DNA of 64,000 nucleotides, taken from NCBI GenBank assembly GCA_009859145.1, contig VRVR01000045.1, positions 177,940 to 241,939 of the forward strand, in the 5' to 3' direction. The translations under genes and the position numbers were made by a program. Position 1 is the first letter of the stretch. The number at the start of each line of letters is the position of its first letter. Below are positions 1 to 64,000 of the stretch, piece after piece. The notes under the pieces are model-generated. The model saw only the letters and a list, made by a program, of their open reading frames with translations. It was not told the origin of the DNA and ran no database searches. The stretch is from Andalucia godoyi And28. Lineage: Eukaryota; Protista; Jakobida.

Positions 1-516
1 AATTTCACAGACTGTTCGTCGTCCCTTACTGCCCGCGAAGTGGTCGACCGCTTGAACGATCTGTTCAAAGGGTTCGATGAGCTCACGGAGCAGTACGGCG
101 TCGAGAAGATCAAGACGATTGGCGACGCGTATCTTTGTGTTGCGGGACTGCCTGAGCCCCGTCCTGACCATGCGAAATGCATTCTTGAGTGCGGATTGGC
201 GTTCGCAAAGCACGTCGACATTGTTAATGCCCGGCACGGCACGTCGTTCTCCTTCAGAATGGGCGTGAACTCTGGACCGGTCGTAGCTGGAGTGATCGGT
301 TCTCGGAAGTATGCTTATGACATCTGGGGAGACTCCGTGAACACTGCGTCGCGAATGGAATCCACGTCGGAAAAGGGCAGAATCCAGGTGTCGAGAAGCA
401 CGTACGAACTCACGTATAATGCGGGCTTTGAATTTGAAGACCGCGGGTTTGTGAATGTGAAGGGAAAAGGCCAGCTGCAAGCGTACTTGCTGAATGGAAA
501 GAAGAGCATAGTGTAG
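1..516 (+). CDS. Class III adenylate cyclase catalytic domain (5'-truncated by window edge)
   Basis: Frame is open from base 1 (NFTDCSSSLTAREVVDRLNDLF). Motifs VEKIKTIGDAY, GPVVAGVIG, YDIWGDSVNTASRMES. The K in EKIK and D in YDIW are the ATP-specifying residues of adenylate cyclases. Confidence 0.93.
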   Translation, partial: NFTDCSSSLTAREVVDRLNDLFKGFDELTEQYGVEKIKTIGDAYLCVAGLPEPRPDHAKCILECGLAFAKHVDIVNARHGTSFSFRMGVNSGPVVAGVIGSRKYAYDIWGDSVNTASRMESTSEKGRIQVSRSTYELTYNAGFEFEDRGFVNVKGKGQLQAYLLNGKKSIV

Positions 517-626
517 ACAAATATTCCGACAACAAAAAAATAATAAAACAAATCACTCAATTAATACTTTTAATTTTAATGAAAATTAAAAAAATTAAAA
601 AACAACAACAACACAGTATACAAACA

Positions 627-666
627 GATGGATGGACGGACGGACGGACGGGCGGACGGATGGATG
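627..666. repeat. Short GACG/GGAT tetranucleotide microsatellite
   Basis: gatggatggacggacggacggacgggcggacggatggatg, in the spacer between two convergent genes. Confidence 0.8.
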
Positions 667-701
667 TGCATGGATCATCAAATGTCTTTTCCAATGGCAC
701 A

Positions 702-3700
702 TCAGGTCATGATAGTGAGCTCTTTGACACTGGTGTTCACGGAGACCTCAACATAACCGCGATGGCGCTTGAAGAGGTGATATACTTGCAGGACAATGCA
801 CAAAATGGAAAAGGACACGTTGACGAGGAACAGAAGAGCTCCGACATCATTCACGTACAAGACCCCCACGATACTTCCTTGCAGTTCACACACCAGGTTC
901 ATCAGCAAGATTGCAAGAGATGCGGTCTCCAGAGAATTGAGAGAGGTTCTGCGAAACGGGCGTCGCAAAGATTGTGCGACAATGGCAAATACGAGAACGC
1001 TCGAGACGAGGAAGCCACGAAACTCGGAGAACCGAGAGATGGTCACGAATGAAGCAACGAAGAAAAGCCTTCGAATGGTCACCACGATCTCCCACCATCG
1101 ATTATCCGCCGAGTATGATCCAATGATCAAGGAGAGCACATAGGAACCACGAGACTGGTCATCATCATCACCGCTACGAATCGCCAGCACTCCACTCTTC
1201 CAAACAAGGTACCACAGAAGACCTGGGAATACTGCACAGTACAGCAGCAGCAAACATCCAGACAGTGCTTGCAGACTTTGAGAGCACTTCTGATTTGGAT
1301 AATACACCATGTACGCGATTCCATCTCCTGGATCCGAGGTGCAAGCCAGTGGAGCCAGTATTGTGGACATGACGGACTGGAAACGAAGCATGAACATGAA
1401 CACTGCTGCGCGGTAGCATCGATCTGACCAATGCTGCAACGTGCATCCCTCCAAGTGCTGCTGTCGAAAACGGAACATGAAATACCCGACACACCATATC
1501 AAAGCGATAAAAAGCATGGAAACAACTGGGGACAGAGCCGAGACTAGATACGCATCCATGTAACTCCACTTGCGGAAGATGCATTCCGGACCGGCAATGG
1601 CCAAGGTCACCGCAGCAGAGATGCCATGCGAAACGACATACAGGCCATGGGGCATCGGTGCACGGATGAAAGAGAGCGCCTGCCAGAAGAACACAAAGAC
1701 CTTGACGATCCCTGACGAGGAGATCCCCACCAAAAACGACCATGTCAACGCACCTGTTGCGAGAAACACTAAGAGAATGCCATAGAAAACCAATCCAACG
1801 GAATTTGGACAGGAAACACAACGATCGCCGCTAGAAAAGTAATCCGATGAGCACGATGAACACAAGCGTCCCTCATAGCCCTGCGCACAAAATCCGCCAT
1901 TCGTGGCCTGACAAGGTGTGAGGCTCGTCCCGGCTTGAGCACAGACTTCCATGACAGTCGGGTAGGCTTTGTCGTTCATCATCTGCTCCCACGTCACCGG
2001 AGGAGACGCGTAGTAACCCGACTGGGCAAGTACATTTCCACTTTGTGCGAATACAAGGGAGAAGTTGGAGATTTTCTCGATTGTTCCAACCGGAATCGAG
2101 CATACTGCATTATCCAAACATGCAAAGCAATTCGGCGGCTTTCCATAGTATCCTTGGGAACATATGCAGTTTTCAAAATTGAAGAAACTTGGATCTGCTT
2201 GAAAATGGAGTTGGCCCTCAATCACTGCCTCTACACAAGTCATTGTGTACCCATACAAGAATGTGCTCAGAGAATTGTAGCTGAATCGGTTCTGATTCGA
2301 AAATGACAGCGTCGACTTTCTAGCATTTGCATTCTGTCGTATGTCAAGCATTTCCAAAAGCGTAAGAGAAAAAATGAATTCCAAGTGGGACGAGACGTTG
2401 TTGTTCGACAAGTCGAGACTCACAAGACCTGGAAGATGGAGTACCATGTCAAAGAACGTGAGGGGACGCACGTTGCAAACAGTCGACGCCGAAGGCAGCG
2501 ATAATGCGAGGAATCGAGACGGAAGGCTTGCATTCTGTAATACGAGATTGGACAGAGTGAAATATCCAGGACCTAGACAGGCATCACACGTGCGGAAATC
2601 CGTCCAGCCTGGGATTCCGGTTATTTGATTGCCCGAAAGATCAAGCGAATCAAGCCCTGTGGAAACATTCACATCGATGATCTCCCCTGTGGTTTCATCT
2701 ACAAAATTGCACGCATATATGGGAAATGTGTCAGAAAAATTGTTATTCGCTAGCGAAAGAGACTTCAATGGAAGAACTCCAATGAATGCAATCCGCGGAA
2801 ATCTCCCTGAAAGCAGATTGTTACTTAGATCTAAGGAAATTAACGATCTGTACTGGTGCAAAAGATCAAAAGGAAAGAACGTAATTTGATTGTTCGACAG
2901 GTCCAGCTGAACAAGAGACGGGAGTGAGCAGCTTGGGAAATGATCCAAATGATTCTCGCCAAGCGAAAGAAAGAGCAAGTCAGACTGATTGCAAACACAC
3001 TGAATGATGGTGCCTTTCAGCTGGTTGCTGCGGAAGTTCAGATAGGTGATCTGGCCACTGAGTGGGGCGCATGCCTTTGGATCACTCAGGTTGTTGTAAC
3101 TTACGTCAAGATGTATCAGATTCTGGAGTAAGCCAAGCGTCTCTGGAATGTCTTCTTGAAGGAAATTAAACGACAAGTCAACATATTCCAGTGCAGCAGC
3201 GAATCCTAAATCTTGGGGAATTCGACAATTCAGCATGTTGGATCGCAGGTTTAAGGACCAAAGCGAGGTCATGCTTCCAAGAGAGAAAGGAATGCAGTCG
3301 TTGAATTTGTTAAACGACAAGTCGAGTACCTGCAAGCTTCTGGCATTACCAATAGACCCGGGAATCGGACCACTGATATCATTAAATCGCAAATCCAGCT
3401 GCACTAAGTTTTGTAGCTGCCCCACTTCAGGTGGCAGCGTTCCATTCAGTTGGTTCGAAAATAAATGAATTTCACGCACCATCGACAAGTTTCCTAGCGT
3501 GCGAGGAATTTGTCCAGAAAGTTGGTTGGCAAACAAGGACAAGTTCAGCAACGAGTGCAGATTTCCAATGGAATCTGGAATATCTCCAAGCAACCCATTT
3601 CCATACAGTAGCAATACCTGGAGAGTTTGCAGGTCTCCCACGCTTGCAGGGATTGGACCTTCCAAAGTGTTAGAGTCCAAATCAAGATAGACGAGCGATT

Positions 3701-4805
3701 GCAGCTTGCCGAGATTGTTGGAAATCGGGCCTGTAAGCTCGTTCACCGCCAGTACCAAATACTCCAAGGCCGACAGAGAAAAGACGGACTCCGGAATGAT
3801 TCCTGTCAGAAAATCCAATGACAAATCAAGCAGCCGCAAACCAGCGGGCAGCGGGCCAAGATCCAGAATTCGACCGCCAGCGGCACCTTCAATCGAAAGG
3901 AACTGAAGGGACGGTGAGGGAGCCACAACTGGAAGGGATGAATTGAATGAGCCGGCAAGCTGAAGAGCATACATTGTGTTGCTCACCAACGATCGAGGCA
4001 CGCCAGAACTCCACGATGCAGCAAGCTGGATCGTGCCGTAGCGCTTTTCAGGGAGACGAATCGCGTTCGTGAAAGACCCATAAACAACAAGATTTGAAAA
4101 GTTGACTGGAACGACGTCCGGAAAGGGAAAGTTCCCAGCGAGCTCGGTAACCAGAGTCCCATTCACAGCAATGTACTTCATAAGATCCCAGTCCGTCATG
4201 TTCCCATATCCTCGCGCAACAATTCTCAGCGTTTCCAAGGAAGGCAAAGACCAAATATCATTAGATACGTTGCCCATCGACGGAAGTATCGACACGAGTA
4301 CGACGCTTCCAGCAGCATTGCACTGTACTTCGGGGCAGAAGCAACAGTCGTGCAAACACGTCGCATCCAGAAAGGATGTCTTGTTGGTTGCATCATTGAG
4401 CTTCTCTAAAACGACGCACTGGCTCACATTCGAGTGTGGTGGCTGTTGGAACGGAAGCTTCGTTACGCGCGCTGAAGGACTCTCGGTCATAGCGTACTCA
4501 GAATCCCTCTCACGATCTTGGCAAGATACGCGATCCGCACATCGCCAATCCGATGCGACGCTACCTTTACGATACATGGAGAGGTGGCCGCCGATGACAT
4601 CCATGATTGCTTCAGGCGAGATAACTCCCTTCTTATAAAGAGAAGTGAACTCCTCCAGCAACGCATTCGCCAGAACAACATTGTGGCCAGAAGCTTCCAT
4701 TTCCCCGTCATGATTTGCATAGTTCCAATGTGAAACAAAGGGAACAGCGAAGCATCTTGCAAGAAAGATGGTCAGGGCCACGATAAAAACAGACGCAACC
4801 TGCAT
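702..4805 (-). CDS. Leucine-rich-repeat multi-pass membrane receptor-like protein (signal peptide, plant-type 24-aa LRRs, Cys-rich stalk, about 7 or more TM helices, no kinase)
   Basis: Hydrophobic N-terminus MQVASVFIVALTIFLARCFA. Many LxxLxLxxNxLxGxIP repeats (e.g. LQSLVYLDLDSNTLEGPIP). Cys-rich CICSQGYYG and CAQGYEGRLCSSC segments. Hydrophobic C-terminal ~350 aa. Confidence 0.9.
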   Translation of the reverse strand: MQVASVFIVALTIFLARCFAVPFVSHWNYANHDGEMEASGHNVVLANALLEEFTSLYKKGVISPEAIMDVIGGHLSMYRKGSVASDWRCADRVSCQDRERDSEYAMTESPSARVTKLPFQQPPHSNVSQCVVLEKLNDATNKTSFLDATCLHDCCFCPEVQCNAAGSVVLVSILPSMGNVSNDIWSLPSLETLRIVARGYGNMTDWDLMKYIAVNGTLVTELAGNFPFPDVVPVNFSNLVVYGSFTNAIRLPEKRYGTIQLAASWSSGVPRSLVSNTMYALQLAGSFNSSLPVVAPSPSLQFLSIEGAAGGRILDLGPLPAGLRLLDLSLDFLTGIIPESVFSLSALEYLVLAVNELTGPISNNLGKLQSLVYLDLDSNTLEGPIPASVGDLQTLQVLLLYGNGLLGDIPDSIGNLHSLLNLSLFANQLSGQIPRTLGNLSMVREIHLFSNQLNGTLPPEVGQLQNLVQLDLRFNDISGPIPGSIGNARSLQVLDLSFNKFNDCIPFSLGSMTSLWSLNLRSNMLNCRIPQDLGFAAALEYVDLSFNFLQEDIPETLGLLQNLIHLDVSYNNLSDPKACAPLSGQITYLNFRSNQLKGTIIQCVCNQSDLLFLSLGENHLDHFPSCSLPSLVQLDLSNNQITFFPFDLLHQYRSLISLDLSNNLLSGRFPRIAFIGVLPLKSLSLANNNFSDTFPIYACNFVDETTGEIIDVNVSTGLDSLDLSGNQITGIPGWTDFRTCDACLGPGYFTLSNLVLQNASLPSRFLALSLPSASTVCNVRPLTFFDMVLHLPGLVSLDLSNNNVSSHLEFIFSLTLLEMLDIRQNANARKSTLSFSNQNRFSYNSLSTFLYGYTMTCVEAVIEGQLHFQADPSFFNFENCICSQGYYGKPPNCFACLDNAVCSIPVGTIEKISNFSLVFAQSGNVLAQSGYYASPPVTWEQMMNDKAYPTVMEVCAQAGTSLTPCQATNGGFCAQGYEGRLCSSCSSDYFSSGDRCVSCPNSVGLVFYGILLVFLATGALTWSFLVGISSSGIVKVFVFFWQALSFIRAPMPHGLYVVSHGISAAVTLAIAGPECIFRKWSYMDAYLVSALSPVVSMLFIALIWCVGYFMFRFRQQHLEGCTLQHWSDRCYRAAVFMFMLRFQSVMSTILAPLACTSDPGDGIAYMVYYPNQKCSQSLQALSGCLLLLYCAVFPGLLWYLVWKSGVLAIRSGDDDDQSRGSYVLSLIIGSYSADNRWWEIVVTIRRLFFVASFVTISRFSEFRGFLVSSVLVFAIVAQSLRRPFRRTSLNSLETASLAILLMNLVCELQGSIVGVLYVNDVGALLFLVNVSFSILCIVLQVYHLFKRHRGYVEVSVNTSVKELTIMT

Positions 4806-5738
4806 TCCCGTTTGCTTGTTTTTGAGCGAGAATGCAACAACCGTTTATTGAAAGAGGAGAAAAAACACATTTACACGAAGCTGCGGAGAACAAATTCAGC
4901 AAAGCGCACACCGAAAGGATGCTTTTGCTCACGCGTCGGACACTTTCTCCGCAGTCCAACCCCCGCACCAACCCTGCAGGGAAAACATGAATCATTATTG
5001 GTCATCGGGCCTAAGCTGCCACCGAAGACAGATCCAAGCCACGTGCACATCATTTTTTACTTTAAAAAACCATAGCGAAACATCACGAAAGAAAACGAAA
5101 GAAAACAAAATCGACAGGGGAAAAAAAAATCACTTACAAACGTAAACATACCAACCTAAACAGTATCCCTGTTGCCACTGATCATGACAGAAAAAAATTA
5201 CTCCTTGAGAGGTAGAATATCAAATCCGAGATGGATTTTCACTTTTTCGCCGGAATGGTTAAAAAAGCCACCTCGTACGCTCCATCATCTGCAGTGGGTC
5301 CCACAGCAGTGCAAGTTGCGCATCCGTCAATACCAACACAACCGTCTGAAAAACTGAAAACAACCACTCCCCTCCTTGTAACCACTCGTAGAAGGAAAAT
5401 CGCCATCAACATTTGTTTCATACCAACGACCCAAGCCATTCTCTGCAGCCCATAAATTGTAATGGTGCATAAATGGGTTGCCTTCAGGTTTCCGTTCAAC
5501 GGGCTGTCCCGCCAGTGCACGGATCGTACTTGGCAATGCACCTACCACTGGTGCTGCATTCACGAGTCCCGGCAACAACAGAGACAGCGTTGGATTAATG
5601 GCAGAGATGCCGCTGGTATGTACTGCAGTCGCAGCCCCGCCCAAAAAGGTTTCAACAAGCACATTTTCGTCAGTTGGGCTATTCACCAGTTCGTGGATCG
5701 CACATCCTTTCGATTGTCGAAGACATTCCGCACATTCG

Positions 5739-6383
5739 TCAAAACTTCCGATGATTTATCGACAGTTTTCCAAAGGAATGGATAAATAATGCAAATTTGT
5801 AGTAGACTCCTTTTGCGTCAAGATCCACCGCAAAGTTGACTTTTTTCTTTGTTGGAACACTGAGCCATTCGCGACTCGTGTCATTTGATTTCCAGCCGCT
5901 GCCACGATATGGAACCCGTTCAGAGACGCGTTCCTCGTGCTCGACACAAGGATTGCATTGATCGCTTTCCGAACATCGGATGGTGATTATTATTTTTTTG
6001 AAACGGAACAAACCCAAGTTTGTGCAAGAATTCTCGAAGACGCTTCGGCAGTTTTTTTCATTTTCCAGCAGGCTTTCCAGTCCTTCAAGGATATGATCCA
6101 TTCTTTCGACATCGTCTCGCGACATTTCTTTAAAGAGTCGATTTACCACCATGTGCGAAGAAGGGGCAGAAGACAAAGGAGGATCGTGTCTTTCGTCGCA
6201 CAGTTTATCGTTCAGCCACTTTTTACAACCTTTTTGCCAACTTTCCAGTCTCCCACAAGAACTGCTTTTTACTTTACAAAGGATGATCGGATAGCTGTTT
6301 TTGAAATCGCTTCTGCTGGCAGCTGTTCCGTATGCCCACTCCACTGAACCCCAAATAACCAGAGTTTTCTTTTCTGATTTCAA
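5739..6383 (-). CDS. Hypothetical protein or exon of an unidentified gene
   Basis: 214-codon open frame, but TTG start and no recognisable motif. Confidence 0.3.
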   Translation of the reverse strand: MKSEKKTLVIWGSVEWAYGTAASRSDFKNSYPIILCKVKSSSCGRLESWQKGCKKWLNDKLCDERHDPPLSSAPSSHMVVNRLFKEMSRDDVERMDHILEGLESLLENEKNCRSVFENSCTNLGLFRFKKIIITIRCSESDQCNPCVEHEERVSERVPYRGSGWKSNDTSREWLSVPTKKKVNFAVDLDAKGVYYKFALFIHSFGKLSINHRKF

Positions 6384-7382
6384 TGTCAGGTGCTTTTATG
6401 CTATTTCAGCTCTCGGATTAGTCGAATTTTTTTCCTGTTTGAAAACAGGTTATTTCTATATGTCGTATCCGTCCCAGCTCGTTGTTGGCTTTCTTCTGCA
6501 ATGAATCTGGTGAACACAAACAAGATTTCTTTGCTTACGACATTACTGCTTCTACGGATACTGCATGAACTGCGTCATCCAGGGTATGTCGAAGGATTCT
6601 TTCTGGTGCCTGGGGGAAAATGTCTTGTACACAGCAACACCGAGATCGGCAGAGACCGTGGCGATGACATTTAACTTAACTTTCCGTTCTGTTTGGCTGG
6701 AATGTGCACATGCGGCTTTGCACCAGTGGCACCACCACCAAACTGAATCGCGTCCGTTTCAAAAGCCACCCAAACATTTTGAAAAAACGACCGGCGCTCC
6801 AAGGTTTAGCATCTGAAGACGGTCGAGTGAGCTCCAAGAAAATCACTTAGTCATCCATAATCAGCACGTTGGGATGCAAAACGATCGAGAAAAGAGGTTA
6901 CCGAGTCAGTGTCGTTCGGAATGATGCTTGTGTGTTCGGGGGTCCAGGCAATCGGCATGGGAGCGTCACATGCACTCTCAGAACGGGTGGGGGGGCTATC
7001 TGTGAAGAGTGTGCAGTCTGCCTCCAGCCGATCCGCCTTTTCCGAATCTTTTTCTTTTTCACTCCGGCATGCAAGCAGGATTTTGCACTTTTGCTCATCC
7101 CCGGACTTTTATGGGAGCTTCGAAGCTTGATGGAGGTGCGCTGAAAAAGATGATGGACACGCGGAGTTGGTGCGACGCTTCATCTTCCGCATGAAGATCC
7201 GCAATTTTTGACTGGAGATCCTCTGGGGTGAAGCGGATGCGACTGGCGGTTAGGAATCAGTATCGAGAGGATCGAGCAGCCGTTCTGTGCGTTTCCATTT
7301 TTGCTGCCAGCCTTGTCGCCTCGATTCTTTTTCTTACTGTTTCTTTTAATCCGATCCCAGTCGATTACTTTCACTCCTTGTC

Positions 7383-7949
7383 ATGCGCTGCGTAGTCCTG
7401 CTTGTAGTTCTCGCGCTCCTGGTGGCGTCCGTGGCCGCACAGTGTCCGTCAACCATCTCTACTGTTCTCGCTGCAGCAGCAGGGACATACGGCCAAATCT
7501 GCCTGGCGACCGAGTCGACCTGTCCCGCAAGCCTCGTCGTCACTTCGACGGCGTCCACAATCACTGCCGGCGGAAACACGTACACGCCGACGGGAGCCAC
7601 TTCCGATGTGTCGTGCATGACCAGCTCGCTCTCTGGTGCCGGGTTTCGGTACATGTGTCAGATCGAAAAGTCCGCCCCCACAGTCGGCGATGTCCGAGTG
7701 TCCGTGTACTATAACTCTTCCTCTTCGTGCGACAGTGTCATTTTCATGTCCATCGGCAGAGTGAGCTATGCATCCGGGGGTGTTACCGCAACTACGAACG
7801 TCTACCGTGCCATCACCAGCGCCACCAATGCAGCAGGAATCACCAACTGCCAGGGATGCGTCTCCAGCTCCCCCGCGGAGTCTTTTGGACTCTTTCCTGC
7901 GTTCGCCGTCGTGGCATCCGTCGCTGCCGCCGTTTTTTTGAACGTCTAG
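7383..7949 (+). CDS. Secreted Ser/Thr/Cys-rich surface protein, probably GPI-anchored
   Basis: Signal peptide MRCVVLLVVLALLVASVAA, several Cys, and a C-terminal small-residue stretch followed by hydrophobic tail FGLFPAFAVVASVAAAVFLNV. GC-rich codon usage. Confidence 0.8.
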   Translation: MRCVVLLVVLALLVASVAAQCPSTISTVLAAAAGTYGQICLATESTCPASLVVTSTASTITAGGNTYTPTGATSDVSCMTSSLSGAGFRYMCQIEKSAPTVGDVRVSVYYNSSSSCDSVIFMSIGRVSYASGGVTATTNVYRAITSATNAAGITNCQGCVSSSPAESFGLFPAFAVVASVAAAVFLNV

Positions 7950-8902
7950 CCTAGCTCTCCGTTCCTGTGTTTTGCTGTTCAAGGGCTGGTTTACAATGAA
8001 GGAAATAAAATTGGTTTGCAGCTCTCCATCAATCCTCCACACACTACTATCATCACAACAGCAGCACAATGCCGAGTACGAGGTCGATTCTTTTAGGGAA
8101 AGACCTTTGCGAAACGTCAGTGTCTCCGAATTTGTTTGTTCAAGTGTTGTGCCGATCAGCCACATCGTCTCTGCATGTCTCAGCGTTCGTCCGGTTTATC
8201 CTCAACACATTGGTAACCAACAGCTAAGCATCCTCTCCCAAATGCAAGCATAAGAAACCTGTTCGATCTGTCCGATCTATTCGTTCTGCACAATTTCATG
8301 TTCAAAACAAAACAAAACAAAAAAAAAAACCTTGCTCTTTGCCCAGGAGGGGGTTCAGGTCTCATAATGGCAAAAAACCTGGGTTATCTAGACCACCATG
8401 GGGGAGAACAGAGAACGTACAAAGATCCGTCGTGTGCAGCCACATGCAGCAATGCATCCTTGACATCGTCGGGAGCATGTTCTCAGTGGGCAGATTTCTT
8501 GCGATACTTGGATATGCTGAGCTGGATTCCGTTTTCAGACGGCTTATGAAATCATAAACAAAAGAAAAAGGAAAAATAAAGAGAAAAAACACTCTGTTCG
8601 TTGGATTGTTTCTGTGTTGGCGCAGCAGGCGAGCCGAAGATGCTTGGAGAGGAATGCGTTGAGGGTTGCAGTTAGACACCGACAAATAGGTGCAGGCGAC
8701 TAGGCATCAACTCCTTTGGAAAAGGGCCCAAAGGTCCGAGCAGAGGCTCGACTACGCACGTTCCGTCGCTGGCTGTCTGCTCGTGCGGACAACGTGAGAA
8801 ATGCATGCTGACGAGAAAAGAGGACGAATAGGATGTTGAATCGGGTAGGATTCTGATGTTTGCTGGTTCTTTCTTTTCCATCACTATTTCTTTCCGCATC
8901 GA

Positions 8903-10837
8903 ATGGTCATTCCCACTTCATATTCAAAGATGCGGGATGCAGCGAAAGAGAAGGCGTCGCTGTTTTCTCGGATGAAAGAATGGCGGCCGAACTTTTTCGT
9001 GTGTCATCTTTCCTACTTTGTGTTTGTTGGCTTTCTCGGTTCACTTGTATTTGCAGGGACGGAAGGACCCAGTCTGGCGTATATTGATGCACTGTTCACG
9101 TCGTTTTCCGCACTAACAGTGACTGGATTATCCAGCGTGAATATTTGCGCATGGTCTGTCGAATCGCAAGCCGCGTTGATGATTCTCATGACTGCTGGCT
9201 CGACTGTGTTTCTGTCGGTTGTCCCTTCGGTCCTACGCTTGTTCTACATGACCAGGTGCGTGCAGGCAGAGTTCACAACGACGTCAAAACTTAAGCGATG
9301 GGTCAACAGCTCAAAGGGCGCAGAGCTGCGAGCACTTCGGGCTCTTACTCCTATTGTTTTGGTGTACTATTTCGGGTTTTTGGCATTGGGAACAATGGCC
9401 CTTGGTTTCCACTTTACCGCGGACTCGTATGCATTCAAGAGTGTTTTGAATGGCATCAATCCATGGTATTTTGCTGTATTTCATGTCTGTTCTGCATTCA
9501 ACAATTGCGGCTTTGCATTGCTGGTCAGCAGCTTCACAGAATTTGCGGAGGATGATCCAACGCTCATCATTGTATCTGTGTTGATTATTGCTGGTAACGT
9601 TGGCTATCCTGTGTTTCTTCGGATCTTTGTTTGGGCAATCTACAACTGCCAGTGGTTTTTTGAAGTCAAAGTTCTCAAGCGCACCTGGATCGACAAGCGT
9701 TCCGCTTTGCGATACTTGCTGGACCATCCGCGTCGTGTGTTCACACATTTATTCAGTGCCTTCGAAAGCCTTGTTTTATTTGTTCTTATCCTTATCATGA
9801 CGGGTGCGGAGATCGTGTGCTACTATGTGCTCGAAGCCGACAATTCATTCATGGTTGCGTATTTCCAGGCAGTTTCTACTCGTACTGCAGGCTTCAGCAT
9901 TGTGGATATGATGCTCCTTAATACAGGGCCTGTTGTTATCTACACCTATGCCATGTACCTATCGGCATATCCACAGATTTTTGCCATTCGAAAATCCGGT
10001 CGTGATGAAAAGCGAAAAGGTGTCCACTTGTATCATTCTTCAAGGCATGTGGGTTTTTCAAATTGGCGACAAGCGGTTCATGCTTCATCTGATTCCGATG
10101 GCGACACGAATGTAGAGAACAGCGCAGAAATGTGTGTTGCCAGGAACAGAAGCAATCCCTCTGTGTCATGCGATACTTTGAGTACGCCTTACCCAGTACC
10201 TTCACCAGTGAGCGAACCGTCAGCAGCAGCGGTTGCGCAGAATCAGAATTCTGGATCCGAAGATAGCACATCAGCTGGGTCATGTGCCCATGAACGAGAG
10301 GAGCAAGTGCCTTCGAACGCGACGGAGACAGCGATTTCCACGTCTGATGTTGGTATCAGTCCTCACGTTGCTGCAGATCGAAAGGTGGCTGACGTATTGA
10401 CTCGCCGGCAAAGTGCAAATCGATTGCTGCAGGCTGCAAAGGAAAATGTGGAATCCTTTGCTTTAAACGCGTCGAAGGACGCGGCAGAGCTCGTGATCCG
10501 CGACTTGAAGTACATCTCAGTTGCAATGCTTGTCGTTGCTGTTGTTGAGAACTCGGCGCAGTTTTCGACGTACAACATTGTGTTCGAGTTGTTTTCTGCG
10601 TATGGTACAGTGGGACTGTCTCTTGGATATCCTGGCAGCATCCTATCCTACTCCGGGTCTCTCTTTTGGATTTCCAAGTTGGCCGTCATCTGCATCATGT
10701 TGCTTGGCCGTCACCGGGGTCTGCCGTCCTCTATTGATTCTGCCGTTCAATTTAAGTTCAACAAGACTAGATTCGACTTGACAAGCTTCGGCAGCATGGC
10801 GGCTCTAGATGAGGAGGATTTTGAGAACCATCTTTAA
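8903..10837 (+). CDS. TRK1: Trk/HKT-family K+ transporter
   Basis: Four pore loops SALTVTGL, SAFNNCGF, STRTAGFS, SAYGTVGLSLG, plus C-terminal MLLGRHRGLP. All four filter positions are Gly (K+-type). Confidence 0.93.
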   Translation: MVIPTSYSKMRDAAKEKASLFSRMKEWRPNFFVCHLSYFVFVGFLGSLVFAGTEGPSLAYIDALFTSFSALTVTGLSSVNICAWSVESQAALMILMTAGSTVFLSVVPSVLRLFYMTRCVQAEFTTTSKLKRWVNSSKGAELRALRALTPIVLVYYFGFLALGTMALGFHFTADSYAFKSVLNGINPWYFAVFHVCSAFNNCGFALLVSSFTEFAEDDPTLIIVSVLIIAGNVGYPVFLRIFVWAIYNCQWFFEVKVLKRTWIDKRSALRYLLDHPRRVFTHLFSAFESLVLFVLILIMTGAEIVCYYVLEADNSFMVAYFQAVSTRTAGFSIVDMMLLNTGPVVIYTYAMYLSAYPQIFAIRKSGRDEKRKGVHLYHSSRHVGFSNWRQAVHASSDSDGDTNVENSAEMCVARNRSNPSVSCDTLSTPYPVPSPVSEPSAAAVAQNQNSGSEDSTSAGSCAHEREEQVPSNATETAISTSDVGISPHVAADRKVADVLTRRQSANRLLQAAKENVESFALNASKDAAELVIRDLKYISVAMLVVAVVENSAQFSTYNIVFELFSAYGTVGLSLGYPGSILSYSGSLFWISKLAVICIMLLGRHRGLPSSIDSAVQFKFNKTRFDLTSFGSMAALDEEDFENHL

Positions 10838-11229
10838 GATTCAACACAAGCCCAAAACATCTCTCATAAAGCTCGTTCCGCATTTGGTTAATTGAATGGT
10901 GCACAAAAGTGGAGCTGCACCGGAGCCAAGTTCTTGTGGCGTGGTTTTTTTTTGTTTTGTTTTTGTTTTGGAATCTTCGTCATCCGCGCGCTACGCGAAC
11001 GCAGTACTTTTGGATGACGACGACTTTTCTGGAATTGTCCAGAATAATAATACTAATAATACTAATAATCAAAATAATAATGACAACATTAGCAAAGGAT
11101 CTGATAGGGGTCAGTCGATTTATGCACCTGGTTTGCTTTATGGTTTTAATATACATATATGTCCATGAAGAAGCTTTAATGGCAGGTGGTGAAAGACAAA
11201 AATTCCCGCTTGGGGGAGAAAACCGCCTT

Positions 11230-14200
11230 CTAAATTTCTGATACTGTTGCGGTCATCTCTTCGACATGAACCTCATTTAAGTCAACTGGGCTCGCCAGGT
11301 GGCTCGACTCTGCAAGAAATGCAGAATACGGCATTTCGGAGACATTATGGAAGCTGCTGCGTCGAGCCATCCCGTAATGCAGACCGTCGTCGACGGACCG
11401 CAAATGGAAAGTTTCTAGTCCGCCAGATGCAGCAACAGGAGATTCAAAGTCTTCCGCCGAAGAATTAAACACCTCCAACTCTGGCACTTTTGATGGCACA
11501 TCCGGAATTTCAGAAATTCCCAGCTTTTCAGGAAAGAATTTGTTCTGTAACACGGTGTACAGTTCTGTGAACAAAAGATACAAAGCCACAGCACCCACCA
11601 CGAGACCCCATTCCCACGAAATACTAGTCTGGTGAAAGACATCCTCCGCAACTGCTGGGATGTAAACGACAGGAATAAGCGCAAGAAGGCCCGCAACCAC
11701 AGAAACCCACAAGAACCGGTTATCAAAAAAGTGCTGTTTGAACAATGAGTGTCTTCCTGATCGAACAACATACGTTTGGATCATCAGCAACGTGTGCATC
11801 GTTGCCAAGGCGGTGGTTCGGGCGTCTGCAACCGTTTCGCAAGATGAGCTATACGAGTTGCAACCTGTGCGAAGATCTCCATCTCCAGTTCCGAACATCA
11901 CAATGATGAAGTTGACGAGTGTAAGGATTCCCATGGCAAACCCAGTGATGATGATGTTGCACAAAAGTTCTGTAGTAAACAGCCCTTCCGTATTCGGAGG
12001 ACGGTGCATAATGTCTTGCGCGGGTTTGTCGAATGCCAGTCCCATGGTTGCAAGGCCGGAGAGCGTATTCACAAACAAGATAGCCACCGGAGACAAGATG
12101 AAAACGGATCTTCCGTCCTCATCCAAAAATGCTAGACCAATAACCAGCGCGACAACTTGCGAAACATTCGCGCTGAGTAAGTGGAACGTAAAATTCTTCA
12201 GGCTATTGAAAATTCGTCTCCCTTCTGCGATGGCCTTGACAATGACTGCAAAAGAATCATTCGTAAGCACGATATCCGCGGCACCTTTTGTCACATCACT
12301 CCCCGAACCCATTGCTACACCAACATTCGCTGTTTTCAGCGCCGGGGCGTCATTGATACCATCACCGGTCATGAGAACCACTCGCTTCCGTCGCTGCAGA
12401 GCCTTCACCATTTTGACCTTCGTTTCCGGAGAGCATCTTGCCACACAGAACGGCAGCTCTTCCATCGCATCCAACTCTGCAGCCGACTTCGAGTCAAACT
12501 CCATACCCGTGGTCGTGATGTTGGTTACTGTGTTTAGGATCCCGATATGTTTTGCAATCGATTTTGCAGTTTCTGCGACATCCCCTGTCAACATTCTGAC
12601 ACGAATTCCAGCTCTTTTGCAGAGTACCACTGCCGGCGCCGACTCGGGTCGTGGAGGATCGAATATGCCGACAAGGCCTAAAAAGATGAGCTCCTTCTCG
12701 ACATCTTCCCGTTCGTAGTCCTGGATGTCCTTGTTTGTCAAATCAATATCGGAACGATACGCTACAGCCAGAACTCGTAGCCCAAGAGCGGCAAGTTTCG
12801 TCATAGAGCGCAGCAAATGCGATCTCGCATCATCTGTCATTTGCATACTGGCAATTTGGCTGATCTCTGCCGCAGAGACGTCAACGTCTGCAGCATAATG
12901 CGTGCACTTTGCAACAATGCGTTCCGGAGCACCCTTTGAGAAAACAAACGACGCAGATGCACTGTTCAGGTACCCAACACTCATCATCTTCACAGTTGAA
13001 TTGAAAGCCCATTCTCCACGGCGACGCCAACCGGAATTGTTTTCGAGATGTCTACGAGGAATCCTTGCTTTCCAACAGAGGACCTGCAATGCCACCTCCG
13101 TGGGATTGCCAGTGGCCTCCAAATCACCCTCCTCATCAAGCATGATCACAGATGCGGTCGAGCAGAGGGAAACTGCTGTGAAGAAAAGTTCCAGCGTTGG
13201 CTTTTGCCGCCTTTCCGCAGTTATTTCAACAGAGACTTTGTCTGCGGGCTCCGGAGACCCCTGGGGTTCGAAGATGACTTGCTTATCAAAATAAAAATCA
13301 CCAAACTTGCTCAGTGGAGGACCGGAAATTCGCAGCCGAGTCTGCTGAGACCCAACCCCAGCGATCATCCTCACCGCAACCATCTTTCCTTCTGTCAGGG
13401 TGCCAGTCTTATCGCTGCAGATATCCGTTAACGAGCTAAGGACCTCGAGTGCAGAAAGCTTCCGCACAATGGCCTTGTTGTGGGCCATTCTGCGCACTCC
13501 TACCGTCATACTCACCGTGATTGTTACAAGAAGAGACTCTGGAATAATAGCAACACCCAATGCACTGGCATACAAAGTTGTAGCAGAATCCACAGCTTGA
13601 TTCACCGCGAACACAATGCCCGCAAGAATGATGGCGCATACCAACAGCGTGTACATGAGCCTATTCAGTCTGCTTTGCAGCTGGGACTCGACCTTTGTAC
13701 TTTCCGCCAGCTGTGAGGCGAGCATTCCAATCTGTGTCTGCATCCCAACGGCGTACACAATTCCCCTTCCTCGTCCACTGAGCACCGCTGTTTGGCGGAA
13801 CGCCAGATTCTTTCTGTCGCCTAGCGAAACGTTTTCATTCGGCAACTGCTGCTGGATTTTGCGAACGGGCAGGGATTCACCAGTCAACAAGGACTCATCG
13901 ATTTCCAGATGGTTCACCTCGAACAAGCGCATATCGGCGGGGACTTGCTGACCTTGTTCCAGTTCGCAAATATCTCCAACGACAACATCATCAATCGGAA
14001 TTTGTATGACGTTTCCGTTACGAATGACATGTGCCGAGCCTGATGTCATGCGCTTGAGAGCTTCCAGCGCCCTTTCTGATCCGTATTCTTGATAGAATCC
14101 AAGAATTCCATTAATGAATATGATCGCCACAACAATCACAAATTCAATCCAGTCTGCATTCACCCCGGAAATGACTGCGACCACGCCCAAGATTGCGCTC

Positions 14201-14442
14201 ATCGGGTTTACAAAGTTTGAAAATAACAATTTCCAGACTTCTATGCTCTTTCCTGTTGCGAGCACATTGGAGCCATAGTCTCGACGGCGGATGTCAAGAA
14301 AAAGTTCATCCAACGGAAGTCCCGTTTGATTACTGATATCTGAAATCCCAAGACCAGATTTCAGCTCGTCGACTGAAAGTCCGTGGACATTTTGGCGGGA
14401 CATCGAATGCAGTCCTGATTCCAGGTCGCTTTTATGCTTCAT
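11230..14442 (-). CDS. ENA1: P-type IID (ENA) Na+/K+ efflux ATPase
   Basis: LTGES, DICSDKTGTLTEGKM, MLTGD, ARCSPETKVKMV, MTGDGINDAPAL and SVFILSP. These are ENA-type signatures rather than SERCA/PMCA. Confidence 0.9.
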   Translation of the reverse strand: MKHKSDLESGLHSMSRQNVHGLSVDELKSGLGISDISNQTGLPLDELFLDIRRRDYGSNVLATGKSIEVWKLLFSNFVNPMSAILGVVAVISGVNADWIEFVIVVAIIFINGILGFYQEYGSERALEALKRMTSGSAHVIRNGNVIQIPIDDVVVGDICELEQGQQVPADMRLFEVNHLEIDESLLTGESLPVRKIQQQLPNENVSLGDRKNLAFRQTAVLSGRGRGIVYAVGMQTQIGMLASQLAESTKVESQLQSRLNRLMYTLLVCAIILAGIVFAVNQAVDSATTLYASALGVAIIPESLLVTITVSMTVGVRRMAHNKAIVRKLSALEVLSSLTDICSDKTGTLTEGKMVAVRMIAGVGSQQTRLRISGPPLSKFGDFYFDKQVIFEPQGSPEPADKVSVEITAERRQKPTLELFFTAVSLCSTASVIMLDEEGDLEATGNPTEVALQVLCWKARIPRRHLENNSGWRRRGEWAFNSTVKMMSVGYLNSASASFVFSKGAPERIVAKCTHYAADVDVSAAEISQIASMQMTDDARSHLLRSMTKLAALGLRVLAVAYRSDIDLTNKDIQDYEREDVEKELIFLGLVGIFDPPRPESAPAVVLCKRAGIRVRMLTGDVAETAKSIAKHIGILNTVTNITTTGMEFDSKSAAELDAMEELPFCVARCSPETKVKMVKALQRRKRVVLMTGDGINDAPALKTANVGVAMGSGSDVTKGAADIVLTNDSFAVIVKAIAEGRRIFNSLKNFTFHLLSANVSQVVALVIGLAFLDEDGRSVFILSPVAILFVNTLSGLATMGLAFDKPAQDIMHRPPNTEGLFTTELLCNIIITGFAMGILTLVNFIIVMFGTGDGDLRTGCNSYSSSCETVADARTTALATMHTLLMIQTYVVRSGRHSLFKQHFFDNRFLWVSVVAGLLALIPVVYIPAVAEDVFHQTSISWEWGLVVGAVALYLLFTELYTVLQNKFFPEKLGISEIPDVPSKVPELEVFNSSAEDFESPVAASGGLETFHLRSVDDGLHYGMARRSSFHNVSEMPYSAFLAESSHLASPVDLNEVHVEEMTATVSEI

Positions 14443-14969
14443 TTATCGGTAAAACGGCCGAGAACAAAGATGAAAACACAATCCAGAAAGGATGCATTAT
14501 ATATTTTTAATTTAATTTCTTTTTGCTGGAAAAAGAAGCGCAGCGAGAGGCAGACAGACAAACACACACGCAGAGATTCATAGCAGTCGCCCGCATTTCA
14601 AATCTGGAGATTGACCGTATCGAGGTTGACATGCAACCAAAAAAAGCGGCAATTTCTGTGCTCCACGGAGGGGCTTGCGAGTACACGGATGCCTGAGCTA
14701 CCCGCAACGAAATTCCCGACTTCAACTGACTTGATGGACATGCCATGCTGGGGAAAAACCGCTGTCGGAACAAAAGCGCTCTTTTCGTTCAAATACGGCT
14801 ATTTAGCGAGATTGAGGATTGTGCTGATTACCTTTCCGGGAATTTTGAAAATCGTCAAACCCGCACATTTGCAATTTGGTGAACCAGCAAAGAAGAAGAA
14901 GAAACAAGAGCTGATGCGATGATCACATGATGATTTGAAACGGGAATCTTTTAATTGGATAAGCCGCAT

Positions 14970-15881
14970 TCAGAAGGACGATCGGCGCCGATCCCTACCA
15001 CCGATCTGCGGCTGACCATTCTCAAAAAAAGTAGCGGAGTGCAGCCGAGACGATGTGCGGGGAGAAGACGGTGGGCTAGCAGGCAAGAGACAAGAGAGAC
15101 TTCCTTGACTCTGACAGGCCGTTGGTGAGATGTGACCATTCTTTGACGACCAATAGACGCCCACCACATTATGACATACTGGATTGGATCTCAAACATGA
15201 TGAAGTCCGGAACTTTGGGTTACTCAAAACGGACATCACCTGCCAGGTCATTGATAGAATCAGAACAGTGTACGTGGCGAAAACGGTTCCAGTCCGATAA
15301 CCATCCCAATAAATCACAACCAATGCAAGAGACAAGATGATATTGCACACCACGATTCCAGATGCAGTCACCCCGATGTAGAAGCATCTCCGGTTCTGAT
15401 TTGCAAGTCCCGTTTGAAGAACTGGATATGCAGCTAGAACGGCGGTGAAACTCATATCCGATTGTTCCAAGTCTTCATCAAAGTGCTCAATAATGTACCG
15501 CTCACGAAACAGAATGAGAGCACGGAGGGACAAAACCCAAAAGAGCGCAATGAAATTGATGCCCAGTACAGCTTTGTTGAAAGCAGTGAGATCTGTGAAC
15601 TGCTGATCCAGCGAGCATGTGTCACCACCATTTTCGGGGCATGACTGGGGAACGAAAACTGCGAGCAGCGTCCCCATCAAGATCATGTACAAAGAAACTA
15701 AAGACTTGAAAATGGACATTCCAAGCTGGATCATGTCTGTCCGCGTCAGCTTGGGATTTTGGGTCGTGTTCATGGGACTGCAGGAGGGCCGATAAAGGAG
15801 AATAAAGGAACGACGGTACAATACCTGTTCTGCAGCAGACTTTTTCTGTGAAGTTAGACTGTTTTGAAAAATACTGACCAA
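14970..15881 (-). CDS. Four-TM membrane protein of unknown function, resembling a family recalled from giant DNA viruses
   Basis: Four hydrophobic segments, with motif LYMILMGTLLAVFVPQSC..TCSL and NFIALF..RE.YIIEHFD. The viral resemblance is from recall, not a search. Confidence 0.6.
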   Translation of the reverse strand: MVSIFQNSLTSQKKSAAEQVLYRRSFILLYRPSCSPMNTTQNPKLTRTDMIQLGMSIFKSLVSLYMILMGTLLAVFVPQSCPENGGDTCSLDQQFTDLTAFNKAVLGINFIALFWVLSLRALILFRERYIIEHFDEDLEQSDMSFTAVLAAYPVLQTGLANQNRRCFYIGVTASGIVVCNIILSLALVVIYWDGYRTGTVFATYTVLILSMTWQVMSVLSNPKFRTSSCLRSNPVCHNVVGVYWSSKNGHISPTACQSQGSLSCLLPASPPSSPRTSSRLHSATFFENGQPQIGGRDRRRSSF

Positions 15882-16163
15882 AAAGCTGTCCAGTTGTCAG
15901 AATGTTACCTGTTTTTTTGGAGGGGTCCGGCTGCACTCGCAAAAGAAATTCTTCAAAATGCAAAGATTTGCTGCCATGCCCACAACAAGTGAAATTGCAA
16001 CAGTTTTGCAGCAGTTTTGCAGCGCATCTGCATTCGGAACTCCTTGATGGTGGATGACATCACGTCTGCATTGAGAAGGCAGGTTCTCGTCTGCCAATTG
16101 CTTCCACACACAAACAATGTAAACTTTTAACAGTGGATCTTCGGTCATAATGGAAGCATCGTA

Positions 16164-16299
16164 GAGGCACCTAATCTTGCCGGTTTTTCCGCAGACAATG
16201 TTTTGGCGCGCTTTCTTCTTTCCTTCTGCCGTTTTTAACGAATTTCAACCAAAAATGGTCAAAAAAACGATCACCAACACGAAAAAAGTCAAATTCGGA
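16164..16299 (+). mobile_element. 5'-end fragment of the pogo-family element seen at 60-64 kb
   Basis: Aligns by eye at ~85-90% with the reverse complement of 60689-60818 (tcttgccggttttt...gttttggcgcgctttcttc...aaattcgga). Similarity stops at the MULE TIR. Confidence 0.8.
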
Positions 16300-16301
16300 A
16301 A

Positions 16302-19300
16302 GAGAGGTGCTACAAGGTCCCCAGGACGTGGAATTAAAGGAAAAGCATTGGCTTGATGCTAGCGTCAAGAGAGCATTTTATTATAAAACAGCATTTTCAC
16401 CTTAGTCCACAAAATGCAGACGACAAACACACAAGGTTTCCTGCGTTCCTGTCTATTTGCACTCCGGAGATGCACGCTGCGTACGAATAGTCATCAATTC
16501 TTCATCCTCACAGATGAACTGGTAATGCATTGGTTCGGCCCCGGCCCGTCGAGCTTTGTGCTTGGTGCGCAAACGACTGTTTGATGCTCTGCAGACGCTG
16601 CTCCATTGCACTCTCCCTTGATGCTTTGCTCATTTTCCCACCGTCTCGAAAGACCGGGACATCAGCCTCTGCTGTTGGTGGTTGGAGCACATCGGTACGA
16701 ATGTATGTCAGTGAGCATACATCAAATGCATCGCCATTCTTTCGGCAGATGCTGCTCAGCCTATGCCCAAACTCCACAGCTCCATACGCTGGAGAAATAC
16801 CATCATAGAAGCACCACTCAGCAGTCTGTTGGTTTTGGAGAGAATCAAGCATCGGTCGGACAAACGCTCCGCAGAAATGGATCTCGTTCTTCCAGAACAC
16901 CACCGAAACCAATTTGTACACAATGGAGCCAAAGGAAACTTCATAGCCTTTCTGTTCTATGAATTGTATGTCGCCCTGTGGACTAGGACGCATGCTGGAG
17001 AGCATGCCATGCTTCGGGACGGATACCATCAGGAATACCGGGCACTCAGAAAAAGAGATTGAGTCGATGTTCCAGCACACTGCACCTTTGCATTGACTGC
17101 ACGAAAGATGTCTTGCGGTCGCATTGCTCAATGTCGCCTCGAATGCCTCGCGGAAGGTCCGCGTTGCCGTCTCTGAAGCGTCTTTTGATGCGCCGACGTT
17201 GGCAGACGAGAAAGATGGTTCCAACACACAGACCAGCTTGGTAATCGGATGTCCCGAAAAACAGGTGCCTTGGATTTTGAATCGCACGAGATCCTCTGAA
17301 GGCCTCGAGCCTTCATTCGCAAAGAGACTCATTTCAAGAGCCAAATAATTCAACATTTCTCCGCGAAAGTGGCCAAAGGGTTCGATGATATCGTACACGG
17401 CAGATTTGAAAGTCTTCAATGTCGACAGGTACGATCTGAGACTGGCATGTGACAGAGACTGTGTTGCCTTCGGAAGCGGCATCATGGCTCGCTGTATGGT
17501 CGACGTGAGCAACATTTGGGCGATGGTGGAATTTCCTTTCTGAGCAGCAAGCGACTTGATGTTCCAAAGCGGCATGAGCGATAAGTTTCGGATGAACAAT
17601 TCGATGAATGTGTCCACAGCACAAGAGTTGCGATCCCATTGGAATCCCTGCACGTCGCTGAGAGAGAGCAAATTTCCGGAAGAATCGCTGCAACCTGGTA
17701 CACTAGAGCTTGGGAAGTAGGGTTGCACTTCCGTTCTTTCAATATCAACCTCCACATCTTTTGTTCTGGCTTCACCGTGCGGCGGTGAATGGCCGAGCGA
17801 TTCTGCGTTAGCGCTTGGTTGGTCTTCTGACATGTCGACAATCTCGGTTTCTTGGTCTCTCGTGAGATCTATTACATATTTTTGGAAACTCTCTTGCCTT
17901 TGAATGCTGTTTTCCATTTTCCGTGGACGCCCCGCCTTTCCTTGTGCTTTTGTCAGTGCCTTGGCAGCGGCAGATATTGTGGACGTTTTGGACTTTTCTG
18001 CCTTGGACCCATATGCAGTGAAAGGTTGCATCTTTGCCGCTGACCCCAATGTTCGGTCGCCCATTGCCGATGTGATGACCGAGTCACATTCGATGATGGC
18101 TCGCATGATGGCATCAGCCCGATTTCCAGGATGACGGATCCCCGTTCGCACCTTTTCCATGAAAATCTGAAGCATCGCTTGAGTCTCCGAAAGGGACCAG
18201 GAAGAATGTCCTGCCAATCGTGCTTCGGGGACGACGGCTTCCGGTGGGAATGGAGCACCATCCTCAAAACTGAGGCAGGAAGCTGGTGGAAGGTTGTCCA
18301 GTGGCTCTTCGCGACACAGCCTCATAGTTCCATCAGCGCCCGCATTGGAATGGCATAAACCCGCAACGTCAAACAAAGACGGATTAATCATCGTCAGCTT
18401 TTCGCGCAGATTATTCGCGTTCACGGTCTCAACTGCTCTTTCGAAGCAATGATCGTGGAACACCGATAACAGTAAATCGTCCACCACGAACGAGCGACAC
18501 AGGAACAGATGTCCCTTGAGTTGTGGCTCAAGTTCACGGAGCACGGCGGCGGCAACAATGTGCTTACAAAATGACGACCCGGCGAATCTTCGGCACGTGC
18601 AACAAATGTCAGAAATCGTGTTCTGTCCTCCATGAGACCGAACAACAATTGTTGAGACGCACCCTTGAATGCCAGTGGACGAAGGAGCAAACTCTCTTGA
18701 GACTGTCGAAACTTGGCCCAGTCCTTCCGCCATGGAATTGTCTTCGGATCGCTGCTCCGAACTGGGTCTCGTGCCCATTCTCACCTCAGCCACTACTTCT
18801 TTGGACTTTTCCCAATCATTTAAAATGTTCTGCGGCAACACCACATGAGAATTGACTCTCTCCCTGTGATGCATTACGAAATCTATCAGTTTGAAGTGAT
18901 CCCCCTTTTCCAGTTTTCGCGCAAAGTCCCCAATTCTCCGCGTAAAGGAACCACCGCAATATGCCTCTCCATGCTTAATGACGTGATGTGCAACCTCGAG
19001 AGGATTCGTGGTTCTCACTGCTGACGAGGACCAAAACACCTGGCACCAAAATTCCTTGTACATGATCGAAACATCATCTCCAAGGCCTCCAAGTGACCCG
19101 TCGGCAAGCAGCTGCGATCCCCTGTCATTCTTTTGACGGAGGTACTCTGATTTCGATTTCGTATACAGGCCAAAACGGTCCCTAAGCTTCATTAACAGCG
19201 AGCGATGATCATCATCATGCGCAGCACGGATCCACAGGTCGATTGCTGTTTTCGTTTCCGAAGAAATGTGATCTGCCACGGAAGTGTCTCTGGCATGACA

Positions 19301-20927
19301 CATGCTTTCTAAGCTGCCCACAATCGCTTGTCGGTGCTCGGGGCGAATTCGATACTTCTTGAGCCAGCGTTCCCACGCTTGCATAAAATGGAAATAGCAG
19401 AGCAAAATGTTGCAATTGCCATGCCACACATTATCAATTGCGCGTTTCTCCCGAGCATCGTTGTCAATCAAGCAATCTGCTGGAGGTGAACGATCTTCCA
19501 GGCAGGCATTGATCCAGTTGAGAAAACTTTCCACTGCAGATTCCGAATTGTCCGAGGTAATCATGCGCGCAACAACCATGGATTGCTGCTGGCCTTTGCG
19601 ATTGTTCACTACCACTCCGAGAGAGTAGCACGGCCACAGAAGCTCATTCGTGCCATGCGTACTGTCCAGCAGAATTCGCCCTTTTGGCGCAAACTTTCTC
19701 AAGATGGCAACCGACACCGCGCTATGAATAACGACTTTTAGATGCTGTGTTACGGTGGAAGGGACCGTGTCGGTAACTGCATACTTGGAGAGCACGGTTC
19801 CTCGTACCAATCCGGGTTGCGTGATCCAGCCGTACAGATCCTCAATGTCGTCACGACTGAATCGATCAGCATGATAGACATGGTTGTAGTAGATGTTGCG
19901 AATGCATTTCTTGTCTGGAACAAGCATCTTGTTCAATTCGTCGGCGAGATAGCCATTCCGACCGGCCAACACCGTGACAAGAGAGACAATTTCTTCCCGC
20001 ACGGCAGTCACACTCTTTCCCTGCAAGAGACCCTCTTTAATTTGATCGACAATAGACGGATCTAGTCTGGCATGCTTTCCGCATGATCGTATGTCGTGAG
20101 AATGAGATCCTTTGAACACCACCACGTCGACAAGATCACTGTGCAACTCGACAGTAAATCTCAAGAGCGTACACGGGCACTCTACACACGGCCGTACAGG
20201 TCTCTGACTTTCAGGTCCCGCTCTCGACTGTCGGTTTACCGAACAATCGTAGGAACGTCGAAAGGTGTCCCTGTTTCGCTTGGCTTTCCAGCATTCGCCA
20301 AAGATCCAGCGCTCAAAGGACAACAACTTGTCAACATTCCATGGACTCCCAACATATGCAATTCGACAGTTTTCTCGTGCAACGAACGAGTCCCACAGTT
20401 CTGAAGATGAAGTTGAGCCATCACCTGTGTCCGGGGAGTCAAGCACTCGAAAGCTCGGCATCGTCATTCTGGATATTCCTCGTTCTAGCAGAAGGCCTTC
20501 CATCAATATATCCAGAGGCCTCGGTGGTGAAAATAGATGTGACGCTGGATTCTCGGAGAAGTGCACATTGTCGCGGCCCAAGACACGGACTTTGGTAAGG
20601 AACGCTGCATCAGAGTTATAGCGAACGACATTCTTGGGAAGCCAAGAAAAGGCATGGCCGTGCGAAACCAGATCAGCATGAAGGTCATTGACGGTTTTTA
20701 TCCTTTTTGCAGAAGGAGAACTAAACTGGCTTCCATCATCATCTTGACCATCTTCGGCAACATCGCCAGCCATAAAAAGCATTCTTTAAAACAAAAAGGA
20801 GGTGAGAGATGGGAGGGAGAAGAGGCGAGTTCGTAACAGTCTATAGAGAAAAAAATGCGCGGGAAGCCGACGGCCAGTATCAAGCTTTGCGTCAATCCAA
20901 TGTCCTGGGGACCTTGAAGTATCTCTC
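16302..20927 (-). mobile_element. Mutator-like (MULE) DNA transposon, ~4.6 kb, with ~80-bp imperfect TIRs
   Basis: TIRs at ~16302-16382 and ~20848-20927 share a perfect 15-bp core CAAGGTCCCCAGGAC (16313-16327 and revcomp 20902-20916) and begin GAGAG. They enclose the transposase ORF. No perfect TSD. Confidence 0.8.
16508..20782 (-). CDS. MULE transposase with WRKY/GCM1-like Zn finger, DDE domain, SWIM finger and C-terminal papain/USP-like protease domain
   Basis: YDC...CVECPC...HSH; LLDSTHGTN (D1); CLIDND...LLCYFHFMQAW (D2 plus CxxH); TTNPLEVAHHVIK (E); CCTC..FCKH (SWIM); WDRNSCAVDTF...IHFCG...CFYDG (Cys/His/Asp). Confidence 0.9.
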   Translation of the reverse strand: MLFMAGDVAEDGQDDDGSQFSSPSAKRIKTVNDLHADLVSHGHAFSWLPKNVVRYNSDAAFLTKVRVLGRDNVHFSENPASHLFSPPRPLDILMEGLLLERGISRMTMPSFRVLDSPDTGDGSTSSSELWDSFVARENCRIAYVGSPWNVDKLLSFERWIFGECWKAKRNRDTFRRSYDCSVNRQSRAGPESQRPVRPCVECPCTLLRFTVELHSDLVDVVVFKGSHSHDIRSCGKHARLDPSIVDQIKEGLLQGKSVTAVREEIVSLVTVLAGRNGYLADELNKMLVPDKKCIRNIYYNHVYHADRFSRDDIEDLYGWITQPGLVRGTVLSKYAVTDTVPSTVTQHLKVVIHSAVSVAILRKFAPKGRILLDSTHGTNELLWPCYSLGVVVNNRKGQQQSMVVARMITSDNSESAVESFLNWINACLEDRSPPADCLIDNDAREKRAIDNVWHGNCNILLCYFHFMQAWERWLKKYRIRPEHRQAIVGSLESMCHARDTSVADHISSETKTAIDLWIRAAHDDDHRSLLMKLRDRFGLYTKSKSEYLRQKNDRGSQLLADGSLGGLGDDVSIMYKEFWCQVFWSSSAVRTTNPLEVAHHVIKHGEAYCGGSFTRRIGDFARKLEKGDHFKLIDFVMHHRERVNSHVVLPQNILNDWEKSKEVVAEVRMGTRPSSEQRSEDNSMAEGLGQVSTVSREFAPSSTGIQGCVSTIVVRSHGGQNTISDICCTCRRFAGSSFCKHIVAAAVLRELEPQLKGHLFLCRSFVVDDLLLSVFHDHCFERAVETVNANNLREKLTMINPSLFDVAGLCHSNAGADGTMRLCREEPLDNLPPASCLSFEDGAPFPPEAVVPEARLAGHSSWSLSETQAMLQIFMEKVRTGIRHPGNRADAIMRAIIECDSVITSAMGDRTLGSAAKMQPFTAYGSKAEKSKTSTISAAAKALTKAQGKAGRPRKMENSIQRQESFQKYVIDLTRDQETEIVDMSEDQPSANAESLGHSPPHGEARTKDVEVDIERTEVQPYFPSSSVPGCSDSSGNLLSLSDVQGFQWDRNSCAVDTFIELFIRNLSLMPLWNIKSLAAQKGNSTIAQMLLTSTIQRAMMPLPKATQSLSHASLRSYLSTLKTFKSAVYDIIEPFGHFRGEMLNYLALEMSLFANEGSRPSEDLVRFKIQGTCFSGHPITKLVCVLEPSFSSANVGASKDASETATRTFREAFEATLSNATARHLSCSQCKGAVCWNIDSISFSECPVFLMVSVPKHGMLSSMRPSPQGDIQFIEQKGYEVSFGSIVYKLVSVVFWKNEIHFCGAFVRPMLDSLQNQQTAEWCFYDGISPAYGAVEFGHRLSSICRKNGDAFDVCSLTYIRTDVLQPPTAEADVPVFRDGGKMSKASRESAMEQRLQSIKQSFAHQAQSSTGRGRTNALPVHL

Positions 20928-23113
20928 ATTACATAACCTTGAATGTATCGACTTACATCAGCTGTGATGTTTTCGTGGGGTTTCACAGACGAATGCAGAC
21001 ATGCATTGCGCATCCGTATCCCGTCTGGATGAATCGCAAGCACAATCCTCGCGGCTTCAGACTGTTCAACTACTGCCAGTTGTTGTAGACGCCCGATATC
21101 ACGGTTCTTTTTAAATGCAGTGAGGCTCTTAATCGAAGAGTACAGTGTGGACCGGACAAATTGCAGAGCGAAATTGAGTTGATGTCTTTGTGCTTTGAGA
21201 CACCATTATCGAATCCAGTGAATCAGAAACTAGGCAAGTGATGACTGAAAACGATGCCTGCTGAAAAAGAATTCCTCCAGAGCCGGTTATCAAATGCTCG
21301 GGTGGCTTCTGAAAGTTCAAGGATCACGGATGAACACCATCCGGCCTCCAGCCATGGCAGCGTTTCCCGTGACACGTTTACGAATGGCTGTCACTTTCGA
21401 ATACGAATCTCTGCATTTTGAACATTTTCAAGCACATTCATGAATAGTCATCGAATCTGAAGTCTTTCGTTTTCCAAAATTATCTTTTATTGCGACCGCT
21501 GATGTTCCAATGGAGCGTCAAGCTTCAGAGTTTGGAACTTCACTACTTGGATGAACTGACAGAGAGATCTCTGGGCCTACGATTTTCGATGATAGAGCCT
21601 ATTGTAACGATCACGATACAGGAGGATTCTGTGTTGGAAGATGACAATCCAGGCATTTTGGTGGAGTTGTTTCCCCTTTCAGAACTCGATCCGTGGTATT
21701 CCGACGTCGTGCTGGTTGTTGATCTTCCGGTGGATTGCATAACGCGGTTTCATCTTTCTGGATCGTCAGCGATACTATCTGTTACCTTGATGCAGGTTTC
21801 GGATGGACGATGTATGAATCTAACATATTCTTCTTTTTCTGAATCGGTGGTTATGCGGAAGGAAGCGCGAATCCCTATTTTCACAATGACTAGCAGATAT
21901 GAACTGCCTTCTTGCCAGTGAGCCACTTGAAAGGTATGTGCTTTGTAGATGCTCGATATGGAATTCCTAAAGCGAGCTTCTGACGAAAGACTAATTGTTT
22001 GATTCAGAAGAATGGAGCGCATTCAGAATTTTCCACATATTTCTCGTTTAGCACACAGCCCTTGTACAATATTAGAAATTAGACTAAAAAATCCAAGAGC
22101 GCAAAACCGTCCGTTTGGCATAGTGCAGTGCCATTTGTTCAGCAGTAACTCTGATGAACAGAGACACGATCTGATAGCTTCGACTAATAATACCTGAAAA
22201 GAGTCAGCCAGGGTTTCCTTTGTTGCCGCCGTAGGTTCTGATACAATGCCACACGATGATTTTTTCACAACTTCAAGGGTTGTAAACAACACTCTTCTGC
22301 CTGTCCCTATAGTACCATTACGTGTACGACGTCGCTCTTGATTGATTCAAATCGAGACCACGGAGGACGAAATTCAGTATGATACGCGATCTTTCGAAAA
22401 CATAGTGTGAATCTCTGTATGATTCCAGCAATTGTTGAATATCACGAATTAATTGTATCATCTCATCATCAAAGCGTTCTTTTAGATTTAGTGAGTTTGC
22501 TTTCTACAAGTGTCCCAGATTTCCTGGGTAGACTGGTGGTTAGCAGCACCAACGGACGTTCAACAAATGATTTCAGTTTTGATGTTTTCTTCAAATTTGA
22601 AACTCTCTTCTTTCATTAATCCATCAATTCCCGGTACGAATCCAAAACGTTTCGTATGGTATTACATGCATCTTAACGAAAATCTCTCCAATGTTTCAGA
22701 TATTCATGCTGTTCTTTGATTGAATCTTTTGCAACAGAACCACACACTGCTAATTGACAGTCATGTTTTAAAATGCTGGTAATGGCGGCATCGATCGACC
22801 AGCGGAAAACGAAACTTGAAAGTCTGGAAAATATTTCGACAAAACCTGGCCTGCTAGTGCTCTGCTGACTTTTTTGTTTGCTTCCCTCAATCTTGAAACA
22901 CAAGGAGAATGCCTTTTGTTTGTTCGATGGTGGCACAAATCCGACTGGTGTTATGTGGGGCACTGTTTGAGAGAATTCGGATGGATTTTATTCCTCACAG
23001 AAAGCAATACGTCAATACCTCTTCAAACTTTTTAATGGTCAAAGAAAACTGATCAGTACGATAGTCTTGTCGATCTGAAGGCTTGCGTAACTTGATCGAT
23101 TCTCCAGGAATGT

Positions 23114-26100
23114 TTACCGGTTTCGACTCCTTAACCGACGTTGCTGCCGAGAGACATGCTGTTCACCAGCAGGAACAGACTCCTCTGGAACTTGCACAGC
23201 ACGGGTAGTTCCAGATTCTTCCTTACTCCACAGGTGTAAATATGAGTGTCGGCTTTGGCTGTTGGGACTCGTCAGGAAATCAACATCGACATCCTGCCCC
23301 ATTGCTTTCCATCCGGTTCCCAGCATGGAAAAGCGAGTTCTGTCATTCACATCCTGTACAGAGGACTCGGAAGCATTTGTAACAATTGAAACCTCCTCAA
23401 TCAGCAATGCATCGTTCTCGATCGTTTCGACAGCGGAATTCTTTTCGTCGCCATCCTTTGGCATATAAGGAATTCCAATTGCATACAACTTCAGTTCATC
23501 CAATTCTCCATTTGCATTGGGAAAAATTTCAAACCTGCAAAAGCTTTTGAAGTTTGGAGAAGCCAACGAACTGAACGTACCGTTAACATCCCATTCCTTG
23601 TGAAACATATGTGACAGTGCCCATAAGCACGTGACTGTGTTTCCAATTATCCCTCCGACGACAGCAATAGCCAGACCACTGAGAAGTAGCCGAACAACCT
23701 TTTCCGCTCCAATAAAAGAAACAGAACAATAAATGATCAATTGACCGAGACATTTTCTCAGGATTGAGCAAAAGACATGAATTTTGTTATCCTCACTCCA
23801 CTTCAAAGACTCGTCCTCTCTGCTGACGCGCATTGGAAGAAGCATGATGAGCATTTCGAAAATGAGTCCATCCAATGGAAAGACAGGTTCTGCTACATGA
23901 CCGCACGTTGTAACGACAGAGCATACGATTTTCTGCCTTAGGAAGTAGATCCAAGCGAGGTACCCCTCAATGTTCACCCCTTGATTAATAATCAAGTGAC
24001 ATGCAAACGACGCAGTTAACGGGCAAATCACGCAAACTACTTGATAATGATGCTCTTTTTTCATCTTCCGAAGAAGAACAAGACAAGAAACAATGCAAAT
24101 GGCAATCAGAACGGGAATTGAGAAAATAATGTGGAAGATGCCGAAAACTTTTGACAACAATGCGGATGCAATAGCAGCGATTGAAATAACTCCTGAACGC
24201 CATTTCATCGCAGATATTCGCTCCATTGAAGAAATTCGCCGTAGTGAAAACGAGAGGAACAATCTTGCAGAACATATTAAAAACACACAAATACCTACTA
24301 AAGAGCCACCTATCATCATTGGAGGTGCAATGTGGCGAACCACTCCGGACATTGCGTAAGATGCCGGGAATGCTACAAAAATGTAACTACAGACACCGAA
24401 AAACGAGTGCAAGAGAATCAAGTAAACAACATGGAGATCGATTGTGAACCTTCGATGGAATGATACCAGTGTCAACGCTGTTGCAATTAAAGCACCGATG
24501 ACCGCTGGGACGGAAGTCAGTACCGCAAAAAGTAGATCCGTTCGAAGAACTTCTCCCTTTCCGCGATCGAGTTCAAATACGCCCCGAACACCACTGGCAA
24601 TTAACAGATACGATATCCCCATCACTAGCGTATACGTTGGCTGAATTAAAGGTAAAGCAAGCAACAACCACGTATGCACTTCGGAGCAACATTTCTTTGG
24701 AAACAATTGAAATTTTGTTGAGCCCTTAAACCTCTTGAGAGTTAGATGTTCCCTGTCTCCATTCAAACTTGAAATGTAATGACACTTCGAATCGCCGAGT
24801 TGTGCACAGTTAGTGGAATTGGCAACCGACGAGTCGGAGAATTGTGAAGATCTGAGTATCCAATCGAATTCGAATTCTTCCAAGAGACGATGTGTGGGAT
24901 GCATAAACGAACCACCACCACCACAAGTGACAAAATGGCATTGAGCTGTGGATTCCTCACTTGGCCTGGCACTTGTACTTCCTGCTCGGAGTAGTGCTTC
25001 GTAGCGAGAATAATGATGTACATCTCCAGCGACAACTGCATCAATATGCACATCGTAAAGGGGATTTGACGTACACCAACAAAGAGTTTGAAAGAAACTC
25101 TCTAGATGCGTATTGTAGTATGAAAACTTCTCCAAGTCATCCCTTGAGCTAAGGTCATTTTTCATACGAACCGATTCTCCATCTTTTCCAATGAGCCAAA
25201 ATGGGCTATGCACGAATACCACAACATGTATGATTCGGAAGCCTGGGTTTGCTTCGGGTTGGTTTCCCTTTGATCTCCTTCTTTTCCTTTCGTTGTCGTC
25301 CAGAGTTTTCCGAAGATCATGGGCTGCACAAACCTGTTCTTCTGAAATGTCCCAGTTCAAGTCCATGTCAAGACCAATAAAATACAGGTTATTCAAGACT
25401 TCTAATATCCAGTACGTGCGGTCCTGTTCCATAGTAAATCTGGGAGCCATGTTAGGTTTGCCAGCTTCCTTTTCTGGAGATGGAAAGAAGTCTGTCCGGC
25501 AAACAAACTTCTCAAAGACCTTGGGACCAGCAAAATGGTCATGATTCCCAGGAATAAAGAAGGCCTTTCGATTCTTTGATGAAGTTGAATTTTCGAAACC
25601 ACCAAAAGCGCTTCTGAAAGGATCTTCCATGCGGGAAAAGTTCTCTTCGGACAAATAGGGATAACACAGATCGCCTCCAAAAATAACAATATCCGCTCCA
25701 GAAAGGTTCTTCTTTGAATCAAGTTCTTCTGTGTGAGGAAACGATTCACTCAACAAACAGTTGAGACCGCATTTGTCATCGCTTGTTTGCCTGTTTTGCA
25801 ACTCCAATGTATCAGCAAGGACCAATGCAGCAATGGCAAAACTTGGTACAAACCCATCACCAGTGTCTGCGACGAAATCGATAACAATCTTACTTGGCGG
25901 CTTCGCATTTCCTTTGCTGACAGCAGTCATGGCAGGTTGCAGATTGAAGTTCACCAACCCAGATTGAGGAGAAGATCGATGCTGTTCGATGATCTTCGAC
26001 CAAAACGCTTGAAACCCTGTGAGAGTCAGAGTCGTAGGATCAAACCACAAGCTCATGGAACGCTTGCGAGGTAGATTTTCCACCACTGAGGTTCCAAAAA

Positions 26101-27571
26101 TAAGGGTTAAAAACACCAAGAAGATGCAATTGAGAAGCGAAGAAACGTCAGGTTCGACATCAAGGTAGGATATCCCCTGACAGCCTAGAGTCTGTTCTTC
26201 AGGAAGAGCCCAGTTATGACGCAATCTCAAACGATCATGCTTTCCACTCCAATAACCTCCCGTACCATCTGTGATATCCGTCAGCATGCGTAACATAATC
26301 AAAAACATTGCAAACATCAATGCAATGGCGAAACTGAGCCTTCGTGACAGAGATTTCTTGGACTTCAGACTAGGAAACAGAGAAAAGAGCTCCGATAATC
26401 CCAAGAAAGAGAGTCCCATAGCGCAATTCCGTTCAAAAATGGACAGCGTAAGGAAATACCACGATGAAGACATCCAGAATGAGAGGATAGCAACTAGTAA
26501 ATGAGGAACCATTATGAATAGTACACCAATGACAGTCCACTGGTACTTCCTCACGCTCATCACTTCTATGAGGGATTCTGCTTCGAAGCTTACAAAGCAA
26601 ATCACATAGATAGTTGACAAATACAAATCAAGAACCAAAGCAAAAAAGAAACAAAGTGCCATGAGCAACAAGCGAAATCGCGAATACTGAAGTATGTTTT
26701 CTTTTTTTTCTTCAGATTTTTCGAGCTGACGATTTCTCCAAACGTTAAAAAGAATAAAACAAACACAAAAGGCATTTGGAATGTCAATGCTTAGCCGCAG
26801 CCCGTGACAGAACAACAAGCCAACGATGCTACTCAGAGCTGGAGTCAGTTCGGGTTTCAGAATAGCAAAGAACGCCATGAACATCAGAACTACCAAACTC
26901 AACCAATGGTGTAACAAAAGGAACATTCCAGACCAGAAATCATGACAACCGTGTCTAACAGTTTCATTCGAAATGGAAGTGTATAGAAGGGCGAACCAGA
27001 TCCCTCCCAGTCGTTCATTCCCAGAAGGCTTCGTTCCTCGCCACAGAAAAGCATCTGCATGAAGGACCCCGAATATCCAGGCAACATTAGATAAAAATGC
27101 TGCAAATTGTACATGTTCTTGATTGAAATCAACAATTCCAAAGTAACCGCTAATATTCTTCAAGGATTGTGAAAGAAGTTTGTCTTGCAGCACTGCTGTT
27201 GATAAAGAGACAGCCCTGAACTGTTTGACTGCTTCTGCCAATGGGACAAAACTGCAGTTGTCCTTTGATACTTGAGGAAGAGAATTCCACTCACGGATCT
27301 GCCTTGTATCATTATAAGAGAAGGAGACGAGGGGATTCAGATCAGCATTGTAGACAAATTCAGCAACATGACGCTGATTGAACAAGCTTTCATTGACCCG
27401 CATAACCTCATTTCTATGAGTGACATCGGAAAGGTCCATTTTCCTCACCGAGTACGAATGCCACAGCATTGGTTCGTGTTTGGCCGCCAGCGCCACATAA
27501 ACCAAGCAAATACAGATCATCGGCGCCCATATGACGAATTTGAGAGAAAAACTCTCTTGCGAAGGTGACAT
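23114..27571 (-). CDS. Multi-pass membrane calcineurin-like metallophosphoesterase
   Basis: Motifs DFVADTGDG, FGGDLCYP, IPGNHD, FVHSP, AGDVHHY and CGGGGSFMHPTH, with many TM segments on both sides. Confidence 0.88.
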   Translation of the reverse strand: MSPSQESFSLKFVIWAPMICICLVYVALAAKHEPMLWHSYSVRKMDLSDVTHRNEVMRVNESLFNQRHVAEFVYNADLNPLVSFSYNDTRQIREWNSLPQVSKDNCSFVPLAEAVKQFRAVSLSTAVLQDKLLSQSLKNISGYFGIVDFNQEHVQFAAFLSNVAWIFGVLHADAFLWRGTKPSGNERLGGIWFALLYTSISNETVRHGCHDFWSGMFLLLHHWLSLVVLMFMAFFAILKPELTPALSSIVGLLFCHGLRLSIDIPNAFCVCFILFNVWRNRQLEKSEEKKENILQYSRFRLLLMALCFFFALVLDLYLSTIYVICFVSFEAESLIEVMSVRKYQWTVIGVLFIMVPHLLVAILSFWMSSSWYFLTLSIFERNCAMGLSFLGLSELFSLFPSLKSKKSLSRRLSFAIALMFAMFLIMLRMLTDITDGTGGYWSGKHDRLRLRHNWALPEEQTLGCQGISYLDVEPDVSSLLNCIFLVFLTLIFGTSVVENLPRKRSMSLWFDPTTLTLTGFQAFWSKIIEQHRSSPQSGLVNFNLQPAMTAVSKGNAKPPSKIVIDFVADTGDGFVPSFAIAALVLADTLELQNRQTSDDKCGLNCLLSESFPHTEELDSKKNLSGADIVIFGGDLCYPYLSEENFSRMEDPFRSAFGGFENSTSSKNRKAFFIPGNHDHFAGPKVFEKFVCRTDFFPSPEKEAGKPNMAPRFTMEQDRTYWILEVLNNLYFIGLDMDLNWDISEEQVCAAHDLRKTLDDNERKRRRSKGNQPEANPGFRIIHVVVFVHSPFWLIGKDGESVRMKNDLSSRDDLEKFSYYNTHLESFFQTLCWCTSNPLYDVHIDAVVAGDVHHYSRYEALLRAGSTSARPSEESTAQCHFVTCGGGGSFMHPTHRLLEEFEFDWILRSSQFSDSSVANSTNCAQLGDSKCHYISSLNGDREHLTLKRFKGSTKFQLFPKKCCSEVHTWLLLALPLIQPTYTLVMGISYLLIASGVRGVFELDRGKGEVLRTDLLFAVLTSVPAVIGALIATALTLVSFHRRFTIDLHVVYLILLHSFFGVCSYIFVAFPASYAMSGVVRHIAPPMMIGGSLVGICVFLICSARLFLSFSLRRISSMERISAMKWRSGVISIAAIASALLSKVFGIFHIIFSIPVLIAICIVSCLVLLRKMKKEHHYQVVCVICPLTASFACHLIINQGVNIEGYLAWIYFLRQKIVCSVVTTCGHVAEPVFPLDGLIFEMLIMLLPMRVSREDESLKWSEDNKIHVFCSILRKCLGQLIIYCSVSFIGAEKVVRLLLSGLAIAVVGGIIGNTVTCLWALSHMFHKEWDVNGTFSSLASPNFKSFCRFEIFPNANGELDELKLYAIGIPYMPKDGDEKNSAVETIENDALLIEEVSIVTNASESSVQDVNDRTRFSMLGTGWKAMGQDVDVDFLTSPNSQSRHSYLHLWSKEESGTTRAVQVPEESVPAGEQHVSRQQRRLRSRNR

Positions 27572-28224
27572 GGCCCCGATGATGACTGATTCAATCGTAC
27601 ATATGGGATTCCAAACAAAGAACAGAGATGCAATGACAGACTATCATATGCTGGAAAAGACTTTACAACATAGATTGCAATCCAAGGAAGGCACAGATTA
27701 GGTCACTTTTCAGAGGACTTCGAAATCACTTGAACTTTGGGGCCGGGTGCAGAACGCTTTGTTACATTTCGGATCTCGGAAACTCCGATTTTGATGGACA
27801 AGTCTGCTTGTATAACAGTTTTTGTCCATCAAAACAAGCAGTTTCACGAAGCGCCAAAGCAGCGCATCGTAGGGTATTGCTGCTACCGACCCCGGGAAAG
27901 CTGACGTTTGGAGACTGTAAAAGCTGATCAGTAAAACCTACAATCTTGGGTTTCACGATCATCTTTGCCAGAGAGTTGTTGAGCAGCATACTGAATTCAG
28001 ATGATACAGATTCTCAACTCATATATACGGTTTTGTCGGCATTTCGACAGGAGACTTTTATTTGGCCATCAGCGACATACTGTTCGTCTACAGAGAAGCA
28101 AAAGAAAGCTCATCAGCCCAAGCGCGCAAGGAAGCGACCATTTGACTGTGTTGCACTTGTTTCTTCATTTTCATTTTCATTCTCAGTATTGACCATTTAA
28201 ATTCTCCAAGAGCATTTGCTGAAC

Positions 28225-28806
28225 ATGGATAAAAACAAGCGAAGGTGGTATAACGAACTGGTCGGAAACTATTCCGTACCCTCCGCCTCGCTGAAACCTA
28301 CACATCATGCAATCCAGCGAGCGCGCGAGCGTGGCATCCCTGTCGAAGAATTGTCGAAACGAAACAGCTACATCAACGCCTTTACGGACCGAGTTGTGTC
28401 GAACCGTCCGAACGGTGCCACAGTGGTGCTTACCGCGTATGCTAGGAAGCAAAAGCTTTCTCGTGAGGATCATCGACGAAAGGTTGCAGCGCAAACTTGG
28501 AGTGCACATGCCCGGCAATTTCGCATTCCGGAAGAGGAAATCCCTCGGCTCATTGGCACGCAGGGGTCAACGATCAAAGAACTTCAAAGACGGTACAAGA
28601 CGCAAAATGTGAATATCATGTTTGCCGATGCAGTCTTGCATGTGGACCCTGGGAAGGAGAATTTCAGTTGGCAGGCGTTTCGTCAAGAGTTCCGCAGACT
28701 GCGCATTCACGTTAATCTGGTGGATGCTCTTCGGAATAACGGAACCAATGAACAAAATGATCTCGAATGTCGAACTCTTTCTCCAGAAGAAAGTACAGAA
28801 CAGTGA
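28225..28806 (+). CDS. DUF4258-like (RelE/BrnT-related putative RNase) domain fused to a KH RNA-binding domain
   Basis: THHAIQRARERGI...VVLTAY matches the DUF4258 pattern (HA..R..ER.I...VVT.Y). IPEEEIPRLIGTQGSTIKELQRRY is a KH GxxG loop. First ATG at 28225. Confidence 0.7.
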   Translation: MDKNKRRWYNELVGNYSVPSASLKPTHHAIQRARERGIPVEELSKRNSYINAFTDRVVSNRPNGATVVLTAYARKQKLSREDHRRKVAAQTWSAHARQFRIPEEEIPRLIGTQGSTIKELQRRYKTQNVNIMFADAVLHVDPGKENFSWQAFRQEFRRLRIHVNLVDALRNNGTNEQNDLECRTLSPEESTEQ

Positions 28807-29243
28807 ATATGTAATCGTCTTTCAATTATGTAATCATAAGAAGAGACGACGCACTGAAATAAGTCTCCTCTGCGAATTGACTGGCAGAATATTCTTTGCT
28901 GTAAAATAATGTTCAGAGAAAAAGGAGCGGATCCCTAACCCCGCATCCCCTAGAACATGTATACCTGAACTCTCAACAGAGTGCTAGGAGAATGTTTGGC
29001 GTTCAATAACCCAGCCACGCTTAAATCCACGAGTCGCATCGCATTTCCAATTCACAATTCAAATTTTCGTGAAAGAACAGCAAAAGAAGAAGTCGGGCGA
29101 GTCTTTTTTGCGTTCGACTTGTTCATTGCATCACTTGATACAGCTTCAGAATTGGCTTCTTTTGGGACTGGGAGCAGAAAGACGACTGCAGAACACTTCT
29201 TCATTCTTGTCGTCAAGGCGAATGTTTATTTGTTTCTGAACAC

Positions 29244-29789
29244 ATGATGTGCGTCGCTCGTCTGTTCGGTCTCTCCACGGATCATGATGTGATCCACGGT
29301 CAGTTGTCTCTATTAAAAGAAAACCTAGAAGAACTCCGCAAGCGATGTCGAATGACTTCAAAGATCCACTACAATACGAGCGAGTTTTACGGATTGATGG
29401 AGCACGGACTTGGCCTATTGAGTGTTGTTGGAATTGCGCTTTTGCAGTCTCCCTGGATTGATAAAACATCTCTTGCCAAAAAACGGGCAGTTGCATTTGT
29501 GACCGCTACAGCAGCGTTAGCGTATGTCAAACCTCAGGGCTGGGGAAGACAACACCATTCTGCTGGTGTTAGCTACGGTGCATTAGAACGCAAGGCTCGT
29601 GAACTGGAAACCGATATTGATTTTTTTATTGGGAGACAGCCAACAGCAAGCGACCGGCATGATATGGCTGATCGAATACGTATATTGTGGGACTCTAAAG
29701 AGAAGTTGGACATGAATTCTCCCATCGCTTCCGAAGTCTTCAAATCGTATACTGCACGACAGTTAAAAGGCAAATCCTTGGATAAATGA
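29244..29789 (+). CDS. SLATT-like two-TM effector protein
   Basis: N-terminal helix with H, TM1 (HGLGLLSVVGIALL), TM2 (AVAFVTATAALAYV), then GRQHHSAGVSYGALERK matching the SLATT H..AG..Y..L.R motif, and a late NSPI motif. Confidence 0.72.
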   Translation: MMCVARLFGLSTDHDVIHGQLSLLKENLEELRKRCRMTSKIHYNTSEFYGLMEHGLGLLSVVGIALLQSPWIDKTSLAKKRAVAFVTATAALAYVKPQGWGRQHHSAGVSYGALERKARELETDIDFFIGRQPTASDRHDMADRIRILWDSKEKLDMNSPIASEVFKSYTARQLKGKSLDK

Positions 29790-30180
29790 GCAATCTATTG
29801 TTGATAAACCGATAGGGTCTTCGTTATAAGTTTCAAAGATTCTTCAGTTATTCATATAAAATACAAATCTTATTATGAAACCAAAACCTTCCTTGTACGT
29901 CAGAGCTCAGAAGTCCGTACAGCAAGAATCGTTGTTATGATTCTCTTGGCCAGTCTTGAATTTGAAGGCCTGTCTAGCAATTTTATCTGCTAAAAGATTA
30001 TGGCATTAGGAATTGACTCGAAATTATCATGTATTAGCAAGATGAACGTATTGAAAGTCACAAAAAGACTCTGCAGCGATGAACTGCCCACTTTCTTGTT
30101 GTACGCCCAAATCGGTGGGTCCACAGATCATTGAAGAGTTCTGTACGGCATGCCAATTACCAACCCTCGTATACGAAACT

Positions 30181-31104
30181 TTAAGACAGATCTTCAACTG
30201 CCCACCGCAAAGGAACTTTTGAAGAGAACACGATGCGATCATGGACATACGGATCCAGAAAATGTCCTTTGCCGATCAACTGGTTCAGCTGTTCGATGAT
30301 AGCATTAATTTGCTTATGATTGAATTTAGACCGCGTTTGCAAGAGCACTTCCGCCACAACAAAGCGAATGACAAAACTCGATACATTGTGACTGTTCGCC
30401 CAGTCATGTTTGGCGCTTATGTACTTCACTGCACGAACAAGGTCCCGATAGCCTAAAATCTTGTTAGAAGGATCTCTTGCAAATTCGCGATCCAAATCCA
30501 TCACTATGCGCATATCTTTCATCGTTGGATTTGCTTCCCATTCAGTGCCATTGGGAATCACGTGGTGGTGATCACCGTTCTCATCTTTGTACATGAAGGC
30601 GGGAATCACATCATAATTCCGCTTGGGATGTCCCATGCCTTCAATGCGTGCTCCGCGAGAAGTAGGCGAAACTTTGTGAACGCTATCCCACTTTTTCATG
30701 ACTTCGCACACAATGCTATGCATCCAGGAAGCAATAGACCCGCTCGATAAAGGCTTAAAACGATGATCGCCATCCAGGTTACTGTTAGAACCAGACGGTC
30801 CTCGGAGAGGCATATTTTCCCACTTCAACCCATTACCGTTTAATACAACATACACATCAATATCATGCACAACTCGATTTGTCAGACGATGAAAAAGGCT
30901 TCCATGTTTCGAAAAGGATGCGTCATCGGAGGGAGACAAGAGGGCTTTTCCGTCTGCGAGGATGGCATTTCGAATTTGCGCCAACAGCCACTGACGCTGT
31001 CGTTTCGCTTGTCTGGTATTGTCTCGATTGGCGATCACGGGAGAAGAGGTCACAAGATGGTAGACATCTTCGCTCAGCTTCTTCTGGCTGATGCTTGCTT
31101 GCAT
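30181..31104 (-). CDS. cGAS/DncV-like nucleotidyltransferase (CD-NTase/SMODS family)
   Basis: Pol-beta triad HGS-x11-DID...YDVIPAF. Also HVIPNGTEWEANP (cf. Y.IP...W..TNP), RDLVRAVKY (cf. LVRLLK.W), VSSFVIR (cf. L.S..lE) and FLDPY. Confidence 0.85.
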   Translation of the reverse strand: MQASISQKKLSEDVYHLVTSSPVIANRDNTRQAKRQRQWLLAQIRNAILADGKALLSPSDDASFSKHGSLFHRLTNRVVHDIDVYVVLNGNGLKWENMPLRGPSGSNSNLDGDHRFKPLSSGSIASWMHSIVCEVMKKWDSVHKVSPTSRGARIEGMGHPKRNYDVIPAFMYKDENGDHHHVIPNGTEWEANPTMKDMRIVMDLDREFARDPSNKILGYRDLVRAVKYISAKHDWANSHNVSSFVIRFVVAEVLLQTRSKFNHKQINAIIEQLNQLIGKGHFLDPYVHDRIVFSSKVPLRWAVEDLS

Positions 31105-32151
31105 TGAAACTCCAATTTATTTAATAAAGAATGTTACCCGGATTCGTAGTAATTTGCGAGACCTTATTCAAAGGTGTGTTCCCAACGCGAAGTCCAGGCT
31201 GTGCTCTTTGAAAGAGGAGAAATGCTCAAGATGATGCAAACACTTGAGACTAGCACTTTGCCAGAGAAGAAAGGACAAGACTTCGAATTGGACTTCGTCC
31301 TTGCAGCTCCTTTTGGACATTTTTTATTTCTTTTTCTAGACATTTTCGACAAATTCTCCTTGTCTGCATTTCATCATAGTGATAGCTTTCGATGAAGGGG
31401 ATGAGTCAGTGGAACAACCAGAGCCAGCACGATTGACTTGCACAATGTTCTTGTCAAGCCACATTCAAAGAGATTGTCCTGATGTGGCAGGCGAGATCCA
31501 TCCAGGCGACGTATCCTCTGTCACAGATCACTGCGCCACACAAGGAGTGACCAAGCACCTCGGATCAACAGCACGTCCACCGCCAGATGTACTGGAAATG
31601 CAGCTCGAGCAGAAATTGTCGGCGTTCTTTTGATTGCTTCTCTTCAACGTTTTCCCGCAGTATAAGGACGCAAATGGAGCAAGCGGAGGCTATGTACACT
31701 GTGAATCAGGATCCTCTCTTGCGCATGCAGGCCGTCGCGTCGAACATGCACAAACTGCACATCCCGTTCAGTCCACGACAGCCTGAACACAGTGATTTGT
31801 GGAGTTGCACCATCGTTGCAAGTCTTTGATCCTTCAGAAATGCACGTCCTGCATTATCAGTAAACGGCTTTGAGGGTGACTGCAGCACTCGAATCCATGA
31901 TTTCATAAAGTATACCCCAACAACCAATCCAACTTCTTCCTATTGCATACCAAACACGAAAATGAAAAACCTGTTGCACACGTTTGCGGAGCCTCGCGAG
32001 CAGCACCTGAAAAGACTCGCACTTGAAACAACAACTAGGACCTCAACAGACTCAAGTGCCGGAGCTTTGATTTTCTTGTGAAACCGCAAGACGACGTGCC
32101 CGCACGAACTTTTTTGACATCTTTGTACCATTTGCTCAACTTAATGGAGCA

Positions 32152-33513
32152 ATGCCCTCAACAATCACCTGGTGCACGATCGGCGCACCCATTGGCATCA
32201 TCATTGCCTCTGTAGTCTTGGTACCATTGCAGTGTACGTATCCCAGCGACAATCTGTCGTGTCAAGATGCATCCATTATTGCGTCCATCGTCTTCCCACT
32301 GACGCTGTGCGTTTGTTCGCTGCTTTCTGGGAAGAAGAAATACAGAGAAGTGTCACTGATATGCGCCTTTCTATTCGCTCTCGGGACATTTTCGTATGCC
32401 ACCACAACTGGAGACTCAACTCTATCCACCGGGCTTCTTGGGGCGTGGGCGGCGATGATTGCGTTTCTGTGGTCCGTCCATCAGTATTTTGAAGACCAGA
32501 GGAAGGAACAGGAGCAGAAAATGGAAGAAGACAGAGAGCGTGCCATAGCGAATTTGCAAGCATTCTCTCGCCGCTTATCTGAGCAGCAGATCGTTTACCG
32601 GATTGTAGAGTTGTTGAGCCATGATCACATCGATAAGTGGAATGAAGACGAGATCCTGTCGATTATTAGCCACATTCCGCATGATCATTCTTTTTCCGTT
32701 TCCGCGTCAACTCGAAAGAGTATCATAGTGTCTTTCATTTCTGACTTTGGGAAATTATGCCAAGAGGCAAAAGACATCGAAGAGCCGTTGTATGGATCAT
32801 TGCTGAACTTTGCCTATCCGTTATTCATGCTTCTCGAAGTACGGATATATCCGCCACCAGCGATCTTGTCGCACATCCTTGCATTCTGGTCCCTTATCAA
32901 AGGAAATGATCATTTGTCGCAAGGCCACATTAGGGCTGCATTTTGCAGGATGCGGCAGCAGGATTCTGTGGTTCTGGTCGACAAATATACTGACATTTAC
33001 CAGACGTTGGTAACCAAACTGTTCACCGAAGATGGAGAGAAGTTTTTCTGGTGGTTTGTCGACAAAGAACATCTCCTTGGTCATATAGTAGTCCAGACAC
33101 GGCAGCACCGACTGAATGATGAGCATTCATGTGAATTGAAGAAGAGATTGGGGATTCCCAACGCAGTGACCATTCCAAAGCCCGATCCGTATGATTCTGA
33201 GAATGGAGACATCCACGCTGTAGAACCCTTTTCTCAGGTAATTTATTCCATCATCAACGAACTTCCTGGAGACCTAGTGCGAAATTGCGCACGTGCGAAA
33301 TGTGGTATCTTCCCTCCATTGGCCCGGTGGGTGATACGCCGCTACCTAGCGAGGACAGCAGGCGACTTGGCGAACTTTGCGCACACGGAATTGACAATAC
33401 ACGACAGATTCCGTTGGGATGAAAACAGAATCAGGCGCATCCAGAAGGAATCGAACGATCACGATATCAAACGCACATTTCGATCCTTGTTTTTTCTCAA
33501 CGGCACAACATAG
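32152..33513 (+). CDS. Membrane protein with four N-terminal TM helices, a coiled coil and a helical cytosolic domain of unknown family
   Basis: 453-codon ATG ORF with four hydrophobic segments in aa 7-110, then EDQRKEQEQKMEEDRER. Stop lies 14 bp from the stop of the convergent caspase-helicase. Confidence 0.75.
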   Translation: MPSTITWCTIGAPIGIIIASVVLVPLQCTYPSDNLSCQDASIIASIVFPLTLCVCSLLSGKKKYREVSLICAFLFALGTFSYATTTGDSTLSTGLLGAWAAMIAFLWSVHQYFEDQRKEQEQKMEEDRERAIANLQAFSRRLSEQQIVYRIVELLSHDHIDKWNEDEILSIISHIPHDHSFSVSASTRKSIIVSFISDFGKLCQEAKDIEEPLYGSLLNFAYPLFMLLEVRIYPPPAILSHILAFWSLIKGNDHLSQGHIRAAFCRMRQQDSVVLVDKYTDIYQTLVTKLFTEDGEKFFWWFVDKEHLLGHIVVQTRQHRLNDEHSCELKKRLGIPNAVTIPKPDPYDSENGDIHAVEPFSQVIYSIINELPGDLVRNCARAKCGIFPPLARWVIRRYLARTAGDLANFAHTELTIHDRFRWDENRIRRIQKESNDHDIKRTFRSLFFLNGTT

Positions 33514-33527
33514 TAAATCGACTATAG

Positions 33528-36500
33528 CTATGGCACCCACGACTTCGGCTTCTTTGAATTCTGCAGTGAAGTTGATGGACCAGGCCTTTTGAGGGAGCCT
33601 GTCTCGGGTTTGGGGATAGAGGATTTGACACTTCCTGAAGCGGTGGCATTTGCTGCATGGGAAGATGAAGATCCCGTATTGGATGAGGATTTTTGAGTGT
33701 TGCCCTTGGGCTTTGCTGGAGACGCCGACGATGACTCACCAGTATTCTCGATATAAAGATCCTGAATTTGTTGTTCGCTGGTCACGTTGTTCTGACGACA
33801 ATCCGCCCATAGCATCCTAGAACGCAACTCGACAACAGCAGACGTGGACACATCCCGAGGCCGCAGTCCAATTGGAACACTAGTCCCGGATGTCGCGGAA
33901 GACGCAGAAGCAGTCTGTGAAGACCTCCATTGTTGAATGATAAACTCACGGCCATTTTTCTTAAGAGTGGGTGAGCAAGAAAGGAAGAACTTCACGCACT
34001 CTACGGGCATTCCGTATTGTAGTTGAAGCATACTCATATGAAAACGTTCCGCAGAAGGCGTCGAACCTCGGATACCTTGAAACACCTGCTTTGCTACGCG
34101 GAAAATATCCCATAGCATGTTGCTCAGCGGTGCCCATCCATTATTCACGACTCGGAAGCCAAGACCCGTTACAGTTATTATGTCTCTGACGGACATTCCT
34201 TTCGTCCAACATATCATAAACAAGAGAAAACGTCTCTTATTCTCAGCTTCATCTTTAGGGACGCTAGCAGGAATAGCCGCAGAAGAAATGGTCTTAATGG
34301 TTCTCAAAAGATCTGTGTCGTTCTCGAGTACGACTAACCACAATTCGTCTGTAATAGGAGGTGAGGGGGTTGCTGGGTGAAATTGCTTCCAAAAACCATC
34401 TGTTTTCCCCTTTTCATTCTTCCGTTTCCCTGAGATCGAACAGAAAACGCCTAGAATGAATGGAATCGACGAAATATCAATAGTTTGATCTTGATCATTG
34501 AGAATTGTAAATAGAACCTTGATGTTCTTGCGAATTTTCCGTATGTCATCCAATTCTAGACGTCTGCTGGCGACAAACATACGACCAATGGAAGTCAAAC
34601 AAACACGATCCTGTTTCTCATCAACAAGACACTGCTTTTTCATTTCCATCAGGACATCTCGAAACATGTCATCCTTGGAACAGCAATGGAAGCCAAAAGT
34701 GCTCTTGAATGCGGCTTCCAGAGAGTCAATAGAGACACGGTCCACATCGAATGCGGAAAGGAGCAAGCCCACGAACCTGGTTTGATCTGACATAGTGCTT
34801 AATGAAGAAGCCACCACCGGTTCAGGCGGCTGATCATGATAACTATTCAGATAGTGTTCCTTTTTGTCCTTTCCCGTGACAGCCATGATCGCATGACCAG
34901 CAGAATAAAATGAGTCGGAAGTGAACTTAGATCGAGCAACAGGTGGGTCAATATGCCCCGGACGTCCTGCTCGGCCGATGAAGTTCAGATACTTGGACAC
35001 AGGAAAGAAAGAGGAATCTTGGAGTAACATTTCATCCAAGACAACAACAGAAGTACTGGTGTTCACACCCTCGGCGAGAGAAGTCGTGCACACAACAGCT
35101 TTCAGTCCATCGTGCTTCATGTCCAGCAATGATTCAACCCACTCCCTCTCGTGCATCGTCATATCTGCGCAATGAGTACCTATTCCATACTTCACAGATT
35201 TTGTCATAGCCTCACCATATGGTGTCATCGCCGTCCCTGCAATCGTCGCACATTGAGGGTCTTTAATACGAAGATATCCTTTGATAAGAGAATTGTAGAA
35301 CGGAGCATGTTCACCAGCACTGAGATGAGCGAAACACTCCAAAGTGGCTTCAACAATCGGGAAAATATCCGCGATTCGCCCAACCACAAATAATATCGGA
35401 CCCTTTTTCTGTGCTAACAGAGAGACAATTATCTTCGCAGAACGAATGGCGACATCATGCACACGAATCTTCCATTTGAAAATAGCATTGAGCACAGGAG
35501 TGTTGCCCGGATTCATAGAAATCGAAGGAATCGACGGATTCAAACTCTTCGCTACTTTCGGCGACACGATATCAAAAACGTATTCAGAGATGATCCTGCG
35601 TTCAGACGAGGGTGTTATGCTCACAACAAATTCTTTGGATTCCAACCAGCGAATCAAGGACGTGCTTGTTTCCAGCATGCCAGACAGCAGTAGCTTTTGG
35701 ACTGTCGATTTCTCCATAATCTTGGTTAGCACAACATCTACTATCTTCCCTCGTTCCTTGATCCCAATGAGAACAAATTCGTCAGCAACGACTAAGGAGA
35801 GCCCCCCAAGGAAGTTCATATTCGAGCTCATGATAGAGTAAAACATCTCATACGTCATAACACACACATCGAAACGAAGAAAAGATGCAGATGAATCTTG
35901 ATCAGGGAAATCGCCAGTGCACAGAACAATCCTCGACAATGGAAAATGCGGCTTTGTGTACTCTTGTAGCAATCCGTAATATTGGTTGGCCAACGCTTTC
36001 AAGGAGCACAAGATGACGACACGCCCTTTCATGGACAGCGTAGCACAAATACGAATCAAAGCGCAAAAAGTCTTCCCTTCTCCGGTTCCCGCACATATCA
36101 AACGATTCTTCCATTGCTTGGAGTCAACAGTAAGAACCTCTTTTAGAATCTCATCCTGGAAACTCTTCAAAGAATGACGTTTCGAAAATAAATATTGATG
36201 AAGAAGCGCATCCAGCATCCTCTTATCCACTCGAATTTGAGAGAGAAAGGTTTGCATGCTCGCACCAGCGCGAAAGGAAGGAACCGCTGACGAGGGAGAA
36301 GGTGTACGAACAGTTTGGGCAAGAAGGTTGGAACTGATCGTTCTCAACGTCTTAGACATGCACAGTTGAAGGTAAGGTGGATCCTTGATAGCAGCCTTTC
36401 CCAAGCTAACGTTCACGAAGGTGTCCGTAAAGACGCCACCACCAGGACAATATTCATATGCATGTTCGTTCCCGGAAGCGCCAACCCAAACAAACGATTT

Positions 36501-36941
36501 GCATTGTTGAATTACAGACTCCAGCGACTTTGAAGAGCAGCAATCCAATAATATCCAAACGTCTTGTAGAAGCTTGCAATCCTCCAAAAGATCTTTCAAC
36601 CAGTATACTCCAGAAACATCACTTTGGTCTGCGTTGAAGTCATGGCAGGCTAAACCAACCCGTTCTTCTGTGGGAAGAGCCTGCACAACAAGATGACCGG
36701 CAAAATACAGCAAAAGCCCACCATTCTTGTGGTTAGCACATAACTCCTGCAGTTTGTGGCGACACGTTGATGACGTTGCACCCTCATCCACAACAAGCTC
36801 GAATGACCCACGTGCATTGTCTTGGAAAAGGGCAAGCATCTTTTGAGCATCGAGGGCAGCGGAGGGAAGTTCTGTTGCATTGAAGGAGCTGCGAGACAAG
36901 CGAGAAACGCCGACGAACAGCGCAGATTCGGTTCGTTCCAT
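33528..36941 (-). CDS. Caspase-like (Peptidase C14) protease fused to a Ski2/Hel308-like SF2 helicase
   Basis: Protease: ALFVGV...LPSAALDA, YFAGH (His), LLDCC (Cys), AYEY..GGVFT. Helicase: AGTGEGKT, SLKALANQ, MTYEM, VADEF, ERG, LLSGM, GIGTH, CTTSLAEGVN, IGRAGRPG. Confidence 0.88.
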   Translation of the reverse strand: MERTESALFVGVSRLSRSSFNATELPSAALDAQKMLALFQDNARGSFELVVDEGATSSTCRHKLQELCANHKNGGLLLYFAGHLVVQALPTEERVGLACHDFNADQSDVSGVYWLKDLLEDCKLLQDVWILLDCCSSKSLESVIQQCKSFVWVGASGNEHAYEYCPGGGVFTDTFVNVSLGKAAIKDPPYLQLCMSKTLRTISSNLLAQTVRTPSPSSAVPSFRAGASMQTFLSQIRVDKRMLDALLHQYLFSKRHSLKSFQDEILKEVLTVDSKQWKNRLICAGTGEGKTFCALIRICATLSMKGRVVILCSLKALANQYYGLLQEYTKPHFPLSRIVLCTGDFPDQDSSASFLRFDVCVMTYEMFYSIMSSNMNFLGGLSLVVADEFVLIGIKERGKIVDVVLTKIMEKSTVQKLLLSGMLETSTSLIRWLESKEFVVSITPSSERRIISEYVFDIVSPKVAKSLNPSIPSISMNPGNTPVLNAIFKWKIRVHDVAIRSAKIIVSLLAQKKGPILFVVGRIADIFPIVEATLECFAHLSAGEHAPFYNSLIKGYLRIKDPQCATIAGTAMTPYGEAMTKSVKYGIGTHCADMTMHEREWVESLLDMKHDGLKAVVCTTSLAEGVNTSTSVVVLDEMLLQDSSFFPVSKYLNFIGRAGRPGHIDPPVARSKFTSDSFYSAGHAIMAVTGKDKKEHYLNSYHDQPPEPVVASSLSTMSDQTRFVGLLLSAFDVDRVSIDSLEAAFKSTFGFHCCSKDDMFRDVLMEMKKQCLVDEKQDRVCLTSIGRMFVASRRLELDDIRKIRKNIKVLFTILNDQDQTIDISSIPFILGVFCSISGKRKNEKGKTDGFWKQFHPATPSPPITDELWLVVLENDTDLLRTIKTISSAAIPASVPKDEAENKRRFLLFMICWTKGMSVRDIITVTGLGFRVVNNGWAPLSNMLWDIFRVAKQVFQGIRGSTPSAERFHMSMLQLQYGMPVECVKFFLSCSPTLKKNGREFIIQQWRSSQTASASSATSGTSVPIGLRPRDVSTSAVVELRSRMLWADCRQNNVTSEQQIQDLYIENTGESSSASPAKPKGNTQKSSSNTGSSSSHAANATASGSVKSSIPKPETGSLKRPGPSTSLQNSKKPKSWVP

Positions 36942-37424
36942 TTGTCTTTAACAAAGGAAGGTTGAAAGATAAAAATTTCTGTTGATTCTGTTTTCTTCTT
37001 CTTCATCTCACTGGGTGAAAGGAACCTGAAAGATTTCCCCCGAAATTGCATGCCGCGTCTTTTTTGTTTGGCGTAGCTTGATGCTGTCCGAGGAGCCTCA
37101 CTTGAGTACTATTTGAGGCGTTTCGATTTGCTTTGTTCATTTTCACGCTGAGCGCTTGTTTGGCTGTTTCTTTGGCGCTTGCTCTTTTGTAGATCTTCCT
37201 CTGTGGCGTCACTGAGGGTGGGCGGAGTCACGCGCGACATTTTCATCCCATGTAGCTGCTTCATGCACAATATTCACTCGTAGTTGATACGGGCTGTTTT
37301 GCGGAGAGCAGGCGAGTTTTGCTTGAGTCTGAGATTGCTGTCAGTCCAGCTAACTTGGCTTTGGTCCGCAGTACTGTTTCTTCTGAAACTTGATGCAGAG
37401 CATCGCTGAGACTTGGATGTTGGA

Positions 37425-37870
37425 CCCTTTGAGCGAGCTTGAGCTGCTTGCCCTTTGAGATTTCGAGCTTGCTTGTCTCTTTGAGATTGAGCTGCTTGTC
37501 TCTTTGAGAATGAGCTGCTTGTCCCCTTTGAGATTGAGCTGCTTGTCTCTTTGAGAATGAGCTGCTTGTCCCCTTTGAGCTGAGCTTCTGGACCCTTTGA
37601 GCTGAGCTTCTGGTTCCCTTTGAGATTGAGCTGCTTGTCCCCTTTGAGATTGAGCTGCTTGTCCCCTTTGAGATTGAGCTGCTTGTCTCTTTGAGAATGA
37701 GCTGCTTGTCCCCTTTGAGATTGAGCTGCTTGTCTCTTTGAGAATGAGCTGCTTGTCCCCTTTGAGATTGAGCTGCTTGTCCCCTTTGAGATTGAGCTGC
37801 TTGTCCCCTTTGAGATTGAGCTGCTTGTCTCTTTGAGAATGAGCTGCTTGTCCCCTTTCAGATGAGCTGA
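37425..37870 (+). repeat. Tandem array of 23/24-bp units (GAGATTGAGCTGCTTGTCCCCTTT), about 18 copies
   Basis: Directly visible. 23-bp (..GTCTCTTT) and 24-bp (..GTCCCCTTT) variants partly alternate. Confidence 0.95.
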
Positions 37871-37873
37871 TTC

Positions 37874-38543
37874 ACTGAAACTTAAATGAAATTGCTTATT
37901 GAATAATGATATGAGAGATAGAAGAAGTAAAAGAATATAATAATAATAATAATAATAATAAGTTATCTACTGTAATGTGTGTCGTCCAAATTAGGAAGGT
38001 TTTGTGTTTCTGCTTACTTAGTCCTGTGAACACCCCCAACCCGCTTTCCCAGATAGCCTCCCCTGAAAATGTAACCCTAGCCCTAACCCTAGCCCCACGT
38101 CAAAATACAAAACACACAATACAAAACAATAATATTAATAAATAAGAATAATGATAAAGAAGTAATTAGTATAATGAGTTTTAGAGTGTGTAGTTGTTTG
38201 TTTTAGAGTGGTTAGGGTGTATTTGTATGTTATTTTATTAGATGGGTTAGGGTGGGGTGTAGTTGTGGAATGGTCTTTACCCCTGTTCACAGGTCTAATT
38301 GAGCAGAACCTCTGTTTTTTACTATTTTAGGTGAAATATCCCGCTAAATTCCCCGCCTACGGTCAGTTGAAAAGCAAGTGACGGCTGTAGAGATCATTTC
38401 GTTTTACATTCAATTCCTCTAAATAAAAGGGAAAACCACACGCAAAGAGGAACTAAAAAGGAACTGAAAAAGGAACTGAAAAAGGAAAGAAGAAAGGAGC
38501 CAAGAAAGGAGCCAATCGCTGAACTCAGAATACGACTTAAAGG
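37874..38543 (+). promoter_or_regulatory. Highly conserved non-coding core of the inverted repeat: (AAT)n tract, 24-bp dyad arms and telomere-like hexamers
   Basis: Near-identical to revcomp of 55790-56460. Internal inverted repeat 38009-38032 / 38284-38307 matches 21/24. CCCTAG/CCCTAA at 38072-38096 and TTAGGG near 38212 and 38247. Function is inferred. Confidence 0.6.
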
Positions 38544-40378
38544 GGCTCTTACAGTAGTTGAATGCGTGCAACAGGTGACTTTACTGTGCTTCAACAGCAT
38601 TGTACAAACCTCTGATTCTCAGCTCCTTAAAAAGTATAGCCTCGCTTCTTACGCAGTTACAACTCTATGCCGGATGCTTAAAAGGATCCTAATTTGCCCA
38701 CAAACCCGTTTCAAGCCACCTACAGTTTCAACTGTAGAAAACCCACAACCCAGCCATCAAGACGCCACAAGACCCAACTCTAAACCCCAAACGCTTACAG
38801 CAACACCATTGAGACGAGCAGCGTGAACCTAGCAGCCGCCAAGTTCCCTTCTTCAAGCCAAACTCTCATTCTCGTAACCCAAGCACCAACTACAAAACAA
38901 TCCCACACAAGTTACTGACAGTCTCAGCTTGCAATCACTTCAGTCCCTCATCTTCGCCATCTTGAAGTCGCATTCAGAGAAGCAGCAGACTGCATACACC
39001 TCCACTGCAGAGCGCTTCAAAGCCGTATCACTGGAATCACTGAGACGTTTCCCTATCAACGTCGCTTTGAACAAGACAACGGATCCCACATCCTCAGCAG
39101 TCATCTCTGAGTCCCAATCACATGCGGGCACTACAAACCAGGCCCCAGCAAGGATGAGACAAAAGAGATTCTCATTAGTATCCACTTCTGGTCTTGCTCT
39201 AAACCACTCAAAAGGTTAAATCAAAGTTCAGTTGGAGTACTGGTCAAGTGCGGCTTGTGGCACCCGTCTTGGTCCAAGAATCGACAAAGGACAACAAAAT
39301 CTTCACCACTGCTAAAATACAGATCGAACTCTATGACAAAGCAAGTTCTGAAATGAACGAGCCTGTTAAATGAAACAAAGAACATCTTGCTGCAAACTAA
39401 AGCGCAATCTCCGCTCCCAATCTCGCTAAGGAAAGCAACCACCATCTGTTAATAGGTACTATAGAATAGCGCGCTGTCAACTTTGTCACCGTCTCAACAG
39501 CATCGATACGGTTTTAAATGAATGTAGCCAGAGACAATAAGGATGTCTTCAGAGGGAGATGAGACACCTCAGCACACTCTTCCAGCCATCATCACGACAA
39601 GACATTCACCACGACAATCACAAAATTCCGCTCAAGTCGTCCGGATGCGGTGTTCTGCTGCAAGACAGATACGAAAGCGTACAGAATGAGAACCAGAAAC
39701 TGGACTGACAGTCTATCAGTCTTTCCTGCCTAATAGTATCCTTTGGAAGGAAATGCCTTAGTTTCATTTTGCTTGAGAGTGAAACTTGCGAAATTCATTT
39801 GTGCGGTCGGCAGGAACAGGTGCGATGCTGCTTACGACAGATACAATTACAGAGCAACTGTGATCGACAACCGTCGCTTGAGCTTCACTGACGAACCCCG
39901 TTCCTGAAGAGAAGCCACAGGCTCAGATACATGAATAATCACCTAATAACATAGCATGCAAGAAGTACGAAACCGGACGGAACAATGAAACAGCGTGGTT
40001 TCCCGATCTGCTCATACATTAATTTCTTGTTCACCGGTCCTTTGAGGCAGCTACTTAGAGTACTTGCCTAATATGGAAAAGGCCCTTTCATGTCCATCAT
40101 GATTCGGAATCGCCGCTGTGCATTCGGAGCATCAAATTCAACTGGATCCCATCTCCACTATTCCGGAGTACGTCGAGTATTACCGTATACACATTGCCGA
40201 TCAGCACCCCAGAGAATGGTAAACGAATGAGGCTACTCCCATCTACCTTTATCTGCTTGCTAGCTTTTTCTCTTCCTTTTCTTTCTTTCTTTCTTCTTTA
40301 TTATTATTTTTTTCTTCCTCCTTCTTTCTTCTCTCTCATTACAGAAAATTCAAACATTCACTTGTTTTCCTGAACGCA

Positions 40379-41191
40379 ATGAATCAAGAGTTGTCTATCA
40401 CTATTGGAAAGTACCGCAACCGTCCAGTCTCTGTGCTTCTTTCGGATGCTGCGTATTGTCAGCGCTATCTGAAAAAATATTCAAAGTATTTTCAAAATCT
40501 CGATCGTCAACGTCTTTACGACTATATCAGTGGCAGTACTAGCAATCGCAGCAACGTTCTACTTGCGGAAAAGCAAGCGAATCGCAGGCGAAAGGAATTG
40601 CAAAAAAGGTTCCTATCCGACGAAGATTTTTCGCTCGCAACGAGTCAGCGTGTCTCCTCGGCTCTTGGGATACCGTCCATTACAACTACCTACAGGACGG
40701 TGGTACCTCCATCCTGTGCAGTCAAGGAGTATGAATCTGCTGATAAATTAGAAGTCCTTTGTACAGAGATGGAACCGCTTGGTTTCGATGTTCGGGTGGA
40801 TGCACAGTCATCAATAACTGTTTCTGTGAACCTCACTGATGTAGAGCCTGGCGATCTCCTTGAAATTAAGAAGAACTGCTCTCCAGAATGTGTTCTTGAG
40901 GACTCGCATAATAACAGTGTTCGGCTGACTGTGGACCATCGCAATGAGCGTGTCTCCTGCATATTTAAGCTGCAGCCACTCCTTCAAGATGACTACCCTA
41001 TAGTTTTGGACGACATGAAAAAAAGAAAAGAAGCATATGAATCGAAATACCCGCTGTGTGCTAACAGTGGTACGTTGAGATACTTTATTCTTTACGTGGA
41101 AGAGTTCCGCTCGGAGGTTCTTAGTAGAGAAGAATTGACGAAATATTTCGCATCGTCGGATATTCATGTATTGTTTCCCGCTGAACAGTGA
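40379..41191 (+). CDS. Virus-like protein: N-terminal GKY motif (DUF3820-like) plus a degenerate PD-(D/E)XK-like domain
   Basis: ITIGKYRNRPVSVLLSDAAYC, GFDV and FKLQPLLQDDYPIVLDDMK..ILYVEEF resemble a family recalled from large DNA viruses (FGKYKG..; EIKP..GDDYP.VL.QMK). Needs a search. Confidence 0.6.
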   Translation: MNQELSITIGKYRNRPVSVLLSDAAYCQRYLKKYSKYFQNLDRQRLYDYISGSTSNRSNVLLAEKQANRRRKELQKRFLSDEDFSLATSQRVSSALGIPSITTTYRTVVPPSCAVKEYESADKLEVLCTEMEPLGFDVRVDAQSSITVSVNLTDVEPGDLLEIKKNCSPECVLEDSHNNSVRLTVDHRNERVSCIFKLQPLLQDDYPIVLDDMKKRKEAYESKYPLCANSGTLRYFILYVEEFRSEVLSREELTKYFASSDIHVLFPAEQ

Positions 41192-41279
41192 TTCTATTCT
41201 ACCCTCTTGGGGGGTTACTAATGGCTGTCATTGAATGACGAACTGAAGATGTGCTTGAGGTTTTGATGTAATAAACATT

Positions 41280-41681
41280 TTGAATTTCGTGAGCTCTATA
41301 ATATTTCTCGTGTTTATTTCACATAAAGAGGGATTGGAAAACAATTTTGTGTTGAGTTCAGACCATACTTCTGTGAAGAACGCAACTGCATTGGAAGATA
41401 AAGGAGTAAGCAAAACTGATTTGCCGTTGTGTGTTCCCCGGGGTATCATTGTGGCGAACCTGAGCGGAGCCTTACGAGTACTTATAGGCTACTATGTCAA
41501 ACAGGCAGTCCCCGTGGCAGCACGTCAACTTAAGATATTTGGTTCAGCAAATGATGGCTTTTCAACGTGCGAGTATTATCATAAATTAATATGCAACGCT
41601 TCGACTAGAAGCCTTTACGAGCATACGAAGTTTCATATCGATAAATGCTCTTGCCGTTGGTGTGATTCCTTGGAACAGTAA
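41280..41681 (+). CDS. Hypothetical small protein
   Basis: 133-codon ORF with hydrophobic N-terminus and C-terminal Cys/His; TTG start and no family recognised. Confidence 0.25.
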   Translation: MNFVSSIIFLVFISHKEGLENNFVLSSDHTSVKNATALEDKGVSKTDLPLCVPRGIIVANLSGALRVLIGYYVKQAVPVAARQLKIFGSANDGFSTCEYYHKLICNASTRSLYEHTKFHIDKCSCRWCDSLEQ

Positions 41682-41928
41682 GGATAAGGGCACAGAGACA
41701 GTTAGTCCTGTTCCACTTGAGATTGTTTACAAGCCAATCGTGAAACGGTCATTCCCCATTCTTCAGCATCAATGCGCGTTTACGGTTTCGAATTCACAAA
41801 CATATGGACCACATCAACATAATAGAGTATCAGATAAGCAGAACACACAGTTGGAGGTGCTGCTTTCATCACTATGACCACCTTCCGAGCTCCTGGAATA
41901 CGGTCTCATGAACGAACCATCACGCTCA

Positions 41929-42423
41929 TTATCCTTTGTGATGCAGTGTGTCAGCCTTCTTATGTTTCTCGAAGCATGAGGGACAGAGGGGATACTTTCT
42001 GAACCGGACGAAAAAAATGTTTTCACATTCCCCGCATTTAACTTTTCGAGAGAGATTTGTACACGGAGAACATAATTCATTGTGTTCGCTGAACTCACGA
42101 ACTGTAAGAGATTTCGAGCAATCCCGGCACACCGGATTCCATTTCTTGTTCTGTCTGTCATACTTTTCATTCTTGTGGTTACTTGGACTATCATTGGCGC
42201 GCGGAAAGCACTCGACGCACAGTTCAGCATCCGAGAGGTCCGCTCGTCTCATGCATTCCGTGCATTCCGAACGATGGGTGCACCATGAAGGCCCGGAATC
42301 TTTTTTCCCGCACGTTTTGCATTGATCCAGTGTATCATTCTCACGGATTGGAGACCCTGGTGGTGACCGACATCCTGGAAAAGATGGATAGGTTAAAAAG
42401 TGTGAGTCCTTCACAACTCCCAT
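41929..42423 (-). CDS. Cys-rich multi zinc-ribbon protein
   Basis: Seven CxxC pairs (CKTC, CTEC, CVEC, CRDC, CSPC, CGEC, CPSC) in 164 aa. Confidence 0.7.
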   Translation of the reverse strand: MGVVKDSHFLTYPSFPGCRSPPGSPIRENDTLDQCKTCGKKDSGPSWCTHRSECTECMRRADLSDAELCVECFPRANDSPSNHKNEKYDRQNKKWNPVCRDCSKSLTVREFSEHNELCSPCTNLSRKVKCGECENIFFVRFRKYPLCPSCFEKHKKADTLHHKG

Positions 42424-42890
42424 AATACAAACTTAGAGTTCGCGGATGCTAAACATGTGGACAAAGAAAAGAAAAAATGGTGTGAGGATTGAGGAATTGT
42501 GCATTTCAGCAAGGGTCAAAGGCATGGCTTGACGCTAGACATTTTTATTCAATTGTTTCACGCTTCAAAGAGGCCGAATATCCAAATCTTCCTTTCTTGA
42601 ATGACCTTAACCGTAGCACAGCAAATACAAAAAAGTAGCATGCATAATGATCAATCCAATGCGTATAGCTACTGCTACTACATGTGCTATGTCACACGCC
42701 TAGTACAAAATGACTGACGCTCTCAATTTCAATGTAATTTCCCCTCTTACTTCTCTTTTCATCTTCTCACCTTGCCCCCTTTTTTAACTACTTTTTTTCT
42801 TTACTGATTCATTTTCCGCAAGGAGAGCATACTTACTTGTCTACAAGTTCCGCTGAAAGCTATTTGAACCGGCTTCCTGACTAATCTCTC

Positions 42891-43216
42891 ATGAAGTCCA
42901 TGTGTGGCACCCAGATTGTCTCCGGAATCCTCGTTTCCACCATCCAACGGAATCAGTGGCTGAACGTTTATAAGTTTGCATGCGTCCGTCGTTTGCCTGT
43001 GTCGTTTATGAAGAGGAGTTTGATATCTGAAGCTTTGCGTGATGAAAAATCAGAGATCTATAAGGTCATGAAGACCCGTGACGTTGCAGTCCGGTGGCTG
43101 ATGCGGATGCTGATAAAGTTCGGAAAGGGAGAGCGTAGTTTTCATTCGGAGAGGAGAGCTAACATCGCAGAAGAGACGGACATTGATGACGACAGTGATG
43201 ACGATGACAGTGACAG

Positions 43217-43249
<33 letters not shown>

Positions 43250-45584
43250 CGACGACGACGACGATGATGATGATAATGAACTGGGTGAGCCAAAGCGAAA
43301 AAAGAAGAAGCGGAATCCATTGTCGGCAAAGTACATTTCGGACCAACTGAAAGATCACGAACTGTGCATGAATGTGGCTGAGTTCTATGATAACCCATGG
43401 AAAGCACCAGAGCCCCATGTGGAATTGATGTTCATCACGGGGGATCTGCGCTTGGAAAGCATGTTCTTTCATTACGTAGTCCTGCTTGATGAACACAACC
43501 GGATCGTCGGCGCGCCGTTAGTCATCGACAGGACGGAGCCACACATCAACAAGCACAAGGTGCGTCATCTTCTGCGGATTGTAGCGTATGAAAAGGCGCC
43601 CCATCAGATGTTCAGTGGTTGGAACATGAAAAAAGCGTTCGGCGGAATGCCTGTTCGAGTAACCGTGAGCACTCCTCCGAAGAGCGTCTTTCCCTATCCG
43701 CCGGTGAATGATCCTGGAGTGACAAGAATGTACAACAAAGTACACCTACATGCACGGAAAATAGTAGGCGATTTCTGTGTGACGGACAGCCATTTTGAGC
43801 TTGCAACGCAGTCAGGTGCTAAAAATGTGCATTCGATGTCCCTGGACGAGGTAGCAAGACAGCTCAATCTTCGCCGACACTCAGATCCGAAAACGCTACT
43901 CGGAACCTTCTCGTTCCAAGCTGGCGTTAAAGATCCTGAGCGTCCCACCCACGGAGAAGAGAAAATGGCTCAGGAAATTGAAATTTCAGTGCAAACGTAC
44001 CAGAGAGTTATGGGAATTTTGTTTACGTATGGATACACAGACTTTTTATCCAAGAATCTGCATCGAGACGCATTCACTGAAGCAGATCGGTCAATTATGC
44101 AAGGGCTCTTCGTCGAAACAGATTGCAATACCTGCTTGTTGAAAAACGAAGTATACAATGTGGAACTTACGATTGTACAGTTGCTTTGGGAACTACGACA
44201 ACGACCGAAGAATTCATTCCCACAGTTACAAAGTACTCCTTCGTTTCTGAAGATTGGCGAATCGATGAAACTTGGCAAAATACTGTTGCTAGACACTCCT
44301 GGACACACTGCTCTTGATGGGTGCACCAGTGTGTGCGGCTGGTGGCGTTCGGGTACAGGATGCAACCCCGGTGTTTTGTGTCCGACTGTCGAGCATCAAA
44401 AATTGGTTAACCAGACGTGTCATGTACCAACGATGCTTCTGGAAGACATGTTTGCTGAGACGCTGTCGAAGGTCGTTGAAAATGTGAAAGAAGGCATTCT
44501 TGTGGTCTGCTACGCGCATTTACTGGGCCTGCGGTCGCTAGGTCACATCCTGCACATTGCGGTTAAACGGCTCTGCATCCAACACTTAGTTATGATTGGA
44601 GATGCCAAAGAACTTCCTGTTCCAGCATCTGTCGACTATGGATGTCCGTTCTCTGATTTTATCGCGATGAAATGCGATGAATTGTTCGTGACTACGGAAA
44701 TTGAAAGGAAGAGCCTACATTGCGTGTTAAGTGAGGCGTCATATCAACAAATCCGGAGCTTGGAAGAATGTGAAAAGGGAAAATCCGATTACCTTCACCT
44801 ACGCTTACCCGGTCTAAAGCTATCAATGCAGTTAATTGATAGGACTGCATGGTTTGCAACTTACGTCTCAGAAGTGACAGACGAAGCAAATGAGCTCTGC
44901 CCTGTTTTTGTAGACTTCCAAACTGTGAAAGGACTAAGCAAAGATATTTTATCTGCACATTTCTATGCAAGTGCTGAGGCAAAGGTCAAACAGAGTGTGT
45001 TCCATGTCAACGAGTATCTTCTTGACAGGGCAAACGGATCATTTTTTCGCCTGCACGCTTTTCGGTCTAATTGTCTTTCTGCTTCCACGACGGAATATCA
45101 GCACACAATTCATGGGACTTTCTTTCGTGACCTTCCCCAAGTAGAGTGCCGTGCAAGGATTACTGGAGACGATCAACAAATCTGGCATGATCTTCGAAAA
45201 TGCCAGCATGCGGCTGCCGTGCAAATCCAGCAAACAAGCCAGCCTTATTTTGATGTCAGTTTTCTGATCCTTGGAAAGTACACAACTTTTCAAGAAATTA
45301 GGAGCGTGCTGCTGCGGACGAAGAAGAGAGTATTCGTTATTGGGACTGAAAAAGAACTGCGCACTGCTTTACGCAACAAAGCAAAACGCTGTTCCAACTT
45401 TTCGAGTCGAGCAAACGGCATTATTGCGCAGTTATCGGGAAAGTTGGCAACAGCAACTGTTCAACAAACGAGTACTCCCAACAATTTCGTTGTTCCTTTC
45501 TTAGATGATAGTGTTGAGAACCCTCTCCCTGAAGAAGAACCTCTCATCTGGGATAGTGGAGATGAGTTGTGGGAGGATTTATAG
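42891..45584 (+). CDS. RecD2-like SF1B helicase, apparently catalytically inactivated, with a poly-Asp tract
   Basis: DNPW, LDEVARQLNL..DP, YGYT and YNVELTI follow RecD2 N-terminal landmarks. LVMIGDAKELP (motif III), HAAAVQIQQTSQPYFD (V) and VLLRTKKRVFVIG (VI) are present. Walker A reads LDTPGHTA and Walker B reads VVCYAH. Confidence 0.7.
43185..43275 (+). repeat. (GAT/GAC)n trinucleotide tract encoding poly-Asp
   Basis: Directly visible and in frame in the RecD2-like ORF. Confidence 0.95.
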
Positions 45585-45884
45585 TAGATATTTTAATGCG
45601 TTCAAACTGCAAAGGCGCACATTTGTTGTCATGAAATCACGATGACTAAGTAGTATACCTGTGTCAAATGTTGTGTTCACTGTCGTCCCGTTTGAATCAC
45701 TCCCGCAACAGTTGATACACTAATTGACTTATATTTAGGTAGGTAAATTCATTTTCGATTAATATCTGATCATCTCATAAAGACAAAGGAGCAGCCAGAC
45801 CTTAAAAATGAAACGCCAGACAAGATAAGGGCCAGGACAGATCAGTGACTGCTGGAGACCTCCAAATGACAAGTTGATTTACAT

Positions 45885-48422
45885 TCAGCCCCTTCCGTAA
45901 AATTTCTTGGAAAGTTCGCGTACGACAGAGAATACTTCTTTTTCAAGCGTTGCAGTGGAGGTTTGGTCAACCTGTAAGGGGCGGTACGGAAGTGTAACGA
46001 AGATCTTTTGAGCTTCAAAAACCAGCCGACTTACATAGTTACTTCGACGGTTATCCAAACAAGAAGTCTTAAACTCCTGTTTAACGGGCAGCAGTTCGAA
46101 GACAGGCTCGCACGAATTTCTAATTCGAATGATCAGTGGCGCACAGCAGCCTTCGCTTGCAACACGCATCAGCAGTTCATTTGACAGAGGAAAGAAACTC
46201 GCTTCTTCAAAAGAACGGAATTCTCGATTGGGGTTCACTGCGGCTTCAATAATGGCTGCAAATGCACGAATTACGCATGAGCTCGTGTCAATCAGCGTAG
46301 AAGAGCGATAGTTCATACGAGAGGCACCAAAGAATTCCAAGTACGAGGACAGTTGAGAGAGATAATCCGCCTCCCTTCGATAATAGCTATCAATGCCTTC
46401 AGTGCGGGGAGGAAACGCATGAAGCACTTGTTTGTCCTCAATACAGATGTCCTCAAAACAAGAAAAAAGTGAGCCACGAACATCTTCATGAGAAACTGAG
46501 GGGCATGACGCCAAAAATCGATGGATACGAATAACGGACAGAAGGAATGGAATCGCAGTCGTCGTCGTTATCAACGGAATGCGATCTTCATCGTTCGCAG
46601 AAGAATTACTATTCAGCAGTCCTCTGATACATTCTAAAAGACTGTCAAGCTCAGCTTTCTCCGGGGCATTGTCATTCACCTTCATGCGAGAAATAAAATC
46701 CCTAAATTTCGTCAACTGCCCTTTCGTCCATGTCAATTTTTCGGTTGAACACAAGACAGAAAGAATTTGACGTCTCATAGTCTCCTGATTCGCTTGCCAA
46801 GACGAGAAAATGGCGGCTTCTGTATTGCCATGCAGACATGACAACGCAAATATCAGGCAATCGAGAATAGCATCGTAATGCTCACGAGTTTTGCATGGCT
46901 CATTCCATTCGGCGTTCTGATTCGTGGAGAAGCAAGAAATTAAGACGCATACTGCACTTTTCCGGGAAAACAAATCATCTTGAGGTGACAAAAGACGGCA
47001 AAGAATCTGAATTGAAATCGGGTAGACAAACGCATCAGGCTTTGACTTCTTCACCTTTCCACAAATCGATGAATGCAGAAACGAGATAAGGGCAAGATGC
47101 CGAGTAACTTTGTGACGAACTTCAGGATTCGAAAAGAAGACTTCATACTCATCATCGCTACACGGGAAAACCCTGCATGACAAGTCTTGTGTATGCGTGG
47201 CTGCGGCCCGACTACCATCAATACTCTTAAGAGCATCCGACAGCCATGTTTCTAGCGCATGACTCGGAGGAAGGATTGCATAGTTGTCGTCAAGATCGTC
47301 AACAAACAACGCCGTGACTCTTGCATCCAAATAGAGAACAGAAGGATTGGAGAAATCATCAGTGAAATACTTGGATTTGAACTTCGGAATATCCCCATTG
47401 CGTGCACGCGCTGAAGATATGCCGAACAAACGCATCTCTGTGTCACGTCTATCACGATGCGTAACATGTCCCAATAAACGTAAGATGCCAACTCCCAAAA
47501 GAAACAACGGCGGCACCTGAGGACAGGAAACTGGAAATTGATGGTACATGCAAGCAACATTGTGAACAACCCTTTCGATCTGACGCTGCAAATCAGAATT
47601 TGCAGAAATGGAGGATTCCTCGGTTTCAACCTTCTCCATGCGCTCGACACACAAAGTGTAAAGGTAGAGTAAATTCTCTTTTGTCGAAAATACAATAGGG
47701 CACAGAAAGAGCAGCATAAGGCGCAATGCGGATAGTTTGCCATTGTCATTGATCCCATGGCTTATACACAACTTACCAACTTTGGGTTCAGCTAACTTCA
47801 GGACTCGTAGATAATTGAAGACATCAAGAAACCGCCACATACTCTGAACGCATGCATTAAAAGTTTCTTGTTTGAAATTCTCTCGGAAAACCACACTTCC
47901 AAGAGTTTCATGATATTGAGAGAAAATCGAATCCAATCGCAACATTCTTTCGACCCAGGGGCCCGGCAATTCGGATTGCAATGCAACAATGAAATACGAC
48001 GGAAGCTGCAATGCTTCATTTGTTGGACCTCCTGACGAACTTCTCGCTGAATCCTCCAAAAACAACTTGATTGTGCATGCAATCGTTTTGATGACTGCGT
48101 CTTGTTTAAAAGAGTCCTTTTTCGCATCCTTCTTGCTGGTTTTAAACCAGATAGTCCATAAAGGGTTAGGATGACACTTTCCACGACCATAATGACACTT
48201 CGCTCTATCGTAATATTTCTTAAACGCTGTGTTCGAGTAATCAAGAAACCATAATTCTCTTTTTTCTGCAAACGTATTGAATACACGCTCGAAATGTGTT
48301 TGGAAATCCGCACAATCTGGATGCTGAAGGATTTTGGCAAGTGGCTGAACAGGATTATCAGGGGAGCCAACACGGCTCCGTTTTGGAGGTTTAACAGAAA
48401 AACTGGACATCATTTCTTCCAT
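45885..48422 (-). CDS. Large helical orphan protein (~845 aa) with an NLS-like N-terminus
   Basis: Long open frame. Likely start MEEMMSS at 48422, since the upstream in-frame extension is a pyrimidine tract. KPPKRSR is NLS-like. Confidence 0.75.
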   Translation of the reverse strand: MEEMMSSFSVKPPKRSRVGSPDNPVQPLAKILQHPDCADFQTHFERVFNTFAEKRELWFLDYSNTAFKKYYDRAKCHYGRGKCHPNPLWTIWFKTSKKDAKKDSFKQDAVIKTIACTIKLFLEDSARSSSGGPTNEALQLPSYFIVALQSELPGPWVERMLRLDSIFSQYHETLGSVVFRENFKQETFNACVQSMWRFLDVFNYLRVLKLAEPKVGKLCISHGINDNGKLSALRLMLLFLCPIVFSTKENLLYLYTLCVERMEKVETEESSISANSDLQRQIERVVHNVACMYHQFPVSCPQVPPLFLLGVGILRLLGHVTHRDRRDTEMRLFGISSARARNGDIPKFKSKYFTDDFSNPSVLYLDARVTALFVDDLDDNYAILPPSHALETWLSDALKSIDGSRAAATHTQDLSCRVFPCSDDEYEVFFSNPEVRHKVTRHLALISFLHSSICGKVKKSKPDAFVYPISIQILCRLLSPQDDLFSRKSAVCVLISCFSTNQNAEWNEPCKTREHYDAILDCLIFALSCLHGNTEAAIFSSWQANQETMRRQILSVLCSTEKLTWTKGQLTKFRDFISRMKVNDNAPEKAELDSLLECIRGLLNSNSSANDEDRIPLITTTTAIPFLLSVIRIHRFLASCPSVSHEDVRGSLFSCFEDICIEDKQVLHAFPPRTEGIDSYYRREADYLSQLSSYLEFFGASRMNYRSSTLIDTSSCVIRAFAAIIEAAVNPNREFRSFEEASFFPLSNELLMRVASEGCCAPLIIRIRNSCEPVFELLPVKQEFKTSCLDNRRSNYVSRLVFEAQKIFVTLPYRPLQVDQTSTATLEKEVFSVVRELSKKFYGRG

Positions 48423-49500
48423 TTCTGTGAATGAGGAACAAAACCTAAAGAGAAGAACAAAAGATCTAAACAGGAAGAAAGAGGGAAAAAAAGGAAGAGA
48501 ACTGGATTCCGGAGTTGACGCATGCTCCAAAGACTGGAGAAACCATAGCTTGATGCTAACACACTCAGCACATCCGCTGCGTGCCTTTCAGAGGGGCGCC
48601 TTCAGGAACGGAATCGGACGATTTTACTATATCCCTCCCTCGGATGTCGCTAAACCAGACCAATGACGAGAACCAACGTCAGGCTTTGTACGAGCCTTAG
48701 ATCAGCACTGCAAACGCCATCGCTGGATGCCGTTTGAAAGCCGGGAGTTCCAGAACTGCGCAGGTAGGTTGCAGTTTGTTTCTGTCCTCGGACACAATGA
48801 TGTTCACTTCTTCCCCAATCAGAAACGAAAAGCAGCTGTTTGGTAGTCAGTCCTTGATGAATCTTGTGGTGTGCAAACTGATCCTCTCCCGTGGTATTTC
48901 CAAGCTCTCCATGACAAGACATGCTCCTTCGTCTCCTGACGGCTCTGAAAACACGACCGAAGAAGACTGTTGTTCCGAGAAAAGTCTAGAGACTGCCGCA
49001 GACGATGAGGTAAACTGCAAACATGTCCACATCGGCAAATCCAAAAACATGGATATTCTTCTCAACTGTGAAAAACGGTTGTTTGGCCATTACTGGACAC
49101 ACGAAGCTAATGCAAATGGAAGAAAATGCAATTCACAAAGGTTTCGTTGCAGGAGAAAGTCAAACCATGAAACGGCCGCTGAAATGTGCTAGCATCAAGC
49201 ATCAAGCAGTGGGTTCTCCAGTTTTTGGCAGCATCTCTTTTGACCAGAGAACGCTTTGTAGACCGACCTCAGTCGACATTCGTAGATCGTGGATAGCACG
49301 CATGGAACTGAAATGGAAAGCGCCCTCGTGGACAGAATCCAAGGTTTCTGCTGTTTTCTGCTATTTCTGATTTTACTTAAATATTCATTTGCCTTCTCAT
49401 AGAGACGAGTATACAACAACGCATGCCACGTTTCGGAGCATCAGTTTTCTATGGACATCCATTGTTAAAAATAATGCCTCCAAATAGCGACGGTTCGTGT

Positions 49501-52500
49501 CTACCTGCGTCGCTTGCTTCTCGGCTCACTGTCGTCGCTTGTGCAGCTACTAAAATCCTCGTCCGATAGTGAGACTCTTTCTTTCTTCCTTGTGTCCTTT
49601 GATGCAATCTGGACCTTCGAGGCTTTGTGGTGCTTTGTTGGTTTCGTGAGACGGGTCTTCTGTCTCATGACTTCCTCTTCGATGCTGTCTTCAGTTTCCG
49701 ACAACACAGCATCGCTGGAAGGTTCCTCTTCTTCACTACCATTTTCAGAAGAGTGTGATGTGACATTTTCTCGATTCTGCGACCATTGCGTGGCTTGGGG
49801 AGATATTGCCGGGGCCCGCGTTGAACTATCCACATTGGTAGTGCGCTGAAATTGGATGCGATTTCTTTCTTCAACGAAAGCCGTCGTTTGCACGGCGGGC
49901 ATGACTCGTTGATCGAGACTGGTAGCTTCCGTCCCAAGCTTCATTTCAAATACTTGCAACTTCTCATGTCCCCAGAAGCTTGAGCTAGAAGCTTCAGCCA
50001 GTGCGTCATCGTCGTCGTCATCATCACCATCATCATCCGTGGGATTGACCTTGTTGTTCTTTCGATGATGTGCTTCTGCTTTCCGATCTTCGTCCTCAAT
50101 CAAACTATCTGGATAGTTTAAGGGCTTCGCAGAATACAGAGTCTCCGCAAACTTTTTAGGGTCAACGGTATTCATGAATGATTTCTTGAGGGGAGCCATG
50201 ATCCGTTCCAGATGCTTCCGCATGCAGTACTTGTCTGTATCCTCCCGAATCTGGATTGTCAAATTGGAGTTTCGACCTGAGCTCATTGTCATATTCCGAT
50301 TGTTACCCATCAACCGCTGTGATGCTTCCCCTCGATAGGATATATTGAGAAATTCATTTGTGGACGATGAGGCAACTGACTGAACGGTTTTGCAGATATG
50401 CGGATATCTGTTGCTTAGCTTCTCGAGCACAAGATAAGTTCTCTTTTCGGTGTACACTGATGCATTTGCTTCAATAATAGCAGATACCACATGGGAAACA
50501 TGGGAGTTCCGCGGAGCTGCTAAGAAAATCTTGGTGTAGAGCACCAATCGTCGGGCCATTTCAATTTTGGGCACTCCCTTTTCGTCCAGCAACACCATGT
50601 TTTCTACATTGCGACAGATGATATTGCACGTTGTTGGCAAAAGGACATGCCTGTCCGACACCGTGGAATCTCCCTTCTCTACTATATCGTCCTCCCTCAT
50701 TTCGTACTGTTTTCCCTTTTCAACTTGACGATACAAGAACTCAAATCCTGCATCTACTTGTTGTTGAAGGATGCCAAACTCGCTGAATGCAAGTTTTGTG
50801 ACCTCTTTCCTTATGTCTGAAATATCAGATTCTATCTGGACATAAGTGTGATCTACGAATCTCTGAAGCTCCATAATATCACAACTGACACGGGCTGCTC
50901 CATGAGGCCTGTGATATGACCAAACTACTTTGTTTTCGCGGCACAATCTACAAATGATGCGTAGAATCTTTTCGGCATACAATTTTTCAGTCTCATGGAT
51001 GAGAGACATGTGGAAGATGGTTCCCTTATGCCACGAAGCAGAAATGTCACAAACCTTTTCCGGCGCATTCTTGTTTTGCTGTATTGCGCCACCAATTACT
51101 TCATAAGGATGTGACGTGATGGAACGACTGCCAAAATCCTCAAGAATCTTATCAATTGAAGCCATTGAGGGCCTATTACTAGGATCCATTCTCCGGAAGA
51201 GTTCCTTGACCAGATCACTTCTGTTGGAATCAACATAGAAGTAGCTTTCATCTGTTCTTTCAACACCTTTCACGCGCTCAGACTTGTGTTGTGGATTGTT
51301 GCGATACAGTTCAAACAATTTGTCTTTCACAATTTGTTCGTCCGGATTTTCATTTTCGATGCTAATCATCGACATAGCGAGCACCATAATTTCAAATGTG
51401 CAAAAGAGATGTGGTGAGCCATGTTGCACGATTGACGAGACAATGTCTTCGAGAAGCGCATCTTCTGAAATGAGATTTCGAGCAGGAGATGCTTCTGTGC
51501 AGAACACTCGAATCAGCATGTAATCAATTACCATATGCCTTGCGAGGATCTTTGCTCGTTCTAATGTTCGGACATGTAGTCTCTTTCGTCCTCTTGAAGC
51601 TAGAATGTTCTGTGCCTTTTCTACAAGGAGAGGGAATATGTCCATGGAAACATCAGTCAGGACACGAGATTCGATCATCTTTTCCACTAGAAAATGCATC
51701 AGGCATTTCCATCGCCATTCATTATCAAGATTTTGTCTCTCCATCGCTTCGGCAGACCCTTCCAAGTCTTCTGCTAGTTTAACAGCACCAAGAGACCGGA
51801 CGTCAGTTACACTTTCCGCTAAGAAGATGATTAAGAACCTTGTCAGCAGTGCGGCATCCACCGTGCTTGTCAACGCATTTGAGGCATAGAAGTGACAACC
51901 AATGCACTCGGACTTGCTTATTTTGTTCGTGCGCTCCTTGCTTTCCTCGTCACGCACAAACTCAAGGATGACAATTGACATCTTTGTCAGAATGTCTTTA
52001 AGGGCGTTCGTCAAGTCACTATCGGTAGTATACTCATGGATCGGAAACTCATGGTTCATCTTCAGAATGTCGTTATTGTCCTTTGCCACCGCATCTGCAC
52101 GCTTCGTCTGAGATGTAATTCTGTTAGCTCCCGGTGTGACTCTCTCAACGGTGTCCAGTCCGAAGGATTTCGATGTGGAGTTTTGACCCAAAAGGAGAAC
52201 ATTGAAATGAAGTTCATTGCTGTACCGGTATGTGTCGTACCGGCCCACGAGAAGGGTGAAAAGAGGGATGTGACAGGAGTAGACCTTCCAGACTTTGTCG
52301 AAATGTTCGATGTCTCGAATGACACAGTTCGCATACAGTCCAAGATCGTTGAATATCATTTCATAAGTTGGAGCGTGCTTCATGTTGATATTCAACAAAT
52401 TGCTCAACAACACCTTTGTCCGTTCGCACATATGAGCCGATCGTGTTAACGCTTTGTCACAGAACATTGAGATCCGCTGAGAATGGGCTTCGCGGATTTT

Positions 52501-53790
52501 GTTCATCACTTGAGCATCAACAGTTTTCGGATTGAGCTTGTACAGTCCCCTCAGCTCGGTTTCGAGTTTCTTTCCAAGTTCCTCATTCTTCCTGCGAAGG
52601 CTCCGGAATACAGAACTATCTACCTGCTCCATGATTGCCTGCGGATCCTGCAAATCCATTTTCGATTTCTCGATTTTCACAAAGTTCAGGCTGTTAGGAT
52701 CGAAGTTGGAGCGATCTTTCAGGAAGTGATCTTTCGCGGGCAGACCCATCGCAGTTCTCAAACTCTTAGCCTTCACCTCTTGCATCAGTAACTCTGCTTC
52801 GATTCTGTCATCTGCAATATCGTATTTCTCCAAATACTGAGGTGTGTCTTGGACGTTCAAAGCATGCGATGATTGACGGACATCCTTTTCATATAACGGA
52901 TTCACGAAGTATTTCTGGAAGCTAGGGAGATACCGGCCCATGATGATCTCCGTATCGATGTCCTGTGGTTCCAGCACCATTCCGCACTGCGACGGCACAT
53001 CAGTCTGGAAGGAATCTTCATTTGACCGATGTCCTGTATCACACATCCGGAATTCGTAGGACCTATTCGAGACTGTCACATAGTTGTCAATGTTTCGGAA
53101 TTTAGAATGAGCCATCGGCGGAGTGTTCTGGAGTGCGATTTCATATCTGAATGCATTGAAGGGATTCAGTATATTTGAAGGGTCGTTCAGTGCTGCTTTC
53201 AGCGCATTCTTGCGGACCTCCGCTGAAAATTCACAGCCCCAGTACATACCGACGATCTTGAGCAAATGCGGCAGAGACTTGATGTCCGTGAAACGAAGAA
53301 ACTCGGGAGCATTCTCCACTTCTCCGCGGCCCTTCGCTGGTAAGTACAAACGCTTGCGGATCTTTTCCATGAGGTTCTTCATGGCTATTTCTTCGTTGAC
53401 ATGCGGGTTTGCGATGTCTTTCTTCAAAACCCATATGCGGAATGCGAGGGCTAAAGTTTCATCGTTGTGCGCATGCACATCTTCGAAAACCACTTCAATG
53501 GCTTCTCCAGGAGCATATCCAGCGTCCTCTGCAATTTTCTGGTATTCCTGCACAAACTGAAGCAAGAACTGAAGAGTTGCCTTCATGTGCGCACCTTCCT
53601 TGTTGGTTTTGAAGTCGTTGAATGTTTTAGCATTCTCGATCATGAGGGCAGTTGGCACTGTCAGACACAGTATGTTGGCGAGATTCCGAAAATGAATGAG
53701 AATCTTACTGTGGAGGTTGTTCCACATGGCATGGTTATTTTTCTCCATGGCGGATGCGACTGCTGCAGCAGTGTCGGCGGTTGAGGTCAT
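49501..53790 (-). CDS. Highly divergent MCM-like AAA+ helicase (~1430 aa)
   Basis: Ordered MCM-box motifs: FNVLLLGQNSTSKS (Walker A), ILKMNHEF (degenerate Walker B), ALKDILTKMSIVI, FYASN (sensor 1), DAALLTRFLIIF (Arg finger), HVRTLERAKILAR (sensor 2). Likely start MTSTADT at 53790. Confidence 0.72.
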   Translation of the reverse strand: MTSTADTAAAVASAMEKNNHAMWNNLHSKILIHFRNLANILCLTVPTALMIENAKTFNDFKTNKEGAHMKATLQFLLQFVQEYQKIAEDAGYAPGEAIEVVFEDVHAHNDETLALAFRIWVLKKDIANPHVNEEIAMKNLMEKIRKRLYLPAKGRGEVENAPEFLRFTDIKSLPHLLKIVGMYWGCEFSAEVRKNALKAALNDPSNILNPFNAFRYEIALQNTPPMAHSKFRNIDNYVTVSNRSYEFRMCDTGHRSNEDSFQTDVPSQCGMVLEPQDIDTEIIMGRYLPSFQKYFVNPLYEKDVRQSSHALNVQDTPQYLEKYDIADDRIEAELLMQEVKAKSLRTAMGLPAKDHFLKDRSNFDPNSLNFVKIEKSKMDLQDPQAIMEQVDSSVFRSLRRKNEELGKKLETELRGLYKLNPKTVDAQVMNKIREAHSQRISMFCDKALTRSAHMCERTKVLLSNLLNINMKHAPTYEMIFNDLGLYANCVIRDIEHFDKVWKVYSCHIPLFTLLVGRYDTYRYSNELHFNVLLLGQNSTSKSFGLDTVERVTPGANRITSQTKRADAVAKDNNDILKMNHEFPIHEYTTDSDLTNALKDILTKMSIVILEFVRDEESKERTNKISKSECIGCHFYASNALTSTVDAALLTRFLIIFLAESVTDVRSLGAVKLAEDLEGSAEAMERQNLDNEWRWKCLMHFLVEKMIESRVLTDVSMDIFPLLVEKAQNILASRGRKRLHVRTLERAKILARHMVIDYMLIRVFCTEASPARNLISEDALLEDIVSSIVQHGSPHLFCTFEIMVLAMSMISIENENPDEQIVKDKLFELYRNNPQHKSERVKGVERTDESYFYVDSNRSDLVKELFRRMDPSNRPSMASIDKILEDFGSRSITSHPYEVIGGAIQQNKNAPEKVCDISASWHKGTIFHMSLIHETEKLYAEKILRIICRLCRENKVVWSYHRPHGAARVSCDIMELQRFVDHTYVQIESDISDIRKEVTKLAFSEFGILQQQVDAGFEFLYRQVEKGKQYEMREDDIVEKGDSTVSDRHVLLPTTCNIICRNVENMVLLDEKGVPKIEMARRLVLYTKIFLAAPRNSHVSHVVSAIIEANASVYTEKRTYLVLEKLSNRYPHICKTVQSVASSSTNEFLNISYRGEASQRLMGNNRNMTMSSGRNSNLTIQIREDTDKYCMRKHLERIMAPLKKSFMNTVDPKKFAETLYSAKPLNYPDSLIEDEDRKAEAHHRKNNKVNPTDDDGDDDDDDDALAEASSSSFWGHEKLQVFEMKLGTEATSLDQRVMPAVQTTAFVEERNRIQFQRTTNVDSSTRAPAISPQATQWSQNRENVTSHSSENGSEEEEPSSDAVLSETEDSIEEEVMRQKTRLTKPTKHHKASKVQIASKDTRKKERVSLSDEDFSSCTSDDSEPRSKRRR

Positions 53791-53879
53791 TGTTGACAAT
53801 GAGGGGGTTGGATTGGGTTGGTTGGTAAGCTGGGTTAGAGGGAGCAGAAAGGAAATGGTGGGGAGCTTTGTTGAGAGCA

Positions 53880-56800
53880 GCAAGGGAAAAGGAAGAAAGA
53901 AAGGAAGAAGGAAGGAAGAGGGAAGGAAAAAGAAAGAAAGAGAAAAAGAAGGAAAAAAGGAAAAGAAAGAGAAGAAGTTGCAAAACCACACACAGACGGA
54001 AGTAGACACAGTTATTTTGTGGGTTCTGGGGTGCTGCCCTACTATGTGTGTAAGGTAATATTCGACGTACTGCGGATTGGTGGAGACGAATCACCAATCA
54101 ACCTCGACGCTCCGACATTATTCCGGAAGTGCGAGCAGACGCCAATTGCCATGATGGACATGTGCGGTCTGCTCCATAACAGGCAAAGTTTCTAAGTAGC
54201 TGCCTCAAAGGAATGGCGAACAGTTGAAATAACATGTGAGCAGATCAGAGTAGCTCGTTGTTGCTTCCGGAATGTCATGATTACTATAGCACTGCCGTTC
54301 TCTCTTCAGGAACGGTGTTCGTCAGGGTCTCAAGGGACGATTGTCGAGTCAGCCTTTATCCTGACAATGCATCCTGTCATACGCAAGGCCGCACTCATTC
54401 TTCCAATTGCAGAAAGAGAAAGTCTGCTTGTCTACTTTCAAGCAAAAAGGAAGTAAGGGCGTTTTATTTCCGAAGAATGTTGATCACGGAAGACTGCTTA
54501 TCTGTAAGTCGAGTTCCGGTTCTCATTCTGTATATTCTTGCATTTGTCTTGTAGCAGAGCACTGGCATTCTGTCTTATGAATGGCCTGAGAGAGTACCTT
54601 TGCAGTTAGCGTGCTGAACGTTTTATTGCACCTTTGTGTTGGACGCTTCCAAGCAAATCCGTTTCTGTCGACCACGATGAGTGAACTCTGCAAATGCGTG
54701 GTTTGCTGCCGAGTTAAGACTAGCGCTTCCGTCAGAACCTGTAGAAGGGTGTGCTTGGTCCTGTCCTTTTCCTTTCCAAAGCATCCCTTATTACTTGTGG
54801 TTGCATTCATTTGAAATCATGCATCATGAGACCGCGACAGAGTTCACACCGCACTATTCTATTGGAATTGTTAACAGGTCGCTGCTGCTCTATCGAGAGT
54901 GGGAATGGAGATCGAGGTTGCAGTTCCCCTTTGTTTCATTTAGAGACTGATTCATGTTAGACTTGTTTCGTCAGGGGATTCGATCTGTACTTCAGCATTG
55001 ACGAACATTTTGTTGTTGCTTTGTTGATTCGTGACCAGGACGTGTATTGCAAGATGCACTTGACCGACGCCTTTTGAACTTTGATTTAAACGTTTGAGCG
55101 GTTTGGAGCGAGAACACGAGGGGATGCTAAAAGGGACGTCCTTTGATCTTATTCTTGCTGAGCTCTGCTTTGCAGACTACCGCAAATGATCGTTGGTGTC
55201 GGCTGAGGTCGCACTCAGGGCCCCGACAGAGTTGACGGCTGATTTGACCTGGTTCATTGTCTTGTTCAAAGTAACGCCGACAGTAACAGCACCTTGGCAG
55301 TTTCAATAACAGGACTTTGGAGCCTCCTGCAGTTGAGCTATACGCTGTCTGCTATCTTTCAGAAGGGGGACTTTGAGAAAGCTAAGAGGATGCACTGAAG
55401 CGATTTACAGGTCTAAACTGTCAGCAGCTCGTGTGGATTGTTTGCAGTTGGTTTTGGGTTACGAGAATGGGTTTTGGAGTTGAAGAAGAGAACTCGGTGG
55501 CCGCTGGGGTCGCGGTGTTCGTCTCTGGGGTTGTCTTTTATTGGCTTTTTGAGACATCCTGATTACTGGGTTGTTGAAAGGTCTATAGATGAATCTATGG
55601 AATTGTTTGAAGTGGGTTTTGTGGGCAAATTAGGATCCTTTTAAGCATCCGGCAAAGAGATGTACCTGTTTAAAAATCGAGGTTACACTTTCCGGAGAAG
55701 AGAATCGGAGGTTTGTACAGAGCTGTTGAAGCGTAGTAAAGATCACCTCAATCGCTTGCATCTCGTGCTTTTAAAATCCCTTAAGAGGACCTTTAAGTCG
55801 TATTCTGAGTTCAGCGGTTAGTTCCTTTCTTGGCTCCTTTCTTCTTTCCTTTTTCAGTTCCTTTTTTAGTTCCTCTTTGCGTGTGATTTTGCCTTTTGTT
55901 TAGAGGAATTGAATATAAAACGAAATGATCTCTACAGCCGTCACCTGCTTTCAACTGACCGTAGTCGGGGAATTTAGCGGGATATTTCACCTAAAATAGT
56001 AAAAAACAGAGGTTCTGCTCAATTAGACCTGTGAACAGGGGTAAAGACCATTTCCACAACTACATCTCACCCTAACCCATCTAATAAAATAACATACAAA
56101 TATACCCTAACCACTCTAAAACAAACAACTACACACTCTAAAACTCATTATACTAATTACTTCTTTATCATTATTATTATTTATTAATATTATTGTTTTG
56201 TATTGTGTGTTTTGTATTTTGACCTGGGGCTAGGGTTAGGGCTAGGGTTACATTTTCAGGGGAGGCTATCTGGGAAAGCGGGTTGGGGGTGTTCACAGGA
56301 CTAAGTAAGCAGAAACACAAAACCTTCCTAATTTGGACGACACACATTACAGTAGATAACTTATTATTATTATTACTATTATTATTATTATTATTATATT
56401 CTTTTACTTCTTCTATCTCTCATATGATTATTCAATAAGCAATTTCATTTAAGTTTCAGTCAAGCAGCTCAATCTGAAAGAGTCCAGAAGCTCAACTCAA
56501 ACGGGATACGCAGCTCAATCTCAAAGGGGACAAGCAGCTCAATCTCAAAGGGGACAAGCAGCTCAATCTCAAAGGGGACAAGCAGCTCAATCTCAAAGGG
56601 GACAAGCAGCTCAATCTCAAAGGGGACAAGCAGCTCATTCTCAAACGGGACAAGAAGCTCAATCTCAAAGGGGACAAGCAGCTCAATCTCAAAAGGGACA
56701 AGCAGCTCAATCTGAAAGGGGACACGCAGCTCATGTCAAAGGGGACACGCAGCTCAATCTCAAAGAGGACAAGCAGCTCCCACTGAAGAAATGCCACTCT

Positions 56801-57170
56801 TGCTCAAAGCCAAGTAGCTGGATCAACAACGGTCCCAACACAACTTGCCTCCGCTCCGTAAGCCAATCGCCGGTCACAATGCACGCCTAGCAGCCACGGA
56901 AAGTGAAAGAATGCGCTTGATTCGGCCGCCATTCCAGCAAGACGCACCCAGGACCAAAGAAGCAACCAACCGAAGCACCCAGCCAGACCGAGAGTGCAGA
57001 GCAAGGAAATCTTTGCCCTTTGCATGAGCCTCCAAAGGATACTCAAGTGCGCTTCCATGCACAAGCAATTCCAATTCCCAAAAGACACAAAATTCTGCTG
57101 AAAATGACCGCATCATCGCTTTATTCAGACAACACAGCCGACCGATCAGTGTACGTTGGATTCACCCATC
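53880..57170 (-). repeat. Right arm of the ~3.3 kb inverted repeat
   Basis: Reverse complement of ~37000-40330. Includes the conserved core at 55790-56460 and a 24-bp array. Confidence 0.85.
56461..56780 (-). repeat. Tandem array of 24-bp units (AAAGGGGACAAGCAGCTCAATCTC), about 13 copies
   Basis: Directly visible; reverse complement of the unit at 37425-37870. Confidence 0.95.
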
Positions 57171-57935
57171 AGTGACCCGCACGCACCACCGACACCGATA
57201 CCGCACGCCGAAGAAATGCAGCTCTGAGCCAATCAACACAACAAATCCCGCAAACATCGCGTTGGCAGTCAAAAGGAGACACGAGACGCTGCACTCAGCA
57301 TTCGCCCGTCGTCAAGCAGAATCAGTTGGGTACACTCTTGGTAGAAACCATGCTTTACGCTCAAGAGGAGCCTTCTTTTCCTCATCCTATATTTGAATGG
57401 AACTGAAGGTGGATGGCCACGGATGCAGTCGCCTCGTCTTTGGTCCTTCATTCTCGCTCCTCAAAGTTACTGAAGTTTCAGCCAATCAAAGTCGTTTGAA
57501 CAGAAAACAACGATCTTCGCAGCCATGTTGAATATCGCAGGTCAAGCAGGTCCCTCTTTCCGATGTCCACTGTTTGCAAACGTCTACTAGACCCTGTTGT
57601 GGCATGAATTTGAAATGTCCGTTTCTACACTTTTCTTGATTGCCTCGCTTGCGCTGTGTGATGCGTGTCTTGATAAATGGGACAGCATGATTGAAGAGGT
57701 TCCCCTGACGTAATGCACAGTGGCCCTGTGGACGGACAAGATGGAATGAATGGTCATAGAGGCTCTGGTAAGTTTACTTCTTAGAGACTCGTGCTCTTCT
57801 TCACAAAGCAGAAGAATCGATTTTAAGAAACACGGACATGAAAAACTGGTGCGAAGAGAATGGCTAGGTTGTGGCTGATGCGGAGTGTAGAACATCAACA
57901 CCACATCAGGGGACACCAAGCCTCTCGCTTCAATA

Positions 57936-59768
57936 CTAAAAGCGATCACGCGGTAGAAGGACTGGATCCACACTATTAAGATAGTTGTGCGTCTTCAGAT
58001 ACTGCAATCCAAAGGCGAGCTCTGCCTCATGAAGACCGCTTGCAAAAGGATGGTTCATAATAAGCGCCTTCTCTTCAGGCCCAATACGGCGAGAGAACTG
58101 CATTTGCGTCACGCCGCTCTGCAAGTTTTCATAAGGAATCCATGCTTTTGTTGTTGTCGAATAGATGCTTTGCAAAGTGAAATAGATGATGTTGCCCCAT
58201 AAAGCATAAGCCAAATCTCTCAGTATGCGATGAACCATTAGCTTGCCTTGCTTAGCGTTCACTATCTCACTTCCCCAATTATCTGCAACCTCTTGAAGGT
58301 TGCTGTCGAATGTCTTCTTAAGGCTGGTAATTTGCGCTTTAATCACGGGCGCCTTCAATTCGGGAGTGTAACTTTCGATCATTTCGCAAATCTTTGGTAA
58401 CGTTCCTTTAAACGCTGAGAACTCTTTCATTAGCTTGCCCTTCTCCACAGCAACATACTCATAAGAGATGCTGTCTAAAGAATTCTCACTTGCTGCTTCG
58501 AAGATTGCATCCAGTCTCGCGATACCCAGCAGAACTGCATATGTCTCATTACCCGTGTCATGTTGGATCATTCTCGAAGCCAGATCCACATATTCCGTCG
58601 AGCAAGGCCACGTAATATTACCGATTAACACATTGCAGATGTCGGAGAGCCGCTCATCCGTGCACTCCATACTTCGCCCAGCGCCACTTTTCATACAGAA
58701 CAGTCTTCTAACAAGGTGTTCTACCATTAAATACCTTGCAAAGACACGCTTTTCTTGAGCTTTCTCGTCAGAAATACTAGGCTCCGTGATGGGCTGCCAG
58801 TCGATGTCGGGAACTCTTTTTGTATGCATTAAATATAATATTATAATATGAAGAATCCAAATTGTTTCATAGTGTTTTTTGAGACCCTCGATAGGGTTTA
58901 TCGCGGATGTATTAATGTTTGCAGAAGCATCAACATCGGGTTTCGTCATCATCTTCCAGTCCTGCAGGCCAGTTTTAAATTCATCGACGTCTGGAGTGAC
59001 ACCTGGGTTGCTCTGCACGGAAGATTTGGCAACGGCATCGACGCATCTAGGGGGTGTTTCCTGTGTGACCGAAGTTTTTGACGTGGCTGTTGGGACGTTT
59101 GGCAACCAGAGACTGAAGTGCTGCAAGGAGCGTCTGAACTGCACACATCGCGAACCCTCTACAGACAATGTCCCATTCTGAAACTGTCCTGCCAGCAAGT
59201 AGGCGTCGGTAGCAAGACAACAGGAGACTGAGGCACCTTCCGGATACAACAGTAAATTGCAGGGGTTCATTTGTCCAAGAACGGAAAGCACTCGCTCAAC
59301 GAAATCGTCTCCGTACCCTGCAGAACAGAGCCACATCCTGAAACAGCCAGAGACTCGTTGCAGTTTTTTGGAGCCATTGTTACACTGCACTGGAGTTTCG
59401 AATACTGCATCTAATGAGCCTGAATCCATGTTACAAGTGTAAGGAGGTAAAGAATCATCGAACCGTGGAGATTCCGAAGGTCCTTTCAACTCAACATCGT
59501 CGTCCAAACTTCCAGAGCTTGCTGAAGAGTCGTAGCCTTCTGTGTCAACTGGGGAGCGATGCAAGCCACGCGAAGGTGAAGAAGCGTGAACAGGTGATGA
59601 ACCGTGTTCCGTCATGAGGTCCTCACAGGACTCCACCATTTCGTTTGACTCTCCGTTTGCTGCTCTTTTCTTCTTGTCATTGGCAGTGTTCAGAACAGCC
59701 GGTTCGTCTGCGTGGCGCTTTCGTGAAGGATAACTGATGATAGACTGAGAATTCATAGTGCTGCGCAT
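57936..59768 (-). CDS. Orphan protein (610 aa) with a disordered NLS-bearing N-terminus and a helical C-terminus
   Basis: Long ATG ORF with SRKRH and KKKR basic clusters; no family recognised. Confidence 0.7.
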   Translation of the reverse strand: MRSTMNSQSIISYPSRKRHADEPAVLNTANDKKKRAANGESNEMVESCEDLMTEHGSSPVHASSPSRGLHRSPVDTEGYDSSASSGSLDDDVELKGPSESPRFDDSLPPYTCNMDSGSLDAVFETPVQCNNGSKKLQRVSGCFRMWLCSAGYGDDFVERVLSVLGQMNPCNLLLYPEGASVSCCLATDAYLLAGQFQNGTLSVEGSRCVQFRRSLQHFSLWLPNVPTATSKTSVTQETPPRCVDAVAKSSVQSNPGVTPDVDEFKTGLQDWKMMTKPDVDASANINTSAINPIEGLKKHYETIWILHIIILYLMHTKRVPDIDWQPITEPSISDEKAQEKRVFARYLMVEHLVRRLFCMKSGAGRSMECTDERLSDICNVLIGNITWPCSTEYVDLASRMIQHDTGNETYAVLLGIARLDAIFEAASENSLDSISYEYVAVEKGKLMKEFSAFKGTLPKICEMIESYTPELKAPVIKAQITSLKKTFDSNLQEVADNWGSEIVNAKQGKLMVHRILRDLAYALWGNIIYFTLQSIYSTTTKAWIPYENLQSGVTQMQFSRRIGPEEKALIMNHPFASGLHEAELAFGLQYLKTHNYLNSVDPVLLPRDRF

Positions 59769-60039
59769 CGAGCTTTGTTATGAAAAATAAGGAAACCCGC
59801 GGCTTCTGGTTGCGCGGGGTTTTTCTTGCTCTCTCGGCGCGCGGGAGCATTTTCTTGAGCACACTTGAGCCAACGCGGACGGGCACTTGCTTGCGGTACA
59901 CAGGTAACGTGTGTGGCCACTATTCGTATGCCCGCAAGTGCCGGACAATTCTTTCTTTTTCCAATTTCCCCCAACTTCACCCATTCGGCGAAAACTCTTT
60001 GCTGCAGACGATTTGCTCACCGGCACTCCGTTTCGAAAG

Positions 60040-60818
60040 ATTTGCAGACAGACGCCAGGGCTTGGCAGCCGAATTCACGCTGTTGTCGATCGCTTGCTGA
60101 TGGTCGATGTCGTTCGTCCACGTCCTTGATAAGCCGATGTGGGTGCGGATGAAACTTGTTTGGTGAATTGAAGCAATTTGTTTGCTGCCTTTACGGGGGA
60201 TTCTCTTAATCATCCTTTCTCACTTCGACAGTTTTCAGTTCAGAGTTCCTTCTTCAACTGCATGTTCTGCATGTAGTCCAAAGAAGGTCCTGTACTTGAA
60301 CACACCAGCATCAGTCGAAATGATGTTCCAGCTTCAGAGATCGCACTGGTCATCATGACATGGTTTCTCTCAGAATTGATGACCATTTGCACCTTCTTTG
60401 TTCCTCTGAGAACAAGAACATGCATCTTGGACTCCTGATCTCCCTAGACACATATCTCGTCCATGTTTATCACTCGCCACGCATCTGTCTGACTCGACAG
60501 GATGGAACGTTTGCGCCTGTCCACCGGGCGTTTCCACCAGCGCACGTCGTGCACAGTCGCTGAGCTCATCAAGGATCACATCGTAGTAGATGCCCACGTA
60601 TTTGCGCACCGTACGCTCGGGCGACTGCAGACCGTGGTATTTTGCACCATTGATGATATGCGCAAGGACGTCCTTCGTGAGCTGCGCGTCCGAATTTGAC
60701 TGTTTTCGTGTTGGGGATCGTTTTTTGGCCATTCTGGTTGGAATTCGTTAAAAATGGCAGGAGAAAAGAAGAAAGCGCGCCAAAACATTTTCTCCAAAAA
60801 AACCGGCAAGAATGCCTC
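60040..60818 (-). pseudogene. Internally deleted, decayed pogo-family transposase copy
   Basis: LTKDVLAHIINGAKYHGLQSPERTVRKYVGIYY and INMDE..GDQESKMHVLVLRG..ERNHVMMTSAISEAG match the N-terminus and first-D region of the 62462 ORF. The CENP-B-like middle is missing, and stops and frameshifts are present. Confidence 0.85.
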
Positions 60819-60983
60819 CCGTCTAATTGATTTCACCCCATTTTTGCGTCGCTAATACTGATAAAACGAGCAATATCAGATGACGATTTTAGCACGAAAC
60901 TCATGAAGCTCTCTGCGTTGAACACGAATTTGAAGATAATATCGGATGGTTTCCAATTGGAAATGACCCGGTAATGACCCGGC

Positions 60984-61961
60984 ATGACAAGTGCGAAAAT
61001 ACCGGCACTGCAGGTGTGTGTTGCACTTGTCATGGACTTATGCCGAGCACTTCATCCTTCGCAATATTTAGTTTTGACAAGATTTCTCTCACAGAATACC
61101 GGACTACCTCTGCTGCCAGCACGCAAAAGCCGAATGTCATTTGTCATTCCGCACGACAAAACGGTTTGCAAAACCGATGACTTTTCACTGACGGCTGCCC
61201 ATCGAACGTTGTCGGTGGCTTCCAAGAAATACGTATGGGCAGGTTTCAAATCACTCAGCGTCGGCGTCAAGTTCGACATCTCAACAGCAGCATTCGGCTC
61301 CCAGTACGAAATTCAGCAGTCAATTGAGAAATTTGCGTCACTTTGGAGAACGAAATCCCTTGTCAAGGATGAGAGTTCAAAGATTCCATCCCTTGCGTTC
61401 AATGCATGTTCTTGGGAGAATTGTAACATTCGTGTCTGTGTAGTGGTAGGTCGCACATGTGGTTCGTATAGCGTTATTGGTTCTGAGGCCAAGTCCGACC
61501 AGCATAATAGGCTGCCCACCATGGTTCTTGATTATAGCGAATCCGGTCCTTATGGCAATCTTGAATGGAAGCGGCTTGTCTGTCATGAATTTGGACATGC
61601 ATATGGACTGCTTCATGAGCATCAAAGTTCTTCAGTCCCTCATAATCTGCAGTGGAATTATGCCACCATAGCCTCGTATTGTAACTGGTCAGTTGACAAA
61701 GTGAAGTCGAATTTTGACAGTGTGTACGACTCGAATACGTATTCTTTGTTCGATCCGCATTCTGTTATGCTGTACTCAATTCCCGCGTCATGGTATTCTT
61801 GCGCATCGAGCAAGTTTTCTGTATGTTTCCTTTTACTTTCATCGCGAAATTTTTCCTACGCTCGATTTTTAACACGATTTTAGTTTGAGCAACGTATGAA
61901 TTCCGAGCCTTCAAGTCGAGACATCGAAGGCCTGATAGAGGCGTATGATAAATGGAAATAA
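60984..61961 (+). CDS. Metzincin (astacin/ZnMc-like) zinc metalloprotease with one intron (61821-61883)
   Basis: HEFGHAYGLLHEH zinc motif and DPHSVMLY Met-turn. The phase-0 intron GTATGT...TTTTAG restores FEQRMNSEPSSRDIEGLIEAYDKWK*, matching the usual N..LS..D...I...Y end. Start may be the ATG at 61134. Confidence 0.85.
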
Positions 61962-62152
61962 ATGAAGCTCTTTTACACTGTTAACGTGGCGAAGAGGGAA
62001 TGATGATGTTGAAATGACGATTTTTTAACATACAACAGTGATTTTCTCGGTATGTATGCATGGTTGTCACTGCTGAAGTGCAAGTTTTTTCGTTTTCGTG
62101 CTTGCAAACTCGTTCTCGGAACGATTGTTGTCAGGGGTTCCTTTATCGTAAC

Positions 62153-64000
62153 CATACCTAAGTTTGCCGGTCAAAACCTGTTTTCGTCTATGGCCGATTT
62201 CTCCAGATTCTTTTTATCAACCACCTGATTTTTATTGCAAATTCGTGATCTACGGCCTTTGATTCACCTGGATCGCGTCTGGGAATTTTGTAAAATGGCG
62301 CCAAAACACCTTTGCCGGGCTTCACAAAAATGTGGATTTTTAATTAAGGCATACCTAAGTTTGCCGGTCTCCAGTACTTTTTGCTCCTGCCCTTTCACTA
62401 ATTTTTCAATAGAAAGACACATTTTTTTCCAACCATTTCGAAGGAATTAGGGGTCAGGAACATGGAAAGTTCATCCCATAAACGGCTGACGCAGGACATC
62501 CTCCATCATTTGGTCAACAGGACTCAGTACCAGGACCTGGGGTCTCCGGAGCGTACCATCCGCAAATATCTCAAGATTTATTATGACATCATCATCGATT
62601 TTCTGAACGACAAAGCGGAAGAAATGCAAGGCTCGCAACAACCCGGATTTCAGAGGGTAAACCCAAGCGAAAGTCAGGTGCGGTACAGCATCATCCCTCC
62701 ACAGCTGACGCAGTTCATTGACTGGCCTGAGCTGGAAGAACTGGTCTCTGTATTTGGGACTGACGGAAGACCGACCGTGTTGACACCTGAAGAAGAGGAT
62801 GTGGTCTACACGTATGTGGCAACGCGTGCTTACCTAAACATGCCGATCACACAGAATGAGTTTGTAGAGGAGGTGTCGCGGTATCTTTCCAAGGCAGGTC
62901 GAGAAAGAACAATCACTGCGTCCCGCCAGCGAGCCTGTTCCTCCGGAAAAGGGGTCCCAGACAAGCGCGTTGTTCGCCAGTTGTCTCAAACATGGATGAA
63001 AAACTTCAACGAGCGACTTGAGAAACGAGGATGTAGACCCCTCGTCTTGCGATGTCCTTCCACGATTGAAAGGTCGCGCGAATATTCCTTCAACAAATCA
63101 AGTGTAGACGAGTTCTTCGTGCTCCTCAAAGCAGCCTATGAGCGAGCGGGAATTCGGAGTCAGGCAGATGCATGGCGGGTCGTGAACATCGATGAGACGG
63201 GGGTTCAGGGAGACCAAGAATCGAAGATCCGTGTTCTGGCACCCCGAGGCACCCCGAGGGTCCAGCTCAAGGTCAATCCTCAACGCAACCATGTTACGAT
63301 GGTCAACGCCATCTCTGCTGATGGAAAGGCATACACGCCGATGTTCGTGTATGCCGGAACCGGCCCATCGGAAGACTTCTTACGGCACACACTGTGCGGA
63401 AAGGGGTACAACCGTACCGGGCTTTCGCGCACAGACAATGGCTAGATTGACAGCGATGTATTCCTGGAATTCCTGGAGTTTCTGAAGGAGCAGTTGCCTC
63501 CGCTCGGTGACGATCAGAAACTGGTGCTGATCGTCGATGGACACAGCACACACACGACGATTCCAGCACTGCGTTGGTGCCTGGAAAATCGATGGGAGTT
63601 GGTCACATTTCCTGCTCACTGCACGCACGAAATGCAGCCGTTGGATGTTGGATGCTACAAAAGAGTCAAACAGATGTTTCGCAGCGAGAAACAGGCTCTG
63701 GAGCATGAGAAGATCGCAGGTGGAAAAGTGATCTTGCTTCCAAACGATCAGTCCATCATCTTGAAGAAGTCGGACGAGGCCAACACCTACTGCTTGTTGG
63801 AAGCATGGAAATCGGTGTCGACGAAAGCAGTCCAAGATGCCTTCCGCATGATAGGCATCTTTCCTCTGCATGCGAAGGTGTTCGACAACAAGTTTGTCGA
63901 CAGGGAGGATATTCTGAAACGAGCGACAGAGTTCAAGATTATCATCCCTGCCGTGACGCCTGCGCTAATGCATGAACCCCAGAATCAAGGAAGCGGAGTG
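62153..64000 (+). mobile_element. pogo/Fot1-type (DD35D) Tc1-mariner superfamily transposon, running off the window
   Basis: A 20-bp exact direct repeat CATACCTAAGTTTGCCGGTC (62153-62172 and 62350-62369) lies upstream of the transposase. The 3' end is outside the window. Confidence 0.85.
62462..64000 (+). pseudogene. pogo DDE_1 transposase interrupted by one in-frame TAG (63443-63445)
   Basis: GRPTVLTPEEE, WMKNF, NIDETG, IVDGHSTH and QPLDVG, with 35 aa between D2 and D3. The frame continues open after TDNG*IDSDVF, where Trp is expected. Confidence 0.92.

Follow-up and report, generated by a model that had tools for sequence, protein, structure and literature searches.

A CD-NTase gene adjoining a gene for a SLATT_4-like putative membrane protein in a eukaryotic genome: a probable descendant of a minimal type I CBASS operon

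The passage of immune functions from bacteria to eukaryotes is an open question, and most of the known cases concern single genes whose original partners were lost. A locus in which two neighbouring genes of a eukaryotic chromosome resemble the synthase and the effector of a bacterial CBASS system raises the further question of whether such a module can be taken over as a whole. Here we analyse this gene pair, which lies within a 64-kb stretch of DNA (the window), together with its relatives in other loci. Our results support the view that a complete two-gene bacterial immune module has probably been taken over intact by eukaryotes, in whose chromosomes synthase and executioner stand side by side through a divergence to 28-52% protein identity and through changes in orientation.

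The two open reading frames (ORFs) of the pair, coding for proteins of 181 and 307 amino acids, are open throughout with no interruption and are arranged tail to tail (Table 1). This layout confirms an earlier note on the same DNA, which had placed the ORFs about 390 bp apart; the distance from stop to stop is 391 bp. The spacer is presumably the site of both 3' untranslated regions, and convergence of the genes across it makes a single shared transcript impossible. Each of the two families is represented by one copy in the window.

Table 1. Positions of the two genes, their diagnostic motifs and the spacer in the window
Feature	Position	Strand	Basis
SLATT_4-like protein with two hydrophobic segments, putative membrane effector, 181 aa	29244..29789	+	Profiles, AF2 model, neighbour homologs
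SLATT motif HHSAGVSYGALER in the 181-aa ORF	29553-29591	+	Translation
Spacer of 391 bp, A+T-rich, separating the two convergent stop codons	29790-30180		Read directly
cGAS/DncV-like nucleotidyltransferase (CD-NTase), 307 aa	30181..31104	-	Profile, AF2/Foldseek, alignment, trees
YDVIPAF strand with the third catalytic acidic residue, D165	30595..30615	-	Translation and 12-homolog alignment
Catalytic G68-S69-x11-D81-I-D83 motif, GSLFHRLTNRVVHDID	30856..30903	-	Translation and 12-homolog alignment

All the nucleotidyltransferase and SLATT motifs quoted in the earlier note (GS-x11-DID, YDVIPAF, IP..W..NP, LVR..K and H..AG..Y..L.R) were recovered in the translations, VIPNGTEWEANP and DLVRAVK of the 307-aa protein among them. 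In an alignment of 12 homologs, G68, S69, D81 and D165 are invariant and D83 is nearly so. The GS...DID motif aligns with SGS...DIDV of Escherichia coli CdnC (6p80) and YDVIPAF with ADVIPCF of the E. coli CD-NTase 6e0m, in alignments from the family profile that are weak matches with the motifs correctly placed; a phmmer search of the cyclase against PDB sequences gave no match. The PADLOC oligonucleotide-cyclase profile PDLC00802 matches the 307-aa ORF with an E value of 4.8e-14. Its AF2 model (pLDDT 85.6, pTM 0.79) finds as best Foldseek matches in the PDB CdnC (6p80), CdnD (6p8j), cGAS, CdnE, MiD51 and CdnG, with E values from 2e-8 to 1e-6, and the best 50 PDB matches, MiD51/Mab-21-type proteins among them, have a probability of 1.00 and TM scores of 0.5-0.65. 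The CD-NTase identity proposed earlier is thus borne out, the best structural matches not being tRNA or poly(A) nucleotidyltransferases, and the model predicts a Pol-beta-type nucleotidyltransferase core followed by a C-terminal helical domain, i.e. the cGAS/DncV fold.

Neither SMODS (PF18144) nor Mab-21 (PF03281) was found in the window cyclase by Pfam at E values up to 1, and NCBIfam gave no match for it; the homolog from one further locus (L002) matches NCBIfam CBASS_cyclase_a with an E value of 1.2e-6, far under the cutoff, and remoter proteins picked up by the cyclase family profile do match SMODS and Mab-21. On both ORFs of the pair, Pfam returned chance matches alone (Rubredoxin, DASH_Hsk3). 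An exhaustive profile search yielded 139 matches in 1.84 billion representatives, only about 30 of them close, and the cyclase belongs to a small family known so far solely from eukaryote-like contexts.

The 181-aa partner had been described earlier as SLATT-like, and this assignment is supported. NCBIfam SLATT_4 (NF033632) matches it with an E value of 4.8e-9 at 36 bits, under the curated cutoff of 55, and its AF2 model (pLDDT 79), a long helical hairpin (residues 14-67 and 77-130) with two more helices, matches giant-virus proteins annotated as SLATT in BFVD (E values of 2.6e-4 and up), including a protein of Bodo saltans virus, whose host belongs to Discoba. The PADLOC CBASS 2TM effector profile PDLC00712 matches the ORF with an E value of 2.7e-10. 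Pfam SLATT families were not reported for it, and Foldseek against the PDB retrieved generic helical bundles only (best E value 0.11). Among its eukaryotic relatives, SLATT_4 gives E values of 3e-10, 1.5e-4 and 8.9e-4, with one protein left without a match; the SLATT_4 and CBASS-2TM profiles match four of the five eukaryotic members, and hhalign aligns the eukaryotic family with the bacterial neighbour proteins over 105 columns with an E value of 6.7e-5. Conserved motifs comprise ELRKRCRMTSKIHYN in the N-terminal helix, HHSAG..YG..ER past the second hydrophobic segment and YT..L...LDK at the C-terminus. Hydropathy in the window protein peaks at residues 51-67 (1.81) and 77-98 (about 1.05), and every eukaryotic member has two hydrophobic segments except P0013, which has the second one only. 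That second segment is weak in the eukaryotic proteins, with Kyte-Doolittle values of 1.0-1.5 where the bacterial homologs have 1.65-2.5, so insertion into a membrane cannot be taken for granted.

The EukProt gene model of the cyclase begins at M98 and would lack the active site; were this model to match the true transcript, the enzyme would be dead, and we consider the annotation wrong, truncated at M98. The effector ORF has no annotation whatever in the source proteome. With the one gene truncated and the other unannotated, proteome-based surveys would overlook such pairs.

The earlier note had taken the pair to reside in a eukaryotic chromosome, and the surroundings agree. Proteins of the window derive from EukProt entries, a housekeeping gene, coding for an ENA-type P-type ATPase, has its closest match in the jakobid Andalucia godoyi, MULE/SWIM and LRR genes are also encoded, and eukaryote-type genes lie on either side of the pair across the 64 kb, the pair matching its neighbours in GC content, GC3 and codon use. 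A MULE transposase-like gene is situated 9 kb from the pair. PADLOC matches among the neighbours were limited to a 1137-aa helicase (HamB-like); the remaining neighbouring ORFs gave no matches and no further CBASS component, and a defence-island reading of the neighbourhood was consequently dropped.

Adjacency of the two genes is not confined to the window. Cyclase and 2TM genes also adjoin in L002, L004, L007 and L013, four more loci of eukaryote-like character ascribed to other, uncultured eukaryotes, and synteny in relatives, one of the points raised in the earlier note, thus came out in its favour. As in the window, the genes are convergent in L004 (about 126 bp apart; 52% identity to the window cyclase and 38% to the window 2TM protein) and in L007 (about 150 bp; 36% and 28%), and they are divergent in L002 (about 185 bp; 44% and 42%) and in L013 (about 580 bp). 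In L007 the pair is flanked by a Ku70 gene with a SAP domain on one side and by a protein kinase gene on the other. The 2TM homolog of L002 is a divergent ORF of 169 aa (2940-3449); a 181-aa ORF downstream of the cyclase in the same locus (5562-6107) was rejected, as it equals the window protein in length but shows no similarity to it by BLASTP. In three other eukaryote-like loci (L001, L003 and L014), each with several kb of context, the cyclase has no 2TM gene beside it, and coupling of the two genes is therefore not obligatory. In L007 and L008 an open frame for the N-terminal region of the cyclase was not found; in L007 the GS motif is there, and the first 60 or so residues were absent from all the frames searched for an upstream exon. 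That both ORFs hit their own CBASS component profile, and that they adjoin repeatedly, is more than chance would produce.

Relatives in prokaryotes and viruses were sought with pattern-based scans, which miss distant relatives. Across 185,579 prokaryotic species genomes the single find was L008, a 3.9-kb contig of 57% GC labelled as a Paceibacterota metagenome-assembled genome (MAG) and most like the eukaryote-like L006; being short, of this GC content and nearest to L006, it is probably misbinned eukaryotic DNA. Such scans turned up no relative of either protein among the 2.9 million contigs of IMG/VR, and PHROGs gave no matches.

Bacterial-type proteins stand at some distance from the cyclase, the closest of them having a profile E value of about 1e-17 and about 27% identity. 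In the best-scoring bacterial clade, a SLATT_4 gene lies immediately upstream on the same strand in all four loci examined (L009, L010, L011 and L012), which are bacterial defence-type contexts with a GC content of 28-40%. These are two-gene operons, SLATT_4 followed by CD-NTase, co-directional and with overlapping genes, and their 2TM proteins score 90-137 bits against SLATT_4. A search of plasmids for this clade returned relatives at 30% identity or less only. A second bacterial clade has a downstream S-4TM effector instead. In an unrooted tree with three clean groups overall, the eukaryotic cyclase family forms one clean split (100/100); a sister relation between it and the SLATT_4-linked bacterial clade is not proven.

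Taken together, the pair is likely to descend from a minimal bacterial CBASS operon of type I that eukaryotes acquired as a unit, and it would work as a module of nucleotide signal and membrane effector. Acquisition as a unit is most likely; the best-scoring bacterial relatives have SLATT_4 directly upstream of, and overlapping, the cyclase. Under this scenario a bacterial operon consisting of a CD-NTase and a small SLATT_4-family membrane effector would have been acquired whole, would then have gained host composition and split into separate transcription units, and would have ended up convergent or divergent according to the lineage, with adjacency retained. As to the nucleotide product, the trigger, activation or ligand sensing by the SLATT protein, the target membrane and an antiviral role, we infer that an infection or stress cue may cause the CD-NTase to convert NTPs, at its intact GS/DxD/D site, into a cyclic di- or oligonucleotide; this signal would activate the SLATT protein, which may oligomerise in a membrane and permeabilise or depolarise it, and the damage would lead to arrest or death of the infected cell, i.e. 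abortive infection. To our knowledge, neither ligand sensing by a SLATT-only protein nor the mechanism of SLATT effectors is understood even in bacteria.

More tentatively, and with somewhat less confidence than doubt, the family could be counted with OAS, cGLR and eSMODS as the fourth CD-NTase lineage that eukaryotes acquired independently; it would have arrived with a pore-forming SLATT effector and would still drive, in protists, a minimal but complete circuit of abortive infection, probably directed at giant viruses. We know of no virus of the host. If true, this would be the first eukaryotic nucleotide-second-messenger pathway with a SLATT membrane output rather than STING or RNase L, and direct evidence that entire bacterial defence operons, not just single genes, get domesticated by eukaryotes. 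SLATT effectors would gain a second, independent biological setting, and the pair offers a small, testable two-protein system in which to ask whether CBASS logic operates inside a eukaryotic cell, which signal is used and which membrane the SLATT protein attacks.

Among the alternatives, the one that survives best, although we consider it unlikely, accepts the derivation from CBASS and treats the adjacency as no more than a relic of a recent shared transfer, or of the two genes having travelled together in a mobile element, the genes themselves being uncoupled or decaying. Different flanking genes in each locus would fit a moving unit, and the loci with the cyclase alone, the missing open frame for the cyclase N-terminus in L007 and L008 and the nearby MULE transposase-like gene point the same way. 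Nevertheless, at 28-52% identity across the pair loci the ORFs are still intact and retain their catalytic and SLATT motifs, adjacency has been held while relative orientation switched, and composition and codon use are fully host-like. Flanking or terminal repeats, moreover, were not found around the pair, and a mobile-element reading was dropped on that ground.

An origin from the insertion of a giant virus or polinton-like virus, and not directly from bacteria, with SLATT serving a viral role such as membrane perforation at entry or exit, appears improbable. Such an origin would accord with the wide occurrence of SLATT genes in polinton-like and giant viruses (PMC12220804; 10.1101/2025.10.09.676808) and with the giant-virus SLATT proteins, that of Bodo saltans virus included, which best match the 2TM model. 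The viral SLATT genes, however, have no reported CD-NTase partner (PMC12220804; 10.1101/2025.10.09.676808), and no capsid, packaging ATPase, polymerase or integrase was detected next to the pair in the window. The pattern-based scans of IMG/VR and the PHROGs comparison, without relatives or matches, also speak against it, as does the fact that the SLATT_4 partner (about 175 aa) and the cyclase both score best against one bacterial operon type.

Still less probable is a non-immune role, housekeeping or developmental, for the cyclase as a signalling enzyme, as proposed for Mab21 or MiD51-type relatives, with a functionally unrelated 2TM neighbour. MiD51 and Mab-21-type proteins do occur among the structural matches and the 2TM neighbour is missing in some relatives, but the catalytic triad is intact, unlike that of MiD51-type proteins, which are inactive; the rarity and patchiness of the family are typical of conflict genes rather than of housekeeping ones; and repeated adjacency with the effector family of the bacterial relatives is hard to account for otherwise. 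Finally, bacterial contamination or a chimeric assembly, which might be suspected because jakobid-type protists are grown with bacterial prey and because the contig that holds one of the relatives bears a Paceibacterota MAG label, is hardly credible for a pair embedded in 64 kb of eukaryote-type genes of matching composition and codon use, convergent across a spacer where bacterial operons overlap co-directionally, only remotely similar to the nearest bacterial-type proteins, and found in L007 between Ku70 and protein kinase genes, the MAG contig itself being probably misbinned.

Comparison with known systems places the pair, in our preferred reading as a descendant of a CBASS operon, closest to the minimal bacterial type. 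Type I CBASS operons of a CD-NTase and a SLATT protein (EcCdnF04/F05-SLATT6) shield E. coli from phages (bioRxiv 10.1101/2023.05.21.541620). Bacterial type I CBASS with a SLATT effector (e.g. L010 and L011) consists, like the pair, solely of these two protein families, without Cap2/Cap3 and without HORMA/TRIP13 genes, and the SLATT_4-CD-NTase operons code for proteins of similar length (about 175 aa and about 310-360 aa) that bear the catalytic and SLATT motifs seen in the pair. The pair differs in residing in a eukaryotic nuclear genome, in being convergent or divergent, as separate units 126-580 bp apart, in the weaker hydrophobic segments of its 2TM protein, and in its strong divergence, reflected in the remote cyclase profile match and in a SLATT_4 score under the curated cutoff. 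The plasmid-borne type I CBASS of Bacillus cereus and Proteus carries a CD-NTase of the same broad group, found by the family profile, and differs in having a 4TM effector (S-4TM) downstream of the cyclase, not SLATT_4 upstream of it; identity to the plasmid protein of B. cereus is 68% for P0049, and that of the window cyclase to the Proteus plasmid protein is 27%.

The SLATT proteins known from giant viruses, polinton-like viruses and algae (e.g. EMIHUDRAFT_256646) belong to the same fold family by structure comparison, and they are evidence that genomes associated with eukaryotes already contain SLATT domains. They differ from the window protein in being stand-alone, usually 200-290 aa long and with no CD-NTase partner reported, and the roles proposed for them are viral entry or membrane remodelling, as opposed to nucleotide-activated suicide. 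Culbertson and Levin (2023, PMC10732462) described bacterial-like CD-NTases in scattered protists as the eSMODS superfamily, which they found through an EukProt search and trace to bacteria by horizontal transfer. The top Pfam domain of these proteins is SMODS (PF18144), they nest in bacterial clade D (D04), and the organisms reported to have them are Amoebozoa, choanoflagellates, Ancyromonadida and a sponge; no linked effector is mentioned for the proteins (PMC10732462). The window cyclase resembles them as a bacterial-like CD-NTase in a protist, and differs in its lack of a SMODS or Mab-21 match at the threshold used here and in its Discoba-like host; its family forms a split of its own (100/100).

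A precedent for the arrangement itself was reported in 2025 from choanoflagellates, in which cGLR and STING genes are adjacent and 'operon-like', 178 bp apart in Monosiga brevicollis and independently transcribed; the authors view this adjacency as a sign that a CBASS-like locus was taken up jointly by horizontal transfer (bioRxiv 10.1101/2025.09.04.674280). The earlier note's claim that such linkage is undescribed in eukaryotes therefore stands in part: a eukaryotic CD-NTase-SLATT pair was found nowhere in the literature searched, whereas linkage of synthase and effector as such has this precedent. The choanoflagellate synthase belongs to the cGLR superfamily and its effector is STING, a dedicated cyclic-dinucleotide receptor, in a system that has been validated biochemically; here a separate bacterial-like family is joined to a small SLATT protein in a pair known from its sequence. 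In both cases genes for a synthase and an effector are physically adjacent in a unicellular eukaryote, and the choanoflagellate example indicates that linkage of this kind can persist in eukaryotes.

Our results make it very likely that a CD-NTase and SLATT_4 pair derived from CBASS, a bacterial anti-phage system, resides in eukaryotes, an interpretation supported by sequence, structure, synteny and origin; its function is inferred. In the window, the two ORFs lie in the tail-to-tail layout and at the positions described in the earlier note, and every motif quoted there was recovered: GSLFHRLTNRVVHDID, YDVIPAF, VIPNGTEWEANP and DLVRAVK in the translated cyclase, and HHSAGVSYGALER in the small ORF. 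Neither a second copy of either family within the 64 kb nor repeats flanking the pair were found. For the cyclase, the EukProt gene model (P0001, 210 aa) begins at M98 and leaves out the active site with its GS and DID motifs; because the N-terminal 97 residues are conserved across all homologs in our alignment, the full-length ORF is predicted to be the better model. The 2TM protein is absent from EukProt, the source protein collection, so that proteome-based surveys would overlook or misjudge the pair.

Coordinates of the pair, of other features of the window and of the compared loci (identities are to the window proteins)
Feature	Position	Strand or layout	Details
2TM ORF	29244-29789	+	181 aa, uninterrupted
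Cyclase ORF	30181-31104	-	307 aa, uninterrupted
Spacer between stop codons		ORFs convergent	391 bp, A+T-rich
Cyclase catalytic motif GSLFHRLTNRVVHDID			G68-S69-x11-D81-I-D83
Cyclase YDVIPAF motif			contains D165
MULE/SWIM ORF	16508-20782	-	1424 aa
Multi-pass membrane protein	23114-27571	-	1485 aa
Membrane protein	32152-33513	+	453 aa
DEAD/Helicase_C protein	33528-36941	-	1137 aa
Tandem array	37435-37869		24-nt unit GAGATTGAGCTGCTTGTCCCCTTT, 18.5 copies, 87% match
L004 pair (Logan)		convergent	gap about 126 bp; cyclase 52%, 2TM 38%
L007 pair (JGI metagenome)	cyclase region 2485-2800	convergent	gap about 150 bp; cyclase 36%, 2TM 28%
L002 pair (ENA)		divergent	gap about 185 bp; cyclase 44%, 2TM 42%
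L013 pair (JGI)		divergent	gap about 580 bp
L001 cyclase paralog/LRAT region	1757-2317, 10001-11158, 13312-13806, 14092-15660
L003 cyclase and large neighbour	409-1365 and 1440-4877	convergent	gap 75 bp
L014 cyclase and large neighbour	6001-6894 and 6932-8998	convergent	gap 38 bp

The 307-aa ORF encodes a CD-NTase. Its residues 26-277 are matched by PDLC00802, the CBASS oligonucleotide-cyclase model of PADLOC (E 4.8e-14); a Pfam scan gave no meaningful match, and phmmer against PDB sequences gave none. A word-indexed search across 5.8 billion proteins retrieved no more than 11 relatives, each from a metagenome or a read-archive assembly. In their alignment with the cyclase, G68, S69, D81 and D165 never vary and D83 hardly does. 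The AlphaFold2 model built on this alignment is confident (pLDDT 85.6, pTM 0.79), and its best PDB structural matches are E. coli CdnC, P. aeruginosa CdnD, mouse and human cGAS, CdnE, CdnG and MiD51 (all probability 1.00, TM about 0.5-0.65); the list is not headed by tRNA or poly(A) polymerases, the outcome that the earlier note had named as refuting. A profile search against PDB sequences was weak (E 0.01-0.09), aligning GS...DID with the CdnC motif and DVIPAF with the ADVIPCF stretch of 6e0m, an E. coli CD-NTase.

Its 181-aa partner is a putative SLATT_4-like effector. The PADLOC CBASS 2TM effector model PDLC00712 matches residues 22-164 (E 2.7e-10), and NCBIfam SLATT_4 matches the protein at E 4.8e-9 with 36 bits, below the curated cutoff of 55 bits, as well as three of four eukaryotic relatives (E 3e-10 to 9e-4). 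In the AlphaFold2 model (pLDDT 79), residues 14-67 and 77-130 form a long helical hairpin with two more helices after it, and a PDB structure search with this model returned nothing similar. Membrane insertion appears likely from the sequence, with the caveat that the hydrophobic segments are weaker than those of bacterial homologs, the second most of all (Kyte-Doolittle 1.0-1.5 versus 1.65-2.5).

The genome carrying the pair is eukaryotic. Exact look-up of window proteins led to EukProt entries, and both ORFs are within the spread of the remaining window genes in GC, GC3 and codon choice. Also encoded in the window is an ENA-type P-type ATPase whose N- and C-terminal domains are eukaryotic; among named proteins it is closest to two from Andalucia godoyi (59% and 47% identity) and then to kinetoplastid ones, which places the organism in Discoba, probably among the jakobids. 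Contamination fits less well. Gene structure is consistent with the long intron-free genes known from A. godoyi (PMC7050145). The remaining genes include a TrkH transporter and LRR proteins, and searches of the window for tRNAs and Rfam families were negative.

Several neighbours deserve mention in their own right. About 9 kb from the pair, an ORF combines a MULE transposase domain with a SWIM zinc finger; this Mutator-like element is either domesticated or still active. Many PADLOC models of HamB, the Hachiman helicase, match the DEAD/Helicase_C protein that lies 2.4 kb away from the cyclase (best E 2e-16), and the N-terminal 250 residues of this protein match nothing in Pfam or PDB; this could be another conflict-type gene or simply a Ski2-like helicase. 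The tandem array is intergenic, downstream of the helicase gene start. Two large membrane proteins flank the neighbourhood, one with a calcineurin-like phosphoesterase domain and the other with a hydrophobic N-terminal region, and no other family match or PADLOC hit was found for either.

Adjacency of the two genes recurs in eukaryote-like relatives (L002, L004, L007 and L013), so that, window included, the pair is kept in five of the eight informative loci; L005, L006 and L008 were too short to judge and were left out of this count, and L001, L003 and L014 carry the cyclase without a 2TM gene in several kb of context each. The paired loci show two relative orientations and different flanking genes at each, as in L007, where a Ku70 gene (Ku_N, Ku, Ku_C and SAP domains) and a protein kinase gene flank the pair. 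This pattern is as expected from selection for linkage or from movement as a unit, and chance would not give it; a pair that is decaying or merely co-mobile fits less well.

Individual loci show further variation. The L007 cyclase keeps the GS and DID motifs, and its first roughly 60 family residues were not found upstream in any frame, either through truncation or through an unrecognised small intron. The 135-kb metagenomic contig L001 carries two cyclase paralogs, without a SLATT gene, near genes for LRAT-domain proteins (NlpC/P60-type acyltransferase or phospholipase-like, with hydrophobic C-terminal tails), which may be an alternative effector partner. The large neighbours in L003 and L014 are a 1145-aa Laminin_G_3/RasGAP-like protein and a 688-aa protein without family match, respectively. 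In L008 (JARLIE010000217.1), a 3.9-kb contig of 57% GC assigned to a 'Candidatus Paceibacterota' MAG, no more than the C-terminal two thirds of a cyclase is present, and it resembles most closely the eukaryote-like copy in L006; this is probably eukaryotic DNA placed in the wrong bin, or a pseudogene.

When 1.84 billion representative proteins were searched exhaustively with the family profile, 139 hits were obtained, with about 30 close family members and, beyond a score gap, proteins of about 330 aa with Pfam SMODS or Mab-21 domains. In the maximum-likelihood tree, the eukaryote-like family forms one clean split (100/100) and bacterial-type hits two more clean groups. The group scoring best with the family profile (P0040, P0041 and P0046) has a SLATT_4 gene (E 1e-25 and 6e-40) immediately upstream on the same strand, overlapping the cyclase or within a few bases of it, in all four examined loci (L009-L012), which lie in bacterial surroundings with FUR, an AlwI-type restriction-modification system and LexA at a GC of 28-40%. 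In the larger bacterial clade, exemplified by P0049 and frequent on Bacillus cereus plasmids, an S-4TM effector lies downstream of the cyclase, and likewise in the best plasmid match of the window cyclase (Proteus). On B. cereus plasmid NZ_CP040343.1 and Proteus plasmid NZ_CP047640.1 that gene is annotated 'S-4TM family putative pore-forming effector', and the Proteus pair is bordered by a type I restriction-modification system on one side and a TnsD transposase gene on the other. Compared by hhalign, the eukaryotic 2TM family and the SLATT_4 proteins encoded beside the bacterial cyclases align over 105 columns (E 6.7e-5), sharing C-x4-K-I-H-Y-N, H-x2-A/G-x2-Y and a C-terminal Y-T. Since the tree is unrooted, scores and the shared partner are what suggest a sister relation to the SLATT_4-linked clade; the simplest account would be a single transfer of a SLATT_4-CD-NTase operon, subsequently converted into two eukaryotic genes.

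If the pair works as type I CBASS does, the cyclase would most likely sense infection and make a cyclic nucleotide, which the SLATT protein would answer by damaging a membrane; in experiments, operons of the CD-NTase-SLATT type protect E. coli (bioRxiv 10.1101/2023.05.21.541620). A non-immune role fits less well. As a whole, the best explanation, a pair derived from a CBASS operon and acting as a nucleotide-signal and membrane-effector module, probably holds; the chances of an active antiviral suicide circuit seem roughly even.

Bacterial-like CD-NTases of protists, the eSMODS, were found in a EukProt survey in other lineages; they carry the Pfam SMODS signature and were reported without effector linkage (PMC10732462), whereas the window cyclase lacks that signature and adjoins a 2TM effector gene. 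SLATT proteins are known in giant and polinton-like viruses (PMC12220804; 10.1101/2025.10.09.676808) and in an alga, but those genes stand alone while that of the window is paired with a CD-NTase, and a viral origin of the pair fits less well. The earlier note presented a linked synthase and effector in a eukaryote as not known to be described, which is partly out of date: adjacent, independently transcribed cGLR and STING genes were reported in choanoflagellates in 2025 (bioRxiv 10.1101/2025.09.04.674280), and the linked-gene principle is therefore not new. We found no report of a eukaryotic CD-NTase-SLATT pair in the literature searched, and it is this pairing, rather than the linkage of synthase and effector genes, that appears new here.
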